The notes under the pieces: model-generated
Seen by the model: the letters and a program-made list of their open reading frames with translations, nothing else
What the model was told of the DNA's origin: nothing
Database searches by the model: none
Shown here: piece after piece, positions 1 to 64,000 of the stretch
Layout of the letters: every line of letters begins with the position of its first letter
Position numbering within the stretch: position 1 is the stretch's first letter
Source of the DNA: Candidatus Omnitrophota bacterium
GTDB lineage: Bacteria; Omnitrophota; Gorgyraeia; Aquiviventales; Aquiviventaceae
NCBI GenBank assembly: GCA_016180575.1
Contig: JACPAY010000006.1
Location: 10,165-74,164, forward strand
Reading direction: 5' to 3'
DNA length: 64,000 nucleotides
Made by a program: the position numbers and the translations under genes

Positions 1-69
1 GCGCGCCAGATACCGATCCAGGCGCAACCCGGTCTCAGCCGTCCCGACGGAAAATTGGTACATGCGCAT
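1..69 (-). CDS. pseudouridine synthase (RluD/RluA-like), 5' end only; gene runs off the window
   Basis: ATG at 69..67, one nt after the lgt stop. Hand translation MRMYQFSVGTAETGLRLDRYLAR has the RLDRYLA S4-type N-terminus of RluD-family enzymes. Only 23 codons are visible. Confidence 0.4.
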   Translation of the reverse strand, partial: MRMYQFSVGTAETGLRLDRYLAR

Positions 70-70
70 C

Positions 71-823
71 TCACCTGCGCGGCGTCCGCAGCAGCAGCCA
101 GCCGCCAAAGACGAACACCGCGATGCTGATCACTTGCTGGAGCGTCAGCCCCATCCACCAGGGTGACTGGTCTCCCCGCGTGAACTCGAGGGCAAACCGC
201 AGGACCGCGTACCCCGCCAGGTAGGCCCCGAACACCCGTCCGGGATATTGTAGCAGACTGGGCCGCTGCAGCGCCCGGAGGATGCAATACAGCAGCAGGA
301 GCCCAAGGGATTCGAGGAGCTGGGTGGGAAACACCGCACGACTCTGGCCGGGGAACGTGAGGCCGCACCAGGCGTCCGTCGGTTTCCCGTAGCAGCAGCC
401 GTTCAACAGGCAGCCGGCCCGCCCGATGGCGTGGCCCAGCGCCCCGAACGGGATGAACTGGTCAAGCACCCGCAGGAACTCCAACCGCTGCGCCCGCACG
501 TAGAGCGCGCCGCCAATCAAGCCGCCCAGGAACCCGCCATACCACACGAGGCCGCCGTGCCACACGGCCAGGATCTCCAGCGGATCGCTCGAAAAGTCGT
601 CCCAGTGCAGCGCCACGAAGAGCGCCCGCGCCCCCACGAGGCCGCCCACCAGCGACAGGCTGGCGAAATCCAGGAGCTGGTCGGCTCCAATCGCCCGCAA
701 CGTGGGGGGCAGCTGGCGAGCCGCTCGTGCGGCCAGCCACGTTGCCGTCACGAACGCCAGGACCAGCATGGCCCCGTAGGAATAGAGCGTCAGCGGCCCC
801 ACTTGGAAAAGGATCGGGTGCAT
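71..823 (-). CDS. lgt: prolipoprotein diacylglyceryl transferase
   Basis: 250-aa polytopic membrane ORF with Lgt-type motifs (WHGGLVWYGG, GRAGCLLNGCCYGKPT). Directly follows lspA. Confidence 0.9.
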   Translation of the reverse strand: MHPILFQVGPLTLYSYGAMLVLAFVTATWLAARAARQLPPTLRAIGADQLLDFASLSLVGGLVGARALFVALHWDDFSSDPLEILAVWHGGLVWYGGFLGGLIGGALYVRAQRLEFLRVLDQFIPFGALGHAIGRAGCLLNGCCYGKPTDAWCGLTFPGQSRAVFPTQLLESLGLLLLYCILRALQRPSLLQYPGRVFGAYLAGYAVLRFALEFTRGDQSPWWMGLTLQQVISIAVFVFGGWLLLRTPRR

Positions 824-824
824 G

Positions 825-849
825 AAAAAAGGTACCGGTACCTTTTTTT
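825..849. repeat. AT-clamped palindrome A6-GGTACCGGTACC-T7 (REP-like family 1)
   Basis: Perfect palindrome filling the 29-nt lspA-lgt spacer. On the coding strand its T-tract ends 1 nt before the lgt ATG. Confidence 0.85.
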
Positions 850-852
850 AAT

Positions 853-1287
853 TCAACGTTTCGTTGCGAGGGCGCGCCAGATGAGGAGGGCGACGCCGAT
901 GGTGATCGCCGAATCGCCGAGGTTGAAGACGGGCCAGACCCGCACGTCGATGAAATCGACCACGTAGCCGAATCGCAGCCGGTCAATGAGGTTGCCGGCC
1001 GCCCCGCCGAGCACGAGGGCGTAGGCCCACAGGGCCGTCGCGGTCAGGGGGCGCTCGGCGAGGAACTGTCGGGCAATCCAGGCGATGACGGCGAGCGACA
1101 GGACGATGAAGAGGACCTGCGCGCCCTTGAGGAGGCCGAACGCCGCGCCGGTGTTCTGGACGTACGTGAGATGGAGGGCGCCAGGCACGAGCGGCAGGCT
1201 CTCTCCGGGATGGAATGCGGCGGCCACGACGAACTTGGTGAGCTGGTCAACCGCTAGGATGAGCCCCGCGATCAGCCACGGCCGCAT
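853..1287 (-). CDS. lspA: lipoprotein signal peptidase II
   Basis: 144 aa with LspA motifs (NTGAAFG, GGAAGNLIDR, VDFIDV, FNLGDSAI). Confidence 0.9.
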   Translation of the reverse strand: MRPWLIAGLILAVDQLTKFVVAAAFHPGESLPLVPGALHLTYVQNTGAAFGLLKGAQVLFIVLSLAVIAWIARQFLAERPLTATALWAYALVLGGAAGNLIDRLRFGYVVDFIDVRVWPVFNLGDSAITIGVALLIWRALATKR

Positions 1288-1296
1288 AGAAAAGAA

Positions 1297-1351
1297 GGGA
1301 CACTATACCTATTTCCTGCCAGTCGTGTGCGAGAAATAGGTATAGTGTCCC
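1297..1351. repeat. 19-bp perfect-stem hairpin (GGGACACTATACCTATTTC / 17-nt loop / GAAATAGGTATAGTGTCCC)
   Basis: Read directly. Occupies most of the 70-nt dksA-like/lspA spacer and is AT-richer than its surroundings. Confidence 0.85.
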
Positions 1352-1357
1352 CCTATT

Positions 1358-1741
1358 TCAGCGCTTGCTCTTCTGCTCTTTGGCGCGCTGGCAGGTGATG
1401 CACAGCGACGCGTAGGGCACCGCCTTGAGGCGGCTCATGGTGATCGGGGTGTTGCACTGCTGGCAGATCCCGTACGAGCCGTCGTCGAGCCGCTTGAGCG
1501 CATCGTCGATCTGGTAGAGGATCCGCTGCTCGCTGGAGACGAGGTCCATCGAGAGCTCGCGCTCGTAGGTGTCGGCCGCCATGTCCGCCATGTGGACCGT
1601 GTAGGCGGAGAGATCCCCCGAGGCCTCGCGGGGGCTGGTGGACGCGTCGCGCGCGATAGACTTGATCTCATCCGCCAGCTTCGCCCGCTCGGTGATGAGG
1701 AGTTGCCGGAACTGCTTGATCTGCTCCTTGGTCAAGGCCAT
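1358..1741 (-). CDS. DksA/TraR-family C4 zinc-finger protein
   Basis: 127 aa. Coiled-coil N-terminal half plus a C-terminal CQQC...CITC zinc finger. Confidence 0.8.
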   Translation of the reverse strand: MALTKEQIKQFRQLLITERAKLADEIKSIARDASTSPREASGDLSAYTVHMADMAADTYERELSMDLVSSEQRILYQIDDALKRLDDGSYGICQQCNTPITMSRLKAVPYASLCITCQRAKEQKSKR

Positions 1742-1751
1742 ACGTTCCCCT

Positions 1752-4526
1752 TCACTTCGTGCGCTCCATCACGACGCGCGCGCATCGCTCGCACAGCCCC
1801 GGATGCGCCGCCTGCGACCCCACGCTGCCCAGGTGCTTCCAGCATCGCTCGCACTTCTTCCCTGGCGCGCGCTCGACCGTCACCCGGACCGGCGAGCCTT
1901 CACCCGATGGGGCGCCGTCCCGCTGGATCTCCACCCCGGAAACGACGAACGCCTCGGCCAGCGTCTCGCGGTGCGCCTCGCACCATTGCCGGAAGTCCGG
2001 CTCGCCCACCGCCAGGGTGACCCGCGCCTCCAGGGGGCTGCCGATGACGCCGCGGCCCCGCTGTTCCTCCAGCGCCTTCATGACGGCCTCCCGCATCGAG
2101 AGGACCGCCGCCCATCGGCGCTCGCCGTCGCCATCCAGCCGGCGCTGGAGCCCCGCGTCCCATGTCGCCAGGTGCACCGACGGTTCCTGGACCCAGCCGG
2201 CGCCCCGCATGAGCTGCCACACCTCGTCGGTCGTCGCGACCAACACCGGCGCCAGCGCCCTCACGAGGGCGCTCAGTATATCATACAAGACCGTCTGCGC
2301 ACAGCGGCGCTTGGCGAGGGCCGTCGCCTCGGTGTAGAGCCGGTCCTTCAAGGCGTCGAGGTAGAACGCGGAGAGATCGAGCACGCAATACTGGTAGATG
2401 ACCCGCACCAGCTCATGGAACTGGGAGGTTTCATAGGCGGTGGTGGCCGCCTCCCAGACCTCCCAGGCCCGATGGAGCGCCCATCGGTCCAGCTCCGTGG
2501 CCTGCGATGGGTCCGCCCGGTCCGTGCGCGGGTTGAAGTCGTAGAGGTTCGCCAGCAGGTAGCGAAAGGTGTTCCGGAGCTTGCGGTACGACTCGGCCAC
2601 CTGGACGAGGATCGCCTCGGAGAGCCGCACATCCTCCCGGTAGTCGCAGGACGCCACCCAGAGGCGCAGGATGTCAGCCCCGTAGCGCTCCATGACCTCC
2701 TGGGGCGCGACGACGTTGCCCAGGCTCTTGGCCATCTTGCGCCCTTCTCCGTCCACGACGAAGCCGTGGGTGAGCACCTGCTCATACGGCGGCTGTCCAT
2801 GCAGCGCGACCGAGGGGATGAGCGAGACCTGAAACCATCCGCGGTGCTGGTCCGAGCCTTCCAGGTAGAGCTGGGCCGGCCAGGCGAGGTCCTTGCGCGT
2901 CTTGAGGACCGCCTCGTGGCTGACGCCGGAGTCGAACCACACATCGAGGATATCGGGGTCCTTGCGCAGCTTCCCTCCCCCGCACTTCGGGCAGCGCGCG
3001 CCGGGCGCCAGCTCCTCGGGCGAGGCGGTGAACCAGCTTTCGATGCCGTGTGACGCCAGGAACTGCTCGATGCGTTGGATGACGGCGGGATCGTCAAGTG
3101 GTGTCTCGCACGCCTGGCAGTGCAGCACCGGGATCGGTGTCCCCCAGTAGCGCTGGCGGGAGAGGCACCAGTCCGGACGGCTCTCCAGCATCCCGGCCAT
3201 CCGGTTTGCGCCGGCCGGGGGGATCCACGTCACGCCGCGCGCGGCCTCGAGCAGCCGCCGGCGCAGCCCCTGTTGCTCGACGCTGAGGAACCACTGCGGC
3301 GTCGCGCGGAAGATGACCGGCTCCTTGCACCGCCAGCAGTGCGGGTAGGAGTGGGTGATCGGCTCCTCGGCGAGCAGCAGGCTCCGCCGGCGCAGGTCCT
3401 CCACGATCTTCGGATTGGCGTCGAACACCCGCTGTCCCTTGAACTGCGGGATGTCGTCGGTGAACTTTCCCTGATGATCGACGGGAGAGAGCGTCTCGAG
3501 TTTCTCGCGCTGGCCGATGACGTAGTCCTCATGGCCGTGCCCCGGCGCGATGTGGACGATCCCGGTGCCCTCGGTCAGGCTCACCCCTGCATCGGTCACG
3601 CCCACCGACTCGCTCCCAAAGGGCCGCTGGCAGACGAGGCCTCGCAGCGTCTTCCCCTCGACCGACTGGACCGTCTTGATGAGCTCGAGCCCCATCTTTG
3701 CCAGCACGGCCTCAGCGAGATCAGCCGCAAGGACAAGGCGCTTCGCTTCGCCGCGCGTCGTCTTCGCGAGGACCAGTGAGTAGCTGGCCTCCGGATGGAA
3801 ACACAGCGCGACGTTGGCCGGCAGCGTCCAGGGCGTCGTCGTCCATGCCACCACGCTTGCCCCATTCCACTCCCCTCGCATGATGGGAAACTCCAGGTAA
3901 ATCGAGGTGTCCTGGCGGTCGGCGTACTCGACCTCGGCCTCGGCGAGCGCGGTCTCGCAGGCGGCGCACCAGTAGACCGGCTTCTTGCCTCGATAGATGT
4001 AGCCGGCCTGCACCAGCTCCCGGAAGACGCGGAGGATGGTCAGCTCATAGTCCGGCGCCATCGTCAGGTAGGGGTGGCCCCAGTCGCCCAGCACGCCGAG
4101 CCGCTTGAACTGCTCCCGCTGGATGTCGACATAGCGCTGCGCGTACGCCCGGGCCTTCTGCCGGAACTCGCCCTGCTGGATCTCGTGCTTCGTCTTGCCC
4201 AGCTCCTTGAAGAGCTGGTGCTCGATGGGCATCCCGTGGCAGTCCCAGCCCGGCACGTAGGGGGCGTCGAAGCCCCGCATCGTCTTGTAGCGGACGATGA
4301 GGTCCTTGAGGATCTTGTTGAGCGCGTGGCCGATGTGGATGTCGCCGTTGGCGTAGGGCGGCCCGTCGTGGAGGATGAACCGCGAGGCCCCATTGCGCGC
4401 CTTGCGGATCTCGGCGTAGAGGTCCATCGCCTGCCACCGCGCGAGCGCCTCAGGCTCCCGCTTGGGCAGCTCCGCCTTCATGGGGAAGCTGGTCTTCGGG
4501 AGGTTGAGCGTCGCTTTATAATCCAT
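1752..4526 (-). CDS. ileS: isoleucyl-tRNA synthetase
   Basis: 924 aa. Class I HIGH (PYANGDIHIGHA) and KMSKS (GRKMAKSLGN) motifs, editing-domain region, C-terminal Cys-rich zinc-binding tail. Confidence 0.95.
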   Translation of the reverse strand: MDYKATLNLPKTSFPMKAELPKREPEALARWQAMDLYAEIRKARNGASRFILHDGPPYANGDIHIGHALNKILKDLIVRYKTMRGFDAPYVPGWDCHGMPIEHQLFKELGKTKHEIQQGEFRQKARAYAQRYVDIQREQFKRLGVLGDWGHPYLTMAPDYELTILRVFRELVQAGYIYRGKKPVYWCAACETALAEAEVEYADRQDTSIYLEFPIMRGEWNGASVVAWTTTPWTLPANVALCFHPEASYSLVLAKTTRGEAKRLVLAADLAEAVLAKMGLELIKTVQSVEGKTLRGLVCQRPFGSESVGVTDAGVSLTEGTGIVHIAPGHGHEDYVIGQREKLETLSPVDHQGKFTDDIPQFKGQRVFDANPKIVEDLRRRSLLLAEEPITHSYPHCWRCKEPVIFRATPQWFLSVEQQGLRRRLLEAARGVTWIPPAGANRMAGMLESRPDWCLSRQRYWGTPIPVLHCQACETPLDDPAVIQRIEQFLASHGIESWFTASPEELAPGARCPKCGGGKLRKDPDILDVWFDSGVSHEAVLKTRKDLAWPAQLYLEGSDQHRGWFQVSLIPSVALHGQPPYEQVLTHGFVVDGEGRKMAKSLGNVVAPQEVMERYGADILRLWVASCDYREDVRLSEAILVQVAESYRKLRNTFRYLLANLYDFNPRTDRADPSQATELDRWALHRAWEVWEAATTAYETSQFHELVRVIYQYCVLDLSAFYLDALKDRLYTEATALAKRRCAQTVLYDILSALVRALAPVLVATTDEVWQLMRGAGWVQEPSVHLATWDAGLQRRLDGDGERRWAAVLSMREAVMKALEEQRGRGVIGSPLEARVTLAVGEPDFRQWCEAHRETLAEAFVVSGVEIQRDGAPSGEGSPVRVTVERAPGKKCERCWKHLGSVGSQAAHPGLCERCARVVMERTK

Positions 4527-4535
4527 GCGGGAACT

Positions 4536-4838
4536 TCAGCGGATCCGGGCGGCGATGTCGATGAGCGAGTTGACGAGGAAGAGCCGCATGAACCAGATGG
4601 CGAAGAAGACGAGGATGGGCGAGAGGTCCATCATCCCGACCATGGTGAACGGCAGGCGGCGCCGCACCCATGCGAAGACCGGCTCGGTCGCCGAGCGCAG
4701 GAACCGGATGATCGGGTTGTAGGGATCCGGGTTGACCCAGGAGATGAGCACCGCGACCAGGACGACGAAGCTGTAGATCTGCAGGAGCCGGTCGAGGATC
4801 AGCGCGACCGCCTGCAGGAAGTTTCCGAGGATGAACAT
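4536..4838 (-). CDS. yggT: YggT-family membrane protein
   Basis: 100 aa, YggT-like (LISWVNPDPYNP...). GGAGG Shine-Dalgarno 6 nt upstream of the ATG. yggS-proC-yggT synteny. Confidence 0.8.
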   Translation of the reverse strand: MFILGNFLQAVALILDRLLQIYSFVVLVAVLISWVNPDPYNPIIRFLRSATEPVFAWVRRRLPFTMVGMMDLSPILVFFAIWFMRLFLVNSLIDIAARIR

Positions 4839-4851
4839 GGCGTCCTCCTTC

Positions 4852-4890
4852 CGGTATCAGATACCGTTACCCGATTGGTATCTGATACCG
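4852..4890. repeat. hairpin repeat CGGTATCAGATACCG / GGTATCTGATACCG (family 2)
   Basis: Inverted arms separated by ~10 nt. The right arm supplies the last codons (..SRYQIPIG) and lies beside the proC stop. The same arm sequence recurs at 59601-59650. Confidence 0.85.
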
Positions 4891-5730
4891 ACTGCTCAAT
4901 TCTCTCGAGCGGCGGGCGGCGGCCCGGAGCGCCTCGGCGAACTGCGCCGGCATGCGCCGTCTCGCCAGCACCTTGAGCGCCGCCTCCGTCGTGCCGCCCT
5001 TGGACGCGACCTTGGCGATGAGCGCCTCGGCCGGCTCGCCGGATGCCAGCAGCAGCCGCACGCTGCCCTCCAGCGTCCGCCGGACCGCCTCGGACGCCGC
5101 GGCCCGCGGCAGCCCAAGCTTCCTTGCCGCCTCTTCCCAGATGCGGGCGAGATAAAACACGTAGGCGGGGCCCGAGCCGCTCACCGCCGTGACCGCGTCC
5201 AGCTGCCGCTCCGGCAGCTCCACGACCGTCCCCACCGCGCCGAACAGCGCGCGGGCCATCGCCCGGTGGCGCCGCGTCGCGGTCCGACCCGCCGCCAGCG
5301 CCGCGAACCCGCAGCCGACCGTCGCCGGCAGGTTGGGCATGACGCGGACGAGCGGCACGCCCGGCAGCCGGACCTGCAGCCAGCGCAGCGTGATGCCGGC
5401 GGCGATGGTGACGACTAGCGGCCGGCTTGCCCCGCCACCACGTGTGGTGGCGGGGCGGGTGAGGTGCCGCGCAAGCGGCGGCACCGCCTCAGGAAACTGC
5501 TGCGGCTTCACCGCGAGGATGACAAGGTCCGACCGGCGCGCGACCTCACGGCCATCCGCCTCCACCGGCAGGCGGAAGCGGCGCTCAACCAGGCGCCGCG
5601 TCTGGGGATTCGCGTCGGCCACCCGCAGCGCGCGCCGCGGGATGCCCTGGGCGAGCAGTCCCCTGAGCAGCGCCTGTCCCATCGTCCCGGCGCCGATGAT
5701 CCCAATCGTCAACCCGCGCAGGACGCCCAT
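4867..5730 (-). CDS. proC: pyrroline-5-carboxylate reductase
   Basis: 287 aa. N-terminal GxGxxG (IGIIGAGTMG) and a P5CR C-terminal domain (GGTTEAAL). Confidence 0.9.
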   Translation of the reverse strand: MGVLRGLTIGIIGAGTMGQALLRGLLAQGIPRRALRVADANPQTRRLVERRFRLPVEADGREVARRSDLVILAVKPQQFPEAVPPLARHLTRPATTRGGGASRPLVVTIAAGITLRWLQVRLPGVPLVRVMPNLPATVGCGFAALAAGRTATRRHRAMARALFGAVGTVVELPERQLDAVTAVSGSGPAYVFYLARIWEEAARKLGLPRAAASEAVRRTLEGSVRLLLASGEPAEALIAKVASKGGTTEAALKVLARRRMPAQFAEALRAAARRSRELSSRYQIPIG

Positions 5731-6446
5731 GTCCCCTGTCCCTTGTCTCCTGTCCCAAAAATGGCCGTTCCCACTCGCACGAGGTCCGCCCCCTCCTCGA
5801 TGGCGACCTCGAAATCCTGGGACATCCCCATGGAGAGCTGCCCCGCGGCGGGCGGCAGGCCGCAGGCGGCCAGCACCTCATCGCGGAGCTGGCGCAGCCG
5901 GCGGAAGTGCGGCCGGACGTCTTCAGGGTTGTCGACGAACGGGGCGATCGTCATGAAGCCTCGCAGCGTCAATGCCGTGGACCGCTGGACCGCGCGGGCC
6001 AGTCCCGCGGCGTCCTCCGGACGGCAGCCGAACTTGGCGGGCTCGCCCGAGACGTTCACCTGGATGAGCACGTCAAGCGGTTTGGGGCGCGCCTGGCTCA
6101 ACCGGTTGAGCGTCTCGACCAGCGCCCACGAATCCACCGAATGGATGACATCAAAGAGCTCCAGGGCCAGCTTGGCCTTGTTGCGCTGCAGGTGGCCGAT
6201 GAGATGCCAGCGCGCTGCCTGCCGGTCGCCGAGCGCCGCGCGCTTCACGCGGGCCTCCTGGACGCGGTTTTCCCCCACGTCGGCGAGGCCGAGCCGCACC
6301 GCCTCCCGGACCGCCTCAGCACTGATCCCCTTCGCGACCCCGACCAGCGTCACCGCCGTCTCGGGGCGGCCCGAGCGCCGTGCCGCCGCCTGCATCCGCT
6401 GCCGCACGAGGTCCAACCGGTCTCGCAGTCCGTCGGGGGAAGACAC
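5709..6446 (-). CDS. yggS: PLP-binding YggS-family protein (alanine-racemase-fold)
   Basis: Conserved VGVAKG Lys, HLIGHLQRNKA, LSMGMSQDFEVAIEEGADLVRVGTAIFG. The ORF-track N-terminus (to 6716) crosses the REP hairpins, so the GTG at 6446 (VSSPDGL...) was chosen. Confidence 0.85.
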   Translation of the reverse strand: MSSPDGLRDRLDLVRQRMQAAARRSGRPETAVTLVGVAKGISAEAVREAVRLGLADVGENRVQEARVKRAALGDRQAARWHLIGHLQRNKAKLALELFDVIHSVDSWALVETLNRLSQARPKPLDVLIQVNVSGEPAKFGCRPEDAAGLARAVQRSTALTLRGFMTIAPFVDNPEDVRPHFRRLRQLRDEVLAACGLPPAAGQLSMGMSQDFEVAIEEGADLVRVGTAIFGTGDKGQGTWASCAG

Positions 6447-6489
6447 GCCGGGTACTCTAACACAGCGACTTGCGAGGGTCAACGACTGG

Positions 6490-6539
6490 GAAAAGTACCG
6501 GGTACTTCTCAAAGCAGAAAAAGTACCGCGTACTTTTTC
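6490..6539. repeat. REP doublet (two AAAAGTAC-NNN-GTACTTTT hairpins)
   Basis: GAAAAGTACCGGGTACTTCTC (6490-6510) and GAAAAAGTACCGCGTACTTTTTC (6517-6539), about 140 nt upstream of the RAYT gene. Confidence 0.85.
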
Positions 6540-6678
6540 TGGTGCGGGAGTCGGGTCTGGTATTATACAATAAGTTGGTTTCGGGTCTCCCTTCCGTACC
6601 ACGCTCCCATCAGACCCTCCGTTGTCGCTGCTGCCCAAAGTAGCCGGTATTTTTGGGTTGATGAAAGGGGGGGTTGGA

Positions 6679-7374
6679 ATGCCACGGCGCCATCGAGACT
6701 GGCTTCCAGGAGGCATCTACCATATCACTGTGCGAGGGAATAATCGTCAAGCTATTTTCCTCGACGACATCGACTACCAGCAATACCTCCTGGAACTTCG
6801 TCGCAGTCGGGACGAATACCCCTACCGACTTTTGGCGTTCGCGTTGATGCCGAATCACGTGCACCTGGTCATGGAGGCCTTGCCGGATGCCTGCCTCTCT
6901 GACGTCATGCATCAGGTGGGTAAGAGCTACACGCGCTACTTCAACGGACAGCACGATCGCGTCGGCCATTTGTATCAGGGCCGCTTCTACAGCAACCTGG
7001 TCAATCGAGAATCTTATCTGCTCGAGGTCACCCGTTACGTCCACCTCAATCCATTTCGAGCAAGCCTTGTGCGCCGACCTGCCGAGTACCTCTGGAGCAG
7101 CTATCGCACCTACCTTGGGCTGGAGCGTGATCTGCTGGACCTCGTGAGCCCTCAACGAATTTTGGAGTTGTTCGGCACTACGTTTGCCGAACAGATTGAG
7201 CGATACCGAAGCTTTGTCGAGCAGCTTGTAACCGAGGAGGAGAAGGCGCGGGCGTGGCTACGGAAGTTGTACCGCGAGAAGCTGATCCCCCCACAACGCT
7301 GGCTCTTTCCTCGACCATCACCTCAAAAAGTACCGGGTACTTTTTCCGCTTTGGGAAGTACCCGGTACTTTTAG
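6679..7374 (+). CDS. REP-associated tyrosine transposase (RAYT; IS200-like Y1/HUH transposase)
   Basis: HUH motif MPNHVHLVM and catalytic Tyr context TRYVHLNP. ATG at 6679. The C-terminal 17 codons run through the downstream REP doublet. The only clear plus-strand gene in the window. Confidence 0.8.
   Translation: MPRRHRDWLPGGIYHITVRGNNRQAIFLDDIDYQQYLLELRRSRDEYPYRLLAFALMPNHVHLVMEALPDACLSDVMHQVGKSYTRYFNGQHDRVGHLYQGRFYSNLVNRESYLLEVTRYVHLNPFRASLVRRPAEYLWSSYRTYLGLERDLLDLVSPQRILELFGTTFAEQIERYRSFVEQLVTEEEKARAWLRKLYREKLIPPQRWLFPRPSPQKVPGTFSALGSTRYF
7324..7374. repeat. REP doublet (inverted pair)
   Basis: CAAAAAGTACCGGGTACTTTTTC (7324-7346) and GGAAGTACCCGGTACTTTTAG (7354-7374). The loop is CGG in one and CCG in the other, i.e. 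opposite orientation. Overlaps the RAYT and ftsA stop codons. Confidence 0.85.
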
Positions 7375-8507
7375 AAATACTCGGTGAGGATGGTGCGGGT
7401 GCGGTCGATCAACCGGTTGAAGAGATGCGCGGAGCGAAGTGCTGTGCGCCCATCGCCCCGGGTCGCCAGCTCCAGGAGGCCGATGGCGGCGCTCAGGCCC
7501 ACCTGGCGGCCGAGGTCCGCCGCTTGGCTCATGCGCGCGCTGCGCCCCACCGACGTGGGGATGCCGACGGCCCGCTCCACCCACTCGGCGAAGCCGTCAA
7601 GCAAGGCGCCCCGTCCGGTCACGAGGACCGCGTCCGGCCGCGGGCCCTCCTGGAGGAGCTGCTCAAGCGCCGGCTTGAGCAGGCCCCAGTGCTGCTCGAC
7701 GAGGGTGCGCACCGCCGGCTTGCGGCAGGCGGCGCCCTCCAGGCTCCAGGCCAGCGCCTGCTCCATCGTCGCCTTCAGCTCATTCGCGATGGCGGACGCG
7801 AGCTTGAGGCCGCCCCAGGGGAGGACGTGGGCCGCGTGCAGCGCGCCTTCGACGAAGAGCCCAAGGTCGGTCGTCAGACCGCCGACGTCCATCACGACGA
7901 CGCGCTGGTGTCGGAGCTCCTCGTCCGCCAGGCCGGCCAGCGCCGCGGGGAGCGTGTAGGTGATTCGGGACACCTCGAGGCCCGCGGACTCCACCGCCTG
8001 AATCAGCGTGCGGCGGGCCGCCATCGGGATGGTGATCACGTGGACCGTGCCGAGCAGCCGGGTCGCGGACAGGCCCCGCGGGTCGCGCACCCCGGTGAAG
8101 CCGTTCCCGTCGCAGCCGAGCCGCTCGATGAGGAGCGGGTCCCGGTCGACTCCCAGCACCTGATGGAGGGCGCTCGCATGCAGGCGCTCGAGATCCTGCG
8201 CCCGCACGGGGACCGGCTCATCGCCCAGCGCCACCGCCACGCGCGCCCGCTCGCTCGCCAGCGCCGGGTGGCTCGCGGTGACGAGCGCGCGGTCCATCTC
8301 CGCCTGCACCGCGGTCGCCTCCAGGGCCTGCTCGATCGTCCGGCTGACGAGCAGCGGGTCGCCGAGCCAGACCTCGGAGAGCGCGGGGTACGGGACGAGG
8401 CTCGTGCCCAGGAGCTCGAAGCCCGCGGCGTGCTCATGCGGCAGGCCGATCGCGCAGGCGACTTTCGTGGAGCCGATGTCCAAGGCGATGAGCGGGCGGG
8501 CGGTCAT
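7371..8507 (-). CDS. ftsA: cell division protein FtsA
   Basis: 378 aa actin-like ATPase (LIALDIGSTKVACAIG, VVVMDVGGLTTD). Follows ftsQ. Confidence 0.9.
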   Translation of the reverse strand: MTARPLIALDIGSTKVACAIGLPHEHAAGFELLGTSLVPYPALSEVWLGDPLLVSRTIEQALEATAVQAEMDRALVTASHPALASERARVAVALGDEPVPVRAQDLERLHASALHQVLGVDRDPLLIERLGCDGNGFTGVRDPRGLSATRLLGTVHVITIPMAARRTLIQAVESAGLEVSRITYTLPAALAGLADEELRHQRVVVMDVGGLTTDLGLFVEGALHAAHVLPWGGLKLASAIANELKATMEQALAWSLEGAACRKPAVRTLVEQHWGLLKPALEQLLQEGPRPDAVLVTGRGALLDGFAEWVERAVGIPTSVGRSARMSQAADLGRQVGLSAAIGLLELATRGDGRTALRSAHLFNRLIDRTRTILTEYF

Positions 8508-9331
8508 CAGGTGCGGGGGTGGATCACCGGCTCCTGAAACCGCACGTCGATGTAGCCGACGTCAACGGGATGCCGGGCGATCACCCTCAACGCCGCCTGC
8601 AGCCGCGAAAGGTGGGCGCTCAGTTCGGCCTCCGAGCCGCAGCGCACCTCGGTGTCCCCATCGAGGAGGAACCGGATCTGCTGCGGGTCCGACACGTTCA
8701 GCTCCTTGAGGCGCCGCGCGATCGCCGGCGCTTCGCGGCGCAGCGACACCGCGACGCGCAGGGCGAGCTTGAGCCGCTCATCGGCGTTCTCCCGTCCCGC
8801 CCGCAGCGCGGCGGTCCCGGCCCCGAATCCGACCACGCGGAGGAGGCTGTCGGCGGGCTCGGCGCGGCCATCCGGGAGGATGAACCCGTCGCGGTCCACG
8901 GGATACCAGCGGCCTGCCTGCGCCGCGGACGCGGCAGGCAGGTCCAGGCGCACCTGCGCGACCGGCAGGCGCGGCACAAGCTCCAACCGAAGCGTGTCGG
9001 GCAGCCGCCGCACCACGCGGACCTGCTTCATGCCCGGCTGCTGCCGCGTGACCTCATCAGCGAGGAGGCGCAGATCCAGCGTGAGCAGGTTCTTCCCCAT
9101 GAGCGACTCCGTCACCCGGAGGGAGGAGTCCGCGGGAAGCTCCACGTGCGCGACGCGGAAGATGTCGGCGCGCTGCGCGTACTGGCTCATCCCCCACAGG
9201 CCGGCTGCCAGCCCGCTGACCGCGAGGAACGGCCCCGGATGCGTCAGCGCCCAGCGCGCCGCCGTCCAGACCGCGCGGCCCGCGCTCGGGAAGAGCCCGA
9301 TGATCCGCCGCCTGCGCCGTCGTTTCGCCAT
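8507..9331 (-). CDS. ftsQ: cell division protein FtsQ
   Basis: 274 aa. Basic N-terminus, one TM helix, POTRA-like region (FRVAHVEL...). Position between ddl and ftsA. Confidence 0.8.
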   Translation of the reverse strand: MAKRRRRRRIIGLFPSAGRAVWTAARWALTHPGPFLAVSGLAAGLWGMSQYAQRADIFRVAHVELPADSSLRVTESLMGKNLLTLDLRLLADEVTRQQPGMKQVRVVRRLPDTLRLELVPRLPVAQVRLDLPAASAAQAGRWYPVDRDGFILPDGRAEPADSLLRVVGFGAGTAALRAGRENADERLKLALRVAVSLRREAPAIARRLKELNVSDPQQIRFLLDGDTEVRCGSEAELSAHLSRLQAALRVIARHPVDVGYIDVRFQEPVIHPRT

Positions 9332-9335
9332 GCCC

Positions 9336-10295
9336 CTACCGCGAAGCGGCCGCGTGGGGGACCCCGCGCGCCGCCATCAGGACGAGCTGCTCGCACAGCT
9401 CATCGTAGAAAAGCTTGACGCAGGCCGCCGCCTTCGGCAGGAGGCTGGTCGGGGTCAGCCCCGGAATCGTGTTGACCTCGAGGACGACGGGGACGCCGTC
9501 GGGGCGCAGGATGAAGTCTGTGCGCGAGAGGTGCCGGCAGCCCAGCGCCCGATGGGCCGCAAGGCCCGCCGCCTGGACCGACGCGGCGGCCTCCGGCGGA
9601 AGCGGCGCCGGCACAAGATACTCGGTCGCGCCGGGGGTGTACTTGGCGGTGTAGTCGAAGAAGGGGTGGGTGGGACGGACCTCGATGACGGGCAGCGGAT
9701 CCTCGCCGAGCACGCCTACGGTGACCTCGCGCCCCGCCACGAATTCCTCCACCAGGATCGCCGGCCCATACCGGCCCGCCTCGGCGAGCGCGGCCGGCAG
9801 CTGCTCTTCCCTGCCGACGATGGACACCCCGAGGCTCGACCCTTGGCTGACCGGCTTCACGACAAGGGGGTAGGCGCATCGAATCAGGCGGACCGGCTGC
9901 GCTGAGCCGTCGAGGAGTTCCCAGCGCGGGACCGCCAGGCCCGCCGCGGCGAACCGTTTCCGCGAGGCCACCTTGTCGATCCCCAGGCGGCTGGCGCGGG
10001 CGGTCGAACCGGTGTAGGGGACGCGGAGCTCCTCGCAGAGCGACTGGATGGTCCCGTCCTCTCCGAACGGCCCGTGCAGGGCGAGGAACGCCACCTCGGC
10101 GCCGCAGGCCCGCAGCGCGTGCCGGGCCGCCTCGCAGGCCTCGTCGGCGGTGGACGCCTTGGGGATCACGATCGGCTCGACCGGCCAGCCGCGGCGCGTC
10201 AGCGCCTCGACGACGCCCTGGCCGCTCTTCAGCGACACCTCGTGCTCGCCCGAGGGTCCGCCCATCAGCACCGCGACCTTCAGCGAACCGCGCAT
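9336..10295 (-). CDS. ddl: D-alanine--D-alanine ligase
   Basis: 319 aa ATP-grasp protein (VAVLMGGPSGEHEVSL, LHGPFGEDGTIQ, LEVNTIPGLT). Confidence 0.9.
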   Translation of the reverse strand: MRGSLKVAVLMGGPSGEHEVSLKSGQGVVEALTRRGWPVEPIVIPKASTADEACEAARHALRACGAEVAFLALHGPFGEDGTIQSLCEELRVPYTGSTARASRLGIDKVASRKRFAAAGLAVPRWELLDGSAQPVRLIRCAYPLVVKPVSQGSSLGVSIVGREEQLPAALAEAGRYGPAILVEEFVAGREVTVGVLGEDPLPVIEVRPTHPFFDYTAKYTPGATEYLVPAPLPPEAAASVQAAGLAAHRALGCRHLSRTDFILRPDGVPVVLEVNTIPGLTPTSLLPKAAACVKLFYDELCEQLVLMAARGVPHAAASR

Positions 10296-11197
10296 CAGCC
10301 GAGCCGCTCGCCGATCATCCGGACCTCCGGCTCCAGGGTGACGTGGAAGACCTGCCGGACGCGCCGCTGGATGTGCTCCATGAGCGAGAGGACGTCATCG
10401 CAGGTCGCCCGGCCGAGGTTCACGATGAAGTTGGCGTGCCGCGAGGACACCTGCGCATCCCCGATGCGCGCGCCCTTCAGGCCGGCCTGGTCGATGAGGC
10501 GCCCTGCGCCTGTGCCGGGCGGGTTCTTGAAGGCGCAGCCCGCCGACGGCAGCCGGACCTCCTGCGTGCTGTTCCGGTAGGTCAGCGTCTGGCGGATGCG
10601 CTCGTAGGCCTCGGCCGGCGGCACCTTCGGGAACTGCAGCACCACCTCCGTGATGATGCCGGGCGCAAGCGCCGTGTACCGGTAGCTGAACCGCAGCCGC
10701 TCCCGGGGGACCTGCCGCACCGTCCCGTCGGGGGCGACCAGGCTGAGCTGCCGGATGAACCGTCCGATCCCCTGCGCGTTCATGGCCACCGCCCCGCCGA
10801 GGTGGCCGGGCAGCCCCGCGAGCGTCTCCAGGTCGCCCCAGCCGTGCCGCGCGGCGAGATACACGAGCCGCTGCGTCAAGAGCGAGGCGCCGCAGACGAG
10901 CGTGGCCGTCGGGGAGTCGGGGTGGCTCACATCCTGCACCGTGCGGAACCCGCGGCCCAGGTGGACGACGAGGCCGCGGATGCCGCGGTCCGCGGCGAGG
11001 GTGTTGGTCCCGCCCCCCACCACGGACACCGGCAGGCCCCGGACTGAGGCCTCCCGGAGCACCTCGACCAGCTCCTCCACCGTCGCGGGCTCGGCGAACC
11101 ACTCCGCCGGGCCCCCGATGCGGAAGCTCGTGTGGTCAGCCAGCGATTCGTGCCGGCGTACGCAAGCGTGCGGCCACGTCATGGCACAGCTCTCCAA
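10295..11197 (-). CDS. murB: UDP-N-acetylenolpyruvoylglucosamine reductase
   Basis: 300 aa with an FAD-binding domain (FRIGGPAEWF, VVGGGTNTL) and a MurB C-terminal domain. The start may be the internal ATG at 11182. Confidence 0.9.
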   Translation of the reverse strand: MESCAMTWPHACVRRHESLADHTSFRIGGPAEWFAEPATVEELVEVLREASVRGLPVSVVGGGTNTLAADRGIRGLVVHLGRGFRTVQDVSHPDSPTATLVCGASLLTQRLVYLAARHGWGDLETLAGLPGHLGGAVAMNAQGIGRFIRQLSLVAPDGTVRQVPRERLRFSYRYTALAPGIITEVVLQFPKVPPAEAYERIRQTLTYRNSTQEVRLPSAGCAFKNPPGTGAGRLIDQAGLKGARIGDAQVSSRHANFIVNLGRATCDDVLSLMEHIQRRVRQVFHVTLEPEVRMIGERLG

Positions 11198-12527
11198 TGT
11201 CTCCCGCTCCGAGGAAGAAGATCGTGTCGCCGGAACGGGCGATCCGCGTGACGAACACGGGCAGCTCCTGCTTCGAGACGTAGCGGACGCACGGGTGGCC
11301 GTGGGCCTTGATGAGGCCGGCCAGCCGCTCGCCGGAAATCCCCGGGATGGGGGATTCGAACGCCGGGTAGATGTCCGTCACGATGACCCCGTCGGCCCGG
11401 TCGAAGCACGCGGTGAGCTCCCGCTCGAGCGACTGCGTGCGGGAAAACCGGTGCGGCTGAAACACCACCACGCGATGGCGCTCCGGCAGCGCGTCTGCGG
11501 CGAGCGTCGCCTGGATCTCGGAGGGGTGGTGCGCGTAGTCCTCCACGAACCAGATGTCGCCCGGCAGCCGCACGACCTGGAAGCGGCGCCCCGTGCCCTG
11601 GAACCGCCGCAGCGATTCCCGGATGGTGACGAGCGGCAGCTCCAGGGTGAGCCCCAGGCTGATGACGGCCAGCGCGTTGAGCACGTTGTGCCGCCCCGGC
11701 ACCTGGAGGGCGAACGTCCCCAGCGATCGGCCGCGGAACGCCGCCCGGAACCGGCTGCCGAACCCGTGCAGCTCGACATGAGTCGCCGTCACCTCGGCGC
11801 CCGGCCCGAAGCCATAGCTCACCTGCGAGGGATGGGAGAGCCGCTCCCGGACGACCGGGTCATCGGCGCAGCGGATCAGCGTCCCGCCCGGCTGCAGGCG
11901 GCCGACGAACTGCTCAAACGCCTCGACCAGCCGCGCGAACGTCCCATAGTAGTTCAGGTGCTCGCGGTCGATGTTCGTGACGATCGCGATGTCGGGGGCG
12001 AGGTGCAGGAACGACCCGTCCGATTCATCGCTTTCCGCGACGAGGTACGCGCCGGCGCCCGAGCGGGCATTGGTGCCGAGCGAGAGCACGATCCCGCCGA
12101 CGACGACGGTGGGATCCCACCCGGCCTGGATCAGCAGCTGGGAGGCCATGCCGGAGGTGGTCGTCTTCCCGTGGGCGCCGGCCACCGCCACCAGGCGCCG
12201 CTCGGCGGCAAGCGCCGCCAGCAGCTCGCCGCGCGTGATGGTGCAAAGCCCCGCCGCGCGCGCCTCGAGCAGCTCAGGCTCCTGCCCCGATATGGCGGAG
12301 CTGTGGACGACGAGGTCGAACCCTCCGCCCACGTGCTCGACCGCGTGGCCCGCCAAGACGGTCGCGCCGCTCCGCTGGAGCCGCTCGATCGCGCCGTTTC
12401 GCTTCGCATCGCATCCCGACACCGCGCAGCCGCGCTCGAGGCAGATCGCGGCAAGGCCGCTCATCCCGATCCCGCCGATGCCGAGGAAGTGGAGGCGCAT
12501 GCCTGGGGTGATGCGCGGGAGGCTCAT
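11136..12527 (-). CDS. murC: UDP-N-acetylmuramate--L-alanine ligase
   Basis: 463 aa Mur ligase (HFLGIGGIGMSGLA, AGAHGKTTTS). Confidence 0.9.
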   Translation of the reverse strand: MSLPRITPGMRLHFLGIGGIGMSGLAAICLERGCAVSGCDAKRNGAIERLQRSGATVLAGHAVEHVGGGFDLVVHSSAISGQEPELLEARAAGLCTITRGELLAALAAERRLVAVAGAHGKTTTSGMASQLLIQAGWDPTVVVGGIVLSLGTNARSGAGAYLVAESDESDGSFLHLAPDIAIVTNIDREHLNYYGTFARLVEAFEQFVGRLQPGGTLIRCADDPVVRERLSHPSQVSYGFGPGAEVTATHVELHGFGSRFRAAFRGRSLGTFALQVPGRHNVLNALAVISLGLTLELPLVTIRESLRRFQGTGRRFQVVRLPGDIWFVEDYAHHPSEIQATLAADALPERHRVVVFQPHRFSRTQSLERELTACFDRADGVIVTDIYPAFESPIPGISGERLAGLIKAHGHPCVRYVSKQELPVFVTRIARSGDTIFFLGAGDIGELCHDVAARLRTPARIAG

Positions 12528-13651
12528 GCGGGACCTTCCGTTCCCCGCCCGACGTCGAGGATCATTTCGGTGAGCCGCTCCGTGGCGTCAGCGCACTGCA
12601 GCCCCTGAACCTGGGCGCCCATCATGCTCCGCAGCCGCCCGTCCGCCAGGATGGACCGCATCACGGACAGCAGCCGTTCCGGGGTCGCCTCCGGCTCTTC
12701 GAGCACCACCCCGCCGCCGATCGCCTCCACGAGCCGCGCATTGGCCCGCTGGTGGCCGCCCGCAAACGGATAGGGGATGAGGACCGCGGGCTTCCCGCAC
12801 CGGGCCAGCTCCGCGACCGTCGAGGCGCCCGCCCGGGCGATGACCAGATCCGCCTGGGCGTAGGCCGCTTCCATCTCCACAAGCGAAGGCGCCACCCAGG
12901 CGGCCACGCCGGCTGCTGCGTAGGCGTCGGCGACCGCCTCCTCATCGGTGGCCCCTGTCAGATGGATGACCTGCCAGGTCCGCCGCTCGTCGGGTGAAAG
13001 CCCGGCCGCGACAGCCATCATGAGCCGATTGAGCGTCCGCGCGCCCTGGCTGCCGCCGAGCACCAGCGCCGTCGGCCGCGCCGGCTCCAGGCCGAACCGC
13101 GCCGCTCCGTCCGCCCGCGAGACACGGCCGATGCGGTTGCGCACCGGCAGGCCCGTGACCACCGCCGGCGCCCCGTCCAGCGCGCGCTGGGTCTCAGGGA
13201 AGGACACGGCGACGCGGTCCGCCCACCGCGTGAGCCAGCGGTTCGCCCGCCCCAGCATGACGTTTTGCTCATGGAGCATGCAGCTGATGCGGCGCATCCG
13301 GGCCGCCAGGATCACCGGGATGGACACCCATCCCCCGAACCCGACCACCACGTCAGGCGTGAAGGCATCGAAGCCCCGCTGCGCGAGGCGCCAGATCCGG
13401 CCGCACTGCCGCAGCCGCCCCAAGGGGAAGGCCGTTGACGCGACCGGGATGGGGTCGACGCTCACGTCGGCGCGCCGCGCTTCCTCGATCAGGGTTCGGG
13501 CGAGCGGCGCCGCCTGCCGGCGCTGCGCGTACCAGACCGTGGCGCGCGCCCCCCGCCTGGCGAGGGCCGTGGCGGCTTCCAGCGCGGGGATCAGGTGGCC
13601 TCCGCTGCCGTCAGCGATCAAGAGCACGCTCAACGGATGCCCGTTCTCCAT
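12524..13651 (-). CDS. murG: UDP-GlcNAc:lipid I N-acetylglucosaminyltransferase
   Basis: 375 aa GT28 protein (ADGSGGHLIPALEAA). dcw position. Confidence 0.9.
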   Translation of the reverse strand: MENGHPLSVLLIADGSGGHLIPALEAATALARRGARATVWYAQRRQAAPLARTLIEEARRADVSVDPIPVASTAFPLGRLRQCGRIWRLAQRGFDAFTPDVVVGFGGWVSIPVILAARMRRISCMLHEQNVMLGRANRWLTRWADRVAVSFPETQRALDGAPAVVTGLPVRNRIGRVSRADGAARFGLEPARPTALVLGGSQGARTLNRLMMAVAAGLSPDERRTWQVIHLTGATDEEAVADAYAAAGVAAWVAPSLVEMEAAYAQADLVIARAGASTVAELARCGKPAVLIPYPFAGGHQRANARLVEAIGGGVVLEEPEATPERLLSVMRSILADGRLRSMMGAQVQGLQCADATERLTEMILDVGRGTEGPA

Positions 13652-14726
13652 GCCGGCTCCCCTGAAAGATCAACGCGCAGGCGATCAGGTTGATCGCCAT
13701 GGACGTGCCCCCGTACGACATGAGCGGCAGCGGCAGCCCCTTCGTGGGCAAGAGGCCCGTGACGACCGCGATGTTGATGATCGCCTCCAGCCCGATCATC
13801 CCCACGAGGCCGCACACGAGGTACTTGCTGAAGAGGTCCTGGGCCGCCACGGCGATCCGGAATCCGAACAGCAGGAAGAGCGCCAGCAGGAGGAGGACGG
13901 CGGTGGTCCCGAGGAGCCCCAGCTCTTCCCCGACGATGGCGAAGAGGAAGTCGGTGTGGGCGCCCGGCAAAAAGAACAGTCGCTGCAGCGACCCCCCGAT
14001 ACCCACGCCGAGCAGCCCGCCGCTGGCCAGGGCGAAATACGACTGGAGGATCTGATAGCCGCTGCCGAGCGGGTCCGCCCATGGGTCGAGGAAGGCGAGG
14101 ATCCGCCGCCGGCGGTATTCCGCGCCCGCGATCAGGACCATGAGCACCGCGAGGGCCACGGCCGCGACCGCTGCCAGGTGCTGCCAGCGGGCCTTCGCGA
14201 CGTAGAGGAGCAGCATCGAGACCGCCCCCATCGCGATGGTTGTCCCCAGGTCCGGCTGAATCAGGACCAGACCCGCCATCAGGCCGGTCGCGAGCAGGGG
14301 CGGCAGCAGGCCGCGCCAGAAGTGCTGCAGCTCGCCGGTCCGGCGGGCGAGCAGGTCCGCGAGATACAGGACGAGGGAGAGCTGCGCCAGCTCCGACGGC
14401 TGGAGGCTCCACCGCCCGATCCGGAACCACCGCCTGGCGCCGCTGACCTCCGGGCCGAGCAGGAACACCAGGACCAGCGAGATGACGCTGAAGACGAACA
14501 GCCACCGCCCGGCCCGGCGGAGCTGCGGGTACGGAATGGCGAGGCACCCCAGCGCCAGCGCCGCCCCGCAGGCGATCGCGATCAGGTGGTGCAGCAGGAA
14601 CCTGAGGCTCGCGCCGTAGGTCGCCGCGGCGGCCATCGCGCTCGCCGAGTAGACGGCCACCAGCCCCAAGCCGAGCAGCGTCAGGATGACGACCAGCAGG
14701 CACCGCCGCAAGGTCCTCGGGCTCAT
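13611..14726 (-). CDS. ftsW: SEDS-family lipid II flippase/peptidoglycan polymerase FtsW
   Basis: 371 aa, about 10 TM helices, FtsW/RodA motifs (QPSELAQL, HTDFLFA, LPTKGLPLPLMSYGGTS). Confidence 0.9.
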   Translation of the reverse strand: MSPRTLRRCLLVVILTLLGLGLVAVYSASAMAAAATYGASLRFLLHHLIAIACGAALALGCLAIPYPQLRRAGRWLFVFSVISLVLVFLLGPEVSGARRWFRIGRWSLQPSELAQLSLVLYLADLLARRTGELQHFWRGLLPPLLATGLMAGLVLIQPDLGTTIAMGAVSMLLLYVAKARWQHLAAVAAVALAVLMVLIAGAEYRRRRILAFLDPWADPLGSGYQILQSYFALASGGLLGVGIGGSLQRLFFLPGAHTDFLFAIVGEELGLLGTTAVLLLLALFLLFGFRIAVAAQDLFSKYLVCGLVGMIGLEAIINIAVVTGLLPTKGLPLPLMSYGGTSMAINLIACALIFQGSRHGERASVERALDR

Positions 14727-14763
14727 ATCGGAATGAAGATGAGGTAGGGGAGCGCGATGCCGA

Positions 14764-16080
14764 TCATGGAGCGGTCATGGTCCTCACGATGGCCTTGAAG
14801 GCCCTTCCCCTCTCCTCGAAGTCGCGGAACATGTCGAAGCTGGCGCAGGCGGGCGAGAAGAGGATGGTCGTGCCGGGGGCGGCGAGCTCCGCCGCCGTCC
14901 GGACCGCCTCCTCGAGCGTGCCGCGCTCCCTCACGATGGTGGAGCCGTTCAGCAGCGGGCGCAGCCGCGCCCGCACCTCCCCGATGAGCACGATGCCTTT
15001 CACGCGCTCCTCATGGAGCCGCGCCGCCAGCCCGGAGAAGTCCAGTCCCTTGTCGCGCCCCCCGACGATCACCACGATCTGGCCGGGGGTCTGCGACAGC
15101 GCGTAGAGGGTGCTCTCGGGCGTCGTGGATTTGGAGTCGTTGATGAAGTGGAGCCCCCGAAGGGTGGCCACGCGCTCCAGCCGGTGCTCGAGGCCGGGGA
15201 AGGCCCGGAGCACCTGCCACGCCAGCGGGTCGGCAATCCCCGAGAGCCGCGCGACCTGCAAGACCGCCTGGGCGTTGTCGGTCAGCGCCCGCCGCGTTTC
15301 CGGCGCGAGGCGAAACGCCGGGGGGTTCGACCCGCCGTCGCCGAACCAGATGCGTTGGGCGTGCAGCCGCTCGCCGAGCGCCGCGATGCGGGGGTCGGAG
15401 CCATTGAGCACCGCCCAGTCCGCCGGGGTCTGGCGCGTGAAGAGCCGCGCCTTCGCCGCCAGGTAGGCGGAGGGGTCGGGATGGCGGTCCAGGTGGTTCA
15501 TCCCGATGTTCAGGAGGACGCCGACCCTCGGCCGGAACCGCTCGCAGCCCAGGAGCTGGAAGGAGCTGACCTCGACGACGGCCACCGCATCGGACGCCAA
15601 GCGGTCGAGGACGGAGGCAAACGGCGTGCCGATGTTGCCGCAGGCGACGGCCGGCCGGCCGGCGGCGCGCAGCACCTCCGCGATGAGCGACACCGTGGTG
15701 CTCTTGCCGTTGGTGCCGGTCACGGCGACGATCGGCGACCGGCAAAAATGGAAGGCGAGCTCGATCTCGCTGATGACGGGGACGCCGCGCTCCTGGGCCC
15801 ATCGGAGCGGGGACGCCGTCTCCGGGACGCCGGGGCTGGCGACCAGCAGGTCCGCGCCTTCCAGCGCCTCACGCGAATGTGCGCCGAGCTCGACCCGCTC
15901 GGCGCCCAGCCCAAGCAGCGCGGCCTGCGCGGCCCGGAGGTCATCGCTCTCGCGGGCATCGGTCGCCTGCACCCGCGCGCCGACGCGGCAGAGCAGGCGC
16001 GCGGCGGCCAGACCGCTGCGGCCGAGGCCCACCACCCCGACGCGGCGGCCGGACCAGGAACGGCCGAACACGTCGCTCAT
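14764..16080 (-). CDS. murD: UDP-N-acetylmuramoylalanine--D-glutamate ligase
   Basis: Start ATG at 16080 overlaps the mraY stop (ATGA). MSDVFGRSWSGRRVGVVGLGRSG..., VTGTNGKSTT. The ORF-track extension to 17016 is a shadow over mraY. Confidence 0.9.
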   Translation of the reverse strand: MSDVFGRSWSGRRVGVVGLGRSGLAAARLLCRVGARVQATDARESDDLRAAQAALLGLGAERVELGAHSREALEGADLLVASPGVPETASPLRWAQERGVPVISEIELAFHFCRSPIVAVTGTNGKSTTVSLIAEVLRAAGRPAVACGNIGTPFASVLDRLASDAVAVVEVSSFQLLGCERFRPRVGVLLNIGMNHLDRHPDPSAYLAAKARLFTRQTPADWAVLNGSDPRIAALGERLHAQRIWFGDGGSNPPAFRLAPETRRALTDNAQAVLQVARLSGIADPLAWQVLRAFPGLEHRLERVATLRGLHFINDSKSTTPESTLYALSQTPGQIVVIVGGRDKGLDFSGLAARLHEERVKGIVLIGEVRARLRPLLNGSTIVRERGTLEEAVRTAAELAAPGTTILFSPACASFDMFRDFEERGRAFKAIVRTMTAP

Positions 16081-17066
16081 GGCAGTCCCAACGTGGTGAG
16101 GCCCAGCATCGCCAGCAGCAGCCCGACGATCCAGAACCGGATGATCAGCTTCGGCTCGCTCACGCCTCCCAGATGGAAATGGTGGTGGATGGGCGCCACG
16201 CGGAAAACCCGCCGCTTCCCCCGCCACTTGTAGGAGGCCACCTGCAGCATGACCGAGAGCGCCTCCGCCACGAACACGGCCCCGATGACCGGCAACCAGA
16301 GCGACGTGTGGGTCAGCAGGCTCAGCGCCCCCAGCGCGCCGCCGAGGCCCAGCGCCCCGACGTCCCCCAGCACGATGGAGGCCGGATACGCGTTGAACCA
16401 GAGGAACCCCACGCACGCGCCGGAGAGGCTGGCGCACCAAGGAACCAGCGCGCGGCTCCTCGGGTCGCCTTCCAGCGCCAGGAAGCCGATCGCCGTCAGC
16501 GCGATGGTCACGCAGCCGGCCGCCAGGCCGTCCATCCCGTCGGCCAGGTTGACCGCGTGCGCGCATCCGGCGACCACCAGCATCGAGAACGGCACCCATG
16601 CCCAGCCGAGCTCGACCGTCCGGTGCAGCCATGGCAGCTCCAGCGTGCTGAAGCTGTTGGCGCCGAGCGCGCCGATCCCCACCATGGCGCCGACCGCCAA
16701 GGCGGTGAGGAGCTTCGGCCACCCCCGGACGCCCGCGGCGTTCGGACCGCGGAATTTCAGATAATCGTCGCACAGCCCGATCGCCGCCAGGCCCACCACG
16801 GCCCCCAGGACGAGCCACCCCTCCCGCCGGCTGAGCCCGCCGGCGGCCACGGCCATCAGGACGCCCGTGGCGAGGACAAAGAGCCCCCCCATCGTGGGCG
16901 TCGCGCGCTTCGTCTCCTGGTAGGCCAGGAGCGGCGGGCAGTCCTTGTAGCGAACCGGAGCGACAAACTGGGCGCGGCCCAACGCTCGGATCGCGAAACG
17001 GCCCGCCACGAGACACACCCCGGCGCTGGCCGCGAAGACCAGCGCCGACTCACCCACCGAGTTCAC
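16077..17066 (-). CDS. mraY: phospho-N-acetylmuramoyl-pentapeptide transferase
   Basis: GTG at 17066 overlaps the murF stop (GTGA). Motifs KRATPTMGG and NLADGMDGLA. About 329 aa. Confidence 0.9.
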   Translation of the reverse strand: MNSVGESALVFAASAGVCLVAGRFAIRALGRAQFVAPVRYKDCPPLLAYQETKRATPTMGGLFVLATGVLMAVAAGGLSRREGWLVLGAVVGLAAIGLCDDYLKFRGPNAAGVRGWPKLLTALAVGAMVGIGALGANSFSTLELPWLHRTVELGWAWVPFSMLVVAGCAHAVNLADGMDGLAAGCVTIALTAIGFLALEGDPRSRALVPWCASLSGACVGFLWFNAYPASIVLGDVGALGLGGALGALSLLTHTSLWLPVIGAVFVAEALSVMLQVASYKWRGKRRVFRVAPIHHHFHLGGVSEPKLIIRFWIVGLLLAMLGLTTLGLP

Positions 17067-18514
17067 GAGGGCTTCCCGGATCCGTACTGACGCAAGAGGA
17101 AATCGGTGACCTGTTCGAGGTTGAGCCGCCTGGATCCCTTCACCAGCAGGCCGTCGCCGTGCTGCAGCACCGAGGGGAGCTGTTCGATCAGCTCCCGGAC
17201 CGACTGGTAGACCGTCACCTCGCCGCCGTCCGCCTCGCGGACTCCCTCGGCGACCGCGCCGGCGTACTCGCCGACCGCGAGCACCGCGTCGATGCCCATC
17301 TGCGTCGCCATCCGCCCGATCGCCTGATGGGCCGAGGGGGCGTACTCCCCCAGCTCCAGCATGTCGCCCACAATGGCGAGCTTGCGGCGCACCTGCAGAT
17401 CGCGCAGCGTTTCCAGCGCCCGGGCGAAGGAGAGCGGGTTGGCGTTGTAGCAGTCGTTCAGGATCGTCAGTCCGTTGCACCGGACCACCTGTGAGCGCAG
17501 CGGGACCGCCTCGAACGACAGGAGCCGCTCCTGGGCGACAGAGAGCGGGACCCCCATCGCCCACGCGCAGGCCACGGCGGCCAGCGCGTTCTCGACGTTG
17601 TGATAGCCGATCAGCGGGACCAGCCACTGGCTGAGGCGGTCGCGCAGGCGCATGAGCATGCCGTCCGGCGCGCGCTGGATGTCAAGCGCCTGAAGATCGC
17701 AGCGGTCCGATGTCCCGAACGTCACGACCCGGGTCGTGGGCAGGAGATGCCGCGGGGCCTCCAGGCAGACGTCGAGCTGGTCGCCGGGCAGCACGACGCA
17801 GCCCTCCGGCGACACGGCATCCAGGAGGGAGATCTTCTCCTTGAGGACCCCCATCAGCGAACCGAAGAACTCAAGGTGCACCGGCCCGATGTTGGTCAGG
17901 ACGGCCGCATCGGGCTCCGCGATGGAGGCCAGGTAGGCGATCTCGCCCGGATGGTTCGAGCCCAGCTCCACCACCGCGAGCCGCTGGCGCGGCGTCAGGC
18001 GCAGCAGGGTGAGCGGGACGCCGATGTGGTTGTTCTGGGTCCCGAAGGTCTTGAGCACGGCGGCGGGCTCGCCCAGGAGATGGGCGATCAGCTCCTTGGT
18101 CGTCGTCTTGCCGCAGGACCCGGTGACGGCGATGACGGATGGATCCAGCCGCCGCCGGTGGAACCGGGCGAGGTCGCCCAGCGCCTGCGCGGTGTCCCGG
18201 ACCAGCACCAGGGGCAGCGCGGCGGATCCGTTGGCGGAGGCGGGGATCTGCGACAGGACGAGGCAGGAGGCGCCGTGGCGGGCGGCGTCCTCGATGAAGC
18301 GGTGGCCGTCCCAGCGCCTGCCCTGGATCGCCACGAACGCCTCGCCCGCCTCCAGGTGGCGCGAATCGATGGCGATGCCGCTGATCGCCGTCTCGGGGCT
18401 TCCCCGCACGAGCCGGCCGCCCGTCGCCTCCACGATGTGGCGCACGCTCCACAGGCTCATCGAATCATGCGGGGTGGTCACGACATCGCCACGCTGTGAC
18501 GCGTGCTGAGCCAT
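17063..18514 (-). CDS. murF: UDP-MurNAc-tripeptide--D-alanyl-D-alanine ligase
   Basis: 483-aa ORF, Mur ligase (VTGSCGKTTTKE). The true start may be the ATG at 18460. Confidence 0.85.
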   Translation of the reverse strand: MAQHASQRGDVVTTPHDSMSLWSVRHIVEATGGRLVRGSPETAISGIAIDSRHLEAGEAFVAIQGRRWDGHRFIEDAARHGASCLVLSQIPASANGSAALPLVLVRDTAQALGDLARFHRRRLDPSVIAVTGSCGKTTTKELIAHLLGEPAAVLKTFGTQNNHIGVPLTLLRLTPRQRLAVVELGSNHPGEIAYLASIAEPDAAVLTNIGPVHLEFFGSLMGVLKEKISLLDAVSPEGCVVLPGDQLDVCLEAPRHLLPTTRVVTFGTSDRCDLQALDIQRAPDGMLMRLRDRLSQWLVPLIGYHNVENALAAVACAWAMGVPLSVAQERLLSFEAVPLRSQVVRCNGLTILNDCYNANPLSFARALETLRDLQVRRKLAIVGDMLELGEYAPSAHQAIGRMATQMGIDAVLAVGEYAGAVAEGVREADGGEVTVYQSVRELIEQLPSVLQHGDGLLVKGSRRLNLEQVTDFLLRQYGSGKPS

Positions 18515-20004
18515 CGCTCCACGATGTCCCGGTCCGAAAAAGGGATGGTGATGTGGTCGAACTGCTGGTAGGCCTCGTGGCCCTTGCCGGCAATCAGCAC
18601 CGTGTCGTCGCGCCGCGCCGCCGACAGCGCCGACACAATGGCCTGCTCCCGGTCAGGCGCCACCTCGAACTGCTGGAAGCCTGGCGGGAAGCCCGCTTGG
18701 ATCTGGCGGATGATCTCCATGGGATCCTCCCGCCGCGGGTTGTCGGAGGTCAGCACGACGTGGTCGGCGAGGAGGCTGGCCATCTTGCCCATGACCGGAC
18801 GCTTGGTCTGGTCGCGGTTTCCGCCGCAGCCGAAGACCGCGATGAGCCGGCCCCGCGTCAGCTCGCGCAGCGAGAGCAGCGCCAGGCGCAAGGCATCGGC
18901 GGTGTGGGCGTAGTCGACCACGATGTTGAAGTCGGCGTCGCTGAGGATGCGCTCCAGCCGGCCCGGCACCCCTTCAAGCGCCGCCAGGCCATGCTGGATC
19001 GCGTCGGGGGGGACGCCGAGGGCGAGCAGCGTCGTGGCGGCGGCGGCGATGTTCCAGACGTTGTGCCGTCCCGCCAGCGGGGTCGTCACCGGCACGACGC
19101 CCCACGGCGTGTCGAGGACGAGGGCGGTTCCCTGCCACGTGCAGGTGACGTGCTGCACCGAGACCTTGGCGGGACGCTCCATGCCGTAGGTGACGACCGT
19201 TTGCTGCGGGATGGTCTCGGCGAGCACGCGGCCGTAGGCGTCGTCCGCGTTGATGACCGCGACCCCGTCCGGCCGGAGGAATTCGAACAGGCGCCGCTTG
19301 GCGGCCGCATAGGCATCGCGCGTCCGGTGGTAGTCCAGGTGGTCCGACCCGAGGTTGGAGAAGACCGCCGCCTCAAACTCGAGGCCCGCCACGCGTCCCT
19401 GGGCCAGGGCGTGGGAGGAGACCTCCATCGCGCACCACTGCAGCCCCTCGCCCGCCATCTGGGCGAAGAGCCGCTGCAGCTCGAGCGGCCCGGGGGTGGT
19501 GTTGGTGGACGGCACCAGCCGGTCGCCGATCTGGTAGACGATCGTCCCCAGCAGGCCGGCGCGGTATCCGGCCGTCTCCAGGATCGCCTTGAGCAGATAG
19601 GTCGTCGTGGTCTTCCCGTTCGTGCCCGTGACGCCGACCAGGCGCAGCTTCCGCGAGGGGTGCCCGTAGAACCGGGTCGCAATCTGCACCAGCGCCTCCC
19701 GGCTGTCCCGGACGAGCACGCAGGGGCATGGGCGCGATGAGGACGCAGGCGCTCCGTGGATCCGCAGCACCGAGGCACCGGTCCCGGAACGGGAGAGGAT
19801 GGGGAGCCGCTGCTGGGCAATCACGGCCGCCGCGCCCCGCGCCACGGCCTCCTCGATGAACCGGTGGCCGTCCGTCGTCTCGCCGTCGATCGCGACGAAG
19901 AGATCCCCCGGACGGACCTGTTTCGAGTGGCAGGCGATCCCCGCGATGGGGATGGCCGCCACCGGGTCAGCCGTGACGCCGTGCAGCAGATCCCGCAGAT
20001 TCAT
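18478..20004 (-). CDS. murE: UDP-MurNAc-L-Ala-D-Glu--2,6-diaminopimelate ligase
   Basis: ATG at 20004 (MNLRDLLHGV...). GVTGTNGKTTT, and DNPR motif (TSDNPRREDP) typical of meso-DAP-adding MurE. Upstream ORF-track residues are a shadow over ftsI. Confidence 0.9.
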   Translation of the reverse strand: MNLRDLLHGVTADPVAAIPIAGIACHSKQVRPGDLFVAIDGETTDGHRFIEEAVARGAAAVIAQQRLPILSRSGTGASVLRIHGAPASSSRPCPCVLVRDSREALVQIATRFYGHPSRKLRLVGVTGTNGKTTTTYLLKAILETAGYRAGLLGTIVYQIGDRLVPSTNTTPGPLELQRLFAQMAGEGLQWCAMEVSSHALAQGRVAGLEFEAAVFSNLGSDHLDYHRTRDAYAAAKRRLFEFLRPDGVAVINADDAYGRVLAETIPQQTVVTYGMERPAKVSVQHVTCTWQGTALVLDTPWGVVPVTTPLAGRHNVWNIAAAATTLLALGVPPDAIQHGLAALEGVPGRLERILSDADFNIVVDYAHTADALRLALLSLRELTRGRLIAVFGCGGNRDQTKRPVMGKMASLLADHVVLTSDNPRREDPMEIIRQIQAGFPPGFQQFEVAPDREQAIVSALSAARRDDTVLIAGKGHEAYQQFDHITIPFSDRDIVERWLSTRHSVAMS

Positions 20005-21682
20005 AGGCAGACTCCAGCTCCCAATAGCCGGTGAGCCGCTCGACCAGGCGCTTGAACAGCGGCGCGGCCACGACGCCGCCGAAGTACAAGGGCCGCGGCT
20101 CATCCATGGACACGACGATGACAAACCGTGAGTCAGGCACCGGCCCAAAGCCGACGAATGAGGCGACGAAACGGCTGTGGGAGTAGCGGCCGGTTGGCTC
20201 CAGCTTCTGAGCCGTCCCGGTTTTACCGGCCACCGTGAGGCCATCGGCCTTCGCCAGCTGGCCGGTGCCTGACTCAACGACTGCCACGAGAAAGCGTTGG
20301 AGGGTGCCCGCCGTCTCCGGGCTGATGATCCGGACGCGCTCCGGATCCCCGTGCGATCGGACGAGGAGGCCGTCGGGCGTCTGGATGCGGTCCACGAGGT
20401 AGGGGCGGACCCGCAGGCCGCCGTTCGCGACGACCGCGATCATCACGGCGAGCTGAATCGGCGTGGCGGCAATCTCCTGTCCGATGGGGATGATGTACGG
20501 GGACAGCCTGGACCACTTCGCCGGCGGGCTCAGCAGGCCCCGGACCTCCCCCGGAAAGTCGATGCCGGTCCGCTCGCCGAACCCGAAGGCCCGGATGTAG
20601 CGGTAGAGCTCATCCGGCGAGAGGCGCTGGGCCGCCTTGGAGGTCCCAATGTTGGACGAGAGCTTGATGACGTCGTGGAATGTCAGGAGCCCGTGCGGCC
20701 GGTGGTCGTGGAGCACGTGGCGGGCCACCGTGGGCCAGGCGCCGTCCTCGCAGAAGATCTCATCATCGGGCGTGATCCGCCCTTCCTCCAACAGCGCCGA
20801 GGCGGTGACGATCTTGAAGATGCTCCCCGGCTCAAAGACGTCCGTCACGGCGCGGTTGCGGCGGTGCTCAGGCGGGGAGTCGGCCGGGGCGTTGGCATCG
20901 TAGGCCGGGGCATTGGCCATGGCGAGGATCGCCCCCGTCGCGGGCTCCATCACGATGATGGAGCCGCCCTTGGCATGGTACTGCGCAACACCCCAGGCCA
21001 GCGTCTCCTCGGCGACCTGCTGGACGACGCTGTCGATGGTCAGCACCAGGTCGTTCCCGTCCACCGGCTCGGCCTGGGACGTCCAGGGCCCGATGAGCCG
21101 CTCGCCTCTCGCATCCCGCAGCGTCGAGCGCCAGCCATTCTGCCCCTGCAGCATCCCATCGAACGCCAGCTCCAGGCTCTCCAGGCCGCGTTGATCGATG
21201 TCCACGAAGCCCATGAGGTGGCTGGCCAACCGCCCCTGCGGATAGACCCGCTTGGATTCCTCCATGATGCCCACGCCTTCCTTGCGGAGGGCCTGCAGCT
21301 GCGGGGCCATGCTCAGGTCCACCTGGCGGGCGACCCACACGAAGCCTTTGTCCTTCTCAAGCCGCCGCTGGATCATCCGGGCGTCCCGGTCCACGACCTT
21401 GGCCAGGCGCTTCGCCAAGTCCCCTTTGGCCGTGATCTGGCGCGCGTTGGCGAACACGGATGGCACTGAGGCGCTGACGGCCAGCACCCGCCCGCTCCGG
21501 TCCAGGATGGCGCCGCGGCGCGCCCGGAGCGTCTCGGTGACCTGGTGCTGGGAGCGCGCGAAGGCGGCGTACCGGGGACCGGCCAGGACCTGGAGCCACA
21601 CGCAGCGCGCCCACAGGACGCCGAGGCAGACCAGCCCCACCAGCAGGGCCCCGATGATCCGGTCGTTCGTCGGGCGCGCCAT
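19967..21682 (-). CDS. ftsI: penicillin-binding protein 3 (division transpeptidase)
   Basis: 571 aa. N-terminal TM helix, PBP dimerisation domain, SxxK (SIFK), SSN, KTGT. Confidence 0.9.
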   Translation of the reverse strand: MARPTNDRIIGALLVGLVCLGVLWARCVWLQVLAGPRYAAFARSQHQVTETLRARRGAILDRSGRVLAVSASVPSVFANARQITAKGDLAKRLAKVVDRDARMIQRRLEKDKGFVWVARQVDLSMAPQLQALRKEGVGIMEESKRVYPQGRLASHLMGFVDIDQRGLESLELAFDGMLQGQNGWRSTLRDARGERLIGPWTSQAEPVDGNDLVLTIDSVVQQVAEETLAWGVAQYHAKGGSIIVMEPATGAILAMANAPAYDANAPADSPPEHRRNRAVTDVFEPGSIFKIVTASALLEEGRITPDDEIFCEDGAWPTVARHVLHDHRPHGLLTFHDVIKLSSNIGTSKAAQRLSPDELYRYIRAFGFGERTGIDFPGEVRGLLSPPAKWSRLSPYIIPIGQEIAATPIQLAVMIAVVANGGLRVRPYLVDRIQTPDGLLVRSHGDPERVRIISPETAGTLQRFLVAVVESGTGQLAKADGLTVAGKTGTAQKLEPTGRYSHSRFVASFVGFGPVPDSRFVIVVSMDEPRPLYFGGVVAAPLFKRLVERLTGYWELESAYESAGSAARRHG

Positions 21683-21686
21683 CGCA

Positions 21687-21995
21687 TCAATCGGACAGTT
21701 CGTCGCCGGCCGCCAGCCGGATCGGCCGCTCGGCGCGCGCCGAGAACGCGGCCAGCGTCGAGCGGGCGACCAGCTTGAGCCGCCGCTCCTCCGCTACCTG
21801 CGCCAGATGCGTCGGCGAGGCGAGCCCATCCACTCGGGCGGTCAGCCACGTCACGTCCGTCTCTTTCGCATGGACGCGCTGCAGCCGCTGCCCGACGGCG
21901 TATCCCTGCAGCATGAGCGCATTGCGCTGGCTGACCCGCAGCAGGCCGATCCCGACCGTCAGGGCGAGCAGCGCGATCCAATGGCTCAGCCGCAT
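21687..21995 (-). CDS. ftsL: FtsL-like division protein
   Basis: 102 aa with a single TM helix (WIALLALTVGIGLL) followed by a coiled coil. Sits between rsmH and ftsI. Confidence 0.6.
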   Translation of the reverse strand: MRLSHWIALLALTVGIGLLRVSQRNALMLQGYAVGQRLQRVHAKETDVTWLTARVDGLASPTHLAQVAEERRLKLVARSTLAAFSARAERPIRLAAGDELSD

Positions 21996-22915
21996 CAGCG
22001 CTTCTCGATGGCGCGGAGCTTCGCGGACCGCGCCCGGGGGTTGCGCGCCACCTCCTCGGCGGATGGGCGGGCCGGCTTCTTGGTCAGCACCGTCCAGCGG
22101 CGCTCGCGCGCGCCCGAAAGGAACGCGCGCTTGACGAGCCGGTCTTCAAGCGAATGGAAGGTGATGATGACGGCGCGCCCGCCGGGGCTCAACACCGCGT
22201 CCAGGTGCCCCAGGAGGGTCTCCAGCGCGCCCAGCTCGTCATTGACCGCCATCCGCAGCGCCTGGAAGGTGCGCGTCGCCGGGTGCAGTCGGCCGTGCCG
22301 CGCGGCGGGGGGCACGGCCCCGGCCACCACACGCGCCAGCTGGGTGGTCGTGGTCAGGCGGCCGTCTTCCCTGGCCCGCACGATGGCGCGTGCGATCCGC
22401 CTGGCGAACCGCTCTTCGCCCAGCGTCTCCAGGAGCAGCGCCAGCTCGTCGGCCGCCAGCTCGTTGACGACCGCTTCGGCGGTCTCCTCCTGCTCGCGGT
22501 CCATCCGCATGTCCAGCGGGCCTTCCCTGGAAAAGCTGAAGCCCCGCTCGGCCCGATCCACCTGGAGGCTGGATATGCCGAGGTCCAGCAACAGGCCGTC
22601 CGCGCGGGGGATTCCCAGCTCCTGAAGGATGGCGGGCAATCGGCGGTAGTTCCCGTGGAGGAGGGTCGCCTGCGGCTCAAAATCGGCCAGGCGCTTCCGG
22701 GCCAGCTCGAGCGCGTCCTGGTCACGCTCAATCCCCACCAGCCTGCCGTCCGGCAGGAGGCGGGGCAGGATCATCAGGCTGTGGCCTCCCGTCCCCACCG
22801 TTCCATCCACCACGGTCGCGCCCGGCCGGGGGTTGAGCGCCTCAAGGACCTCCGCGCCCATCACCGGCTGGTGCCATTGGAGAGCCGCCGCCTCGCTCAT
22901 CAGGACGGCATGCAT
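21995..22915 (-). CDS. rsmH: 16S rRNA m4C1402 methyltransferase
   Basis: ATG at 22915 overlaps the mraZ stop (TAATG). HQPVMGAEVLEAL, DGTVGTGGHS. About 306 aa. The ORF-track extension to 23458 was rejected. Confidence 0.9.
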   Translation of the reverse strand: MHAVLMSEAAALQWHQPVMGAEVLEALNPRPGATVVDGTVGTGGHSLMILPRLLPDGRLVGIERDQDALELARKRLADFEPQATLLHGNYRRLPAILQELGIPRADGLLLDLGISSLQVDRAERGFSFSREGPLDMRMDREQEETAEAVVNELAADELALLLETLGEERFARRIARAIVRAREDGRLTTTTQLARVVAGAVPPAARHGRLHPATRTFQALRMAVNDELGALETLLGHLDAVLSPGGRAVIITFHSLEDRLVKRAFLSGARERRWTVLTKKPARPSAEEVARNPRARSAKLRAIEKR

Positions 22916-23352
22916 TATTCCAGCATCACGCGCTCGGCGATCTCTTCGAAGCTCTGGCGGGACGACTCGTAGAAGGCCTGCCACTTCTCTTTCGCCCAAA
23001 TCTCTATGCGAGTCGACACCCCGATGATCATCACGTCCTGCTTGATCTCTGCGAAATCTTTCAGATGTTTCGGGATCAGGAGCCGCCCCAGGCGATCGAC
23101 CGTCACTTCCGACGCGCCGGAGAATAGGAGCCGATTGAACTTCCGGCCCTCGGCCTTGGTGAAGGAGAGCTGCTTGAAGCGGCTCTCGTCGGTGCGCCAC
23201 TGCGATTCGGGAAACAAGAAGAGGCACACGTCGAGGCCCCGGGTCAGGAAGAGTGTTTTGATGTCGTGCTGTTTGAATGCCTGGCGGAGTTTGGAGGGAA
23301 CGATCAGGCGGCCTTTGCGGTCCATGGTGTGCGCGTACTCGCCGTAAAACAT
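22915..23352 (-). CDS. mraZ: division/cell-wall cluster transcriptional regulator MraZ
   Basis: 145 aa, MFYGEYAHTMDRKGRLIVPSKLR..., two SpoVT/AbrB-like halves. First gene of the dcw cluster. Confidence 0.9.
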   Translation of the reverse strand: MFYGEYAHTMDRKGRLIVPSKLRQAFKQHDIKTLFLTRGLDVCLFLFPESQWRTDESRFKQLSFTKAEGRKFNRLLFSGASEVTVDRLGRLLIPKHLKDFAEIKQDVMIIGVSTRIEIWAKEKWQAFYESSRQSFEEIAERVMLE

Positions 23353-23390
23353 CGGCCATCCTATCGCCTAGACCCTGAGGCGTTAGAAGT

Positions 23391-23420
23391 AATCCACTTC
23401 GCTCCACTTTGCGCCACAAC
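23391..23420 (-). promoter_or_regulatory. putative MraZ operator: three GTGG boxes at exact 10-bp spacing
   Basis: CCAC on the plus strand at 23394, 23404 and 23414 (GTGGcgcaaaGTGGagcgaaGTGG on the coding strand), immediately downstream of the predicted -10. Confidence 0.55.
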
Positions 23421-23428
23421 GTGACCAA

Positions 23429-23458
23429 ACTATACCCGTCCCACCCCCTGGTTGTCAA
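23429..23458 (-). promoter_or_regulatory. sigma70-type dcw promoter (TTGACA-18-TATAGT)
   Basis: -35 TTGACA (23458..23453), 18-nt spacer, -10 TATAGT (23434..23429). An A/T-rich UP-like tract lies upstream. Confidence 0.6.
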
Positions 23459-23558
23459 GGCAAAAACGACAAATTTTACGCAGGATTATGCTTTGCTAAG
23501 CGCCTGGGATGAGCGGAGATGGAAACGCCCCGGATAGGAGCGCTGAAGGGGAAACGAA

Positions 23559-24506
23559 CTAGGTGCGCCGCGAAAACAGCCGGCGCGCGCGAATGAGGTC
23601 CCGGCGGACCTGCCGGTAGAGCGCCTCGGGGCTGGGGAAACAGCGCTCGCTGCGCAGGCGAGCCAGCAGCGACACCGAAACGGAGCGGCCCGTGAGCGCG
23701 CCGGAAAACCCCAAGAGGTGCACTTCGCAGACGAGCGGGCTTGCCCCGAAGGTCGGGCGGGTGCCGAGGTTCATCACGCCGCGAAACGCGCCGGGGCGGC
23801 CGGCGCAGCGGAGGAGGACCGCGTACACGCCGGTGGGCGGCAGCACGTGCGGTGAAAGCCTCACGTTCGCCGTCGGGACGCCGAATCGGCGCCCGCGCCC
23901 GGCGCCGCGGACGACCCGGCCGTACAGCGCCGGCGCGCGGCCGAGCAGCCGCCGAGCCGTCCCGAGCTGCCCAGCCGCAATGGACCGCCGGATGCGCGAG
24001 CTGGAGATCGGCTGGCCGCCGTTGGTCATCTGCCGGATCGGGACCACCCGCATGCCGCAGCGGGGCCCGAGCGCGCGCAGCACCGCCATGTCCCCCCGGC
24101 GGTTTCGGCCGAACGCAAACGTCTCCCCGACGACCAGCGTCTCGGCGCGCAGGCGGTCGATCAGGATCCGCCGGATGAACTGCGCGGCCGTCAGCCGGGC
24201 GAACCGCTTCGTGAACGGGATGACCCACACGACGTCCGCGCCAAGCCGCTGCAGGTGGCTGATCCGCTCGCGGAGCGGCATGAGCGCAGGCTGGGCGCGG
24301 CCCGGGCTCAGGACGGCCTGCGGGTCGGGATCAAAGGTGAGGACAACGCTGGTGCCCCGACGGAGGCGCGCCATCCGGACGGCGGAACGGATGAGGCGCT
24401 GGTGGGCGCGGTGGACCCCATCGAACATGCCGATGGCGACGACGGCGCGCGGGGGCGGCTGCGTCAGCGCGCGCAGTCCGCGGAGCACGCGCCCGCGCCC
24501 CTTCAT
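23559..24506 (-). CDS. ribF: bifunctional riboflavin kinase / FAD synthetase
   Basis: 315 aa (VAIGMFDGVHRAHQ, C-terminal riboflavin kinase domain). Confidence 0.9.
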   Translation of the reverse strand: MKGRGRVLRGLRALTQPPPRAVVAIGMFDGVHRAHQRLIRSAVRMARLRRGTSVVLTFDPDPQAVLSPGRAQPALMPLRERISHLQRLGADVVWVIPFTKRFARLTAAQFIRRILIDRLRAETLVVGETFAFGRNRRGDMAVLRALGPRCGMRVVPIRQMTNGGQPISSSRIRRSIAAGQLGTARRLLGRAPALYGRVVRGAGRGRRFGVPTANVRLSPHVLPPTGVYAVLLRCAGRPGAFRGVMNLGTRPTFGASPLVCEVHLLGFSGALTGRSVSVSLLARLRSERCFPSPEALYRQVRRDLIRARRLFSRRT

Positions 24507-25213
24507 GAGCGGCGGCCCGCGGCGCCGAGGCCCGGCGTCACCGGACGCAGCTCGCGCGCCAGGGCCTTTGCATCCTGCTGGGCGATCCAGTCAAGAGGCC
24601 TGGCCTCCTCGAGGCTCCAGGTCCCGACGCGCAGCCGCACCAGGCCCGCCAGATGGCCCACCGTGCCCAGCCGCTCGGCGATGGATTCGGCGAGGCTCCG
24701 GACGTACGTGCCGGAGGAGCAGCGGATCCGAAACGTGATGGTGTCGCGGTCGCAGGCGATCAGGACGATCTCGGAGAGCTGCACCGGCCGCGCCGCGAGC
24801 GTGACCGGCCGCTGCCGGCGCGCCCACCAGTACGCCGGGCGTCCCCGGACCTTCACCGCGCTGTAGGCGGGCGGGGTCTGCAGCAGCGTCCCCTCGAACG
24901 AGGCGAGGACCTCGGCGACGCGGGAGCGGTCCAGCGCGGGCACGGCGGCGGTGCGCACCACTCGCCCTGCGGCATCGCCGGTGTCCGTCTGCGCGCCCAG
25001 CCGGACCACCGCTTCGTACACCTTGTCATGCCCCTGGAAGGCCTGCTGGTGCTTCGTGGCCGGCCCGACGAGCAGGATGAGGAGCCCGCGGGCGATCGGA
25101 TCCAGCGTGCCGGTGTGGCCGATCCGCCTGATGCCGAGCTTGCGGCGGACCACCTGCACGACGTCGTGCGAGGTGACTCCCGCAGGCTTATTGACGAGCA
25201 GGGCGCCTTCCAT
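24503..25213 (-). CDS. truB: tRNA pseudouridine-55 synthase
   Basis: ATG at 25213 (MEGALLVNKPAGVTSHDVV...GHTGTLDP). The ORF-track N-terminal 75 aa were rejected. Confidence 0.9.
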   Translation of the reverse strand: MEGALLVNKPAGVTSHDVVQVVRRKLGIRRIGHTGTLDPIARGLLILLVGPATKHQQAFQGHDKVYEAVVRLGAQTDTGDAAGRVVRTAAVPALDRSRVAEVLASFEGTLLQTPPAYSAVKVRGRPAYWWARRQRPVTLAARPVQLSEIVLIACDRDTITFRIRCSSGTYVRSLAESIAERLGTVGHLAGLVRLRVGTWSLEEARPLDWIAQQDAKALARELRPVTPGLGAAGRRS

Positions 25214-25220
25214 TTGCGGC

Positions 25221-25574
25221 TCACCCGTCGGGAGGCTGTTTGAGCTTCTCAAACGTCTCGGACAAGGCCACCGACCCCTCGATGGAGGCGTCATACCGGA
25301 AGGCCAGCTCAGGGATGATCTTGAGGCGAAACCGCTTCTTGAGCAGGCCGTGGATGAATCTTGCGGCATGATCCAGCGCATCCTGCGAGCTCGCGCGCTC
25401 CTCCGCTCCGCCCAGGCAGCTGAACAGCACCTTGGCATGCCGCAGATCGTTGGACAGCTCGATCCGGGTGATCGTCACGAACCCCAGCCGCGGATCCTTC
25501 AGCTCCTGATGGATGATCGTCGCGATCTCCTGCCGGAGCTGCCCGGCCAGGCGCGCCGTTCGGGTGTTCTGCAT
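25221..25574 (-). CDS. rbfA: ribosome-binding factor A
   Basis: 117 aa, RbfA-like (LKDPRLGFVTITRIELSNDLRHAKV). Confidence 0.85.
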   Translation of the reverse strand: MQNTRTARLAGQLRQEIATIIHQELKDPRLGFVTITRIELSNDLRHAKVLFSCLGGAEERASSQDALDHAARFIHGLLKKRFRLKIIPELAFRYDASIEGSVALSETFEKLKQPPDG

Positions 25575-25575
25575 C

Positions 25576-25857
25576 TCACCAGCACTCCTGTTGGACCCGG
25601 CTCAATTCCACGAGGCGGGTGGCCCGCAGCCATTCCGTCACCTCGGTGAGGAGCCCTTCGACGTACGCCCGCTGCTCGCCGATCGCCGAGACGCCGATGG
25701 TCGCGCGCTGCCAGGTCTCGTTTGCGTCGAGCTCCGCCACCGCCACATTGAACCGGCCCCGGAGCTGGTCCTTGAGGCGCTTGATGACCGACCGCTTGTC
25801 CTTGAGCGATTGGGCGGTCGGCACGTGCACGTCGAGCTGCAGGACGCCGATGACCAT
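25576..25857 (-). CDS. DUF503 (YlxP-like) protein
   Basis: 93 aa. MVIGVLQLDVHVPTAQSLKDKRSVIKRLKDQLR is typical of DUF503. Confidence 0.7.
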   Translation of the reverse strand: MVIGVLQLDVHVPTAQSLKDKRSVIKRLKDQLRGRFNVAVAELDANETWQRATIGVSAIGEQRAYVEGLLTEVTEWLRATRLVELSRVQQECW

Positions 25858-25859
25858 CG

Positions 25860-26624
25860 TCAGGCCGCGCCCACCGACGAGTTGAGCAGCGCGGCCAGCG
25901 CCTCAAAGCACGCGAGCGGATCCGGCTCCCCGCGCATCCGAGCAAGCTCCCGGCGCAGCCGCCCCGCATTGAGCCACCCCAGCGCCCCGGCGGCCACCGC
26001 CTCCTCCGCGGCGCGCCGCGTGAGCGGCTCCCATCGCAATCCGAAACGCTGGGCAAACCGGATTCCCCGCAGCAACCGGCTGGGATCATCCAGGAAGCTT
26101 CGGCCGTGCAGGACGCGCAGGCGCCGCTGCTCGAGGTCCCGCGCGCCGTGAAACGGGTCCACGAGCGCCCCGAATCGGGCGGGGCTCAGGGCGGCCGCCA
26201 TCGCATTGACGGTGAAGTCGCGGCGGAAGAGGTCATCCTTCAGCGTCCCCGCGGCGATCTTCGGGTAGGCCGCGGGCCTGGCGTAGGTCTCCCGCCGGCA
26301 GGTGGCGAAGTCCACCCGCAGCGGCCCTGACGGCCGGCCGCCGTCCGCTCGCCGGCGCAGCCGCTGCGTCGCGGTCCCGAACTGCTGGTGGACCGTCAGC
26401 GTGCCGCCGAGGGCGTGTCCTGCGGCGCGGGCCACCGCGATGCCGTCGCCTTCCACCGTCACATCGAGGTCCGGCGTGTCGATGGGGAGGCCGAGCAGCC
26501 AGTCGCGGACGCAGCCGCCGACCGCATACGCCCGCATGCCGCGCTGGTCGGCGAGCCCGCCGATTGCGCGCAGGAGCGGCTCAACCCGCCTGGGGATCGG
26601 GACCTGGGTCGCCATGCGGGTCAT
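25860..26624 (-). CDS. tRNA nucleotidyltransferase / poly(A) polymerase family protein (short form)
   Basis: ATG at 26624. AVGGCVRDWLLG...DLDVTVEG head-domain motifs. Only about 254 aa, shorter than canonical CCA-adding enzymes. Confidence 0.7.
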   Translation of the reverse strand: MTRMATQVPIPRRVEPLLRAIGGLADQRGMRAYAVGGCVRDWLLGLPIDTPDLDVTVEGDGIAVARAAGHALGGTLTVHQQFGTATQRLRRRADGGRPSGPLRVDFATCRRETYARPAAYPKIAAGTLKDDLFRRDFTVNAMAAALSPARFGALVDPFHGARDLEQRRLRVLHGRSFLDDPSRLLRGIRFAQRFGLRWEPLTRRAAEEAVAAGALGWLNAGRLRRELARMRGEPDPLACFEALAALLNSSVGAA

Positions 26625-27504
26625 GGCCGCGGGTGGTACTTCTCGTGCACCGCCTTGAGCCGCGAGCGGTCCACATGGGTGTAGCGCTGCGTGGTGCTGA
26701 TGTTGGCGTGGCCCAGCAGCTCTTGGACGATCCGCAGATCGGCGCCCCGCTCCAGCAGGTGCGTCGCGAAGGAATGGCGCAGCGTGTGGGGACTGATGCC
26801 GTTTCCCAGCAGGCCCGACGCGGCGTACCGGCGCAACACCTGCCAGACCCGCTGGCGGGTCAGCCGCCCGCCCCGGCGGCTGACGAACAAGGCCGGCGTC
26901 TCCGACCGGCCGGCCATCAGCCGCGGGCGCTCCGTCTGCAGGTACCGGCTCATCGCGGCCGCCGCCTGGCGGCCGAGGGGCATGATGCGCTCCTTGTTCC
27001 CCTTCCCGATGCACCGGAGGAAGCCCGCCTCGAAGTTGCAATGGCCAAGGTCCAGCGACACCAGCTCCGAGACGCGCAGGCCGGCGCCGTAGAGCAGCTC
27101 GAGCATGGCCAGGTCGCGCAGCCCGAGCCCCTCGGCCTTGACGCTGCGCAGCAGCCGCTCCACCTCCTCGACGTTGAGCGTCCTCGGCAGGCGGCGCCAG
27201 AGCCGCGGCGTCTCGATGAACGCCGTCGGGCTGCGGAGGACCACCCGCTGGCCCTCGAGGAACCGGAACAGCCCCTTCACTGCCGCCAGCTTCCGGGCCA
27301 CCGTCGCGGGGCTGCGCCTCTCGCGCAGCGATTGGAGGAACTCCCGCACGTGCAGCGGCCGCACGCGCGCAAGGCCCCCGATGCGCCTCGCCTTGAGAAA
27401 CGCCTCGAAGAGCCCCAGGTCCTGGCGGTAGCTGGCTCTCGTCGTCGGGCTGAGGCCGCGCTCCAGCTCCAGGTAGGTCAGGAACCCGTCAATCTGCTCG
27501 CGCA

Positions 27505-27505
<1 letters not shown>
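26621..27505 (-). CDS. tyrosine recombinase, XerC/XerD type
   Basis: 294 aa. N-terminal SAM-like domain plus catalytic R...HxxR...Y (HTLRHSFATHLL, LGHANISTTQRYTHV). Confidence 0.85.
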
Positions 27506-30874
<3,369 letters not shown>

Positions 30875-30895
30875 GACCGAGGGCGGGCCCCTCAG

Positions 30896-31201
30896 CTAAT
30901 AATAGCGGATCTCGAAGTCGTCAAAGGCCTCGGTGGCGCCGCTCCAGGAGATGTCGGCCCGCTGGATGAAGTTCTTCATCGGCCCGTTCTGGACCGCCTC
31001 GAGGAACCGCTTCAGCGCCGCCTCCTCGGCCTCGGCCACGATCTCCACCCGCCCGTCGCGGAGGTTCTTGACCCAGCCCATGACGCCAAGGCTCTTGGCT
31101 GTCTCCTCCGCCGTCATGCGGAAGCCGACCCCCTGCACCCGGCCCGAGTAGAAGACATGAACCCGCTGCTGCATCGCCACCTGTTGGGACTGCCCTGCCA
31201 T
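30896..31201 (-). CDS. acyP: acylphosphatase
   Basis: 101 aa (VHVFYSGRVQGVGFR..., GWVKNLRDGRVE). Confidence 0.8.
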   Translation of the reverse strand: MAGQSQQVAMQQRVHVFYSGRVQGVGFRMTAEETAKSLGVMGWVKNLRDGRVEIVAEAEEAALKRFLEAVQNGPMKNFIQRADISWSGATEAFDDFEIRYY

Positions 31202-31232
31202 AAAACCCTATTCTAATCATTTTCGCCGTCGA

Positions 31233-32042
31233 TTACCACCGCCGCAGCGCCGCGCAGACAGCCAGGCTGACCCCGAACGCGCACACGACGGTGGCGCCGG
31301 TCGGCAGGTCCCAGACGTAGGAGCCCGTGACCCCGCCCACGCTGGTCAGGATCCCCACCGCCCAGCCCACGAGGAGCCGCTGGCCGACGGTGCGGGCGAG
31401 CAGCACCCCGCAGACGGCCGGCACAATGAGGAAGGAAAAGACGAGCAGCACGCCCGCCATCTCCACGGAGCTGGTCACCACGAAGCCGAAGGTCGCATAG
31501 AACAGGAAGTCCCACCACCGCACGCGCAGCCCGCGGGCGAACGCCCCCTCCGGGTCCTGCGAGATGGCCAGGAGCGGCCTGCGGGCCAGCCAATGGGCCA
31601 GCCCGATCACGCTATAGAGCAGCAAAATCTTGACGACCTCCGGCCACTCGACGAACAGGAGATGGCCGACGAGCAGCGCCTTCAGCTCCTCCCCGCCCTC
31701 CGCGGCGCGGCTCAGGACGAGGATCGAGGCCGCCGCGGCCACCGCGTAGACGACGCCGATGAGCGCCTCCTGCGGCACGACCGGCTTGCGCAGCCGGGTG
31801 AGGGCGAAGACGGCGGCGCCGAGCAGCGTGAAGGCCAGCGAGACGAAATACCCGGCGGTGGAGTGCAGCCCAAAGCCCCAGAGGAACCCCACCGTTGCCC
31901 CGAAGGCGGCGACCTGGGCCAGCGCGAGGTCCACGAAGATCACCCCGCGCTCAATGACGTGGAGCCCCAGGTACGCGTGGATCCCGGTCAGGATGAGGCA
32001 CGCGACGAAGGGCCGGGCCATCAGTTCCCAAAAGCCGGTCAT
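31233..32042 (-). CDS. metal (Zn/Mn-type) ABC transporter permease, ABC-3 family
   Basis: 269 aa polytopic membrane protein, ZnuB/MntB-like. Overlaps the stop of the upstream binding-protein gene. Confidence 0.8.
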   Translation of the reverse strand: MTGFWELMARPFVACLILTGIHAYLGLHVIERGVIFVDLALAQVAAFGATVGFLWGFGLHSTAGYFVSLAFTLLGAAVFALTRLRKPVVPQEALIGVVYAVAAAASILVLSRAAEGGEELKALLVGHLLFVEWPEVVKILLLYSVIGLAHWLARRPLLAISQDPEGAFARGLRVRWWDFLFYATFGFVVTSSVEMAGVLLVFSFLIVPAVCGVLLARTVGQRLLVGWAVGILTSVGGVTGSYVWDLPTGATVVCAFGVSLAVCAALRRW

Positions 32043-32959
32043 GGGCGCAGCGCCTCAACGAGCTGGTTCACGTTATAGTCCAGCATGGCGATGTAATCCG
32101 AGCACGCCGGTATTTCGCGGACGCTCTGGCACAGCAGCACGACCTTCGCCCCGGTGCGCTTGGCCAGCGATTCGGCGGCCCCCGGCGGAAAGTAGCCCGC
32201 CCGCACGATGGCGGGGATGCGCCGCTCCCTGATGTACTGCTCCAGGAACTCGATCTGCCGCGGGGTTGGCGGGATCCCGGGCTTCGGCTCGAGGTGCTGC
32301 TCCATCTGCAGGCCCAGAAAGCGCATCAGGTAGGGCCAGGCCCGATGGTCTCCAACGAGCTCCCGGCCGCGGTAGGGGGCCAGGCGGCTTTGCCACTCGG
32401 GGATCTTCTGGTCCAGGCGCGCCAGAAACGCCTGCAGATTGCGGCGGTAGTCGCCTGCATGCTCCGGATCGAGCGCGGAGAGTTTCTCCGCGATCGCCGT
32501 CGCCATCCGCTTGGCGTTCTCCGGATCGTGCCAGTAGTGGGGGTTCCCGTAGAGGTGGAGATCCCCCTGCGCGCGGCTTGCCCCGCGTCCCGGCACCTCC
32601 AGCAGCTCAAGGCCCTGCGAGAGGTCCAGCTCCCCGGGTCCGCCGGGAAAGAGCCTCGCATTGCCCGCCGCATCCAGCAGCGGCCCGCGCCACAGCTCGA
32701 GATCCAACCCGGCATCGATGAACAGATCCGCCCGCTTGACCTTGAGCACGTCGCTTGGTTTGGGCTCGATGAAGTGCGGGTTGAACTTCGGCGAGGCGAC
32801 CGCCGAGACCTCCACGCGGTCTCCCCCAACCGTCTTGGCGAGATCCGCGAAGGTCGACAGGGTGGCCGCGACCTTGACCGGTTTGGCGGCGGCGGCCGCC
32901 GGGAAGACGCCGACCGCGCCGCACATGCACGCAACGAGGATACTCAGACGTCGTCTCAT
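32039..32959 (-). CDS. metal ABC transporter substrate-binding protein (ZnuA/TroA-like)
   Basis: 306 aa with a signal peptide and cluster A-I SBP features (NPHFIEPKPSD, NPHYWHDP). AAGGAG Shine-Dalgarno upstream. Confidence 0.8.
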   Translation of the reverse strand: MRRRLSILVACMCGAVGVFPAAAAAKPVKVAATLSTFADLAKTVGGDRVEVSAVASPKFNPHFIEPKPSDVLKVKRADLFIDAGLDLELWRGPLLDAAGNARLFPGGPGELDLSQGLELLEVPGRGASRAQGDLHLYGNPHYWHDPENAKRMATAIAEKLSALDPEHAGDYRRNLQAFLARLDQKIPEWQSRLAPYRGRELVGDHRAWPYLMRFLGLQMEQHLEPKPGIPPTPRQIEFLEQYIRERRIPAIVRAGYFPPGAAESLAKRTGAKVVLLCQSVREIPACSDYIAMLDYNVNQLVEALRP

Positions 32960-32986
32960 GGATCGATCTCCTTCGGTGGCGATTCG

Positions 32987-34291
32987 TCACTGCAACGGAT
33001 GCCGGTCCACCCCGATGATGAACGTGCCTTGCGCGAAGACCGTATTGTCATCGCCGCCCAGAGCGAAGTTCGTGTGGCGGTACTGCAGGCGCCACCGCGC
33101 GAACTCGCTCTGGTAGAGCGTCACGTAGCCCGACCAGGCGGTATCGGCGTGCCGGACGAGGTGCAGCGGGTCAATGTCCACCGGCTCCACGTAGTCCAAC
33201 CGCCCCCCGACGCCGAGCCGCGGGCTGAGCCGGTAATCCAGGAGCGAGTAGAACCCCCAGGGGTTGTCGTGGAAGTTCGTCCGCGTCCCGTCCTCCGCGA
33301 TGCTGAACGCCTCGTCCCGGTCCTGGAGGTACAGCTCGTTCTGCCACTTGACCTTGTTCGTGGGCGTCGCGTAGTGGACGAACGTGGCATCCAGCCCAAG
33401 CGCGTTCACCTCGAAGCGGGCATCGTCATCCCTGGATCCCACGAGATAGGTCGCACCGAGTTCCGCGTTGGTGGTGTCCGAGATGTCCCAGAAGTTCTTC
33501 AGGTGGGCGTAGAACGACGGCCGCCGCAGGGTCTCGCCGAACAGCGCGCCGCCCTCTCCCACGCCGCCCTCCATGGTGCCGACGGCCAGCTCATGGGTCA
33601 CCGCCGTCCACGGGACCGGGAGAAACCCGTTGAGCTCCAGCCCCGTGCGGAAGAGCCCCTCATTGCCGAGATAGCGCTGGACGACCAGGGGGTAGTCCAC
33701 CGTGTCCAGCCGCTCGCCGTGGGTGGTCGTCGCCTTGCCGATCGTCGGCCGCATGCGCCCCAGCCTGGCCCGGAGCTCCCCCGGCAGGTCGTAGCGCGTC
33801 AGGTAGGCCTCTTCAAGCGCGGCCGCTTCGAAGTCGGAAAACGTCGCCGTCACATCGAGGCGGGAGTACGGGTCGACCGGGTGCGCGAACACCAGCTCGA
33901 CCTCCCTTGCGCTGAGCTTGTCGTTGCCTTCGCCGTCCGCTGAGCTCTCGGAGAGCTGCCCCACCACGTCAGCCACCACGCCGATCTCGGGGTTGAAGGC
34001 CGACAGGTTTCCGCCTGAGATTTGGCTCGCGAGCGCGCCGACCGACGGCGCGCCTGCCTGCGCCGCGGACGTAGGCGGCTGGACGGTCGCAGGCTCCGGC
34101 TGGGGGCCGGTCTGCTCGAGCTGCGCGATCCGCTGCTGCTGCGCATGGACCGTGCCCTGCAACTCTTCAACCAGCTGGCCCAGCCGCTGCACGGATTGAT
34201 GCAGTTGGGCGACCTGCTGTTCGGACACTTCCGCCCAGCCCGCCTGGGCAAAGCCGACGCACGCGATGAGGAAGATGATGAGCGATGACAT
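32987..34291 (-). CDS. putative outer-membrane beta-barrel protein with N-terminal coiled coil
   Basis: 434 aa. Signal peptide, Gln-rich coiled coil, alternating beta-strand pattern, C-terminal aromatic-rich end. GGAGG Shine-Dalgarno. Family not recognised. Confidence 0.5.
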   Translation of the reverse strand: MSSLIIFLIACVGFAQAGWAEVSEQQVAQLHQSVQRLGQLVEELQGTVHAQQQRIAQLEQTGPQPEPATVQPPTSAAQAGAPSVGALASQISGGNLSAFNPEIGVVADVVGQLSESSADGEGNDKLSAREVELVFAHPVDPYSRLDVTATFSDFEAAALEEAYLTRYDLPGELRARLGRMRPTIGKATTTHGERLDTVDYPLVVQRYLGNEGLFRTGLELNGFLPVPWTAVTHELAVGTMEGGVGEGGALFGETLRRPSFYAHLKNFWDISDTTNAELGATYLVGSRDDDARFEVNALGLDATFVHYATPTNKVKWQNELYLQDRDEAFSIAEDGTRTNFHDNPWGFYSLLDYRLSPRLGVGGRLDYVEPVDIDPLHLVRHADTAWSGYVTLYQSEFARWRLQYRHTNFALGGDDNTVFAQGTFIIGVDRHPLQ

Positions 34292-34359
34292 TGGTGCCTC
34301 CTAGAGAGCGCGGCGCTGCCAAAGCGGCAGCGGCGCGCGGGTGTCGTGTGCGACGAACC

Positions 34360-34656
34360 CTAGAAGGCTGCGGGAGGGGCGCGGGAGGAAGGGCGAGCGG
34401 TGACGAGGAGAAGAGGAGCGGCGTCAGGAACGAGCGGATTGGCAGCCACCCAACCGTGCGGGAGCGGCGCGATCGCAACTGACGGCCGATCCGCTGAAAA
34501 GCCGTCCTGGATCTTGCACGCCCGGCATTGATGGGCGGGGTGGGAAACGGACGAGGGGTCGTGCTGGTGGGGAACGGCGACCGCCAGCGCAAACGCGAGG
34601 GCGCATGCGCCGAGCATGAGGGTGCGGATGCGTTGAGCGATCAGTCGCTGCTTCAT
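34360..34656 (-). CDS. small secreted His/Cys-containing protein (hypothetical)
   Basis: 98 aa with a signal peptide, then HQHDPSSVSHPAHQCRAC. Upstream of the metal-uptake genes. Coding status uncertain. Confidence 0.35.
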   Translation of the reverse strand: MKQRLIAQRIRTLMLGACALAFALAVAVPHQHDPSSVSHPAHQCRACKIQDGFSADRPSVAIAPLPHGWVAANPLVPDAAPLLLVTARPSSRAPPAAF

Positions 34657-34679
34657 CTGTAACGAAATATTATAGCGGC

Positions 34680-35357
34680 TTATTGCGCCCGGGTGTAGCG
34701 GATCTCCATTGACTTAAATTCGCGGCCTTCCGGGGTGCGGGAGTAGCTCTCGTAGGTGGTGTGGTCCGAGTCCGACACCGTCCATGCCGTCCGGTACCAC
34801 CGGTGCGTCTCACCGGTGACGGGGCAGCTGAAACTCCCCTCGTCGGCGAGCGTCTTGGTCGAGGCGTCGAACTGGCCGGTGCCCGTCATCATTCCGGTCA
34901 TCATGTTGTCGAACCAGACCGTCTGATACTCCTTGCGGATATTGTCGTAGCCGATGAAGCCAGTGCCCTCAAATGGCGGGTGGCCTTCCTCCATCGGTTG
35001 GCCATTGACCTCTTGCTTCAGGAAGCGGCCGCCGAAGATCAGCGTGTTGACGGCGGTCCCCGTCATGGACTCGGGCGCCTCATCGGGGGACATCCAGAAC
35101 TGCGCCGCGTAGCCCCAGGTGCCGGCGAGCGGCTCAAGCGCCTTGTGGCCTTCGCTTGGGCTGCCGAACTTCTGCATCGCCTCCATCATCGCCTGCTTCG
35201 CATCCGGCACCGCCGGCTTGGCGGTCGTCCCCTGCTCCGCCTGCGCCAGTCCGGTGCCCATCGCAAGCATCCACGCGCCTGCAACCACTGACCATCCCGC
35301 TGTTCGCATCTGCCGTCTCCTTGTGCTGTGCTGCGCCATCATAGACGTTACAACCAA
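34680..35357 (-). CDS. DUF1579-family secreted protein
   Basis: 225-aa ORF with a signal peptide. Matches my recollection of DUF1579 (FGGRFLKQEVNG, GFIGYDNIRKEYQTVWFDNM). The start is probably the ATG near 35342. Confidence 0.65.
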   Translation of the reverse strand: MVVTSMMAQHSTRRRQMRTAGWSVVAGAWMLAMGTGLAQAEQGTTAKPAVPDAKQAMMEAMQKFGSPSEGHKALEPLAGTWGYAAQFWMSPDEAPESMTGTAVNTLIFGGRFLKQEVNGQPMEEGHPPFEGTGFIGYDNIRKEYQTVWFDNMMTGMMTGTGQFDASTKTLADEGSFSCPVTGETHRWYRTAWTVSDSDHTTYESYSRTPEGREFKSMEIRYTRAQ

Positions 35358-35803
35358 TACTGACGATACTCGGGGCTCAAGAGCTGACGAACGAGCTTTT
35401 CCTCTAAGAACTCAGGGAGTTCTTCAATACTGCGCAAATCATACTCATCGTTTTCAACATCATATAACCACAATCGGTAAGCATCCCTTGGTTCGCCTTC
35501 AACCGCGATGACTGCCCAAACACCACCGAAGCTATTGGGGGAGACACCGACCACAAGAAATTTCTTGGTGTACAGACCAATGAACTTTTCTCCGTCAAGA
35601 ACACCCAAGTGGCATTCAGGACATGTGTCATGAATACGAATCGTGCGATCAAAGTTTCTCCGAATCTCGGCAGGAATGGGTGTCGTGTAGATCTCTTGCA
35701 ACTCCGTGACCCCGTCACCAAAAGTTGAGGGACAACACGCAAGCAGCGCAACCAGCAATAATAGCTTGCGGGGTTGCAAGCGATACATGGCTTTTAATCG
35801 CAT
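35348..35803 (-). CDS. hypothetical lipoprotein (candidate immunity partner)
   Basis: 151 aa. Signal peptide with a lipobox-like LLAC(C). Lower GC. Overlaps the upstream transglycosylase gene by 10 nt. Confidence 0.5.
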   Translation of the reverse strand: MRLKAMYRLQPRKLLLLVALLACCPSTFGDGVTELQEIYTTPIPAEIRRNFDRTIRIHDTCPECHLGVLDGEKFIGLYTKKFLVVGVSPNSFGGVWAVIAVEGEPRDAYRLWLYDVENDEYDLRSIEELPEFLEEKLVRQLLSPEYRQYWL

Positions 35804-36492
35804 ATAAATACGGGCCTGTCGTCAATCGTCACCCAGTGCCCTTCCGTGCAGCGATATTCTCCTTTCCTTGGCGGTTCCTTGTGTTTGATGGTCTTGTCGG
35901 CCGGTGACTTTGCTGCGAATTCAGCTTGGTAGGAGAGAACGCGTTCAACGTATTGTCTGATCTCGTCGGCCTTAGATAGGCTGGTGTCCTCCGATTCAAG
36001 AAACTTTTCCACGTTCATCCATAAGATAGGATCTGTTCCGGCCTGCTTGGCGCGTTGTTGAGCATCAGCGATGCGCCTTGGGCCGCCGTTGTAAGCTGCG
36101 AGGGCGAACTTTTGCCGCTCTACGGCATTCTTTACACCAATAATCGTTTTTGCGTCTTCACTAAACCTGTTGTCAAGATCTTTGAGGTATCTTGCCGCCG
36201 CGGAAGAGGCGTACTCAATGTCAAACCGTTGATCGTTATTCTTCGAAGTGTTTAAACCGTACTCTCTCGCGGTATCCGGCTTGAAGTGAAAGTGGCCGGC
36301 GGGAACAGTGGAACCACGCTCTCTCAACATGGTACCGAAGCTGCTCTCACGCCCATACACAGCCTCGAGCGTATTTACCGTCAGGTCATCGTTCGCGTCA
36401 AAATACCTCGAGGCGCTTTCCAGCGCTTTGCGCACCCGAGGGGTTTCCCGCTCAAGCCATTGATCCACGTTGGACGGCTGTTTCTCTGCCAT
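35794..36492 (-). CDS. lytic transglycosylase (SLT-domain) without signal peptide
   Basis: 232 aa. Catalytic E-S context (YGRESSFG) and AYNGGP motif. No N-terminal signal. Lower GC than neighbours. Confidence 0.7.
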   Translation of the reverse strand: MAEKQPSNVDQWLERETPRVRKALESASRYFDANDDLTVNTLEAVYGRESSFGTMLRERGSTVPAGHFHFKPDTAREYGLNTSKNNDQRFDIEYASSAAARYLKDLDNRFSEDAKTIIGVKNAVERQKFALAAYNGGPRRIADAQQRAKQAGTDPILWMNVEKFLESEDTSLSKADEIRQYVERVLSYQAEFAAKSPADKTIKHKEPPRKGEYRCTEGHWVTIDDRPVFICD

Positions 36493-36523
36493 CCCTGGTT
36501 TCCCCTACCGCATCACGAAAGAA

Positions 36524-36600
36524 TGGTCGGGGCGCTGGGATTTGAACCCAGGACCTCCTGGTCCCGAACCAGGCGCTCTACCAAACTGAGCCACGCCCCG
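36524..36600 (-). tRNA. tRNA-Pro (anticodon CGG), CCA encoded
   Basis: Hand-folded cloverleaf. Acceptor CGGGGCG/CGCCCCG, D arm GCTC/GAGC, anticodon stem CCTGG/CCAGG with loop TTCGGGA, T arm CTGGG-TTCAAAT-CCCAG, then ACCA. Confidence 0.9.
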
Positions 36601-36611
36601 TTATCGCATAG

Positions 36612-36800
36612 CTATTGACGTATCAGGCGGTCGGCGGACACCCTCACGACCTTGCCGGCGCGCCAGAGGGCAACGGGTTGGCCGAGCCGTTTATGCTCTT
36701 CGAGGACCCGCCGGAAAGCCCGTCTCATGGCCTTTTCAGCCTTCACGGATAATGAGGCTCCGTTGCCCTTTTTGTTTTTGATAGCTATGACTACCCTCAC
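36612..36800 (-). CDS. small hypothetical protein, third gene of the mazEF unit
   Basis: GTG at 36800, 5 nt after the mazF stop. 62 aa ending ...AMRRAFRRVLEEHKRLGQPVALWRAGKVVRVSADRLIRQ. The ORF-track start (36860) overlaps mazF and was rejected. Confidence 0.4.
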   Translation of the reverse strand: MRVVIAIKNKKGNGASLSVKAEKAMRRAFRRVLEEHKRLGQPVALWRAGKVVRVSADRLIRQ

Positions 36801-36804
36801 TAAT

Positions 36805-37164
36805 TCAGAGGATCGCTGATTCAACGATGAGGGGTGCCAGTTTCCGCAGCACCTCAGCAAGTGTCACCGTTGGCGCCGCGCAACAAAAACGAGCTCTCCT
36901 CGCCTTCCAATCCAGACTCTTGACTTGGTCCGCTAACACGACTCCCGATACCTCTAACCCTTTAGGAATGGGCACCTCAAACGGATAGCCTTTGACTTGG
37001 GTCGTAATGGGACAAACGAGCGCAAGTCCAACCTTCTTATTGTATAGTTCTGGAGACAAGATCAGGGCGGGTCGATGGCCAGCCTGCTCATGCCCTGCTT
37101 GAGGGGTAAATATCAGCCACACAATATCGCCTCGCTTGGGGTAATACGGGCCAGACATTACCAC
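36805..37164 (-). CDS. mazF: MazF/PemK-family endoribonuclease toxin
   Basis: 119 aa (PKRGDIVWLIFTPQAGHEQAGHRPALILSP, VCPITT). Confidence 0.85.
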   Translation of the reverse strand: MVMSGPYYPKRGDIVWLIFTPQAGHEQAGHRPALILSPELYNKKVGLALVCPITTQVKGYPFEVPIPKGLEVSGVVLADQVKSLDWKARRARFCCAAPTVTLAEVLRKLAPLIVESAIL

Positions 37165-37415
37165 GCTTCCTGTCCCACCCGCCCTCCCCAGTCAAGTTCC
37201 GTGTGACGATTGCCCTTTGTCACCCCTCGGAGTAATTGCGTCAAGGTATAGTGCTGGCGCCGTGTTGGCTTCACTACGATCTTACCTGCGATCAGCGCAA
37301 TATCCACCACCGACCCCTGGCGGAGATGGATATCCCTTGCCACCGACCGGGGAATCCGCAAGGCCAGGCTATTGCCCCACTTTTGGACCATCGTGTTCAT
37401 GTCATTCCTCCTCAC
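37158..37415 (-). CDS. mazE: MazE/AbrB-type antitoxin
   Basis: SpoVT/AbrB fold signature (VQKWGNSLALRIPRSVA). Overlaps the mazF start by 7 nt. GTG at 37415, or an ATG 5 codons in. Confidence 0.8.
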   Translation of the reverse strand: MRRNDMNTMVQKWGNSLALRIPRSVARDIHLRQGSVVDIALIAGKIVVKPTRRQHYTLTQLLRGVTKGNRHTELDWGGRVGQEAW

Positions 37416-37424
37416 GTAGTGTAT

Positions 37425-37913
37425 CTACAATGAGTATACATATCTTGCCAACCCATTGCAAACTTTAGCGGCGGGGCTATCCGGTGCTGTCTCAATTTGG
37501 CGGGTCCTGCCGCGCCGCCACCCCGTCGGCTGTCCTCGGCCTTCGCCTGCGGGCAGGCGACGGGGTCCCCGGCTCTGCGTCAGGAAGATGAAACAGAGCA
37601 GCACGGCGGGCTCGCCGTGATTCTGAATGGGCCAGAACCCTTTGGGCTGATGGAACTGAAAGTAGGCCACCGCCATTTCCCCTGACAGCACGAAGGCGAT
37701 GGGCCGCGTGAAGAGCCCCAGCATCACCGCGGCACCGCCGTAGAACTCGAGCGCCCCCCCGATCCACGTCTGCGACAGGAACGAGGGGTGGCCGCCGAAC
37801 TCGGACGGGATGCCGCCGAACCAATCGAACAGCTTCATGCCTCCGGCCTGGAGGAACAAGAGGCCCGCGACGATGCGGAGCAGGAAGTGCGTGACCTGTC
37901 TGGCCCGGTCCAT
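37425..37913 (-). CDS. DoxX-family membrane protein with repeat-derived C-terminal tail
   Basis: The first ~113 aa are DoxX-like (LRIVAGLLFLQAGGMKLF...). The last ~50 aa are encoded by the GC-rich repeat and the sequence beyond it. Confidence 0.75.
   Translation of the reverse strand: MDRARQVTHFLLRIVAGLLFLQAGGMKLFDWFGGIPSEFGGHPSFLSQTWIGGALEFYGGAAVMLGLFTRPIAFVLSGEMAVAYFQFHQPKGFWPIQNHGEPAVLLCFIFLTQSRGPRRLPAGEGRGQPTGWRRGRTRQIETAPDSPAAKVCNGLARYVYSL
37483..37582. repeat. GC-rich long-hairpin repeat, copy 1 (left TIR only)
   Basis: GGTGCTGTCTCAATTTGGCGGGTCCTGCCGCGCCGCCACCCCGTCGGCTGTCCTC-ggccttcgcc-TGCGGGCAGGCGACGGGGTCCCCGGCTCTGCGTCA. Aligns with copies at 44911, 53120 and 63652. Confidence 0.9.
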
Positions 37914-37916
37914 TCG

Positions 37917-38525
37917 CTATCCCTCCCTGTGGTTGCGGAACCTGAGGAACTGGTGGACGAGCTTGGCAAAGTGGTCCAGCTCGAGGTTGACGCGGTCCCC
38001 GGCCTGCGCAGCACCCAGTGTCGTGAGCCGCAGCGTCTCCGGGATGAGGTGGATGCTGAATGTCGAGGCGGTCGGTGAGCCGCCCACGGTGAGGCTGACC
38101 CCGTCCACCGCCACCGGTCCTTTGGGCACGAGGAACTTCCGCAGCGCGGGCGGGACCCGGATGTCGAGGGCAAGCTCGCCTGGCCGCTGGCGCCGCCTGA
38201 CGACGGTGCCCACGCCGTCCACGTGGCCGAACAGGATGTGGCCGCCCAGCCGGTCGGACACCGAGAGGCTTGGCTCCAGGTGGACGCGCGACCCGGCGCG
38301 CAGCGACCCCAGCGACGTCAGCCGCAGCGTCTCCGGGATGGCCTCGAACACAAGCGTTCCCGGCCGGAGGTCGATGACGCTGAGGCACACGCCATGGACC
38401 GCCACGCTCTCCGCCCGCCGCACGCGCGAGGCGGTGTTCGGCGCCTGGATGGCGAGGCGCACCAGCCCCTTGCGCCGCGAAAGGTCCGCGACCGTGCCCA
38501 GTTCCTGGACGATGCCGGTGAACAT
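37917..38525 (-). CDS. ribE: riboflavin synthase (alpha chain)
   Basis: ATG at 38525 (MFTGIVQELGTV...). Two lumazine-binding repeats. Start overlaps the ribD stop by 1 nt. Confidence 0.9.
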   Translation of the reverse strand: MFTGIVQELGTVADLSRRKGLVRLAIQAPNTASRVRRAESVAVHGVCLSVIDLRPGTLVFEAIPETLRLTSLGSLRAGSRVHLEPSLSVSDRLGGHILFGHVDGVGTVVRRRQRPGELALDIRVPPALRKFLVPKGPVAVDGVSLTVGGSPTASTFSIHLIPETLRLTTLGAAQAGDRVNLELDHFAKLVHQFLRFRNHREG

Positions 38526-39655
38526 CAATGTCTCGGGTACACGACGCGCGCCTCGACGCACAGGTCCGGCCCGGCGCGGCGGTACGTGATGTCGGCCAAT
38601 CGGACCGCCTGCGAGAGGCGCCTGGCCCCTACGCCGCCGAGCGAGCCGGGCGCCTGGCGGCCGCCGATGAGGAGGGGCGCGATGAAGAAGACGATGCGAT
38701 CAACCAGCCGCTCCGCGAATGCGCTGGCCAATACCTCTCCGCCCCCCTCGATGAGGACCGACTGGACGCCCCGCCGCGCAAGCTGCCGGCAGAGGCGCCG
38801 GAGCGGCACGCGCCCCCGGCGGGGTGGCAGCGTGAGCACTTCCGCGCCGCGCCGCCGCAATGATGCCCGCTTGCGCCCTGCGCGCACCGTGGTGGCGATC
38901 AGCGTCGGCGCGTGCGGCTGGGCCGAGAGGCATTTGGCGCGCAACGGGATGCGCAGGCGGCTGTCCACGATGACCTTGAGCGGCCGGTCGAGCCGGCGCG
39001 GCACCCCCCGCGCCGTGAGCCGTGGATCGTCCCGCAGGACGGTGTTGACGCCGACGAGGATGGCGTCCACGCGGCTGCGCCACTGGTGGGCGAGGCGCCT
39101 CGCGGCCGGGGAGGTGATCCAGCGCGATTCGCCGCGCGCGGTGGCGATCTTCCCGTCGAGGCTCTGGCCGACCTTGGCGATCACCAGGGGCATGCGGGAG
39201 CGCATGGCTTTCCAGAACGGCTCGTTGAGCCGCCGGGCCTCCTGCTCAAGGACGCCGGCGACGACCCGGACACCCGAGCGCCGAAGGCGCGCGAGACCGC
39301 GGCCGTTGGTGATGGGGTTGGGGTCCTTGGCCGCGATCACGACCCGCGAGACGCCCGCCGTGAGGATGGCGTCGCAGCAGGGCGGGGTGCGGCCGGTGTG
39401 GTTGCACGGCTCGAGCGTCACGTACAGCGTCGAGCCGCGGGCGCGGGCGCCGGCGCGGCGCAGCGCCTCGACCTCGGCATGCGGCAAGCCGGCGCGCCGG
39501 TGGTAGCCCTGCCCGATGACGCGCCCGCCCTTGACGACCACCGCGCCGACCGCCGGGTTGGGCGAGGTGCGCCCGAGCGCCCGGCCCGCCAGACGCAGGG
39601 CCAGGCGCATGCGCCGCTCATGGGCCGGGCCTAGCGAACCGTTGCGGCTTGCCAT
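38525..39655 (-). CDS. ribD: bifunctional riboflavin biosynthesis deaminase/reductase
   Basis: 376 aa. CMP/dCMP deaminase zinc motif (HAEVEAL...PCNHTGRTPPC) plus a RibD C-terminal reductase domain. Confidence 0.9.
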   Translation of the reverse strand: MASRNGSLGPAHERRMRLALRLAGRALGRTSPNPAVGAVVVKGGRVIGQGYHRRAGLPHAEVEALRRAGARARGSTLYVTLEPCNHTGRTPPCCDAILTAGVSRVVIAAKDPNPITNGRGLARLRRSGVRVVAGVLEQEARRLNEPFWKAMRSRMPLVIAKVGQSLDGKIATARGESRWITSPAARRLAHQWRSRVDAILVGVNTVLRDDPRLTARGVPRRLDRPLKVIVDSRLRIPLRAKCLSAQPHAPTLIATTVRAGRKRASLRRRGAEVLTLPPRRGRVPLRRLCRQLARRGVQSVLIEGGGEVLASAFAERLVDRIVFFIAPLLIGGRQAPGSLGGVGARRLSQAVRLADITYRRAGPDLCVEARVVYPRH

Positions 39656-40467
39656 TGTTTGAGCGCCTCGACGAGCGCGTAGGGCACCTTGACCGCGCCG
39701 ACCGGTAGCCCCTCCTTCGCGTTGCCGTGATAGTCGCTGCCGCCGGTCTTGAGCAGCTTGAGCTGGTCGGCAAGCTGCACGTAGTGCCGCACCATGTCCG
39801 GGTTATGGCCCGAGTGGTAGGCCTCAAGGCCCGCCAGCCCCTCCTTCACAAACCCGGCAATGAGCGCATCGCGCTTCAGGTACACCGGATGCGCGAGGAC
39901 CGGCACCCCGCCGGCCTCCCGGATCACGCGGATGACCTGCGCGGGGGCGAGCGGTGAGCCGGGCACGAAGCCGGGGTTGTCGGGCCCGATGTACTTGGCG
40001 AACGCCTCCGAGAGCGACGTGATGTAGCCATGCGCCAGCAGGACGCGCGCCACGTGCGGCCGGCCGACCGTGCCCGGGCCGGCCACCCGGAACACCTCCT
40101 CCGCGTCGATCCGGACCCCGACGCGCGCAAGGCGCTTGACCATCTCATGGACCCGCTCGACCCGCCGGGCCTGCTGCTCCTGCAGATGCCGGGAGAGGCC
40201 CGGATGGCCGGGGTCGAAGAGGAACCCCAGCACGTGGACCTCCTCGCCCTCGGCGCTGGCCGACATCTCGATGCCCGGGATGAGCTCGATGCCGAACCCG
40301 GCGGCGACCGTCCGGGCGATCGGGATCGCCTCGACGTTATCGTGGTCCGTGATGGCGATCGCCGAGAGGCCCGCCTGCCTGGCCAGCTCGACCACGCGCT
40401 CCGGGCTGTCGGTCCCGTCGGAGAACGTCGTGTGGAGGTGGAGGTCAGCGCTTTTTGTGGATGGCAT
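39631..40467 (-). CDS. PHP-domain metal-dependent phosphoesterase
   Basis: ATG at 40467 (MPSTKSADLHLHTTFSDGT...ITDHDN). About 278 aa. The ORF-track N-terminal extension was rejected. Confidence 0.8.
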   Translation of the reverse strand: MPSTKSADLHLHTTFSDGTDSPERVVELARQAGLSAIAITDHDNVEAIPIARTVAAGFGIELIPGIEMSASAEGEEVHVLGFLFDPGHPGLSRHLQEQQARRVERVHEMVKRLARVGVRIDAEEVFRVAGPGTVGRPHVARVLLAHGYITSLSEAFAKYIGPDNPGFVPGSPLAPAQVIRVIREAGGVPVLAHPVYLKRDALIAGFVKEGLAGLEAYHSGHNPDMVRHYVQLADQLKLLKTGGSDYHGNAKEGLPVGAVKVPYALVEALKQWQAATVR

Positions 40468-40849
40468 CCAGGATCCCGTTGATGAACTTGCCCGACTCGG
40501 CGTCGCCGAACCGCTTGGCGAGCTCGATGGCCTCATTGAGGCACACCTTCGCGGGGGTGCCCTCCCCGTAGAGCAGCTCAAAGACGCCCAGGCGGAGGAT
40601 GTTCCGGTCGATGACCGCCATCCGGTTGATGTCCCAGTTATCCGCGTGGGCGGCGATCAGCGCATCGATCTCCTGCAGATGCTGCATGGTGCCCTGCACG
40701 AGCGCATCCGCATAGGTCCGCACCTCCGCAGGCGCCGGCTCATGGGCCTGCCAGAACTCCTCCGGGGTGGATGGGGAGCCTGCGCGGCGGATATCCGCCT
40801 GGTAGAGCATCTGGAGCGCGCACTCCCGGGATTTCGACCGGCTGCGCAT
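40445..40849 (-). CDS. nusB: transcription antitermination factor NusB
   Basis: 134 aa (SRECALQMLYQ..., DRMAVIDRNILRLGVFELLY). Confidence 0.9.
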   Translation of the reverse strand: MRSRSKSRECALQMLYQADIRRAGSPSTPEEFWQAHEPAPAEVRTYADALVQGTMQHLQEIDALIAAHADNWDINRMAVIDRNILRLGVFELLYGEGTPAKVCLNEAIELAKRFGDAESGKFINGILDAIHKKR

Positions 40850-41340
40850 CAGAGGCGGGCGCGCTGAAAGAGCCGCAAGACGGCCAGGGCCGCTTCCGCC
40901 GCTTCCGCCCCGCGGTTCCCCATGGCGCCGCCAGCGCGGGCGCGCGCCTGGGCGGCCGTCTGTGCCACGATGACGCCGAACGTCACGGGGATGCCCGTCT
41001 TCACCGCCACCTGCGAGAGGCCGTCGGCGGCCGCATGGGCGAGGACCTCGTACTGCGGCGTCTCGCCGCGGATGAGCGAGCCGAGGGCGATGATGGCGTG
41101 CGGCCGAGGACGGCCTCCGGCCGCGCGGGCGGCGATGACCGGCAGCTCAAAGGCGCCCGGCGCCCACAGCAGGCGGATCCGCGACCGGGCCGCCCCGGCC
41201 CGGATGAGGGTGTCGGTCGCGCCGCGCACGAGCGAACGGGCGATGGCGGGATGGAACTGCGAGGCGAGGAGGACGAACCGCTTGCCCCTGGCGATCCGAT
41301 CCGATCCCTGGGCGCGGCGGGGCCTAGCTTGCGTGCGCAT
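40849..41340 (-). CDS. ribH: 6,7-dimethyl-8-ribityllumazine synthase
   Basis: ATG at 41340. [14 protein letters not shown]..., [15 protein letters not shown]. About 163 aa. Confidence 0.9.
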
Positions 41341-42541
41341 CGAGCAGATGGCCGAGCTTGTCGCGCTTGGCCTCGAGGTACTTCGCGTTCTCAGGACGCG
41401 GAGCGACCTCGATGGGGACGCGCTCGACCACCCGCAGGCCGTAGCCCTCAAGCCCCACGATCTTCCGGGGGTTGTTGGTGAGCAGCCGCAGGTCCTTCAG
41501 GCCCAGGTCGACGAGGATCTGGGCGCCGATCCCGTAGTCGCGCAGGTCCGGCCCGAACCCGAGCGCCAGGTTGGCCTCGACCGTGTCCAGCCCCTGCTCC
41601 TGAAGCGCGTAGGCCTTCAACTTGTTGGCCAGCCCGATCCCCCGCCCCTCCTGGTTGATGTAGAGGATGACCCCGCGCCCCGCGTCCGCGATCTTCTCCA
41701 TCGCCCGCCGCAGCTGCGGCCCGCAGTCGCAGCGCAGGCTGCCGAACACATCGCCCGTCAGGCACCGGGAGTGGACGCGCACGAGCACGGGGCTGCCGTC
41801 GTCCACCGCGCCCCGCACCAGCGCCACGTGCTGGCGGTCGTCGATGCTCGTCTCGTAGAGCATCAGGTCGAACTCGCCCGCCTCGGTGGGCAGCTTGGCG
41901 GTCACCACGCGCTGCACGAGCTTCTCGAACCGCCGGCGGTACTCGATGAGGCTCGCGATGGTGCAGATCTTGAGCCCCTGCCGCGCGGCGAACGCCATCA
42001 GGTCGGCGGTGCGCGCCATCGTCCCGTCGTCGCGCATGATCTCGCAGATGACGCCCGCGGGGAAGACGCCGGCGAGCCGGGCCAGATCCACCGCCGCCTC
42101 GGTGTGCCCCGCCCGGCGCAGCACCCCGCCCCCCTTGGCGCGCAGAGGGAAGACGTGGCCCGGGCGGGTCAGGTCCTCGGGGCGGGAGGCCGGGTTGATG
42201 AGCACCTGGATCGTGCGGGCGCGGTCATGGGCCGAGATGCCCGTCGTGACGCCGCGCCGGGCGTCCACCGAGATGGTCCAGTCGGTCTTCATCGGGTCCT
42301 CGGAGGGGCTCACCATCGGCCGCAGGCCCAGCGCGTCGAGGGCGCTCCCCGCCATCGGGACGCAGACGATGCCCCGGCCGTGCGTCACCATGAAGTTCAC
42401 GTGCTCGGGGGTCGAGAAGGGGGCGGCCATCACGAGGTCGCCCTCGTTCTCGCGGTCGCCGTCATCCACGACGATGACGATCCGCCCCTCGCGGATCTCC
42501 TCGAGGATTTCGGGGATGGGATGGAAGGTCGGTTCGCTCAT
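41324..42541 (-). CDS. ribBA: bifunctional DHBP synthase / GTP cyclohydrolase II
   Basis: ATG at 42541 ([36 protein letters not shown]). RibA half with CDCG and NQEGRGIGL. The ORF-track TTG at 42583 lies inside the predicted promoter. Confidence 0.9.
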
Positions 42542-42554
42542 GGGGTAGCTATGC

Positions 42555-42583
42555 AGTATAGCCTCTCCGGGCGGGGCGGTCAA
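42555..42583 (-). promoter_or_regulatory. sigma70-type promoter of the rib operon (TTGACC-17-TATACT)
   Basis: -35 at 42583..42578 and -10 at 42560..42555. The ATG is only 13 nt downstream of the -10, implying a very short or absent leader. Confidence 0.55.
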
Positions 42584-42713
42584 TCCGCCGGGCCGGGGGG
42601 TACTGTCCTAATTTGCCCCCACCTTTCTTTGAATCTTATCAAGCATTTTAGCCATGTTCCATAACATACCCATCTGACCAATCGTAAGAATAAGTATTAC
42701 GCCTACGATCTTT

Positions 42714-43541
42714 TCAATTGCCATTTTCCCTCCAGGTTAACGCCCCCTTCACTAATTTCTCCAAACTCCAGATATGGTCAGTTATACCAGCCGCCATTGC
42801 CGGTGTCATCTTCAACGTACGGTGTACCCTGCACAGGTTGTAGTGACCGAAATGCAAGGCTAAAGCAGCTACCAAGTTCTCGGATTTCTTGCTGAACGCA
42901 TTGGTTTTACGGGCAATCCGTCTGACGCTCATCCGCATCGTGAGGTTGTTGCGCTCCACATACGAGGTTGAAATCTTGTCGAGCTTCGGATAACCAGCCA
43001 CCACGCTAGGCCGCGCCCCGATACACTCATCCCCTGAGTAAATTTTCACTAACTGCCCGAAGTGTACCTCTGTCCCGAATGCGACCTCAGCCGCGTCCAC
43101 ATAGGCAGGGAAGCCGTCGGTCGAAAGCTGAAACTCCCCCACGATGCGCTTGCGGAGATCGCTCATCAGCCGCAAGGCGGTGTAGCCGTTGCGGTGGCCG
43201 GTCGTGTGGCTGATGACTAGCTTGCTCTCAGCATCGAGGGCGACAAAGACCCACACCTCTCCGCTGTAGCCGTTCATCACCAAGCCGTGATACTCAGGGT
43301 TGTTTTTCTTTCCTATGAACGTGCAAAGCTCGTCTGCTTGGACATAGTTGACCTTCAAACCCTTGATCTGTTCGTCCAACATCTTCTGTGCTGCCTGACC
43401 TGCCCGAACGTGCCAGCGCATGATCGTATCACGGTGAACGCCTGTAATGCGCTCTAGGGAGCGAATGGACTGGCCTTCAACGAGACCATTCAGCAAGATT
43501 AAGATTTTCTCTTTACTCAGCACATTCATATGAGAACACAT
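42714..43541 (-). CDS. IS1-superfamily DDE transposase
   Basis: 275 aa. N-terminal HTH (SIRSLERITGVHRDTIMRW) and DDE-region landmarks (ADELCTF, STDGFPAY, SYVERNNLTMRM...KTNAFSK). The likely start is the ATG at 43529. Confidence 0.85.
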   Translation of the reverse strand: MCSHMNVLSKEKILILLNGLVEGQSIRSLERITGVHRDTIMRWHVRAGQAAQKMLDEQIKGLKVNYVQADELCTFIGKKNNPEYHGLVMNGYSGEVWVFVALDAESKLVISHTTGHRNGYTALRLMSDLRKRIVGEFQLSTDGFPAYVDAAEVAFGTEVHFGQLVKIYSGDECIGARPSVVAGYPKLDKISTSYVERNNLTMRMSVRRIARKTNAFSKKSENLVAALALHFGHYNLCRVHRTLKMTPAMAAGITDHIWSLEKLVKGALTWRENGN

Positions 43542-43558
43542 ATGTTCATTTAATAGGC

Positions 43559-43584
43559 AAAAAAATATCCCTCAGCGCTGAGGG
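43559..43584 (-). terminator. intrinsic terminator after the HTH gene
   Basis: 16-nt perfect palindrome CCCTCAGCGCTGAGGG (43569-43584, includes the stop codon), followed on the coding strand by AUAUUUUUUU. Confidence 0.6.
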
Positions 43585-43760
43585 AGAATGCCCTTTGATT
43601 GAAGTATGACTTGGTACGCCCTAGAAACCTTGGTCTTGCCTGTCAGCCACCGATTAACCGTCTGGACAGGTGCACCAATCTCGGCGGCAAACTCGTATTG
43701 CTTCTTGTCGTGACGAGCGAGGTAGACGTTGATCTGGCGAATAAGTTCCTTGTCGCCCAT
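43572..43760 (-). CDS. Cro/XRE-type helix-turn-helix protein
   Basis: 62 aa (KKQYEFAAEIGAPVQTVNRWLTGKTKVS). Confidence 0.8.
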   Translation of the reverse strand: MGDKELIRQINVYLARHDKKQYEFAAEIGAPVQTVNRWLTGKTKVSRAYQVILQSKGILPQR

Positions 43761-43806
43761 TGCGATACGATACTATCATATGTGTTCTCATGTGTCGATA
43801 TCAATT

Positions 43807-44136
43807 TTATTCAAATGCATCGACAATTTGAACTGGCAATGTAATTGGTTTGACGTTCTCTGGCGCTGGTGGCGGCGCAATAGTATCTACCTTTGGTTTT
43901 GTTGGTCGAGTGATCGGCTCAAGAGAAAGTCTATTTCTGATGATATAGTGTATATTTTTTTCTTTTTCGGGTGTGAAAAGTATTCCTCGAAATCTACCTT
44001 GCAAATCCCAAACAAGCTCTCCTTCAATCCAACCAAGATGATCGCCGTCTCTAGAAAACAAAAGTCCCTCTTTGAAGAACCCAAGGTAATTTCCGTTCGT
44101 CTTATAAACATGCTTTATGGTTATAGTGACAGTCAT
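43807..44136 (-). CDS. small beta-rich hypothetical protein
   Basis: 109 aa with Gly-hydrophobic beta-hairpin-like repeats (NGNYLGFFKEGLLFSRDGDHLGWIEGELVWDLQGRFRGILF) and a Pro-rich tail. ATGA overlap with the protease gene stop. Confidence 0.5.
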   Translation of the reverse strand: MTVTITIKHVYKTNGNYLGFFKEGLLFSRDGDHLGWIEGELVWDLQGRFRGILFTPEKEKNIHYIIRNRLSLEPITRPTKPKVDTIAPPPAPENVKPITLPVQIVDAFE

Positions 44137-44810
44137 GGGGTAATTATTTTATGATCAGGAATATAGTTAGCAGGTACAGCATAACCCATACCTAGATTAA
44201 CGTTACTCACTAGAGCCTTATATATTTCAACTATATCGATACCATGTAAGGACAATGCCCCTACGCTCATATTTTCAATTGCTTCCAACAACCGGTTATG
44301 TTGCCTTCTCTTCAGGTTAACAACTCCCAAAACTTTCCCTTCTGTGTCCATTAAAGGACAACCGCTATTGCCAGAGTTAACTGTTCCATCGATAGCATAA
44401 GTAGTTATGCCAGCCGCATCTTTAATTATTGCAGAAATGATTCCTTGATGGGTTGTAAGGTGCTCGGAACTAAATGGATAACCTGAAAAAATTACACGCA
44501 GCCCCTCGGTAACTGGATTGATAAGACTAATTGGTAGAGGATTTCGTGTGGAGTCATCAAACTTTAGAAGCGCTAGATCGTGTTCCTCGTCCTTTATAAT
44601 AACTTTGCTTGTAATCGCGGCATTTGTGTCAGGAAATTTTATAGCAACAGCGCTGGCATCTTTTACGACGTGATTACAGGTTACCAAAATATTCTTGGTT
44701 CCAAAAACGAACCCGCTTCCAGTGCTGAAGAGTTTTTGGGCAGGGTCGAGTACGGCAAGAACAAGAGCAATGCTCGGCTTGACCTGCTTGATAACGGGGG
44801 AGTGATCCAT
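44133..44810 (-). CDS. cytoplasmic trypsin-fold (S1/Trypsin_2-like) serine protease
   Basis: Start at internal ATG 44810 (MDHSPVIKQVK...). Triad contexts TCNHVV / EHDLALLKF / GNSGCPL. No signal peptide. The upstream ORF-track residues cross the TIR and GC repeat and were rejected. Confidence 0.8.
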   Translation of the reverse strand: MDHSPVIKQVKPSIALVLAVLDPAQKLFSTGSGFVFGTKNILVTCNHVVKDASAVAIKFPDTNAAITSKVIIKDEEHDLALLKFDDSTRNPLPISLINPVTEGLRVIFSGYPFSSEHLTTHQGIISAIIKDAAGITTYAIDGTVNSGNSGCPLMDTEGKVLGVVNLKRRQHNRLLEAIENMSVGALSLHGIDIVEIYKALVSNVNLGMGYAVPANYIPDHKIITP

Positions 44811-44910
44811 CGGGATGAGGTGATAATATAGCACTAGGAAGCATGAAAGGTAAGCGAATTTTGAGCTTCGGTTGGATTGCCAAATTAGGACACTACCGGC
44901 CGGGGGGTGC

Positions 44911-45028
44911 TGTCTCAATTTGGCGGGTCCTGCCGCGCCGCCACCCCGTCGGCTGTCCTCCCCCGCCATGGCGGGGTGCGGGCAGGCGACGGGGTCCCCG
45001 GCTCTGCGTCACCCGCCAAATTGAGACA
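44911..45028. repeat. GC-rich long-hairpin repeat, copy 2 (complete, perfect 18-bp TIRs)
   Basis: TGTCTCAATTTGGCGGGT ... ACCCGCCAAATTGAGACA enclose the conserved arms and a CCCCGCC-AT-GGCGGGG apex. Ends 13 nt from the smc stop. Confidence 0.9.
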
Positions 45029-45041
45029 CGATCGGCCGGGG

Positions 45042-48000
45042 TCAGGCCGGCACGGGCGCGGCGGGTTGGGCCCCGGGCGTGAGCTTGGCGGAGAGGATCT
45101 TGGAGATGCCGGCCTCCTCCATGGTGACGCCATAGAGCGAGTCGGCCTTGGTGATGGTCTTCTTGTTGTGGGTGACGAGGATGAACTGGGAGAGCGCCAG
45201 GAACTCCTCAAGCACCCGGGTGAAGCGGTCCACGTTCGCCTCATCGAGCGGCGCATCGATCTCATCCAGGATGCAGAAGGGCGAGGGGCGGACCTTGAAG
45301 AGCGCAAAGAGGAGCGCCACCGCCGTCAGCGCCCGCTCGCCGCCGGAGAGGAGGCTGATGCTCTGGAGCCGCTTGCCTGGCGGGCGCGCCACGATGTCGA
45401 TGCCGGACTCAAGGACCTCCTCCTCATCCAGGAGGATGAGGTCGGCCTCGCCGCCGTTGAAGAGCCGCGCGTAGTAGTGCTTGAACTCCTCGGTGATGCG
45501 CGCGAAGGTCTCGCGGAACTGCGCGCGCGCCGTGCGGTTGATCTGGGTGATGGAGGCCTTGAGGTCATCGCGCGCCTGGACGAGGTCCTGCTGCTGCGTC
45601 TGGAGGAACTCGAAGCGCCGCTTCAGCTCGTCGTACTCCTCGACCGAGCCCAGGCTCACCGGGCCGATGCCCTCGAGCTTGGCCCGGAGCTTCTGGATCT
45701 GCTCGGCGTCGAATGCGCGCTGCTCCTCGGTGAGCGGCGAGGGGTTGGCCTGCTGCTCGGTCTGCACCGCCGCCTCGTCGATCTGGTAGAGCTCCCGCAG
45801 GCGCTCCACCAGGTGCGAGCGGCGGAACGCCCGCTCGGAGAGCTGCTGAGCCTGCTCCTGGATCTCGCGCATCAGGGCGGAGAGCTGCTGCTCCACCGCC
45901 AGGAAGTGCGGCAGGAGCTGGTCGCGCTTGGCTTCCTCCTCGCGCAGCGCCTGGCCGACGGTCGCGGCCTCCGCTTCGACGCGCGCGCGCTCCTCCTGGA
46001 GCTGGCGGCCGCCCGCCTCATGGGCCTCCACCTGCTGCGCAAGCTCCGCGGAGCGCGCCTGCGCATCAACCCGCTGCTTGGCCTTCGCCTCAAGCTGCTG
46101 GGCGAGCTGCGCGCGGTCTGATTCCACCTCATGGACGCGGGCCTCGAGCGCGCCGAGCCGCTCGGTCAGCGACTGCAGGCTCGCCTCGACCTGCGCCCGG
46201 GCGATCAGCAGCTCCTGCTTGCGCTGCTCGGACGCCTCGCGCGAGGCCTGTGCCTCCGCGAGCGAGCGCTCAAGCGTCTGCTGGCGGCGCTCCGCCTCCT
46301 CGACCGCCTGCCGCGCCGCCGCAAGCGACGCCTGCAACTCCGCCTGCCGCGCGGCGAGCTCCTGCATCTCGAGCTCGCCCGCCGCGCGCTCCTCATCGAG
46401 CCGCTGCATCTCCCGCGCGAGCTGCCCAAGCTGCGCATCGAGCTTGTGCAGGGCAGGCAGAGCCTGCGCAAAGCGGCCCCTGGCCGACTCCTGCTCCGTC
46501 AGGCACGTCTGCCAGGCCTGCTCCGCCTCCGCCGCCTCCGATTCGAGCCGCAGGAACTCCAGCTCCCGCGCCTGAAGCGCCGACTGTCCCTGCTCCCAGC
46601 GCTGCTTCCGTCCGAGCCGCCCGTGCGCCGGCGCGCGGGTCCCGCCGAAGCGCCACGACCGGCGGTCCCACCGGTCGCCGCGAACGCTCACGAGCCGTCC
46701 CTGCGGCGCGGCGCGGCCGGCGAGCAGCCGCTGGATGTCATCGATGACCCAGGAATCGTTCAGGAGCCAGTCCACGAGCGGCTGGTACTCCGGCTCGGCG
46801 CGCACGAACTCCTTCACGGCGCCGGTGACCCCCTCGCTGACCTCCACCCGCTCCATCGAGAGCGCCACGGGGCAGTCGGAGAGGACGAGGAATCGGCATC
46901 CCGCCAGCTGCTGCGTGCTCATCGCCTGGCGGCAGCGCGAGAGCGCCGCGCGGTCGCGCACCACGAGCGCGTCGGCCAGCGGCCCCAGCGCGGCCTCCAC
47001 CACCTCTTCATAGCCGGGCTGCGCCTGGACGAGGTCCACGAGCGGGCCGATGAGCCCGTCGATGGATTGCGTCATCAGCGACTTCACCGTGTCCGGAAAC
47101 CCTTCATAGCGCCGCCAGAGGTCCTCCCAGAGCGCGACCTGGGCGCGCTCGCTCGCCAGCTGGTCGCGCACCTGGTGGAGCCGCCCGGCCAGCTCATGGC
47201 GCCTGGCCCCGGATGCGTCGAGCGACCGCTGGGCGATGGCGAGGCTGCTTTGGAGCTCATCGTGCTGCTGCTGGAGCGTCTCGCGCTCCTGCTGGATGGC
47301 CTGGTGGCGGCGCCGCGTCTCTTCCGACTGGGCCGCCCGCTGCGCGCGGCCGGCATCGAGGCGCGCGAGCTGCGCCTCCAACCCCTGCAGCTGCGACGTC
47401 AGCTCCGCGAGCTCGTTCCGCTGGCGGGACGCCTCGGCGGCCGCCTCGAAGAGCTCGGCCTTGGCGCCGGTGAGGGCGCGCAGCGCCGCCTCGACCGCCG
47501 CGGCCAGCGTCGAGAGCTCCTCGCCGCCCTGGCTGAGCTGCCCCTGGACAGCCGCAAGCTGCGCGCGGATCTCCGATTCGGCCCCGCCGAGGCGCGAGCG
47601 CTGCTCCTCAAGCTGCCCGAGCCGCGCGCGCAGCTGGAGCTCCTCCTGCTCCAATCCCTGTGTCTGCGCCCCCAGCTCCCCGATCCAGCGCGCCTTGAGG
47701 GCGCGCTGGCTCTCGTGCTGCTCAATCTGGCTTGCGCACTCGACCGCCTTGGTGCGCAGCGCCTGGAGCTGCTGCTGGACCGCGGAGACGGCGCTGTTGG
47801 CCGCTTCAAGCGAACTCATGTGCGCGGTCTTCTGGGCCTCCCGCTCGTCGCGCTCGCGCTGCAGCGCCTGCACGCGCGCCTCGAGCTCCTTGTGGCGGCT
47901 CTCGCCGCCGCACAGCTCATCCACCGCCAGGCGCAGCTCGAGCGACTTGAGCTGCTCCCATTGCGTCTTGTACTGGCGCGCCTTGTTCGCGGCCCGCTCC

Positions 48001-48620
48001 AGCGCCCCCACCTGCCGGCGGACCTCGCCGATGATGTCCGCGATGCGGACCAGGTGCTCCTCCGTCTCGTCGAGCCGCCGCGTCGTCTCCTGCTTCTTCG
48101 CGAGGTACTTGGCGACGCCGCTCGCCTCCTCGAACACCACGCGCCGCTCCTCGGGCTTCGAGGAGAGGATCATGTCGATGTGGCCCTGCTCGATGATGGC
48201 GTACGTGCCGCCCCCGAGGCCGGTCCCCAGGAAGAGCTCATGGATGTCCCTGAGGCGGCACGGGCTCTGGTTGATCAGGCACTCGCTCTCGCCGGAGCGG
48301 AAGACGCGTCGGGTGATCGTCACCTCGGAAAACGAGATGGGCAGGAGCCCCTGCTCGTTGTCGATGGTGAGGCTCACCTCAGCCATCGAGAGGGGGGCCT
48401 TCTGGTCGGTGCCATTGAAGATGACGTCCTCGAGGCGGGGGGCGCGGACGTCGCGCGGGTTGTGCTCGCCGAGGACCCAGCGGATCGCGTCGACGATGTT
48501 GCTCTTGCCGGAGCCGTTCGGGCCGACGATGGCGGTGACGCCGTGCTCAAAATGGATCGCCGTCTTCTGCGCGAACGACTTGAACCCGACTAACTCAAGC
48601 TTCCTGACTCGCATACACAA
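45042..48620 (-). CDS. smc: chromosome partition protein SMC
   Basis: 1192 aa. Walker A (GPNGSGKSN), long coiled coils, hinge, signature LSGGE and Walker B (FCILDEIDAPLD). Confidence 0.95.
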   Translation of the reverse strand: MCMRVRKLELVGFKSFAQKTAIHFEHGVTAIVGPNGSGKSNIVDAIRWVLGEHNPRDVRAPRLEDVIFNGTDQKAPLSMAEVSLTIDNEQGLLPISFSEVTITRRVFRSGESECLINQSPCRLRDIHELFLGTGLGGGTYAIIEQGHIDMILSSKPEERRVVFEEASGVAKYLAKKQETTRRLDETEEHLVRIADIIGEVRRQVGALERAANKARQYKTQWEQLKSLELRLAVDELCGGESRHKELEARVQALQRERDEREAQKTAHMSSLEAANSAVSAVQQQLQALRTKAVECASQIEQHESQRALKARWIGELGAQTQGLEQEELQLRARLGQLEEQRSRLGGAESEIRAQLAAVQGQLSQGGEELSTLAAAVEAALRALTGAKAELFEAAAEASRQRNELAELTSQLQGLEAQLARLDAGRAQRAAQSEETRRRHQAIQQERETLQQQHDELQSSLAIAQRSLDASGARRHELAGRLHQVRDQLASERAQVALWEDLWRRYEGFPDTVKSLMTQSIDGLIGPLVDLVQAQPGYEEVVEAALGPLADALVVRDRAALSRCRQAMSTQQLAGCRFLVLSDCPVALSMERVEVSEGVTGAVKEFVRAEPEYQPLVDWLLNDSWVIDDIQRLLAGRAAPQGRLVSVRGDRWDRRSWRFGGTRAPAHGRLGRKQRWEQGQSALQARELEFLRLESEAAEAEQAWQTCLTEQESARGRFAQALPALHKLDAQLGQLAREMQRLDEERAAGELEMQELAARQAELQASLAAARQAVEEAERRQQTLERSLAEAQASREASEQRKQELLIARAQVEASLQSLTERLGALEARVHEVESDRAQLAQQLEAKAKQRVDAQARSAELAQQVEAHEAGGRQLQEERARVEAEAATVGQALREEEAKRDQLLPHFLAVEQQLSALMREIQEQAQQLSERAFRRSHLVERLRELYQIDEAAVQTEQQANPSPLTEEQRAFDAEQIQKLRAKLEGIGPVSLGSVEEYDELKRRFEFLQTQQQDLVQARDDLKASITQINRTARAQFRETFARITEEFKHYYARLFNGGEADLILLDEEEVLESGIDIVARPPGKRLQSISLLSGGERALTAVALLFALFKVRPSPFCILDEIDAPLDEANVDRFTRVLEEFLALSQFILVTHNKKTITKADSLYGVTMEEAGISKILSAKLTPGAQPAAPVPA

Positions 48621-49424
48621 TCAGCCGACGATGTCTTCCCCGCCGTCGGCGCCGATGACGTTGCCCGTCACCCAGTCGGCGCCGCCCACGGACAGGACCG
48701 CGATGGCCTGGGCGACGTCCTCCGGGGTCGTGAGGCGGTGGTGGGGGTTGCGCAGCTTCGAGAACTCCATCATCTGCTCGTTGCCCGGGATCTTGCGCAG
48801 CGCCGGCGTGTCGGTGACGCCCGCGCGGATGCAGTTGGCGGTGGCCCCGTGGGGGGCCAGCTCCATCGCGAGCTGGCGGATGTGCGATTCGAGCGCCGCC
48901 TTCGCCGCGGAGACCGCGCCGTAGGTCGGCCAGACCCGCGTGCCGCCCGAGCTCGTCATGGCATAGATCCGCGAGCCCTTCCCCAGCAGCTTGCGGGTGA
49001 GCAGGTCCTGGACCCAGTAGACGAGGCTGTTGGCCATGACGTCCAGCGTCATCTCCATTTGGTCCTTGGTCAGCTGCTCCTTGGGGTCGGCGGCGAGGTA
49101 GGGCTTGAGCGTCCCGAAGGCGAGCGAGTGCATCAGCACGGTGACGGGTGCACCCCCCAGTTTAGGCTGGACCGCCTCCAGCACCTCCTGCCGCTTGACC
49201 GGGTCCGCCGCGTTCACGTTGAAGAAGATGGCCTGGACCCCGCTGCCCTGGAGTTCCTTGACGAGCTGCTCGATGCCGGCCAGCGCCGCCCGCCGGTCCA
49301 GATGCACCCCGATGATGTGCATGCCGCAGCGGGCCAGTTCCCGCGCCGTCGCGGCGCCGAACCCGCTGGAGGCACCCAGGATCAGCGCCCATTTGCCCTT
49401 CAGATCGCCGGATGCCGTCGTCAT
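48621..49424 (-). CDS. SDR-family oxidoreductase, FabL-like enoyl-ACP reductase candidate
   Basis: 267 aa. GASSGFG cofactor motif and YxxxK (YGAVSAAKAA). Overall pattern resembles FabL as I recall it. Confidence 0.6.
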   Translation of the reverse strand: MTTASGDLKGKWALILGASSGFGAATARELARCGMHIIGVHLDRRAALAGIEQLVKELQGSGVQAIFFNVNAADPVKRQEVLEAVQPKLGGAPVTVLMHSLAFGTLKPYLAADPKEQLTKDQMEMTLDVMANSLVYWVQDLLTRKLLGKGSRIYAMTSSGGTRVWPTYGAVSAAKAALESHIRQLAMELAPHGATANCIRAGVTDTPALRKIPGNEQMMEFSKLRNPHHRLTTPEDVAQAIAVLSVGGADWVTGNVIGADGGEDIVG

Positions 49425-49472
49425 GCGTGAACCGGTAGCTTAGCATCGAGGCTGCAGGGGCGCAACGACATT

Positions 49473-51290
49473 TTACGGCTCATATTCGACCGCCATCCGG
49501 AACCGCATCTCGCTCGCGGGCGCGCCTTCGGGGAACGGCGGAAACGGCTGCGCCTGCCCGATGGCCTCCGTCGCGGCGAGGACGAACGGCTCGCCCTGGG
49601 GGCTGGTGATGTCCTGGTCCCCAATCAGCCGCCCGTCATGGCTCAGGGTGAACGAGACGATGGCCGAGCCCTGCGGCAGGGCGGCGGCCCGGAACTGGCT
49701 GATGAGGGCGGCCTGCAGGCGGCTGCGCACCGCATCGCGGTAGCTGGCCGGCAGCGGCTCCTGGAGCACCACCGCCGGCTCCGCCTCGACGGGCGGCCTT
49801 CCCGCCGACTGCGAGCCGTCCGGCAGGACCACTTGCGGCGTCAGGAAGACCACCAGCTCCGTCTTCTTCTTCGTGCCCGTCGAGCCCCGGAACGGCACCC
49901 CCAGGAACGGGATGTCGCCCAGGACCGGCACGCGCGAGTCGGTCTTGCTGTCCTTCGTCTCGATGAGCCCCCCGATGATGAGCGTGACACCGCTTTTCAC
50001 GAGCACGTTCGTCTCGGCCTCGGTGGAGGTCACAATGGGGATGCGGTTGTTCTGGAAGGTCGCGATCTCGGAGCTGCTCACCTCGGGGCGGATCTTCATC
50101 TGGACGTGGCCGTCGGGCTTGACGCTCGGGGTGACGTAGAGCTTCGTGCCGACGTCCACGAATTGGATCTCCGGGGCGGTGACGGTCGAGCCGGTGGCGG
50201 GCACCGTCGTCGTGGTCGTCACCACCGCCTCGCGGGTGCCGACCAGGATCTTCGCTTCCTGGTTGTTGGACACCATGATGCGCGGGTTGGAGATCGTTTC
50301 TGTCGTGGTCAGCTTCTTCAGCGCCTCGATGATGAGCTGCGAGTTGCCGGTGCCCGAGACGAGCTTCAGCGCGCCGCCGGTGGCCGTTCCTCCGACAATG
50401 TCGCTCAGCACCCGGAAGTTTGAGCGGGCGGTGGCATCCAAGCCGCCCAGCACCTTGGTCCAGTCGACGCCGAGGTCCATCTGGTTGGTCAAATCCACTT
50501 TGAGAATCTTGGCGTCGATGAGCACCTGGCCGTCGGGCACGTCGAAGGCACGCACGACCTGGTCCGCCTTCTGCAGCACCTCTTCCAGGTCCGAGATGAC
50601 CGCCTTGTTCGTGCGCGCGTCGAAGGTGAACGTCCCCACCGGCGAGAGCAGCTCCTGCACCTTCTCCTTGAGCTTCTCGGCATCCGCGTAGTTGAACGAG
50701 TAGACGCGGGTCTGGGTCGGCCGGTCGAGCGTCTTCAGCAGGCGCTGCATCTCCTCAAGGCGAAGCGGCACGTCGGTGAGGATCACCGTGTTGGTCCCCT
50801 CGTCCACCACGATGAGCCCGACCGTCGATTTGACCTGGTTGAGGACGGTGGCCACCTGGACCGCCTTCGCGTACCGCAGCGGGTGGATGAGGTTGCGCGT
50901 GCGCGCCTGGAACTTCTCGCCGTAGATGAGCTCGTAGTCGCGCGCCGTCATGACGGTCACGATGTCGCCCCGCTGCTCGTAGGCCAAGTCGTTTGCGCCG
51001 ATGATGAGCTCGAAGGCGTCCCAGACGTCGACGTCGTTCACGAAGATGGTGATGCGCCCCGTCACGTTGCGGCCGGCGACGAAGTTGAGCCCGCTCTTCT
51101 GCGAGAACAGCTTCAGGACGTCGAGGATGTCCACGCCTTTGAGGTCGAGTGAGATGCGCTGGCCCGTCCGCGCGGGGCTCTCGGCGCCCGGAGGGGCCGC
51201 CGGCGCCTGCGCCTCCGCCGCGCCCGCCAGACTGATCACAACGGCCATGGCCGCGCCGACCGCTCCCCGACCTCTACGCATCCGTCCCAC
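49473..51290 (-). CDS. gspD: secretin (GspD/PilQ/MshL-type) with C-terminal TonB_C-like extension
   Basis: 605 aa. Signal peptide, secretin N-domains, secretin core (VPVLGDIPFLGVPFR), then an ~89-aa tail resembling a TonB/TolA C-terminal domain. Confidence 0.85.
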   Translation of the reverse strand: MGRMRRGRGAVGAAMAVVISLAGAAEAQAPAAPPGAESPARTGQRISLDLKGVDILDVLKLFSQKSGLNFVAGRNVTGRITIFVNDVDVWDAFELIIGANDLAYEQRGDIVTVMTARDYELIYGEKFQARTRNLIHPLRYAKAVQVATVLNQVKSTVGLIVVDEGTNTVILTDVPLRLEEMQRLLKTLDRPTQTRVYSFNYADAEKLKEKVQELLSPVGTFTFDARTNKAVISDLEEVLQKADQVVRAFDVPDGQVLIDAKILKVDLTNQMDLGVDWTKVLGGLDATARSNFRVLSDIVGGTATGGALKLVSGTGNSQLIIEALKKLTTTETISNPRIMVSNNQEAKILVGTREAVVTTTTTVPATGSTVTAPEIQFVDVGTKLYVTPSVKPDGHVQMKIRPEVSSSEIATFQNNRIPIVTSTEAETNVLVKSGVTLIIGGLIETKDSKTDSRVPVLGDIPFLGVPFRGSTGTKKKTELVVFLTPQVVLPDGSQSAGRPPVEAEPAVVLQEPLPASYRDAVRSRLQAALISQFRAAALPQGSAIVSFTLSHDGRLIGDQDITSPQGEPFVLAATEAIGQAQPFPPFPEGAPASEMRFRMAVEYEP

Positions 51291-51296
51291 CTCCTC

Positions 51297-51932
51297 TCAC
51301 AGGCCCAGCTCGACCCGTTCCCCTGCCAGGTTCAAGACGACGCGGTTGTCCAGGACCTGCTCCAGCACCGCGCCGTCCACGACCATCTGCCCCTCGGTCA
51401 CGAAATAGGTCTTCTGCGTCGTTGAATCCTCGATGATCGCCTGCGCCGGATGGCCGGCGACGATGCCCATGAGCGTCAGCCGGGACGCCAGCTGCGCCGC
51501 CGACCCGCTGGGCTTCGAGGGCTCGGCGGCGGCGGACGCGGCGGGGGGCGCAAAGAGCGGCCGGGAGGCCGCGGCGGCGAGCGAGGGGATCTCCGGCGCC
51601 TCCGGCTCGGCCGGCGCCACGGCGGGCGTGGCGCCGCCGGCCGGGAACGCCATGACGGCCGGCATCGTCACCGTCACCGCGGGAAGCGGGCGGAGCGCCT
51701 GCACGAGCAGGATGACGAGCTCGACGCCCAGGACCACGCCGAGGAGCCCGATGGCCGTCCGGAGCGACGGGAGCCTCCGCGCGCGGCCGGATGAGCCGAG
51801 AGGCGGGCGAATCGCCGCGGCGGCTCCGCCGGCCGGCGCGGCATCCTCCGCCGCCCCCGCGGCGATCGGCCGGGGCGATGCCCCCTTGCCGCGGATCAGC
51901 TTGAGCAGCTTCTCTTCAGGCGGTGGCTTCAT
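51297..51932 (-). CDS. GspC/PilP-like inner-membrane secretion component
   Basis: ATG at 51932 (MKPPPEEKLLKLI). One TM helix, Ala/Pro-rich linker, C-terminal beta domain (TLMGIVAG..AIIED...YFVTEGQ). Sits immediately upstream of the secretin. Confidence 0.45.
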   Translation of the reverse strand: MKPPPEEKLLKLIRGKGASPRPIAAGAAEDAAPAGGAAAAIRPPLGSSGRARRLPSLRTAIGLLGVVLGVELVILLVQALRPLPAVTVTMPAVMAFPAGGATPAVAPAEPEAPEIPSLAAAASRPLFAPPAASAAAEPSKPSGSAAQLASRLTLMGIVAGHPAQAIIEDSTTQKTYFVTEGQMVVDGAVLEQVLDNRVVLNLAGERVELGL

Positions 51933-52767
51933 GCGGAGGCGCCTCGCGGGCCCAGTGGACCTCGTCCTGGAGGAGGGCGTCAATCATCGCCTCGTCCGCC
52001 AGCGATTTGTCGTGCATCACCAGCGACTCCAGCGTGTTGTGGCACAAGAGCGCGATCCGGCGGGGATAGCCCTGCGTGGCATGGTGGATGGCGCGGACCG
52101 CCTCCGGCGTAAACAGGACCTGCCCGTCGGCCAATCCGGCCGACTGCAGCCGGAACTGGATCATCTCCGCGGTCTCCTGCTCGCTGAACGGGTTGATGAT
52201 GTACTTCATGGCCGCGCGGTCCATGAAGTTCCGGATCCGCCCGATGCGCGCGAGGAGCTCCATCTGCGCGAAGATGACGAGCTGGAGGAGCTTGAACTCG
52301 TTCGTCTCGTAGTTGAGGAGCATGCGGAGGTTCTCCAGCATGTCGAGCGAGAGCTTCTGGCCCTCATCCACGATGAGCACCGTGGTCTTCCCCTCCATCA
52401 CCCCGCCCTGGAAGAGGTGGTGCTCGATCGCCTCGCGGCAGTCGAGCGTGGACTTGCCCGGGGCCTGGACGCCGAAGAGGCGGGAGAGGTGCGTGAGGAA
52501 CTGGTACTCGGATTCGAACGAGGGATCCAGGATCATGTGGAAGGCGAAGCCGTCCTCCTGCGGCACGTTGGCCAGGAGGGTGCGGGCGAGCGTCGTCTTG
52601 CCGGTCCCCACATCCCCCAGGATCAGGGAGAGCCCGCGGCGAAGCCGGATGGCGATCTCAAGGCGCGCGAGCGCCTGCATGTGGGAGCTGGAGCGGAAGA
52701 AGAAGGCGGGGTCCGGGCTCGTCGAAAACGGCTCCTTCGTCAATCCCAGCGCCTGGTAGTAGCTCAT
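51916..52767 (-). CDS. ExeA/GspA/MshM-type AAA ATPase
   Basis: 283 aa (MSYYQALGLTKEPFSTSPDPAFFF, GDVGTGKTTL). Confidence 0.8.
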   Translation of the reverse strand: MSYYQALGLTKEPFSTSPDPAFFFRSSSHMQALARLEIAIRLRRGLSLILGDVGTGKTTLARTLLANVPQEDGFAFHMILDPSFESEYQFLTHLSRLFGVQAPGKSTLDCREAIEHHLFQGGVMEGKTTVLIVDEGQKLSLDMLENLRMLLNYETNEFKLLQLVIFAQMELLARIGRIRNFMDRAAMKYIINPFSEQETAEMIQFRLQSAGLADGQVLFTPEAVRAIHHATQGYPRRIALLCHNTLESLVMHDKSLADEAMIDALLQDEVHWAREAPPHEATA

Positions 52768-53041
52768 TGGCTGCTGGAGGCTGGCCCGCCCCGGCGCTCG
52801 CCAGGGTCGGGCCGGGGAGGCTGGAGGCGATCTCAGCGAGGCTCTTCTGCTGCTTGCGCCACGCGCGGATCTGTGAGAGGCGGCTCAACGTCGAGTCGTC
52901 GAAATAGCGGAAGCGGGTCTGGGGGCTTCTGCCGGTCTCTTGGATGAGGCCGAGCTTGAGGTAAAACTTGATGGTATGAATCGACTGGCCGCTGAGACGT
53001 GATAAGTCTTTTATGAGATAGATATTAGCGCTGACTGGCAT
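52658..53041 (-). CDS. MerR-family HTH regulator
   Basis: N-terminal MerR HTH (YLIKDLSRLSGQSIHTIKFYLKLGLI...RFRYFDDSTLSRLSQIRAWRK). ATG at 53041 (ORF-track TTG at 53044). The tail overlaps the exeA-like start by ~110 nt in another frame. Confidence 0.6.
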   Translation of the reverse strand: MPVSANIYLIKDLSRLSGQSIHTIKFYLKLGLIQETGRSPQTRFRYFDDSTLSRLSQIRAWRKQQKSLAEIASSLPGPTLASAGAGQPPAANELLPGAGIDEGAVFDEPGPRLLLPLQLPHAGARAP

Positions 53042-53047
53042 CAACCA

Positions 53048-53063
53048 CTCTCTATATAGAGAG
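53048..53063. promoter_or_regulatory. 16-bp perfect palindrome CTCTCTATATAGAGAG
   Basis: Lies between the predicted promoter and the MerR-like ATG, 6 nt upstream of it. Candidate operator. Confidence 0.5.
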
Positions 53064-53074
53064 TAGATGGTGCA

Positions 53075-53102
53075 AGCATAGCACGAAACACTTCCATGTC
53101 AA
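53075..53102 (-). promoter_or_regulatory. sigma70-type promoter (TTGACA-16-TATGCT) for the MerR-like/exeA/gspC/gspD unit
   Basis: -35 at 53102..53097 and -10 at 53080..53075. An A-tract plus half a family-1 motif (AAAAAAGTACCGCGG) abuts the -35. Confidence 0.45.
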
Positions 53103-53119
53103 GAAAAAAGTACCGCGGG

Positions 53120-53212
53120 TGACGCGGAGCCGGGGACCCCGCCGCCTGCCCGCAGTCCCGCCGATGGCGGGACGAGGACAGCCGGTGGGGTGGCGGCGCG
53201 GCAGGACCCGCG
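53120..53212. repeat. GC-rich long-hairpin repeat, copy 3 (inverted orientation)
   Basis: TGACGCGGAGCCGGGGACCCCGCCGCCTGCCCGCA-gtcccgccgatggcgggac-GAGGACAGCCGGTGGGGTGGCGGCGCGGCAGGACCCGC. Ends 4 nt from the pilO-like stop. Confidence 0.9.
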
Positions 53213-53216
53213 GGCG

Positions 53217-53741
53217 CTACTGGGTGGTGAGCTGTTGGAGGACGAGGTTGGCGCGCAGCAGGTCCGGTTTCGCCGGCGTGGCCGCGATCCGGACCCGCTC
53301 GACGGTGATCAGCTTCGGCAGGCGCAGGAGCGCATCGAGGAACGCCAGGACCTCCTGCTGGGACCCCTCCGCGTCCAGCTCCACCTCGAAGCGGCTCAAC
53401 GCGCCGTCCTGCCGGGACGGCCGCGGCTTGAGGTTCAGGCGGACGCTCGCGCGGCGCGAGAGCGATTCGAGCTCGTCCAACAGCGCCCCCTGCGCCGATT
53501 CCGCGTCGCCGGTCTGGAGGTACGGCGCCGCGTCGAGGTACTCGCGCTCGATGGAGGGGGCCCGCGCCAGCAGGCGGTTGAACCCGTCGAGCTTCTGCGC
53601 CTGGGTCTCGACGCGGAGCCGCAGGTCCCGGACGCGCCCCCAGAGCGGCTGGACCAGCCATGAGAGGAAGACCCAGCAGCCGATGAGGACGCCCGCGACG
53701 AGCGCCAGGCGCCGCTCGCGCGGCCGCAGCGCCGCCGTCAT
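53217..53741 (-). CDS. PilO/GspM-like bitopic assembly protein
   Basis: 174 aa. N-terminal TM helix, coiled coil, C-terminal alpha/beta domain. Overlaps the stop of the PilM/N-like gene. Confidence 0.55.
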   Translation of the reverse strand: MTAALRPRERRLALVAGVLIGCWVFLSWLVQPLWGRVRDLRLRVETQAQKLDGFNRLLARAPSIEREYLDAAPYLQTGDAESAQGALLDELESLSRRASVRLNLKPRPSRQDGALSRFEVELDAEGSQQEVLAFLDALLRLPKLITVERVRIAATPAKPDLLRANLVLQQLTTQ

Positions 53742-55168
53742 CCGGCCTCCCCCTGGCGCAGGATGAGCTCAAACTCCGTGCGCTCGCCCGACGGGCTTGA
53801 GCGCCGCGTGGAGTGCTTCAGCTGCGCGGCGCCGATGCCGTCCAGCTGCTCCAGCTGCTTGAGGTACTCCAGCACCGTCTGCGTGGAGGCCGCATGGCCG
53901 CGCACCCCGACCTCCTGCCTGGCGCGCTCGAACGTCAGCGCCTCCAGCGTCACCTCGGGCGGCGTTGCGGCCAGCACGCCGGCAAGATGCCGCGCCAATT
54001 GGCGGCGGTTGCCGATCACGGTCTCGACGAGCTGGGCGGAGCGCGTCTTGTCCTGCAGTCCGCGGGCGGCCGGCTCAACCGCGGCCAGCGCCTGGTCAAG
54101 CTCCCGCGCCTGCCGCCGTTCCCGGAACGTTTGCAGGCCGAGGAGGCCGGAGCCCAGCGCCAGCACGCTCAATAAGAGGATTCCCACCGCCACCAGCTCT
54201 CGGACCTGCGCGCGATGCCGCACATGCGCGCGGACCTCCGGCGGGCTGAGGTTGAGCAGCCCGCGCAGCTCTCCGCACGCAAGCCCCCCGACCACCACGG
54301 GCGATCCCGCGGGGGGTACTGCGGCCGGCCAGCGTCCCAGCGGCGCCGCCCCATCGACCGCGGTGACCGGCAGCCCCAGCCGCTGCGCCAGCGGCTCGCG
54401 CCAGGCCGCGACGCCCGCGCCGCCGGTCAGCACGACCGAGCGCACCGACACACCCGGCAGCTCTTTCTGGATCGACGACTGGCTCCGCTCCACCTCCGCG
54501 TGGAGCAGCTCCGCGACGTCGCCTCCGGCTCCCCACTCCGCGGTCCCCTGCCCGACGCCGCGGCTCGACACGATGCGGTCCTCGCTGATCAGGACGAGGT
54601 CCGTCCGCGTGTCATCGACATGGATGACCAGCGCCGGCTCCAGGGCCGCCGCAGCGCCGAGGGCCTTCCCCGAGCGGCGGAACAGGCGGTACCACTCCAG
54701 CACCCCCCACGAGCTGAGCGTCAACAGGTCCGGGGAGAGCCCGGCCTCGCGCAGCGCGGCGACGGAGCGCTCGACGACCTCGCGCTGGCAGGCGACGACC
54801 GCCACCATGCTGAACTCCCCCTGCCGCTTCAGGACATGGAAGTCCACCACCGTCTGCTCCCGGGGATACGGCAGCTGCGCCTTGGCGTAGAGCTCGACCA
54901 TCTGGGAAAGCTCCGCGGGCTCGGCGGATGGGAACGTGACCAGCCGGCTGATGGCTTGTTCGCGCGGCACGATCCCGATGACCTGGGCCGCCGCGGTCTT
55001 GGTCGTCCGGAGCAGCCCGCGCAGCGCCGTGCCGACGCCGCTTGCGCCGAGCGGCTGGCTGTGGACGGCGCGGAGGCGAAGGTTCCGCTCGGCCCCCTCG
55101 GCCACCGCCACGCGCAGCGTCGAGCGCGTCCACTCAATCACGAGCCGACTACTCATCTTCTTGGTCAC
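53738..55168 (-). CDS. PilM-PilN fusion (GspL-like) assembly protein
   Basis: 476 aa. Actin-like ATPase-fold N-terminal region, TM helix (LVAVGILLLSVLALG), PilN-like C-terminal region. GTG at 55168 or ATG at 55156. Confidence 0.7.
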   Translation of the reverse strand: MTKKMSSRLVIEWTRSTLRVAVAEGAERNLRLRAVHSQPLGASGVGTALRGLLRTTKTAAAQVIGIVPREQAISRLVTFPSAEPAELSQMVELYAKAQLPYPREQTVVDFHVLKRQGEFSMVAVVACQREVVERSVAALREAGLSPDLLTLSSWGVLEWYRLFRRSGKALGAAAALEPALVIHVDDTRTDLVLISEDRIVSSRGVGQGTAEWGAGGDVAELLHAEVERSQSSIQKELPGVSVRSVVLTGGAGVAAWREPLAQRLGLPVTAVDGAAPLGRWPAAVPPAGSPVVVGGLACGELRGLLNLSPPEVRAHVRHRAQVRELVAVGILLLSVLALGSGLLGLQTFRERRQARELDQALAAVEPAARGLQDKTRSAQLVETVIGNRRQLARHLAGVLAATPPEVTLEALTFERARQEVGVRGHAASTQTVLEYLKQLEQLDGIGAAQLKHSTRRSSPSGERTEFELILRQGEAG

Positions 55169-55192
55169 ATGTCACAGGGTCACAACGTCACA
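55164..55192. repeat. four direct TGTGAC repeats at 7-8 nt spacing
   Basis: GTCACA on the plus strand at 55164, 55171, 55179 and 55187. Fills the gspK-pilM/N spacer and overlaps the GTG start. Confidence 0.8.
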
Positions 55193-55205
55193 GGACACGG
55201 CGTCA

Positions 55206-56150
55206 TCACAGCTCCCGCCACGCGATGATGCACGGCTCAGGCCTCCCCTCGCCGCATCCCGCGCGCCGGACGACCGCTGCGACACGCGCCCGCGCCGCCG
55301 GGCGGGCCGTCACCCCTTCCGCGGCCACCGTGAACACCGTCGAGGCGACGCCGAACAGATTCGAGCTCAACAGGCTGCCGTCCTCCGTGCCGGTCAAGTC
55401 CACCCCCGCGGCATCCTTGAGCGTCTGGAGGATGGCCAGCCCCGATTCGGTGAAGATGCCGTCCTGCTCGTGTGACGCGGTCCCATCCGGGCCCTCCCGG
55501 TACGCCAGGACAAGCTGCACGGCGTTCTCGGTGAGCCCCGCCGCACGGAGCACCTCCGGTGTCGCGGTGTTCAGGTTCAGCGGCTCGGTCGCTGCCGCAT
55601 ACGGGCTCGTGTGCCCCTCCAGGATCTCGTAGCGTTCCTGCGTCATGCCGGGCAGGTCGGCCAGCTCCTCGGGCGCCGTGAACGGTCCGTTCTTCGCGAA
55701 ATACGGCGGGGTTCCCGCCGGTGAGTCCTCGGCGGGGTCCGGCTCATCGCGCGCATCGACGATGGCCTGCGCCAGGGTGTCATCCCCCGTCAGCCGGCCC
55801 AGCTGCTCGCGCGTCGCGTCGTTCAGGCGCAGCTTGCGCCCCTCGTCGCTGATCTCCACCCTGATCTCCGCCTCGTTCGGAGCGGGCGCGATCCACTCCC
55901 CGGACCACTCATCCCCCAGCCAATCATACACCTTGCCGTCCGATTCCGCCGCGTCGCGGGCCAGCCGCTCGCTCGCCAGATAGACCCCGCTCCTCGCCAG
56001 GGCCATCGCCCGCTCGCGGGCGAGGCGATGTTTCGTCAGCCGCACGTCGAGCGAGAGCTGCCGGCCGACCGACACCGCCAGCACCGAGAGCACCGCGACG
56101 AGCGACAGGCTGATGATGAGGACGGAGCCGCAACACCCGGCGCGTCTCAT
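55206..56150 (-). CDS. gspK: type II secretion minor pseudopilin GspK
   Basis: ATG at 56150 (MRRAGCCGSVLIISLSLVAVLSVLA). HhH region (LNLNTATPEVLRAAGL). The ORF-track N-terminal 47 aa were rejected. Confidence 0.75.
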   Translation of the reverse strand: MRRAGCCGSVLIISLSLVAVLSVLAVSVGRQLSLDVRLTKHRLARERAMALARSGVYLASERLARDAAESDGKVYDWLGDEWSGEWIAPAPNEAEIRVEISDEGRKLRLNDATREQLGRLTGDDTLAQAIVDARDEPDPAEDSPAGTPPYFAKNGPFTAPEELADLPGMTQERYEILEGHTSPYAAATEPLNLNTATPEVLRAAGLTENAVQLVLAYREGPDGTASHEQDGIFTESGLAILQTLKDAAGVDLTGTEDGSLLSSNLFGVASTVFTVAAEGVTARPAARARVAAVVRRAGCGEGRPEPCIIAWREL

Positions 56151-56854
56151 GACGGCGGCGGACCGGGAGAAACCGCGCTGCCGGTGGGGAGGCTCATCCG
56201 GCGCGCGACCTCGCCGCCGGCTCCCAGGTCGAGCGTCACCTCGACGAGGCGAGGCAGCGCGCGCTCCGGCTGCTCCCAGCGATCGCGCCATTCAAGCGGC
56301 GCCGTGGCGTCCGGCGGCAGCTGGGCGTAGCGGAGAATCATCTGCTCGCAGCCGGACAGGATCAGCTCCGGCGCGGGCGAGAACCGCGCGCGCGACTCCC
56401 CGAGCGACTGGCTCGTCCGCCACAGGCCGCGGACGCCGCCGCGCTCCTCGCACCGGTAGGTCACGAACCGGACCGCGGGCAGCGGCCGGCGGCTTGTGGG
56501 GGGCAGCACCGTGAACCAGGCCAGCGCCGCCTCGTCGAACCGGGGCCGCGGCAGCGTGCCCGCCTCCTCCCCGTAGGACGATTCCCGGGTGTCGTAGATG
56601 GCCGCGTTCGCCAGCTCGCGAGAAAGGCGGCTCAACGCAACGTGCCGCCGCTGCACCGCTTCCCCGCTCGCCGCGGCGCGCCGCCAGACGGTGACGCCTC
56701 CGCGCAGGTGCGCCCCCAGTCCGACGACCAGCACCGCGATCATCACCGAGGCGATGAGCAGCTCCACCAGCGTGAACGCCAGAAATCGGGGACAGCCACT
56801 AATTTTCCCGTGACCCGGCTGTAGAAAATTAGTGGCTGTCCCCGATTTTCGCAT
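56147..56854 (-). CDS. gspJ: type II secretion minor pseudopilin GspJ-like
   Basis: 235 aa with a prepilin-type hydrophobic N-terminus (FTLVELLIASVMIAVLV). An unusually long 26-aa leader is encoded by the 25-bp-stem hairpin. The ATG directly abuts the gspI stop (TAGATG). Confidence 0.65.
   Translation of the reverse strand: MRKSGTATNFLQPGHGKISGCPRFLAFTLVELLIASVMIAVLVVGLGAHLRGGVTVWRRAAASGEAVQRRHVALSRLSRELANAAIYDTRESSYGEEAGTLPRPRFDEAALAWFTVLPPTSRRPLPAVRFVTYRCEERGGVRGLWRTSQSLGESRARFSPAPELILSGCEQMILRYAQLPPDATAPLEWRDRWEQPERALPRLVEVTLDLGAGGEVARRMSLPTGSAVSPGPPPS
56782..56850. repeat. 25-bp perfect-stem hairpin (family 3: AAATCGGGGACAGCCACTAATTTTC)
   Basis: Left arm 56782-56807, 16-nt loop, right arm 56824-50. 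A single arm copy recurs at 62444-62469. Confidence 0.9.
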
Positions 56855-57271
56855 CTAGTCGAGCCACTCGTTGAGCCACACCGCGTCCACCGTCAGCGAG
56901 GTGCCGCGCGCCTGGTCCCGCGCGACGGTCAGCGACACGTCGCTGGCGAGCGGGGCGCCGGCCTCATCCGTCAGGTCCGCGCGCAATACCGCCTCGAGGG
57001 TCCAGCGGTAGTCCTCGTGCGGCGGGTCAAACGTCCCGGCGCGATCCGTGGGGAGCGGGCGGCCGGCGAGCAATTCGGCCTCCAGCTCGAGCAGCTTCCC
57101 CTGCGCCAAGGCGAGGAGCGCCTCATGCGCTTCCACCGCCCGGATCGCGCCGAGCTGGCTGGCGAACCCGCGGCTGATGAAGGCGAGGCCCACCGCGATG
57201 ACGACGGCGGCGAGCGTCGCCTCAACGAGCAGCAGGCCCTGGCACGAGCCCCACGTGGCCGGTCGTCTCAT
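56855..57271 (-). CDS. gspI: type II secretion minor pseudopilin GspI-like
   Basis: 138 aa with a prepilin N-terminus (QGLLLVEATLAAVVIAVGLAFI). Confidence 0.7.
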   Translation of the reverse strand: MRRPATWGSCQGLLLVEATLAAVVIAVGLAFISRGFASQLGAIRAVEAHEALLALAQGKLLELEAELLAGRPLPTDRAGTFDPPHEDYRWTLEAVLRADLTDEAGAPLASDVSLTVARDQARGTSLTVDAVWLNEWLD

Positions 57272-57710
57272 CCACTGTCGCGGTCATGGCATGCGCCTGG
57301 AAGCTCACCGTGAGCGTCGCCGGCTCGCTCGTCCCTTCGGGGAAGAAGCGCACGCAGCTGCACTCGACCGGCGCATCGTCGAGCAAGAGCTGGACGGAGA
57401 AGTCCTCCGGCAGCGCACTACTCCGAAACAGCTCCGTGGCGGGCGCGGTCTCCTCGGGAACCTCCTCGACGCGGGCGCGGCGCGCAGCGGCATCCCAGAC
57501 CCAGACCGTCTCCCCGCCGCTTGCCACCGCCTGCTCATGGGCCGCGCGCAGCAGCTGGGCCAGCTCGGAAGCGGCCTGCTCCACGCGCAGCCGGAGCGCC
57601 GTCTGCTGCAGCCTCGGGGCGGCGGCCGCCACGAGGATGATGAGCACCACCGCGACCAGCGCAAGCTCGATGAGGGTGAACCCGGGCCGGCTCAGAGTTG
57701 GCTTCAACAC
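57222..57710 (-). CDS. gspH: type II secretion minor pseudopilin GspH-like
   Basis: GTG at 57710 gives a canonical leader, (M)LKPTLSRPG|FTLIELALVAVV. The ORF-track start at 57971 crosses the structured spacer and was rejected. Confidence 0.6.
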   Translation of the reverse strand: MLKPTLSRPGFTLIELALVAVVLIILVAAAAPRLQQTALRLRVEQAASELAQLLRAAHEQAVASGGETVWVWDAAARRARVEEVPEETAPATELFRSSALPEDFSVQLLLDDAPVECSCVRFFPEGTSEPATLTVSFQAHAMTATVDETTGHVGLVPGPAAR

Positions 57711-57975
57711 CTCGCGCGAGCCGCGTTGCGTGCGCCACGGGCCAGGGCCAAGGAACGACGACGAAGGCGTATCAGGAACCGCGATACGTCGAGGAGGAGT
57801 GACGCCGGCCCTGGCCCCGTGCCGCCGCAACCCGAAGGGCTGGGCGAACTGGCGTCGCCGTGCATCGTTGCTCGTCGTCGCCGTATCGCTCCCTGCTGAT
57901 ACGGCTTCCTCCTCGCGCCTCGCGCGGCTCGCCATTGCGCCCAGCGCGGCCGCGGGAGGTGTTGAAGCCAACTCT
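57694..57975 (-). other. 282-nt rod-like imperfect palindrome closed by a perfect 20-bp stem (gspG-gspH intercistronic)
   Basis: AGAGTTGGCTTCAACACCTC (57694-57713) is the exact reverse complement of 57956-57975. The interior shows further arm-to-arm complementarity, e.g. CGTATCAG/CTGATACG. Confidence 0.85.
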
Positions 57976-58387
57976 AATCCCAGTTGGTCACGTCGTCCTT
58001 CCCCGCCTGCCCGTCGGAGCCCAGCGAGAAGAGATCGTAGTCCTGGTTGTGCTGCGAGGCTTTCTTATACTCGTAGGGGCGGCCCCAGGGATCCTTCGGC
58101 AGCCCCCGCTTCAGGTACGGGCCGTTCCACTTCGCCCGCGCCTCATCGCTGAGGTGCGACGGCGCCTCGCGGGCGGTCAGCGCCTCCAGGGAATCGGGGT
58201 ACTGGCCGGCGTCCAGCTCGTAGAGGTCGAGCGCCACGCCGATCGAGGCGATGTCCGACTTCGCGCGGGCGATCTTCGCCTGCTCGGTCCGGCCGGCGAG
58301 GCGCGGGACCACCATCGCCGCCAGCACGCCGATGATGACGACCACCAGCATCAACTCGACCAGCGTGAACCCCCGCTTCTGCGTCAT
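57974..58387 (-). CDS. gspG: type II secretion major pseudopilin GspG
   Basis: ATG at 58387 overlaps the gspF stop (ATGA). MTQKRG|FTLVELMLVVVIIGVLAAMVVPRL...DPWGRPYEY. 137 aa. Confidence 0.9.
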   Translation of the reverse strand: MTQKRGFTLVELMLVVVIIGVLAAMVVPRLAGRTEQAKIARAKSDIASIGVALDLYELDAGQYPDSLEALTAREAPSHLSDEARAKWNGPYLKRGLPKDPWGRPYEYKKASQHNQDYDLFSLGSDGQAGKDDVTNWD

Positions 58388-59601
58388 TGGACCCCCAATC
58401 CGATTTGAAAGACCGGCAGCAGCATCGCCAGCACGATCCCCAGCACCATCGTGCCGACGAGGAGCAGGAGGACGGGCTCCAGGATTGTCGTCAGCGTCCG
58501 CATCGTCCGGTCGAGCTCCCGCTCGTAGGCGGCGGCGACCTTCAGGAGGGCGGCGTCCACCGTCCCGGACTCCTCGCCGACCGCCACCATGTTGCTGACG
58601 AACACCGGGAACTTGCGCGTGGCGGCCAGCGCCGCCGCGAGGCTGGAGCCGTCGCGCACCGCGTCGTGGACCCGCCCGACCGCCGCGCGCAGCGTCACGT
58701 TGGCGAGGTTCTCGGCCACGACCTCGAGGGCCTGGAGGATGGGCACGCCCTGTCCGAGCAGGACCCCGAGGTTGCGCGCAAACCGCGCCGTCTCCACCTG
58801 GCGCACCAGGGCGCCGAGCGCGGGGATGCCGATGAGCGCGCGGTCGACCGCCGCCCGGCCGGCGGGGCTGGCGTGCCAGAGGCGCAGCGCCCAGGCCGCC
58901 GCGGTCCCGCCAAACAGCAGCGCCCACCACCACCGCGTCACCGCCCCGCTCACCGCCAAGAGGACCCGCGTCGGCAGCGGCAGCACCTGGCCGGTCTCGA
59001 GCAGGACGAGCGAGAGCTTCGGGATGACGTACGCCATCAGGAAGGCGGTCATCGCCACGGCGACGCCCAGCACGAAGAGCGGATAGGCCGAGGCGCTCGC
59101 GATGCGGCTGCGCAGCTCGGCATCGGATTCCCCCAGCTCGGCGAGCCGGTTCAGCGCCCGCTCAAGCCCCCCGCCCACCTCGCCGGCCCTGACCAGGCTG
59201 CGGTAGAGCGGCGGGAAGACGCGCGGGTGGTCGCCGAGGGCGTCGCTCAGCGGCCGGCCGTCGCGCACGGAGGCGGCGAGCGACTCGATGACTCGCCGCA
59301 GCGCCGCGTGCTCGGTCTGCTTGGCCAGGAGCGTCAGCGCGCTGAGGAGCGGCAGCCCGCCGCCCAGGAGGTCGGCGAGCTGGTGCGTGGTGTAGGCGAG
59401 GGTGCGGGAGGAAATCCGGCGGGGCAAGGTGCCCAGCGGCGAACCGGCCGGGGCGCCGACTTCCGCGATGGAGATGGGGAAGACCCCTTCACGGCCGAGC
59501 CGGCTGAGCGCCGACGCTTCGGTGTCGGCCTCGATCGTGCCTTCGCGGAGGTGCAGGGCGTGGTCCTTGGCTCGATACGCGAACCGCGGCATACCTCTCA
59601 T
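58384..59601 (-). CDS. gspF: type II secretion / type IV pilus platform protein GspF
   Basis: 405 aa, two T2SF repeats, three TM segments. Start is ATG at 59601 or 59592. Confidence 0.9.
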   Translation of the reverse strand: MRGMPRFAYRAKDHALHLREGTIEADTEASALSRLGREGVFPISIAEVGAPAGSPLGTLPRRISSRTLAYTTHQLADLLGGGLPLLSALTLLAKQTEHAALRRVIESLAASVRDGRPLSDALGDHPRVFPPLYRSLVRAGEVGGGLERALNRLAELGESDAELRSRIASASAYPLFVLGVAVAMTAFLMAYVIPKLSLVLLETGQVLPLPTRVLLAVSGAVTRWWWALLFGGTAAAWALRLWHASPAGRAAVDRALIGIPALGALVRQVETARFARNLGVLLGQGVPILQALEVVAENLANVTLRAAVGRVHDAVRDGSSLAAALAATRKFPVFVSNMVAVGEESGTVDAALLKVAAAYERELDRTMRTLTTILEPVLLLLVGTMVLGIVLAMLLPVFQIGLGVQ

Positions 59602-59650
59602 GGTATCAGATACCTACGATATGGGGAAGCGTTGTAGGTATCTGATACCA
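59601..59650. repeat. 16-bp perfect-stem hairpin (family 2: TGGTATCAGATACCTA)
   Basis: Arms 59601-59616 and 59635-59650 with an 18-nt loop. Fills the gspE-gspF spacer. The arm end coincides with the A of the gspF ATG. Confidence 0.9.
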
Positions 59651-59654
59651 TGCC

Positions 59655-61157
59655 TTACGTGACGCGGAGGACCTCTTGGGGGGTGGTGAGCCCCTGCACG
59701 ATCCTCTGCCACCCGTCCTGCCGGAGCGTCCGCATCCCGCCGAGGCGCTGGGCGGCCTGCGCGATCTCGTGGGACGAGGAGCGCTTGAGGACGAGCTCCT
59801 GGATCGGCTCGCTGACGAGCAGGAACTCGTAGATGGCGGTCCGGCCCTTGTAGCCGGTGCCCTTGCAGGCGGGACAGCCGCGCCCGTACTGGAGCGCGCG
59901 CGGCAGCTCGGCGACGCCGAACTCCTCCAGCAGCCCGGGCTCCGGGGGACGCTCCTCCCGGCAGGCGAGGCAGACGAGGCGCACGAGGCGCTGCGCGACG
60001 AAGCACAGGACCGAGGAGGCGACAAGATACGGCTCGATGCCCATGTCCAGGAGCCGCGTCACCCCGCCCGCCGCGTTGTTCGTGTGGAGCGTGGAGAAGA
60101 CGAGGTGCCCGGTCAGGGCGCTGCGGATGGTGATCTCGGCGGTCTCCGGGTCCCGGACCTCGCCCACCATCATGATGTCGGGGTCGTGGCGGAGCATCGA
60201 CCGCAGCCCCTGGGCGAAGGAGAAGCCGATCTTCGTGTGGACCTGGAGCTGCGTGATGCCGGCGAGCTGGTACTCGATGGGGTCCTCGATCGTCAGGATC
60301 TTCACGTTCGGGGCGTTGAGCTTCGAGAGGCAGGCATAGAGCGTCGTCGTCTTGCCGGAGCCGGTGGGGCCGGTCACGAAGATGATGCCGTGCGGCTTCT
60401 GGATGAGCTGGACGAGCTGCTCCCGGTGGTCCGGGCCAAGGCCCAGCTGCTCGAGGCTGAAGAGCATCTGGGAGGACAGCAGCCGGATCTCCACCGCCTC
60501 GCCGAAGCTCGTCGGCAGCACCGAGATGCGCAGGTCCAGGTCCTCCCCGTCGAGGCCGACCTTGATGCGGCCGTCCTGCGGCAGCCGCCGCTCCGCGATG
60601 TCGAGCTGCGCCATCACCTTGATCCGGGAGACGATCGCCTGGTGGAGCCGCACGAGGTCCGCCGGGGTCGAGATCTCGTACATGACCCCGTCGATGCGCT
60701 GGCGCACCCGGAGCGTCTGCCCGAACGGCTCGATGTGGATGTCGGTCGCGCGGTCGCGCGCCGCGGAGAGGATGAGCTGGTTGACGAACGAGATGACGGA
60801 GGCGTCGTCGGGCTTGGCGGTCAGGTCCTCCGTCGCGGCCGAGGCCGGGGCGGCGGCCTCGTGCAATCCGGTGTCGAGGAGCCGCTCCACCGCCGAGGCC
60901 CCGATCCCGTAGTGCCGCTGGATGGCCTCGCGGATCTCGACGGGGTCGGCGAGCGCGGGCCGGACCTCGCAGCCGAGGAGCAACTTCAGCTCATCGAGCG
61001 TCTGCACGTCGAAGGGGTCGGCGACGGCGATCTGCAGCGCGCCGTCCGCGAAGGCGACCGGCATGAGCTGGTAGTGGCTGGCGAACCTCGGCGACACCTT
61101 GGCCAGCACCTCGGGAGGGATCCGCGCGCCGGCCAGGCGCACCCGCTCAATTGACAT
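59655..61157 (-). CDS. gspE: type II secretion / type IV pilus assembly ATPase GspE
   Basis: 500 aa. T2SSE N-domain, Walker A (GPTGSGKTTT), Asp/His boxes, tetracysteine motif (CLAC...CPAC). Confidence 0.9.
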   Translation of the reverse strand: MSIERVRLAGARIPPEVLAKVSPRFASHYQLMPVAFADGALQIAVADPFDVQTLDELKLLLGCEVRPALADPVEIREAIQRHYGIGASAVERLLDTGLHEAAAPASAATEDLTAKPDDASVISFVNQLILSAARDRATDIHIEPFGQTLRVRQRIDGVMYEISTPADLVRLHQAIVSRIKVMAQLDIAERRLPQDGRIKVGLDGEDLDLRISVLPTSFGEAVEIRLLSSQMLFSLEQLGLGPDHREQLVQLIQKPHGIIFVTGPTGSGKTTTLYACLSKLNAPNVKILTIEDPIEYQLAGITQLQVHTKIGFSFAQGLRSMLRHDPDIMMVGEVRDPETAEITIRSALTGHLVFSTLHTNNAAGGVTRLLDMGIEPYLVASSVLCFVAQRLVRLVCLACREERPPEPGLLEEFGVAELPRALQYGRGCPACKGTGYKGRTAIYEFLLVSEPIQELVLKRSSSHEIAQAAQRLGGMRTLRQDGWQRIVQGLTTPQEVLRVT

Positions 61158-61182
61158 ACCGATACCTTACCACACCTCGACG

Positions 61183-61210
61183 GAAAAAAGGCACCGGTTC
61201 CTATTTTTTC
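61183..61210. repeat. AT-clamped palindrome variant (A6-GGCACCGGTTCCTA-T6)
   Basis: GGAAAAAAGGCACCGGTTCCTATTTTTTC starts at the fabF stop codon, in the 51-nt fabF-gspE spacer. Confidence 0.8.
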
Positions 61211-62462
61211 AACCGCTGAACTTCCGGAACACCACGGTGGCGTTGTGGCCCCCGAAGCCGAGCGAGTTGGAGACCACCGCTTCCACCGGCGCCTTGCGCG
61301 CCTCATTGGGGATGTAGTCGAGGTCGCAGGCCGGGTCCGGGTGCTCGTAGTTGATGGTCGGCGGCATCACGCCGTCCCGGATGGCGAGCACGGAGATGAC
61401 CCCCTCGACCCCGCCGGCCCCCCCGATGAGGTGGCCCATCATCGATTTGGTGGAGGAAACCGCCACCCGCTTGGCGGCGTCCTTGAACGTCGCCTTGATG
61501 GCCAGCGTCTCGATCTTGTCGTTGAGGTCCGTGGAGGTCCCGTGCGCGTTGAGGTAGCTCACCTGGTCGGGGCGCATCCGCGCGTCCTCCAGCGCCATCG
61601 CCATCGCCTTGGCCGCCCCCGCCCCCTCCGGGTCGGGCGCGGTCATGTGGAAGGCGTCCGCCGTCGCCCCGTAGCCGGCCATCTCGGCGTAGATTCTGGC
61701 CCCCCGCCGCTTGGCGTGCTCCAGCTCCTCCAGGACCAGGACGCCGGCGCCCTCGCCGATGACGAAGCCGTCCCGCTCCTTGTCGAAGGGGCGGCTCGCC
61801 TTGGCCGGCTCGTCGTTGCGGCGGGAGAGCGCCATGAGGGCGCAGAATCCGCCCACCGTCAGGGGCGTGATGCAGCTTTCGGTGCCGCCGCCCAGCATGA
61901 CGTCGGCGAGGCCCCGCTGGATGATGCGGAACGCCTCCCCGAGCCCGTGCGCGCCCGAGGCGCAGGCGCTCGTCGTGCAGAAGTTCGGGCCCTTCCATCC
62001 CAGGTCCATCGCCACCTGGCCCGGCGCCATGTTGCAGATGAGCATCGGGATCATGAAGGGGCTGAGCCGCTTCGGCCCCTTCGCCACGAGGGTGCTGTGC
62101 TGCTGCTCGATCAAATGCATGCTCCCGATGCCGGTGCCGATGACGACCCCGAACCGGAAGGGATCGGCGGGTGCTCCCGTGAGCCCGGCGTCCGCCACCG
62201 CCTGCTTGCCGGCGGCGATGGCGAACTGCACGAACCGCTCGCTCCGCTTGATCTCCTTGGGGCTGAGGTACTGCGCCGGGTCGAACCCCTTCACCTCGGC
62301 GGCGATTCGGGATTCAAGGGCGCCCGCATCGAAGCAGCTGATGGGGCCGACGCCGCTCGTCCCGGCCAGCAGCGAGCGCCACATGGCGGGCACGTCGTTG
62401 CCCACCGGCGTCACCGCCCCAAGCCCTGTCACCACCACTCGTCGAAAATCGGGGACAGCCAC
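61209..62462 (-). CDS. fabF: 3-oxoacyl-ACP synthase II
   Basis: 417 aa. KAS II active-site Cys (TSACASG) and His motifs ([17 protein letters not shown]). GTG start preceded by GGAG. Confidence 0.9.
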
Positions 62463-62469
62463 TAATTTC
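62444..62469. repeat. single arm of family-3 repeat overlapping the fabF start
   Basis: GAAAATCGGGGACAGCCACTAATTTC matches the arms at 56782-56850, one T short in the T-run. The fabF GTG (62462) and first 6 codons lie inside it. Confidence 0.85.
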
Positions 62470-62483
62470 TCCTTGGCTTCGCT

Positions 62484-62517
62484 CTAAAACACGAACGTCC
62501 GCTCACAAGCGGACGTC
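62484..62517 (-). terminator. hairpin + U-run downstream of acpP (terminator/attenuator)
   Basis: 9-bp stem ACGTCCGCT/AGCGGACGT with a 4-nt loop (62495-62516), followed on the coding strand by CGUGUUUUAG. Confidence 0.55.
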
Positions 62518-62544
62518 CGCACACTGCACAGATTGTACGGCTGG

Positions 62545-62793
62545 CTACTTCGCGCCGGCAGTCTTCGACTCGATGTACTTGATGGCCTCGCCCACCGAGC
62601 TCATCTTCTCGGCGTCCTCGTCGGGGATCTCGATGCCGAACTCCTCCTCCAGCGCCATGACGAGCTCGACCGTGTCGAGCGAATCCGCCCCGAGGTCCTC
62701 GATGAAGGAGGCCGCGTCCGTGACCTCCTCCAGCTTGACGCCCAGCTGCTCGGCGATGATCGCCCGCACCCGATCCGCGACAGCCTCTGCCAT
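62545..62793 (-). CDS. acpP: acyl carrier protein
   Basis: ATG at 62793. 82 aa with the phosphopantetheine site [13 protein letters not shown]. Confidence 0.9.
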
Positions 62794-62829
62794 ATACAAC
62801 CCTCCTTGTTTCGGCCTGAGCAAATGCCC

Positions 62830-63588
62830 TTACATCGCGAGGCCGCCGTCCACCACCAGCACGTGGCCGGTGATGTACCGCGCGGCATCGCTGACCAAGA
62901 AGAGCGCGGCGCGCGCCACGTCCAGCGGCTCGCCCAGCGTCCCCATCGGGATCGCCTCAAGCAGCCGCTGCCTCGCCTGCTCCGGCAGCGCCTCGGTCAT
63001 CTCGGTCTTGATGAAGCCCGGCGCGATGGCGTTGCAGGTGATGCCCCGCCTCGCCAGCTCCTTGGCCACGGCCTTGGTCAGCCCGATGATGCCGGCCTTG
63101 GAGGCGGCGTAGTTCGCCTGGCCGGGATTCCCAATGAGCCCCACGATGGAGGCGATGCTGACGATCCGGCCCCGCCGGGCTTTCAGCATGTGCTTGGCCA
63201 CGGCCCGGGTGCAGAGGAAGGTGCCCTTCAGGTTGATGGCGAGCACCCGATCCCACTGCGCATCATCCATGCGGATGAGCAATCCATCCTTGGTGATGCC
63301 CGCGTTGTTGATGAGTATATCGATTCTCCCCAGCTTGTCAAGCACTTTTGCCACGCCGTCCTCGACCTGTTTTCCGTCGGTGACATCGACGGAAAGCCCC
63401 TCGGCCCGCCGGCCCAGGGCGCGCAGCTCCTGGGCGGTTTGTTCCAGCAGCTCGGGGTTCACGTCAAAGAGCGCCACGTCCGCCCCGGCCTGGGCAAACA
63501 CCAGGGCGATCTCCCGCCCGATCCCCCGGGCGCCCCCGGTCACGATGGCGACCTGGCCGGTGAGGGGGGTGGTTGTCGCGTCACTCAT
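62830..63588 (-). CDS. fabG: 3-oxoacyl-ACP reductase
   Basis: 252 aa SDR (VTGGARGIG, YAASKAG, NAIAPGFI). Confidence 0.9.
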   Translation of the reverse strand: MSDATTTPLTGQVAIVTGGARGIGREIALVFAQAGADVALFDVNPELLEQTAQELRALGRRAEGLSVDVTDGKQVEDGVAKVLDKLGRIDILINNAGITKDGLLIRMDDAQWDRVLAINLKGTFLCTRAVAKHMLKARRGRIVSIASIVGLIGNPGQANYAASKAGIIGLTKAVAKELARRGITCNAIAPGFIKTEMTEALPEQARQRLLEAIPMGTLGEPLDVARAALFLVSDAARYITGHVLVVDGGLAM

Positions 63589-63624
63589 GTCGGCGCATTA
63601 TAGCGAAAAATGGTACCGGTTGCT

Positions 63625-64000
63625 CTATCGAAAACGTTGTCTGGCCGCGGGTGACGCGGAGCCGGGGACCCCGCCGCCTGCCCGCAGGCCGACGAGGCCG
63701 AGGACAGCCGGCGGGGTGGCGGCGCGGCAGGACCCGCGGCGGGCGGCCGGCTCCGGCAGATGGGCGGGCTTCAGCGTCCCCTCCTCATAGAGGCCGATGA
63801 TGGCGTCCACCACGATGGGGTCGAACTGGACGCCCCGGTTGCGCCGCAGCTCCCCGATCGCCCCCTCGATCGGCATCCCCTTGCGGTAGGGGCGGTCGGT
63901 GACCATCGCGTCAAAGGCGTCCACCACCGTGGCGATGCGCGCCCCGATGGGGATCTGCTCGCCCTTGAGCCCTTCCGGGTAGCCGGAGCCGTCGTACGCC
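63625..64000 (-). CDS. HD-GYP domain protein, 3' part (gene enters from beyond the window)
   Basis: Hand translation from 64000: AYDGSGYPEGLKGEQIPIGARIATVVDAFDAMVTDRPYRKGMP...FDPIVVDA. The last ~37 codons are repeat-derived. Confidence 0.75.
   Translation of the reverse strand, partial: AYDGSGYPEGLKGEQIPIGARIATVVDAFDAMVTDRPYRKGMPIEGAIGELRRNRGVQFDPIVVDAIIGLYEEGTLKPAHLPEPAARRGSCRAATPPAVLGLVGLRAGGGVPGSASPAARQRFR
63652..63737. repeat. GC-rich long-hairpin repeat, copy 4 (inverted orientation)
   Basis: TGACGCGGAGCCGGGGACCCCGCCGCCTGCCCGCA-ggccgacgaggcc-GAGGACAGCCGGCGGGGTGGCGGCGCGGCAGGACCCGC. Lies inside the 3' end of the HD-GYP ORF. Confidence 0.9.

Follow-up and report, generated by a model that had tools for sequence, protein, structure and literature searches.

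Palindromic repeats in a Candidatus Omnitrophota genome as probable non-autonomous mobile DNA, with IS1-type ends on some copies

Introduction

The described repeats closest to the elements considered here are the miniature transposons (MITEs) of the IS1 family, the REP/REPIN/BIME palindromes, the Rickettsia palindromic elements, and the Correia (CREE) and ERIC repeats. MITE families are ordinarily conserved at their termini. Target-site duplications (TSDs) of IS1 are 8-9 bp long, and Correia elements duplicate TA. REPs are palindromes much shorter than the hairpin described below and carry a conserved GTAG-type tetranucleotide. Correia elements are not known outside Neisseria, nor ERIC repeats outside enterobacteria, and the Rickettsia palindromic elements are not known to have IS-type ends or duplications. 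The latter, about 100-150 bp long, are found between genes and in ORFs, where they are read in frame and add a peptide (PMC10969869). The GGnnnTG motif is a feature common to the IS1 and IS6 families, and the TSD of IS6 is 8 bp long (PMC6807381).

The window analysed here is the whole stretch of DNA under study, 64,000 nucleotides from a Candidatus Omnitrophota bacterium. A preliminary description had named four positions in it for a repeated hairpin. The repeat is here compared with the systems above, and it is read, with a probability of roughly 0.8 and on the evidence of sequence, as non-autonomous mobile DNA, a palindromic miniature element of the MITE/REP-like kind, instead of an RNA gene.

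Four hairpins in the window

Four near-identical, GC-rich long hairpins are present at all the positions that had been named. The window contains exactly four copies of the 23-mer GGGTCCTGCCGCGCCGCCACCCC and as many of the 28-mer TGCGGGCAGGCGRCGGGGTCCCCGGCTC, both on the plus strand at 37.5 and 44.9 kb and on the minus strand at 53.1 and 63.7 kb, with a chance expectation of 0 matches for either string (100 dinucleotide shuffles). A covariance model run over the whole window with filters off returned the four copies and no others:

37483 to 37582, plus strand: copy 1, of the same MITE subfamily as copy 2, with its left inverted repeat (IRL) at 37483-37500; covariance model 40.8 bits
44906 to 45033, plus strand: copy 2, the flagged copy, apparently a complete MITE of 128 bp, from its sequence, inverted repeats, fold and covariance model (66.4 bits)
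53113 to 53213, minus strand: copy 3, a "naked" core at 53117-53209; covariance model 48.8 bits
63645 to 63739, minus strand: copy 4, a "naked" core at 63649-63735 with outer stem CCGC/GCGG; covariance model 43.6 bits

Whichever strand is folded, every copy gives a single long hairpin with imperfect pairing (z-scores relative to shuffles of -2.1 to -8.5). Over about 90 nt, the copies of one genome share about 95-100% identity, whereas genomes differ from one another. The stem differences described earlier were confirmed. A compensatory difference places T:A in copies 1 and 2 and C:G in copies 3 and 4, the outer stem switches as a pair (GGCGGGT/ACCCGCC versus CGCGGGT/ACCCGCG), and the apex hairpin is different in each of the four copies, with lengths of 10, 16, 19 and 13 nt. 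That these lengths differ by multiples of three is a coincidence, as core length modulo 3 is spread 18/21/20 among 59 non-redundant relatives.

The placement at 3' ends of minus-strand genes (doxX, smc, T2SS-M/PilO-like and HD-GYP) also holds for all four copies, with refinements. The left arm of copy 1 is that of copy 2 (55/55 identical), and the copy is truncated after GCGTCA, with loss of the final three bases of the core (CCC), of the right inverted repeat and of any duplication on that side. Copy 1 and the 3' part of doxX are fused, the element replacing the end of the gene, and the ORF (37425-37913, minus strand), which has a DoxX domain at residues 10-89 (Pfam), reads through it. Copy 3 lies a few nt past the stop of the T2SS-M/PilO-like gene; it has an outer stem of only 4 bp (CCGC/GCGG) and no IS-type inverted repeats, and on its other side are a T-run and a promoter-like sequence of the next gene, TTGACA-16-TATGCT. 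This copy is a point at which Logan assemblies break. The HD-GYP ORF has copy 4 within its 3' end, where the copy codes for the last ~37 residues of the protein; the HD-GYP orthologue in the related Omnitrophota contig L129 has ...LKPAHLP(D/E)P in common with it and then diverges.

The flagged copy and the neighbouring IS1-family transposon

Copy 2 starts 8 nt beyond the smc stop codon and adjoins a transposon of the IS1 family. The features of the element are as follows:

44906 to 44923: IRL of copy 2, GGTGCTGTCTCAATTTGG, from the inverted-repeat match
44925 to 45014: conserved hairpin core of copy 2
45016 to 45033, minus strand: right inverted repeat (IRR) of copy 2, GATCGTGTCTCAATTTGG, from the inverted-repeat match
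44898 to 44905: 8-bp direct repeat GGCCGGGG, at once left TSD of the MITE and right TSD of the neighbouring transposon
45034 to 45041: 8-bp direct repeat GGCCGGGG, right TSD of the MITE, adjoined by the smc stop (TGA, minus strand, 45042-45044)

Those of the transposon are:

42591 to 42598: third copy of GGCCGGGG, left TSD of the transposon, from sequence and IR coordinates
42599 to 44897, minus strand: IS1-family transposon of 2.3 kb, with inverted repeats and transposase, adjoining the copy 2 MITE
42599 to 42616, plus strand: transposon inverted repeat GGTACTGTCCTAATTTGC
42714 to 43541, minus strand: transposase ORF (Pfam DDE_Tnp_IS1, E 3.3e-10)
43807 to 44136: passenger gene for a Bflower protein
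44133 to ~44850: passenger gene for a trypsin-like peptidase
44880 to 44897, minus strand: transposon inverted repeat GGTAGTGTCCTAATTTGG

The perfect 18-bp inverted repeat TGTCTCAATTTGGCGGGT reported for this copy was found again at 44911-44928 and 45011-45028. The real element, 44906-45033, reaches slightly beyond the boundaries first given (44911-45028). It has no transposase gene or ORF of its own, and the hairpin takes up almost the full 128 bp (-93.6 kcal/mol, z = -8.5). Its own terminal repeats, also 18 bp long, are of the IS1-family type with GGnnnTG and are 14/18 identical to those of the adjacent transposon. The GGnnnTG hallmark is imperfect at the right end, because the right IR begins GATCGTG. 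The three copies of GGCCGGGG are in direct orientation and directly adjoin the termini of the MITE and of its 2.3-kb neighbour; the one at 44898-44905 fits exactly between the transposon IRR (end 44897) and the MITE IRL (start 44906). A systematic scan of flanks also picked out the exact 8-mer, placed symmetrically about the copy 2 core (offsets 19, 19).

The neighbouring transposon lies in a low-GC island. The best NCBIfam family of its transposase is IS1, at 74.6 bits and under the 100-bit cut-off, and more than 7400 homologues were found, many of them named "IS1 family transposase". A family search with the small ORF upstream of the transposase (43599-43760, minus strand) gave no match. A homologous transposon in locus L136 ends in the same IR as that of the window. 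Because the IRs of the MITE are only 14/18 identical to those of its neighbour, mobilisation may depend on a transposase other than the neighbouring one; no TCTCAA-type IR was seen on any IS. The possibility that the core is a subterminal part of the IS was considered and rejected, as the covariance model found no cores, and there are no core halves, at the transposon ends of the window, L130/L131 and L136.

Like the IS1-family MITEs, copy 2 is small (128 bp), lacks an ORF, and has 18-bp GGnnnTG-type terminal inverted repeats and an 8-bp TSD, with an IS1-family transposase in the same genome. Also as in those MITEs, the window repeat is present in several copies, has a related IS1-family transposon in the genome, and varies in presence at orthologous sites. 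Among related Omnitrophota contigs, the spacer between T2SS-M and MerR, where copy 3 lies in the window, is empty in L124, L127 and L128, and L125 and L129 have it filled; the orthologous spacer downstream of smc is empty in L128. Taken together, the IS1-type IRs, the exact 8-bp TSD, the IS1 transposon with related ends beside the element, and the empty and filled orthologous sites support the reading of the flagged copy as a 128-bp miniature transposon of the IS1 type, one of the possibilities raised in the preliminary description. In L129, IR, core and IR are found in the same order, with the same IR type as in the window MITE and with flanks CCGTAACT/CCGCAACT that match at 7/8 positions; judged from these ends and flanks, the L129 element is a second independent case of an IS1-type shell. 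The same IR-core-IR architecture is found in L001, an Omnitrophota MAG, which was the one match to an exact scan of species-representative genomes with the 23-mer. The same exact scan of JGI metagenomes gave no match.

A core shared beyond IS1-type ends

The core family was opened up in the JGI metagenomes with a looser two-anchor pattern, which found none in viral contigs; the core is present in at least 120 metagenome contigs of 38-74% GC. Spread across phyla was judged from this GC range and from the gene content of the metagenome loci. The inner core reads GGGUCCUG...CACCC; its basal loop is asymmetric and fixed, a run of C residues is bulged, and the apex varies. In more detail, it has a GGGU/ACCC foot, a CCU bulge with a C-U mismatch, a covarying helix and a bulged C-run 3' of a G-run, and the apex often repeats a UGC/UC loop. 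In 41 of the 59 non-redundant copies, the distance between the bulged C-run and the 3' end is constant. Correia and ERIC elements resemble the core in being long hairpins of about 100-150 bp in transcribed intergenic regions, able to alter the 3' or 5' ends of neighbouring transcripts, and differ from it in that neither has GGGUCCUG...CACCC. The repeat had been called unlike any described family, which is consistent with the lack of an Rfam match and with a full-text literature search in which no paper carried the 13-nt core string. Shorter core strings led to papers of which those inspected were unrelated (primers, other sequences), and a keyword search of the literature gave general reviews of MITEs and Rickettsia palindromic elements only.

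The variation that preserves structure, noticed from the four copies, is real and becomes much stronger when relatives are added. The stem covariation score is 0.368, versus 0.127 in shuffled and about 0.1 in slid controls, and changes between close relatives preserve Watson-Crick pairs in 99 cases and break them in 16. Frequent compensatory double changes between relatives are unusual for neutral selfish DNA, and therefore some constraint is likely. The covariation indicates that pairing in the core is actively preserved, whether through selection acting on the hairpin or through conversion between its arms.

It is the centre of the wider family that is conserved and not, as in IS1-family MITEs, the termini; the outer stems are lineage-specific. 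In copies 3 and 4, and in most of the 59 relatives, the outer stem is 0-7 bp long or consists of unrelated outer repeats. Membership of the IS1-type MITEs is therefore limited to copies 1 and 2, L001 and L129 and does not extend to the whole core family, because the terminal repeats are not common to all. Copy 2 also differs from IS1-family MITEs in its interior, which is no remnant of the IS, given the absence of core halves from the transposon ends, but a hairpin module that many other genomes conserve without IS1 ends, and in IRs that match those of its neighbour at only 14 of 18 positions. No convincing target duplication was found at the naked cores (copies 3 and 4 and most metagenome relatives): 8-mer flank repeats occur at 21 of 105 loci against 9.5 in controls, most without adjoining IRs, and this weak excess failed inspection. 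Since the naked cores have neither IS-type repeats nor convincing duplications, an IS1 mechanism does not explain the core family as a whole. One metagenome group (group 1), with ends CAGGG...CCCTG, has 8-10-bp near-repeats at two of its four copies, which are only suggestive of target duplications. Two metagenome groups behave as dispersed repeats, with identical units of about 175-190 bp within unrelated flanks, and inverted adjacent core pairs are found in L001, L012 and the loci of dihydrolipoamide acyltransferase (E2). All-against-all clustering of flanking ORFs gave synteny groups and no universal neighbour gene, and a concatenated six-frame translation of the element, used as a protein query, gave no match, probably through low-complexity bias.

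Proposed mechanism

In the proposed mechanism, copies 1 and 2 would consist of the ~90-nt conserved hairpin core between two 18-bp IS1-type inverted repeats. An IS1-family DDE transposase acting in trans, supplied by the adjoining transposon or by a closer relative elsewhere in the genome, would bind these ends and insert the 128-bp unit, and insertion would leave an 8-bp target duplication, the signature of which is seen at copy 2. Copies 3 and 4 would be the same core without IS ends, reached either by earlier delivery followed by loss of the outer repeats or by another route; the near-identity of their arms to the other genomic copies is probably kept by gene conversion. The core itself may be regarded as a module common to many environmental bacteria. 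Four results point to palindromic selfish DNA that would act at the DNA level, namely the lack of an orientation bias, of a G-U excess, of a shared neighbour gene and of an Rfam match.

It is possible, if rather doubtful, that the core is not the filling of a MITE and is instead a self-standing hairpin module of diverse bacteria with its own machinery, which also seeds new MITEs. The machinery might be a single-strand DNA transposase or recombinase specific for hairpins, or a process that keeps the arms symmetric. A palindrome beside an IS could then grow outward by fold-back copying of the DNA beside it and so automatically gain two inverted IS ends. Such outward growth would explain why one core is found in IS1-type shells (window, L001, L129), in CAGGG-ended shells (metagenome group 1) and in others.

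REPIN, RNA and terminator readings

The reading as a REPIN, also offered in the preliminary description, would have a RAYT-type Y1 (HUH) tyrosine transposase recognise the single-stranded core and excise and re-insert it with no duplication of the target; copies 1 and 2 would have acquired their IS1-type ends secondarily. The core shares with REP/REPIN/BIME elements its GC-rich imperfect palindrome, its extragenic sites at gene ends in either orientation and sometimes as inverted pairs, such as those of L001, L012 and the E2 loci, and a sequence that is lineage-specific and homogeneous within a genome; the naked cores also show no convincing target duplication. The conserved, strand-asymmetric basal loop is as expected of a hairpin read on one DNA strand. 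The source genome also has a RAYT-like Y1_Tnp protein (6679-7371; E 1.7e-13), and a gene for a RAYT-like protein 37% identical to it lies 2.4 kb from a core in L056. The window gene, the only RAYT-like gene seen there, however has another palindrome on its two sides, rich in AT (AAAAGTACCGGGTACTTTT doublets at 6491-6544 and 7319-7372), and the covariance model finds no core in its vicinity. The L056 gene is not flanked by cores either, and no core-flanked Y1 gene was found in the 735 kb examined. Copies of both orientations lie in a single region over which GC skew is monotonic. The core, at 75-100 nt and with several conserved internal loops, is unlike a REP, and a defined subset of cores has IS1-type ends and 8-bp duplications. 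A REPIN is thus unlikely here and is not supported by the palindromes around the window RAYT-like gene.

A structured non-coding or cis-regulatory RNA, for example a protein-binding or stabilising 3' UTR hairpin that is multi-copy by chance, would account for the strong covariation over shuffled and slid controls, the compensatory changes among close relatives, the conserved asymmetric internal loops with their fixed bulged C-run, and fold z-scores as low as -8.5. Orientation relative to the flanking genes is nevertheless random over 105 loci (28 (+,+), 27 (-,-), 19 divergent and 15 convergent), so that half of any transcripts would carry the reverse complement, and the paired columns have GU/UG at 41 and AC/CA at 48, with no G-U excess. 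The near-identity of copies within a genome while genomes differ, and the copies inside ORFs, also argue against an RNA. No Rfam family matched: at gathering score, only tRNA was found over the window; at E <= 10, copy 2 gave chance matches only, that on the element itself being MIR820 with 36 of 196 bits; and at E <= 1, no match overlapped any of 12 diverse cores. On these grounds, the structured RNA raised as one possibility in the preliminary description is improbable.

Still less probable is a family of Rho-independent terminators selected at gene 3' ends. The position of all four window copies, each inside a minus-strand gene at its 3' end or next to that end, would fit, and copy 3 is followed by UACUUUUUUC and detected by a terminator scan. 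This T-run is found at only one of the four copies and is not part of the element, because it is also present at the empty orthologous site in L124. Moreover, copies 1 and 2 have an antisense orientation with respect to the upstream gene, two of the four copies are inside ORFs, 19 copies of the family lie between divergent genes, and terminator-like structures in the region number 5 versus 5.6 in shuffles, which is no excess. A general terminator role, as had been considered, is thus not supported.

An integron attC-type recombination site at the 3' ends of gene cassettes would resemble the core in general shape, both being imperfect palindromes (75-130 nt) in which bulged bases are conserved and the apex varies, and in lying just past stop codons, but this least probable reading is already contradicted by the absence of R''/R' boxes (RYYYAAC...GTTRRRY) from all copies and by copies 7-10 kb apart among housekeeping genes in conserved synteny, in both orientations and with no integrase gene noticed among the ORFs annotated near them.

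Copies within genes

Mobile palindromic DNA of the kind favoured here has also entered reading frames. In eight soil contigs, the core is in frame in both linkers of E2; in L081 and L013, the E2 ORF stays open across two elements, one on each side of the E3-binding domain, and that of their orthologues across degraded versions. An in-frame palindrome that is read through, as in the Rickettsia palindromic elements, is thus found in E2, in the doxX tail and in the HD-GYP tail, with no claim of homology. The core differs from those elements in its hosts, which are environmental bacteria of 38-74% GC, and in having no length bias to multiples of three, and a sequence relationship between the two is not expected. 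Effects on the hosts would be by-products of insertion: new C-terminal tails on DoxX and on the HD-GYP protein, a hairpin ahead of the pre-existing T-run after the T2SS-M gene at copy 3 and, in other organisms, additional in-frame linker residues in the E2 acyltransferase.

Significance

The core family breaks short-read assemblies and yields spurious or altered gene 3' ends (doxX, HD-GYP) and E2 linkers. As its stems covary, the core is easily miscalled as a non-coding RNA or a terminator, and a model of the core would help to correct the annotation of Omnitrophota and of further environmental genomes. The copies with IS1-type ends provide what appears to be a clear example, dated by synteny, of IS1-family MITE activity in an uncultivated phylum, and the E2 linkers a case, like that of the Rickettsia palindromic elements, of selfish DNA absorbed into protein linkers. 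The retention of one core over hosts of 38-74% GC while its shell changes could reveal a new hairpin-recognising enzyme or a route from palindrome to MITE.

The four copies in the window

The preliminary description had placed four GC-rich hairpin repeats (copies 1-4) at 37483-37582, 44911-45028, 53120-53212 and 63652-63737, and these positions held. Two long words derived from the arms occur exactly four times each in the 64 kb, twice on the plus and twice on the minus strand, with none expected in dinucleotide-preserving shuffles, and an unfiltered scan with a covariance model built from relatives raised only copies 1-4 above noise. On both strands, every copy folds as a single long imperfect hairpin, more stably than all, or almost all, of the shuffled sequences. 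Alignment separates two subtypes, copies 1/2 and copies 3/4, and bears out both the compensatory changes described earlier (T:A versus C:G inside the stem, G:C versus C:G at the foot) and a small apex hairpin particular to each copy (10, 16, 19 and 13 nt); the suggestion that lengths vary in multiples of three finds no such preference across the family. Logan assemblies of the source organism end at copy 3, as is expected of a repeat.

Copy 1 matches copy 2 exactly across the left end and left arm. Its right end is missing, and it is joined to doxX, the reading frame of which now continues through the element. A MazE/MazF toxin-antitoxin pair (36805-37415, minus strand) directly adjoins this truncated copy, with a tRNA gene (36527-36600) just past the pair; they fall within a low-GC stretch (34-37.4 kb) and look like another inserted island beside the hairpin element.

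Copy 2 as a probable miniature transposon

Copy 2, the copy originally flagged, does carry the perfect 18-bp inverted repeat reported for it, but its full ends are slightly longer. They resemble two other repeats, GGTACTGTCCTAATTTGC and GGTAGTGTCCTAATTTGG, which bracket a low-GC island at 42599-44897.

Features around copy 2 (window coordinates)
42591-42598, octamer GGCCGGGG, directly outside the transposon left end
42599-42616, transposon end GGTACTGTCCTAATTTGC
44880-44897, transposon end GGTAGTGTCCTAATTTGG, on the strand opposite to GGTACTGTCCTAATTTGC
44898-44905, octamer GGCCGGGG, between transposon and hairpin element
44906-44923, copy 2 left end GGTGCTGTCTCAATTTGG, inverted-repeat match
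45016-45033, copy 2 right end, imperfect inverse of GGTGCTGTCTCAATTTGG, inverted-repeat match
45034-45041, octamer GGCCGGGG, directly outside the hairpin element right end

The island encodes a DDE transposase closest to IS1 (Pfam, NCBIfam), with thousands of homologues named "IS1 family transposase" by the sources, and, between this gene and the right inverted repeat, two passengers, a 4-fold beta-flower protein and a trypsin-like peptidase. The same repeat is found at the end of a homologous transposon on a different contig. Cargo differs among homologous transposons (PIN and NYN genes in contigs L130/L131; HNH and MT-A70 methyltransferase genes in L136). The GGnnnTG start common to the repeats of copy 2 and the transposon, imperfect at the right end of copy 2 (GATCGTG), is a feature that a published analysis ascribes to both the IS1 and the IS6 family (PMC6807381).

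The three GGCCGGGG octamers, all in one orientation, are the signature left when two elements insert at one 8-bp site and each insertion copies it. This site immediately follows the smc stop codon. Scanning blind for flanking 8-mers also picked out the two octamers on either side of copy 2, at symmetric offsets. Copy 2 is thus a 128-bp MITE (miniature non-autonomous transposon; 44906-45033). Three readings had been offered, a terminator-like element, a REPIN/MITE and a structured RNA; with IS1-type ends, GGCCGGGG duplications and an adjoining IS1-family transposon, the most likely identity of this copy is an IS1-family-type MITE (probability about 0.8). The conserved inner hairpin, or core (~90 nt in copy 2), was also considered as a remnant of the IS; this was rejected, since no core halves occur at the transposon ends.

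Filled and empty sites in relatives

The T2SS-M/PilO-like protein beside copy 3 is identical to that of a "Candidatus Omnitrophica" MAG, and the gene order HD-GYP, fab genes, T2SS operon, MerR, secretin, SDR and smc is kept in contigs of relatives. As judged from sequence comparison, the relatives show insertion polymorphism at orthologous spacers.

Occupancy of orthologous spacers
T2SS-M/MerR spacer: filled in the window (copy 3), L125 and L129; empty in L124, L127 and L128
Spacer downstream of smc: filled in the window (copy 2 and transposon); empty in L128 (66 nt)

The L129 element is built like copy 2, with an IS1-type repeat (GGTCGTGTCTCAATTTGC), core and inverse repeat, flanked by CCGTAACT and CCGCAACT, and the sole match in species-representative genomes (L001) has two elements of this architecture. 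The HD-GYP orthologue of L129 has ...LKPAHLP(D/E)P in common with the window protein and diverges exactly at the start of copy 4. The smc genes of L127 (15414-20534) and L128 (12803-18073) encode ~1760-residue proteins with an intein (Intein_splicing and LAGLIDADG endonuclease); the window ORF (1192 aa) falls short of these by ~570 residues, as it would if it had no intein. The post-smc spacer of L129 (18930-19035) contains GGCAAACCACGCGAAAGCGTGGGACGCAAAGCCACGG..., which we take to read like a c-di-GMP-I (GEMM-I) riboswitch.

The core in metagenomes

A two-anchor pattern, GGGTCCTGCCGCG N50-80 GCGTCACCC, matched at least 120 metagenome contigs and none of the viral contigs searched. All but ~4 of the matches listed fold into a common architecture, in hosts of 38% to 74% GC.

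Core architecture, from the outside inward
Outer stem of 0-40 bp, differing among lineages
GGGU/ACCC foot
Conserved asymmetric loop (CCU bulge, G-C pair, C-U mismatch)
CGCG helix and 4-5 covarying pairs
Left C-run pairing with right G-run, then an unpaired C-run, its distance to the 3' end constant
Variable apex

The G-run/C-run motif is found in 41/59 non-redundant copies among the matches listed, and, judged by eye, a UGC/UC internal loop, in one orientation or the other, often recurs in the apex. Since the search itself required the anchors, part of their conservation is built in; further copies, found with the covariance model and not through the pattern, kept GGGTCCTG and CACCC, the rest being variable. 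Pairing is clearly maintained: in 61 sequences the covariation score was 0.368, against 0.127 for shuffles and ~0.1 for slid partners, with double-sided changes at 13 pairs, upholding the structure-preserving variation first noted in the window. Comparison of close relatives with equal lengths gave 99 double changes that preserve Watson-Crick pairing and 16 that disrupt it; the sequence pairs compared are not independent.

Two metagenome groups carry identical ~175-190-bp units in unrelated flanks; each such unit is a long imperfect palindrome bearing terminal repeats of its own (e.g. CAGGGCAATCGAGTTCT...AGAACTCGATTGCCCTG). Some contigs have tandem cores ~24-33 nt apart (L016 67-170, L105 1879-1997, L110 1753-1870), clusters reminiscent of BIMEs. 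A "group 2"-type element (L097 651-810) has ~60 extra apex nucleotides, perhaps inserted into the loop of the hairpin.

Naked cores and alternative readings

In copies 3/4 and in most relatives the core stands naked: it lacks IS-type ends, and no duplication beside it is convincing. Gene conversion between copies within one genome, acting on an old insertion, may keep naked cores uniform; such a process would fit copy 3, in which the arms scarcely differ from those of the other copies in the window and the apex (GTCCCG...CGGGAC) is similar to the apex of the orthologous element in L125.

Mobilization of the core by a REP/RAYT mechanism could draw on the RAYT-like gene of the window (Y1_Tnp/IS200-like; 6679-7371, plus strand), but this gene is flanked by inverted doublets of a different, AT-rich palindrome, AAAAGTACCGGGTACTTTT (6491-6544 and 7319-7372; 54-nt arms, 89% complementary), and the mechanism is therefore unsupported and has only a low probability. 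The gene and its doublets look like a REPtron, of a repeat family separate from the core. Short palindromes at 824-852, 30038-30066, 30093-30121 and 61183-61211 (A-run, GGTACCGGTACC-like stem and T-run, e.g. GAAAAAAGGTACCGGTACCTTTTTTT) resemble these repeats and also look like bidirectional terminators.

The element's behaviour is that of DNA rather than of an RNA gene. By crude gene calls, 28 elements are sense and 27 antisense between co-directional genes, with 19 between divergent and 15 between convergent genes; a hand tally at lower-GC loci, where gene calls are safest, gave 13 versus 10. Variable paired columns hold 41 G-U/U-G against 48 A-C/C-A combinations, thus no G-U excess, and no recurrent gene family was found beside the element. 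The Rfam scan proposed earlier matched no described family, either for the flagged copy (gathering score or E <= 10) or for 12 diverse cores. A structured-RNA gene is not supported. Nor is a terminator, since the T-run that gives copy 3 this look is already present at the empty L124 site.

Relation to palindromic selfish DNA

The dihydrolipoamide acyltransferase (E2) gene of eight syntenic soil contigs of high GC contains the element, typically as one copy per linker between domains, on either side of the E3-binding domain. These copies are oppositely oriented and the ORF is open through both; the first is missing in one orthologue. Rickettsia palindromic elements (RPEs) show the same in-gene behaviour (PMC10969869). 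A further proposal, which we regard as tentative and rather unlikely, makes the core an autonomous hairpin module that crosses lineages, possesses its own machinery and seeds MITEs. The hairpin repeat family is real and apparently undescribed, its conserved centre is unusual, and it belongs with palindromic selfish DNA such as MITEs, REPs and RPEs.

Follow-up and report, generated by a model that had tools for sequence, protein, structure and literature searches.

The gspJ-like minor pseudopilin gene in the window (the whole 64-kb stretch of Omnitrophota DNA analysed here) contains within its leader codons a perfect hairpin that, judged by its sequence, is best read as a REP doublet of REPIN-like type. 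We think it probable that this is a mobile doublet lying in-frame in the gspJ leader, that it is read through from an ATG at the gspI stop and that the resulting leader is removed. The gspJ-like ORF (235 aa, 56147..56854, minus strand; 88 homologues) begins at an ATG (56854-56852) that, as the initial annotation had stated, directly abuts the TAG (56857-56855) of a gspI-like pseudopilin ORF (138 aa, 56855..57271, minus strand; L006 gene map). The leader codons occupy 56777-56854 and are followed immediately by FTLVELL, with Phe+1 at 56776-56774. The prepilin N-terminus, a Pfam T2SSJ domain (E = 4.7e-8) and the position in a gsp operon with the gene order E-F-G-H-I-J-K-PilM-M identify the product as a minor pseudopilin GspJ, with Ala at −1. 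The Pfam N_methyl match to residues 26-46 is sub-threshold (18.3 bits against a 21.2-bit cut-off). All prepilins share the FTLVELL pattern; a metagenome scan with the gspJ alignment gave, among the matches listed, three loci, all of them remote relatives.

The hairpin occupies 66 nt (56783..56848, minus strand), that is 22 codons, and encodes leader residues 3-24, starting 6 nt past the gspI-like stop. Its arms (56783-56807 and 56824-56848), each of 25 nt, are 100% complementary and enclose a loop of 16 nt; on the mRNA strand the arms read AAATCGGGGACAGCCACTAATTTTC and GAAAATTAGTGGCTGTCCCCGATTT, and the loop reads TACAGCCGGGTCACGG. The arm sequence was matched by none of 100 shuffles. Folding of a 121-nt RNA that includes the hairpin (56760-56880, minus strand) gave −67 kcal/mol (z = −8.1), and the 66-nt hairpin folded as single-stranded DNA gave −30.8 kcal/mol (z = −11.4). 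These results bear out both the perfect 25-bp hairpin and the very stable structure at the 5′ end of the cistron that had been proposed earlier.

Perfectly identical arms are expected of a very recent duplication or of an artefact, and an atypically long, Ala-ended leader could likewise belong to a local inverted duplication, an assembly chimera or a lesion that makes gspJ a pseudogene. The data contradict such an origin, which we consider highly improbable. The exact gspJ-like protein is encoded on seven Logan contigs, each assembled independently, and comparison of the DNA revealed no difference among six of them over 190 nt around the hairpin; being identical in independent assemblies, the hairpin is not an assembly artefact. 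Moreover, the same sequence recurs at fabF, 5.6 kb away, and in other MAGs, so that the supposed local duplication proves to be a doublet of a dispersed, transposase-associated repeat. The pseudogene alternative is at odds with an intact ORF, the presence of the T2SSJ domain and a dN/dS of 0.44 against the closest orthologue, by which measures the gene is intact and constrained. The Ala at −1, earlier taken for an anomaly, is a lineage trait that is also seen in the insert-free P0007 (MRRA/F, the slash preceding Phe+1) and in at least 8 of 72 homologues. Because it is found in orthologues without an insert it is not a consequence of the insertion, and it counts against a duplication or lesion.

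Each hairpin arm corresponds to one unit of a dispersed repeat, the core of which is GTGGCTGTCCCCGAT. Three units of this family are present in the window: the doublet and a single unit at the fabF start (62446..62470, minus strand; GGAGAAATTA-GTG-GCT-GTC-CCC-GAT-TTT-CGA). From this singlet FabF (ORF 61209..62462) takes its GTG start and the additional residues AVPDF; 93 of 120 FabF orthologues start M[KR]R/VVVTGLG, and the MAVPDFRR start occurs in the FabF of the window alone. A 23-mer is conserved exactly in five contigs of four other MAGs, labelled as other phyla, and these five contigs hold 23 further units. The core occurs in these MAGs as direct and inverted copies in intergenic DNA. The copies inspected in L001, L002 and L004 lie outside recognisable genes, and L002 and L004 contain the same kind of doublet with other loops. 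In L003, core arrays of five and six units in opposite orientation (6404-6567, minus strand, and 7435-7622, plus strand) flank a 234-aa ORF that matches Pfam Y1_Tnp (5e-14) and scores 73 bits against NCBIfam REP_Tyr_transpos, just under the cut-off of 80, versus 21 bits against IS200. The dispersed core, together with the inverted arrays flanking a Y1 (RAYT-type) gene, is the basis for reading the hairpin as a REP doublet; the RAYT association of this repeat family comes from one locus, L003, in another organism. A phmmer search of the L003 RAYT against PDB sequences gave no match at E ≤ 0.01. The search for its homologues returned more than 7,900 proteins, and none of the top matches was labelled Omnitrophota.

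The window has a RAYT gene of its own (6679..7374, plus strand), which scores 93.2 bits against REP_Tyr_transpos (equivalog, cut-off 80) and is 35% identical to the L003 RAYT (E = 6e-30). The REP on either side of it, AAAAGTACCGGGTACTTTT (6491-6507, 6519-6535, 7326-7342 and 7354-7370), is a different one, and on this ground the gene was rejected as the cognate of the hairpin's family; no cognate RAYT flanked by the hairpin's repeat was found within the 64-kb window. On the strength of these gene and repeat assignments, the host genome harbours REP/RAYT systems. Folded singly, two of the window units gave z = −1.4 and +0.8. Six of eight single units folded were indistinguishable from shuffles, the exceptions being in L005 (z = −4.0) and at 7600-7634 of L003 (z = −2.1). 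Covariation in the unit flanks was marginal, with one cleanly covarying pair and the observed score reached by 34 of 500 shuffles. Support from folding and covariation was thus too weak for a model in which each unit forms a stem-loop with a conserved loop, and this was set aside.

Several other identities were examined for the repeat. An Rfam scan of the window at gathering thresholds returned one tRNA and no other match, and in E-value mode the repeat copies in L001-L005 gave only a far-sub-threshold microRNA model on the L004 hairpin, which is best read as chance. A full-text literature search for the core sequence retrieved unrelated eukaryotic papers only, and the doublet pattern had no match among viral contigs. 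Inspection of the core GTGGCTGTCCCC as a σ54 promoter showed that its spacing does not fit TGGCAC-N5-TTGC. An adapter or vector artefact was also rejected, since the core is present in several unrelated MAGs whose contig names differ in style, suggesting independent assemblies.

To place the element in its evolutionary context we compared 11 orthologous gspI-gspJ junctions, a partly biased sample in that five were chosen through ORFs called long. The repeat-free junctions of L012 and L015 are compact (11 and 13 nt) and encode leaders of 4-5 residues, MMRRG/FTLVELL and MRRA/FTFVELL respectively. Taking 66 nt out of the window gene leaves ATG CGA / CTG GCG TTC, which reads MRLA/FTL. Because the repeat-free orthologues have leaders of 4-5 residues, we regard the 66 nt as an in-frame insertion, one of the two alternatives suggested before this comparison was made; the same long leader is not shared by these orthologues. 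The leader is therefore unusually long relative to L012 and L015, but this part of the earlier description does not extend to the homologues at large, since leaders of at least 12 aa are called in 45 of 72. In the orthologue group the long called leaders are often encoded by other hairpin repeats, and in terms of sequence the gspJ-like leader is one case of a wider pattern. Orthologous sites with and without an element, as expected of mobile DNA, are thus represented by the compact L012 and L015, the 66-nt insert of the window and the other inserts of its relatives. In addition, P0003 differs from P0092 and P0093 (one 90% cluster) by a 42-nt in-frame indel.

Hairpin elements, with energies of −27 to −105 kcal/mol, are present at 7 of the 11 junctions (the window, L013, L014, L016, L022, L024 and L025), and no recognisable sequence is common to any pair of them; the four junctions without a hairpin are those of L012, L015, L023 and L026. 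At all 11, L016, L022, L023 and L026 included, no stop interrupts the frame between Phe+1 and a start that lies at the gspI stop or overlaps it; among them are four junctions for which the gene callers had picked a later start. When inserts were shuffled, a given frame remained open in 14-68% of cases, before applying the 1-in-3 chance of phase. Net charge was zero or positive in six of seven leaders taken from their start codon, and no hydrophobic stretch was apparent in the leaders on inspection, suggesting that they would suit a cytoplasmic N-terminus.

From these comparisons we propose that the hairpin is a non-autonomous palindromic element whose relatives would be moved by a Y1/HUH RAYT that works on hairpins in single-stranded DNA. 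A copy would have landed after codon 2 and ahead of the final two codons of a short ancestral leader, approximately M-R-(L)-A/FTLVELL, adding 66 nt that kept the phase and were free of stops. Translation of gspJ would then most likely begin at the ATG abutting the gspI stop and read through the element, giving a basic, non-hydrophobic leader of 26 residues. Prepilin peptidase would cut before Phe+1, leaving the mature pseudopilin unchanged, and the leader may thus have provided a permissive landing slot in an operon otherwise almost without non-coding DNA.

The choice of start codon bears directly on this proposal, since the hairpin could instead be effectively intercistronic, with gspJ starting downstream at a CTG two codons, or an ATT nine codons, before Phe+1; the stretch from the ATG to the hairpin would then be an untranslated or incidentally open 5′ structure. 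In line with such a start, the closest relative, L016 (79% identity), has an ATG at the position of the CTG and a called start of MA/FTLVELL, an ATG in the 3′ arm of the L022 hairpin gives a normal 10-aa leader (MRPGPNFLGG/FTL), and leaders of 2-5 aa (MA, MG, MRG) are called in several homologues. However, the window has no ATG, GTG or TTG from the hairpin to Phe+1, and its CTG, on sequence and fold, immediately adjoins the base of a stem of about −50 kcal/mol and lacks a Shine-Dalgarno sequence. The open upstream frame at every junction also argues against it, as does the gspG of L016, which keeps the conserved MTQK start upstream of its own insert. A start after the hairpin is hence disfavoured, and we judge it unlikely; the ATG at the gspI stop is the more probable start.

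If translation begins there, a stem of about −50 kcal/mol from +7 of the gspJ cistron should block independent loading of 30S subunits, so that gspJ would depend, through translational coupling, on ribosomes that come from gspI. The stem may also serve as a barrier to 3′-exonucleases or as an RNase III site in the polycistronic mRNA.

The hairpin is not the only palindromic element in this operon, which carries such elements at the E-F, G-H and I-J junctions. A perfect hairpin doublet (19/16/19 nt, GTAGGTATCTGATACCATG; 59599..59652, minus strand) fills the gspE-gspF spacer, the called gspF ATG being the last triplet of its 3′ arm; as single-stranded DNA it folds at −17.7 kcal/mol (z = −8.8). 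At the gspG-gspH junction lies a nested palindromic element of 292 nt (57689..57980, minus strand; RNA −188.9 kcal/mol, z = −7.7), with terminal inverted repeats of 30 nt that match at 90% and contain a perfect 20-mer, GAGGTGTTGAAGCCAACTCT. One end of it holds the gspG stop and the other encodes the gspH leader (...EVLKPTLSRPG/FTLIELAL), which is thus a further element-encoded leader in the window, and the gspH frame is open across all 292 nt. Counting the spacer doublet, the window has three further perfect doublets where cistrons meet; the other two are a 19/17/19-nt doublet (GGGACACTATACCTATTTC; 1297..1351) between two minus-strand ORFs and a 14/11/14-nt doublet (CGGTATCAGATACC; 4852..4890), which belongs to one family with the gspE-gspF element and from the sequence lies between two co-directional minus-strand genes. 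Among the relatives, hairpins are found in the leaders of gspG in L022 and of gspH in L024, L025 and L026, and L016 GspG reads MTQK, a 27-aa insert and then G/FTLVELM, compared with MTQKRG/FTLVELM in the window.

This recurrence raises the possibility that the hairpin is more than a tolerated mobile insertion and has been selected as a regulatory RNA structure, recruited repeatedly with REP-like repeats as raw material; it might act as an intra-operon attenuator, be a site for RNase III or other processing, influence mRNA stability or couple cistrons so as to set pseudopilin stoichiometry. Strong hairpins that share no recognisable sequence at 7 of 11 orthologous junctions would fit such selection, as would those that, in relatives and in the window, occupy the gspE-gspF spacer and the 5′ ends of the gspG and gspH genes. 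A-runs and T-runs also flank the stem (AAAATCGGGG...CCCCGATTT); for the REPINs of Pseudomonas, co-option for transcription attenuation has been put forward as an explanation of such runs (PMC3337134). On the other hand, a hairpin is missing from 4 of the 11 junctions, and the window has similar doublets at cistron junctions that are unrelated. No selected function would be needed to account for the recurrence if repeat activity is high and the slot permissive. As an intrinsic (Rho-independent) terminator the hairpin was rejected: a consensus scan of 55000-63000 did not flag it, its loop is 16 nt long and its tail (GAUUUCUGGCG; GAUUUCUG) is a poor U-run, which also weighs against a regulatory role. 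We therefore view selection for regulation as a minority possibility that nevertheless carries some weight. A stronger version, in which the 5′ ends of gspG, gspH and gspJ and the T2S cistron junctions of Omnitrophota systematically recruit palindromic repeats as translated hairpin gates that set pseudopilin stoichiometry, is speculative and in our view rather improbable. Each hairpin would then enforce the hand-over of ribosomes from the preceding cistron, or offer a processing or RAYT-binding site, and the encoded peptide would be discarded by prepilin peptidase; if so, domesticated REPIN-like elements would be at work inside coding sequence.

The preferred reading, a mobile REP doublet in the gspJ leader, has implications beyond this gene. 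It would place a RAYT-type repeat doublet in-frame in a prepilin leader, against the definition of REPs and REPINs as extragenic. The same leader slot is held by different hairpin elements in orthologues, and the pattern recurs in gspG and gspH. Pseudopilin gene starts are likely to be misplaced by gene callers and annotators in these genomes. Among the loci checked there are called leaders of 25-40 residues that a repeat encodes, and there are starts called at an internal Met for which an in-frame start further upstream is open. To our knowledge, most known cases of palindromic insertions lying in-frame within genes come from Rickettsia. Assuming that it is cleaved, the leader seems to offer mobile DNA a natural 'safe harbour' within compact operons.

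Among known systems, the closest likeness is to the REPINs or REP doublets mobilised by RAYT proteins in Pseudomonas fluorescens SBW25 and enterobacteria (Bertels & Rainey; PMC3116915, PMC3337134). As in REPINs, the gspJ-like element consists of two inverted copies of a short repeat with a short spacer, pairs near-perfectly into a hairpin and is flanked by A-runs and T-runs. Single copies also occur, as at fabF; in L003 the repeat stands in inverted orientation on either side of a Y1/HUH transposase gene; and several families, each with its own sequence, share one genome. However, REPINs are defined as extragenic, whereas the gspJ copy lies in-frame within codons 3-24, where it would be translated, and the fabF singlet overlaps a start codon. 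The element is also shorter than SBW25 REPINs (66 nt against about 89 nt), and its identical core occurs in MAGs assigned to different phyla, in contrast to the mostly vertical inheritance described for REPIN/RAYT systems; unlike REPINs, it has no cognate RAYT in sight within the 64-kb window. Classical REPs have an imperfect palindromic core, while the single unit of the hairpin shows little palindromy.

Rickettsia palindromic elements (RPEs) are about 150 bp long (Ogata et al., 2000, summarised in PMC10969869). Like them, the gspJ element is a palindromic mobile repeat that sits in-frame in a coding gene and adds a peptide without destroying the protein, a likeness shared with intragenic ERIC/MITE elements. 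Such ERIC/MITE insertions within genes were reportedly described by Delihas in 2007. The resemblance to RPEs is a functional analogy only, the host here being an omnitrophote. RPEs encode a conserved peptide and occur in unrelated metabolic genes, whereas the 66-nt gspJ element lies in a leader expected to be cleaved off, and several unrelated elements reuse this one slot in orthologues.

Type IVb prepilins such as TcpA and BfpA have leaders of 15-30 residues that are processed by prepilin peptidase. The gspJ-like product similarly has a long leader before a conserved hydrophobic N-terminus, and its processing is predicted. In contrast to type IVb leaders, which are conserved in their families, its length reflects a recent, lineage-specific insertion, orthologues having 4-5 residues, and its −1 residue is Ala rather than Gly.

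Finally, REP/BIME hairpins are intercistronic stabilisers of mRNA, as in E. coli malE-malF, and REPs near stop codons are said to stall ribosomes (reportedly by Liang and Deutscher in 2015). The gspJ element would likewise place a stable REP hairpin in a predicted polycistronic transcript, 6 nt past the upstream stop. Unlike those hairpins, it lies inside the downstream coding sequence, such that every ribosome translating gspJ would have to unwind it.

The gspJ-like ORF (56147..56854, minus strand, 235 aa) opens with an ATG (56854-56852) that directly abuts the TAG (56857-56855) of the 138-aa gspI-like ORF on the same strand. An inverted repeat with arms at 56783-56807 and 56824-56848 (25 nt each, 100% complementary, 16-nt loop) lies within its leader-coding region, so that both the perfect 25-bp hairpin and the gspJ start immediately after the gspI stop are confirmed as initially annotated. 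This 66-nt element constitutes codons 3-24 of a 26-codon leader, which is followed by FTLVELLIASVMIAVLVVGLG. Since the arm sequence gave no match in 100 dinucleotide shuffles, and both the RNA (56760-56880, minus strand; -67 kcal/mol, z = -8.1) and the 66 nt as single-stranded DNA (-30.8 kcal/mol, z = -11.4) fold far more stably than expected, the hairpin is beyond chance. The exact 235-aa GspJ, whose source is a Candidatus Omnitrophica MAG, is encoded by seven independently assembled Logan contigs, and in the six that were fetched the 190 nt surrounding the hairpin match the window exactly, which contradicts an assembly artefact. A private duplication is likewise contradicted by arm copies elsewhere in the window and in other MAGs. 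The notion of a pseudogene is contradicted by a Pfam T2SSJ domain (N_methyl, at residues 26-46, falls below threshold with 18.3 bits versus a 21.2-bit cutoff) and by a dN/dS of 0.44 against L016, the locus of the closest relative; gspJ is intact and constrained, in an operon ordered gspE-F-G-H-I-J-K-pilM-gspM.

A third arm copy lies at 62446-62470, at the start of fabF, and five contigs (L001-L005) from four other MAGs, with the labels Syntrophobacteria, Omnitrophota, Thermodesulfobacteriota and 'bacterium', contain the 23-mer AAATTAGTGGCTGTCCCCGATTT without a mismatch. Their non-coding DNA repeats the core GTGGCTGTCCCC(GAT) in both direct and inverted orientation, and L002 and L004 have doublets of like kind with differing loops. 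The consensus from 27 units in register is gA[A/G]AT[T/G]A-GTGGCTGTCCCC-GAT[T/C]TC; a single unit folds weakly, and flank covariation is marginal. In L003, opposed arrays of five and six units (contig positions 6404-6567, minus, and 7435-7622, plus) flank a 234-aa ORF that matches Pfam Y1_Tnp (E = 5e-14, above cutoff) and scores 73 bits against the NCBIfam REP-associated tyrosine transposase (RAYT) model (cutoff 80) and 21 bits against IS200. A RAYT gene flanked by its REPs, small palindromic repeats, is by definition the signature arrangement (PMC3337134), and the array-ORF-array layout of L003 matches it. This putative RAYT family is large, with over 7,900 members at E <= 1e-20. Rfam scans gave no family that matches the repeat, and a full-text literature search found its core sequence in no paper.

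No cognate RAYT of the hairpin's family is present in the 64-kb window. The window does encode a RAYT (6679-7374; NCBIfam REP_Tyr_transpos, 93 bits, above cutoff). It shares 35% identity with the L003 protein, and each side of it bears two copies of another palindromic REP, AAAAGTACCGGGTACTTTT (6491-7370). Three more perfect doublets of similar build lie between co-directional cistrons, so far as the flanking ORFs are readable: GGGACACTATACCTATTTC at 1297-1351 (19/17/19 nt), between two minus-strand ORFs, and those at 4852-4890 and 59599-59652, which belong to one family. Because its arm is dispersed and transposase-associated, and because the window contains a RAYT and similar doublets, we read the gspJ hairpin as a REP doublet resembling a REPIN. 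Units like the REP of the window RAYT (AAAGTGCC[T/A]GGCACTTT) were also seen in the L013 gspJ and L022 gspG leaders of relatives, and look-alikes of the 1297-1351 doublet (GGGAC[A/C/G]C[T/A]TCTATTTTT...) in the L015 gspE-gspF spacer, the L022 gspG leader and the L026 gspG-gspH junction.

REPIN/RAYT systems are described as being mostly inherited vertically. It is thus unexpected that the core GTGGCTGTCCCCGAT and the 23-mer containing it are identical in the L001-L005 MAGs assigned to different phyla, which could reflect horizontal spread or contig mis-binning. The Omnitrophota contig L002, which also carries a REP doublet copy, matches the c-di-GMP-I-GGC riboswitch aptamer at 1321-1485 with a score close to threshold (54.9 bits; gathering score, 59 bits; E = 1.5e-10). 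Within the window, G+C falls to 0.56-0.60 at 34000-38000 and 42000-46000, compared with about 0.70 elsewhere; these stretches, one of which contains the only tRNA (36527-36600, minus), may be islands or acquired DNA.

Orthologous gspI-gspJ junctions were compared at 11 loci with DNA, by the distance from the gspI stop to Phe+1, the predicted first residue of the mature pseudopilin, and by junction MFE. The distance is 11 nt in L012 (74% identity; 0 kcal/mol; MMRRG/FTLVELL, with an ATGA overlap; in pseudopilin leaders the slash marks the predicted prepilin peptidase site) and 13 nt in L015 (60% identity; -1.2 kcal/mol; MRRA/FTFVELL), whereas the window has 78 nt (-52.6 kcal/mol) including the 66-nt doublet. 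Removal of these 66 nt leaves ATG CGA joined to CTG GCG TTC, or MRLA/FTL, like the short leaders of repeat-free orthologues. The suggested in-frame insertion of the repeat into the leader is therefore upheld, and the two repeat-free orthologous junctions, L012 and L015, do not share the long leader. The leader had also been called unusual in ending in Ala; its length is indeed due to the insert, but Ala -1 also occurs in insert-free orthologues (P0007 and others) and is hence a lineage trait. Other junctions hold other sequences: a simple repeat with no hairpin in L023 (50 nt, -4.8 kcal/mol), one arm of an L014-type repeat in L026 (50 nt, -9 kcal/mol), hairpins in L025 (74 nt, -44 kcal/mol), L014 (98 nt, -27 kcal/mol) and L024 (124 nt, -53 kcal/mol), GGAAAGTGCCTGGCACTTTTTGG in L013 (75 nt, -33 kcal/mol), a AAAATTGGGACCGGGTCCCAATTTT doublet in L022 (92 nt, -49 kcal/mol) and a GC-rich palindrome of about 111 nt in L016 (79% identity; 119 nt, -105 kcal/mol). 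On these comparisons the hairpin is an insertion into a short leader, in a slot reused by other elements in orthologues. Unrelated hairpins recur at the same junctions, which suggests a selected regulatory role, although high repeat activity and a permissive site account for it equally well, and four of the 11 junctions have no hairpin.

At all 11 junctions no stop codon interrupts the frame between Phe+1 and a start codon that lies at the gspI stop or overlaps it, even in L016, L022, L023 and L026, where gene callers picked a later start. Shuffled inserts are stop-free in a given frame just 14-68% of the time, and a phase match is also needed. An in-frame indel of 14 residues distinguishes the leader of P0003 from those of P0092/P0093, all in one 90% cluster. 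A conservative protein-level screen of 88 homologues found that 9 of 45 long called leaders fit palindromic coding (p <= 0.02), where about one would be expected by chance. Although the sample of junctions is small and partly biased, its trend indicates that a translated leader is selected for.

The leader-coding segment of gspJ is occupied by a mobile-type palindromic repeat, in frame and stop-free. We infer that ribosomes initiate at the ATG that is coupled to the gspI stop codon and translate the whole element, giving a basic, non-hydrophobic 26-residue leader (the 22 element-encoded residues carry a net charge of +3). Some weight must be given to a start after the hairpin, since L016 has an ATG at the position of the window's CTG; the window, however, has no canonical start there, and the candidate position lies directly against the stem base. 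With initiation at the coupled ATG, the leader would remain in the cytoplasm until prepilin peptidase cut it off, and mature GspJ would be unchanged; this would account for the use of leaders as landing slots in an operon of otherwise overlapping genes. The stem starts at +7 of the cistron, 6 nt past the gspI stop, so from established principles it should impede 30S subunits that bind independently and leave gspJ reliant on ribosomes terminating at gspI. On similar grounds the 25-bp perfect duplex could plausibly be cut by RNase III or block exonucleases. An intrinsic terminator is unsupported, as the hairpin was not flagged in a terminator scan.

Hairpin repeats also occur in the leaders of L022 gspG and of L024, L025 and L026 gspH, and the L016 major pseudopilin reads MTQK[TTQSAECGMRSAEWYSFPIPHSAFRIRT]G/FTLVELM compared with MTQKRG/FTLVELM in the window. 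The gspG-gspH junction of the window's minus-strand operon is filled by a 292-nt nested palindromic element (57689-57980; RNA MFE -189 kcal/mol, z = -7.7) with 30-nt terminal repeats at 90%, including the perfect 20-mer GAGGTGTTGAAGCCAACTCT. One end contains the gspG stop and the other codes the gspH leader ...EVLKPTLSRPG/FTLIELAL; the gspH frame is open across the entire element, and hence gspH is called at 237 aa, versus 152-189 aa in relatives. Spacer hairpins between gspE and gspF are found in L015 and L016, and in the window this spacer is filled by the 54-nt doublet GTAGGTATCTGATACCATG (59599-59652; perfect, 19/16/19 nt). The ATG called for gspF forms the final three bases of the doublet's 3' arm, and the second ATG (MPRFAYRAKD...) looks the likelier start. 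At fabF (61209..62462, minus), the single unit of the gspJ-hairpin family provides the GTG start, with a GGAG Shine-Dalgarno just 5' of it, and five extra residues, AVPDF. The 417-aa FabF begins MAVPDFRR/VVVTGLG, whereas 93 of 120 orthologues begin M[KR]R/VVVTGLG and most have 411-412 aa. These cases bear on start-site annotation in Omnitrophota.

Overall, the gspJ hairpin works like a REPIN, in its doublet and hairpin structure and its insertion polymorphism, but unlike a REPIN this copy is not extragenic. The nearest precedents for in-frame palindromic insertion, as given in PMC10969869, are Rickettsia palindromic elements and intragenic ERIC elements. What appears to be new is the location of a REP-type element in a prepilin leader predicted to be cleaved, the reuse of one slot by hairpin elements that are unrelated to one another, in orthologues as well as in gspG, gspH and gspJ, and a REP unit that gives fabF its start codon.

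Follow-up and report, generated by a model that had tools for sequence, protein, structure and literature searches.

The window, i.e. the whole stretch of 64,000 nucleotides analysed here, carries a set of T2SS genes, all located on the minus strand. gspE, gspF, the major pseudopilin gene gspG and the minor pseudopilin gene gspH are followed downstream by gspI, gspJ and gspK, then by a pilM/N-like gspL and then by a gspM-like gene. A secretin gene is also present. MBI2104561.1 is a protein of the source Candidatus Omnitrophica/Omnitrophota MAG. The spacer between gspG and gspH lies within a 282-bp palindromic element, and the gspH reading frame is open across the whole element, back to UUG 57971 (ORF 57222-57971). 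The features are listed in Table 1, together with the other copies of the element described below.

Table 1. Features of the gspG-gspH region of the window and copies of the element on other contigs
Feature	Sequence	Positions	Strand	Remarks
gspE	window	61157-59655	-
gspF	window	59601-58384	-
gspG, major pseudopilin, 137 aa	window	57974-58387	-	Pfam T2SSG 4.6e-29 and N_methyl
gspG TAG stop	window	57976-57974	-
gspG-gspH spacer, 263 nt	window		-
Complete element copy, 282 bp, GC 0.69	window	57694-57975	-	AGAG start, CTCT end; nhmmer and consensus pairing
5' terminal arm (mRNA sense) AGAGUUGGCUUCAACACCUC	window	57956-57975	-	Begins with the AG of the gspG UAG
In-frame UUG inside the 5' arm	window	57971-57969	-	2 nt past the gspG stop
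Outer-helix inner extension, 5' side	window	57946-57954	-	Pairs with 57715-57724; RNAalifold columns 23-31 with 266-275
Arm A, long imperfect hairpin	window	57839-57945	-	Tip CCGTATC...GATACGG; consensus helices 2-6
Arm B, long imperfect hairpin	window	57725-57831	-	Tip CGTATC...GATACG; consensus helices 7-10
Outer-helix inner extension, 3' side	window	57715-57724	-
3' terminal arm GAGGUGUUGAAGCCAACUCU	window	57694-57713	-	Encodes VLKPT of the gspH leader
Candidate gspH start GUG (GTG) in the 3' arm	window	57710-57708	-
Candidate gspH start UUG in the 3' arm	window	57707-57705	-
gspH, minor pseudopilin, 162 aa if the start is GTG 57710	window	57222-57710	-	Pfam GspH 1.1e-5
Secretin gene	window	51290-49473
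Second copy	L013	1002-1288		69% identical; arms differ yet still complementary
Copy	L096	3011-3288		Inside secretin CDS, signal-peptide region
Copy	L099	1277-1565		Between pstB and phoU
Copy	L100	356-643		Adjoins thiS
Nested copies	L101
Copy	L102	600-877		Runs into ORF
Copy	L103	4067-4350		NCBI assembly

The 20-mer AGAGTTGGCTTCAACACCTC is found at exactly two sites in the window, 57694-57713 (+) and 57956-57975 (-). No further site was detected in the window even with three mismatches, and 100 dinucleotide shuffles gave none at the same tolerance. The original prediction described a perfect 20-bp stem reaching from the gspG stop codon to the gspH start codon. The pairing of 57956-57975 with 57694-57713 confirms this stem, and the arms together with the inner extension form a 29-bp helix of about -58 kcal/mol; the inverted repeat reaches 30 nt at 90%. 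The complement was said to lie about 240 nt downstream and to hold the GUG of the gspH leader. The distance between the arms on the mRNA is indeed 242 nt, and the GUG-UUG of the second arm reads (M)LKPTLSRPG/FTLIEL, where the slash denotes the cleavage site. Folding of the region, which had been proposed as a check, shows that the 301-nt RNA is very stable (-185.8 kcal/mol, z = -8.8).

According to nhmmer searches using profiles made from other copies, the element in the window scores 245-252 bits in the minus orientation versus 55-57 bits in the reverse orientation, and no second copy was found by these profiles within the 64-kb window. In the window copy, 92 of the 94 consensus pairs are Watson-Crick pairs. 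Four of five Logan assemblies break within the element, as might occur if the palindrome were an artefact of assembly or amplification such as a chimeric hairpin. Contig breaks at this place are expected, however, because the element is a multicopy repeat. Over 7 kb that include the whole element, the window is matched at 100% identity by L001, an independent Logan contig, which indicates that its sequence is not an assembly artefact. The NCBI MAG contig likewise spans the element identically, and related copies occur in JGI, ENA and NCBI assemblies of other samples. The probability of an artefact is considered to be negligible.

GspH has 65 detectable homologues, all of which possess the conserved G/FTLIEL after variable leaders with called lengths of 5-36 residues. 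The gspG-gspH junctions were compared among the closest relatives, in which GspH is 76-82% identical. The C-terminus of GspG (...DVTNWD-stop) is the same in the window and in the relatives L007, L009 and L010. In L009 the gspH GTG is located 8 nt past the gspG TGA, and in L010 the gspH TTG overlaps gspG by 10 nt (AATTGGGACTAG). The distance from the gspG stop to the G/F cleavage site is about 60 nt in L007 and L008, and the gap between the two genes is 62 nt in the P0002 contig. The element was not found at the gspG-gspH junctions of L007/L008, L009, L010 and the P0002 contig, i.e. no orthologous conservation as a T2SS intergenic structure is seen at the junctions of the closest relatives.

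The element of about 280 bp recurs at unrelated loci in other metagenome contigs. In a metagenome scan, the identical 20-mer was detected beside unrelated genes in L011, L012 and L013, and each of these contigs ends within the element. Further copies lie beside ordinary housekeeping genes (Table 1). The neighbour of a copy in L013 is a low-molecular-weight phosphatase gene. The L102 copy does not keep the frame of its host ORF and cuts it short. The hosts of the family are the Candidatus Omnitrophota MAG and other groundwater metagenome genomes. In total, the element was counted at no fewer than 10 loci and in at least 15 further protein clusters. Since the stem is missing at the junctions of the relatives and copies are present at unrelated loci, the structure is not a feature of the T2SS operon. 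The organism of L011 is related to that of the window: at the DNA level, the xerD-like gene of L011 and window positions 26676-27481 share 74% identity. In L011 the element abuts the ATG of this gene, whereas the window is without the element there. The gspG-gspH junction and the xerD-like gene thus show that presence and absence of the element differ between relatives at two independent loci. A multicopy repeat with such presence/absence differences behaves as a MITE does.

The protein clusters were found using the translation of the element as a probe, because gene callers read through the element, as in P0001. The first ~105 residues of the L096 secretin (P0066) correspond to a translated element copy. 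A single-frame protein query gave one match, and the six-frame translation of three copies recovered P0066 only; the exhaustive search of representative proteins gave 15 further clusters, all with the same translated motifs. In GTDB representative genomes the 20-mer gave only one chance match, in a Bacteroidales MAG with a GC content of 0.39. Two scans of viral contigs with conserved 17-18-mers gave 82 loci, all of which are chance GC-rich matches, and nhmmer detected no element in them. No match was obtained by distant blastn in the plasmid collection. In the case of Rfam 15, nothing but noise was obtained for the window region at E<=10, and seven other copy-bearing loci gave no match at the gathering score.

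Eight full copies were aligned in order to describe the family. All aligned copies begin with AGAG and finish with CTCT, their lengths are 277-289 bp, and their GC contents are 0.63-0.70 versus 0.47-0.68 for the hosts. The pairwise identities are only 64-85%, and thus no recent burst is documented. The terminal arm is AGAGTTGGCTTCAACACCTC in the window copy, AGAGTTGGTTTCAAAACCTC in L100 (both arms changed, 20/20), AGAGCTGGTTTCAAAACCTC in L096 and AGAACCGGTTTCATAAATCC in L013-1, and the two arms of L103 are AGAGTGCCTAACATCA and TGATGTTAGGCACTCT. Sequence conservation is lower in the arms (66.6%) than in the core (73.8%), yet the arms are complementary at 18-20 of 20 positions in six of seven complete copies and at 20 of 20 in the window. 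Such variable yet complementary arm sequences are unusual for a TIR bound by a transposase. The best-conserved part of the family is the base of the arm B stem (GGTTGCGGCGGC / GCGCACGCAAC).

The consensus fold by RNAalifold consists of an outer stem of 29 pairs and two arms of ~107 nt, with 93% of the cells paired. Double changes were observed in 37 of the 94 pairs versus 18.9 +/- 2.6 in shuffles, none of 500 shuffles reaching the observed number, and the slid-partner controls gave 3-11 double-change pairs. In the outer stem, 16 of 29 pairs are compensated. The tip stem of arm A covaries (GTATC/GATAC, GTAGT/ACTAC, GTACTCG/CGAGTAC), and so does the tip of arm B (CGTATC/GATACG, CGTACC/GGTACG, CGTACT/AGTACG). 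The interior of the element and its reverse complement share 68% identity, in agreement with the palindromic interior described originally; the long rod proposed for it did not hold, as the two arms are better supported by covariation. In the single-rod fold, 80% of the cells are paired and 12 of 72 pairs are compensated, and the fold breaks down exactly at the variable hairpin positions. The rod is at best an alternative conformation of conserved self-complementary segments. Across the pairs there are 20 G·U cells and 17 A·C cells. This equality indicates that neither strand folds better than the other, as in a palindrome at the DNA level and not in an RNA of one strand. The retained pairing could also mean a function at each locus.

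These results bear on the proposal that the structure is an evolved cis-regulatory RNA, acting as an attenuator, a processing site or an exonuclease barrier and setting the ratio of major to minor pseudopilins. The very stable fold and the location exactly between the two pseudopilin genes are consistent with it, eight of ten copies are co-oriented with their neighbouring genes, and long MITE stems are RNase III substrates in Neisseria (PMC10969869). Nevertheless, the structure is missing at the corresponding junction of relatives with the same gene order, copies stand at unrelated loci, including within a CDS and antisense to neighbours, and G·U shows no excess over A·C. Neither a promoter-like nor an intrinsic-terminator-like site is predicted in the region, and Rfam gave no match. 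We therefore regard an evolved ratio device as very unlikely; such an effect is plausible only as a side effect of the element.

The ancestral gspG-gspH junction was reconstructed from relatives 76-82% identical in GspH rather than from a true empty allele. The window minus the element reads GGGATTGAGCCGG, to be compared with GGGACTGAGCCGA of L007. The 282-nt deletion leaves ...AACTGGGATT joined to GAGCCGGCCCGGGTTCACC, which is a few substitutions from ...AATTGGGACTGAGCCGACCGG of L007. From this comparison, the ancestral junction would have been ...AAC TGG GAT TGA GCC GGC CCG GGT TC.... The ancestral gspH TTG would have overlapped the gspG TGA (ATTGA) in a 4-nt stop/start overlap of the classical kind, with a short leader (A TTG AGC CGG CCC GGG TTC, giving MSRPG/FTLIEL). 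L010 likewise has a gspG/gspH overlap comparable to the reconstructed junction.

The 282-nt unit presumably entered between TT and GA. The T of the flank and the AG of the element would then have formed the new gspG TAG, and with the stop remade in this way GspG is unchanged. The former TTG start would have become TTA and been lost. The distal arm would have brought GTG TTG AAG CCA ACT (VLKPT), in frame with CTG AGC CGG CCC GGG TTC, and VLKPT in fact stands ahead of the ancestral LSRPG/F. The insertion corresponds to 3 x 94 nt and is free of stops in the frame of gspH. In thiS (L100) and in the phosphatase gene (L013), the TAG stop is also composed of a flank T and the AG of the element.

The copy in L096 is placed after codon 4 of the secretin gene, and it is 279 nt long, in frame and stop-free. 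Removal of the 279 nt gives MSYKLRAALIALLLVTQGFPLTVSA and brings back a textbook signal peptide; downstream of the element the secretin has no start codon. Both in-frame copies, those of the window and of L096, sit in N-terminal leaders that are cleaved off, where in-frame insertions are expected to survive. The open frames of the element are a by-product of its high GC content and differ between copies; in the L099 copy two of three sense frames are open. Because open frames are common in a GC-rich element, the in-frame and leader pattern is suggestive only.

The clean gene junctions left by exact removal (282 nt in the window, 279 nt in L096), the extensive covariation in all helices, including the helix joining both ends, and the lack of a start codon past the element in the L096 secretin would all suit a structured RNA, for example a non-coding RNA that is mobile or an intervening sequence that is cut out of the transcript, its ends being juxtaposed by the outer helix. 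Five observations speak against such an RNA. G·U equals A·C, with no strand preference. Of ten copies, two run antisense to the neighbouring genes. The intragenic and junctional copies are in frame and stop-free, which would be needless if they were excised. No similarity to an Rfam ribozyme or intron was found, and the L102 copy truncates its host ORF. A structured RNA is accordingly judged extremely doubtful, and the DNA-level palindromic repeat remains the preferred reading.

For the repeat inserted at this junction, two routes to gspH can be proposed. In the first, gspH translation would initiate at the GTG/TTG of the distal arm. In the second, ribosomes would reinitiate at the UUG 2 nt past the gspG stop and read through the stop-free element; the product would be a pre-GspH with a leader of ~97 residues ending at the normal G/F and cut by prepilin peptidase. 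By either route, gspH would be gated by a very stable structure that is opened only by ribosomes arriving from gspG. We infer that this gating is a by-product of the insertion and not an evolved regulator. The 29-bp helix may possibly be cleaved by RNase III, as in Correia elements.

The original prediction also considered translational coupling at a distance, in which termination of gspG translation would open the stem and make the gspH GUG accessible. For mRNA free of ribosomes, the predicted pairing probability of the GUG/UUG start is >0.999, and P(unpaired) is ~0.000-0.001. In order to calculate the coupling, a ribosome footprint was fixed on the gspG stop and its reach past the stop was varied. 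P(unpaired) of the GUG is 0.001 at a reach of +12 nt, 0.18 at +15 nt and 0.45 at +18 nt. The exposure is incomplete, and just upstream of the GUG a stretch of 15 nt remains mostly paired in every footprint case (0.09-0.13). Thus, coupling at a distance is physically possible but weak. The ancestral arrangement, exemplified by L010 and by the reconstructed window junction, was itself coupled via an overlapping stop and start, which is in favour of coupling as a selected trait. On the other hand, the geometry is generic to every copy of the element whatever its neighbours, and it is not kept in the T2SS relatives. Moreover, the in-frame UUG 2 nt past the stop, with its open frame through the element, offers an alternative without distant melting. 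On the same two grounds as for the ratio device, namely that relatives sharing the gene order do not conserve the stem and that an RNA-strand signature is lacking, selected coupling is unlikely, and it is plausible only as a physical side effect.

The preferred reading, an inserted mobile repeat, was also examined at the target sites. No consistent target-site duplication was found across the copies (0-2 nt). The reconstructable sites imply a duplication of 0-1 nt in the window and 1-2 nt in L096, and the flanks differ in the remaining copies. The zero-duplication model of 282 nt gives the ancestral junction closest to L007. Models with a TA or a TNA (3-bp) duplication fit some copies and fail for others, and an AGCT-target model fits some copies but breaks the L096 secretin frame. 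When each end is read inward, a T precedes AGAG at 10 of 17 junctions. Among the genes neighbouring the copies, no transposase or other autonomous partner was found, and no related autonomous IS sharing the TIRs was detected in the 64-kb window or near the other copies. The IS1-like transposase at 42714-43541 was rejected as a partner, because its inverted repeats show no relation to those of the element and because it belongs to a distinct island of low GC content.

The fold of the element is probably needed for mobilisation as single-stranded or cruciform DNA, with the enzyme supplied in trans. A further reading is a structure-dependent mobile element of a new type, in which the three-way fold would be read by an ssDNA or RNA-guided enzyme, or an intervening sequence removed from the transcript. 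Either way, the element would prefer gene boundaries and cleavable N-terminal leaders in operons, rewiring stops and starts, as at the TAG stops of gspG, thiS and the phosphatase gene. The features behind this reading are the AGAG/CTCT ends, the co-varying arms without a fixed TIR sequence and the lack of target duplication. We consider this further reading very unlikely.

Dispersed, absent from the gspG-gspH junction of close relatives and bounded by common AGAG...CTCT ends around a compensated fold, the element at 57694-57975 is interpreted, with a probability of about 0.85, as a young, nearly perfect copy of an apparently undescribed non-autonomous palindromic family of ~280 bp, MITE/REP-like in kind, of which the 20-bp stem represents the terminal arms. 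This supports the third suggestion of the original prediction, namely a MITE that has come to encode part of the gspH leader with one of its ends. The locus provides an example of a palindrome entering the 4-nt stop/start overlap of coupled genes with both genes still usable, as the ends of the element would remake the upstream stop and offer a new downstream start. It also advises caution in genome scanning, since a striking long-range stem between genes can mark a repeat and not a regulator. The family appears to be undescribed, being GC-rich and ~280 bp long, with co-varying arms and no target duplication. It could be useful in dealing with MAG assembly problems, as contigs break within it, and in the search for the mobilising enzyme.

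Precedents are available for MITEs in operons, for in-frame insertions and for RNase III cleavage at TIRs (PMC10969869). The TIR hairpins of Correia/NEMIS, the RPEs, Chunjie and ERIC are reviewed together (PMC10969869). As in MITEs in general, the size of the present element is below 500 bp without its own coding capacity, and terminal inverted repeats are present; the target-site duplication of MITEs was not found. Correia elements (NEMIS/CREE) of Neisseria are long-TIR palindromes located in operons, and the TIR hairpin in the mRNA affects the flanking genes via RNase III (PMC10969869). Like the present element, they are short palindromic repeats that are not autonomous and that have long TIRs. 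Their length is, however, 100-155 bp and their sequence AT-rich, whereas this element is ~280 bp and GC-rich. In Correia elements the TIR sequence is conserved and TA is duplicated. In the present family, by contrast, the arm sequence varies, no consistent duplication is seen and the fold has an outer stem and two arms. No sequence similarity to Correia elements was found.

Rickettsia palindromic elements (RPE) are inserted in frame in protein genes and are tolerated as an extra peptide (PMC10969869). Likewise, the L096 copy shares the reading frame of the secretin gene and the window copy that of gspH. With a length of ~100-150 bp, RPEs are AT-rich, restricted to Rickettsia and in many cases intragenic, whereas most copies of this element are intergenic and the two in-frame cases are in cleaved N-terminal leaders. 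As far as the description in the review goes, Chunjie of Geobacter uraniireducens is a MITE within a pst operon (PMC10969869), comparable to the L099 copy in a pst operon and the window copy in the gsp operon. By that description, to which the comparison is confined, Chunjie differs from this element in having both conserved TIRs and direct repeats (target duplications), and nothing points to a relationship in sequence between the two. The ERIC/IRU sequences of enterobacteria are imperfect palindromes that are transcribed in operons and alter mRNA stability (PMC10969869). They differ in being ~127 bp, in belonging to another lineage and in having no sequence similarity to this element.

In REP/REPIN-RAYT systems (Y1 HUH) and in the PATEs derived from IS200/IS605, the hairpin structure is conserved rather than the TIR sequence. 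A short conserved motif is present at the foot of the hairpin, target sites are not duplicated, and the units are structurally equivalent as DNA. With its co-varying arms and lack of duplications, the present element is closer in spirit to these systems. Unlike it, REPs have a length of 20-40 bp and REPINs one of about 70-110 bp, and their motif is of the GTAG type; the unit described here is ~280 bp with AGAG/CTCT ends, and short paired hairpins with a GTAG-like motif, as in REPINs, were not observed. No RAYT or TnpA gene was found near the copies on the short contigs and in the 64-kb window. Having the size, termini and dispersal of a MITE, with neither target duplication nor a known autonomous partner, the element is therefore filed as a new family of a known kind.

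The ends of the palindromic element can complete the stop codon of the gene upstream. This applies to thiS, gspG and the gene of a low-molecular-weight phosphotyrosine phosphatase, which are unrelated to one another: in each, one flanking T and the terminal AG of an element copy form a TAG stop (see the table below). The base before AGAG is T at 10 of 17 junctions.

An element copy is also located inside a gene. In contig L096 (3001-4998; also in L097 and L098), it follows codon 4 of the secretin gene in another T2SS/T4P-like operon. The copy is 279 nt long, in-frame and stop-free, and the stretch from the end of the element to the signal peptide's hydrophobic core contains no ATG, GTG or TTG. 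If the gene is not dead, its product would carry 93 inserted residues in the n-region of the signal peptide.

At the gspG-gspH junctions of close relatives, the element is absent. In the relative L009, the gspH GTG lies 8 nt after the gspG TGA. The counterpart of this GTG in the relatives L007 and L008 is out of frame by one base, and reaches TAA. In L007 1860-1925 (L008 is identical), gspH has no in-frame ATG, GTG or TTG upstream of the prepilin cleavage site G|FTLIEL, and the sole candidate start, a CTG, overlaps the TGA of gspG.

Four of the contigs with other copies (L013, L096, L099 and L100; five copies) come from one groundwater data set (JGI 3300027835 / ENA ERZ978390, PRJEB22302). The GC content is 0.58-0.59 in all four, and they may be parts of a single genome. 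If so, the copies of this genome are mutually just 69-85% identical, and the pairing is still good.

A cluster of partial or nested copies is present in contig L101 (285-1014). A second partial copy splits the outer one (about 285-843), and an additional partial copy lies in reverse orientation at 881-1014. The short-read contigs L002-L005, further assemblies of the window locus, stop at window positions 57707, 57866, 57939 and 57947, all within the element, and contigs L011, L012 and L013 (copy 2) likewise stop within it. Because contigs repeatedly end inside the element, we suggest that the repeat or its hairpin fragments the MAG assemblies of element-bearing organisms.

A low-GC island is located at window 42714-44969. 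Its GC content is 0.47, dropping to 0.42 at 43500-44150, compared with 0.68 for the window. The island looks like a distinct insertion of recent acquisition, with no relation to the palindromic element.

Coordinates of the stop codons formed at element ends and of the features in the low-GC island
Feature	Location	Coordinates	Strand	Match
TAG stop, thiS	L100	642-644		
TAG stop, phosphatase	L013	1287-1289		
TAG stop, gspG	window	57974-57976		
IS1-like DDE transposase ORF	low-GC island	42714-43541	minus	PF03400, E = 3e-10
Small ORF, 62 aa	low-GC island	43572-43760		
Trypsin-like peptidase	low-GC island	44133-44969		
18-nt inverted repeat CATATGAGAACACATATG	low-GC island	43527-43544 / 43777-43794		

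The inner ends of the window arms, CACCUC (57956-57961) and GAGGUG (57708-57713), are mutually paired. The former resembles an anti-Shine-Dalgarno sequence and the latter a Shine-Dalgarno sequence, a likeness that may be a coincidence. In contig L011, perhaps likewise by chance, the ATG of a xerD-like gene directly adjoins the CTCT end of the element, 14 nt past GAGGTG.
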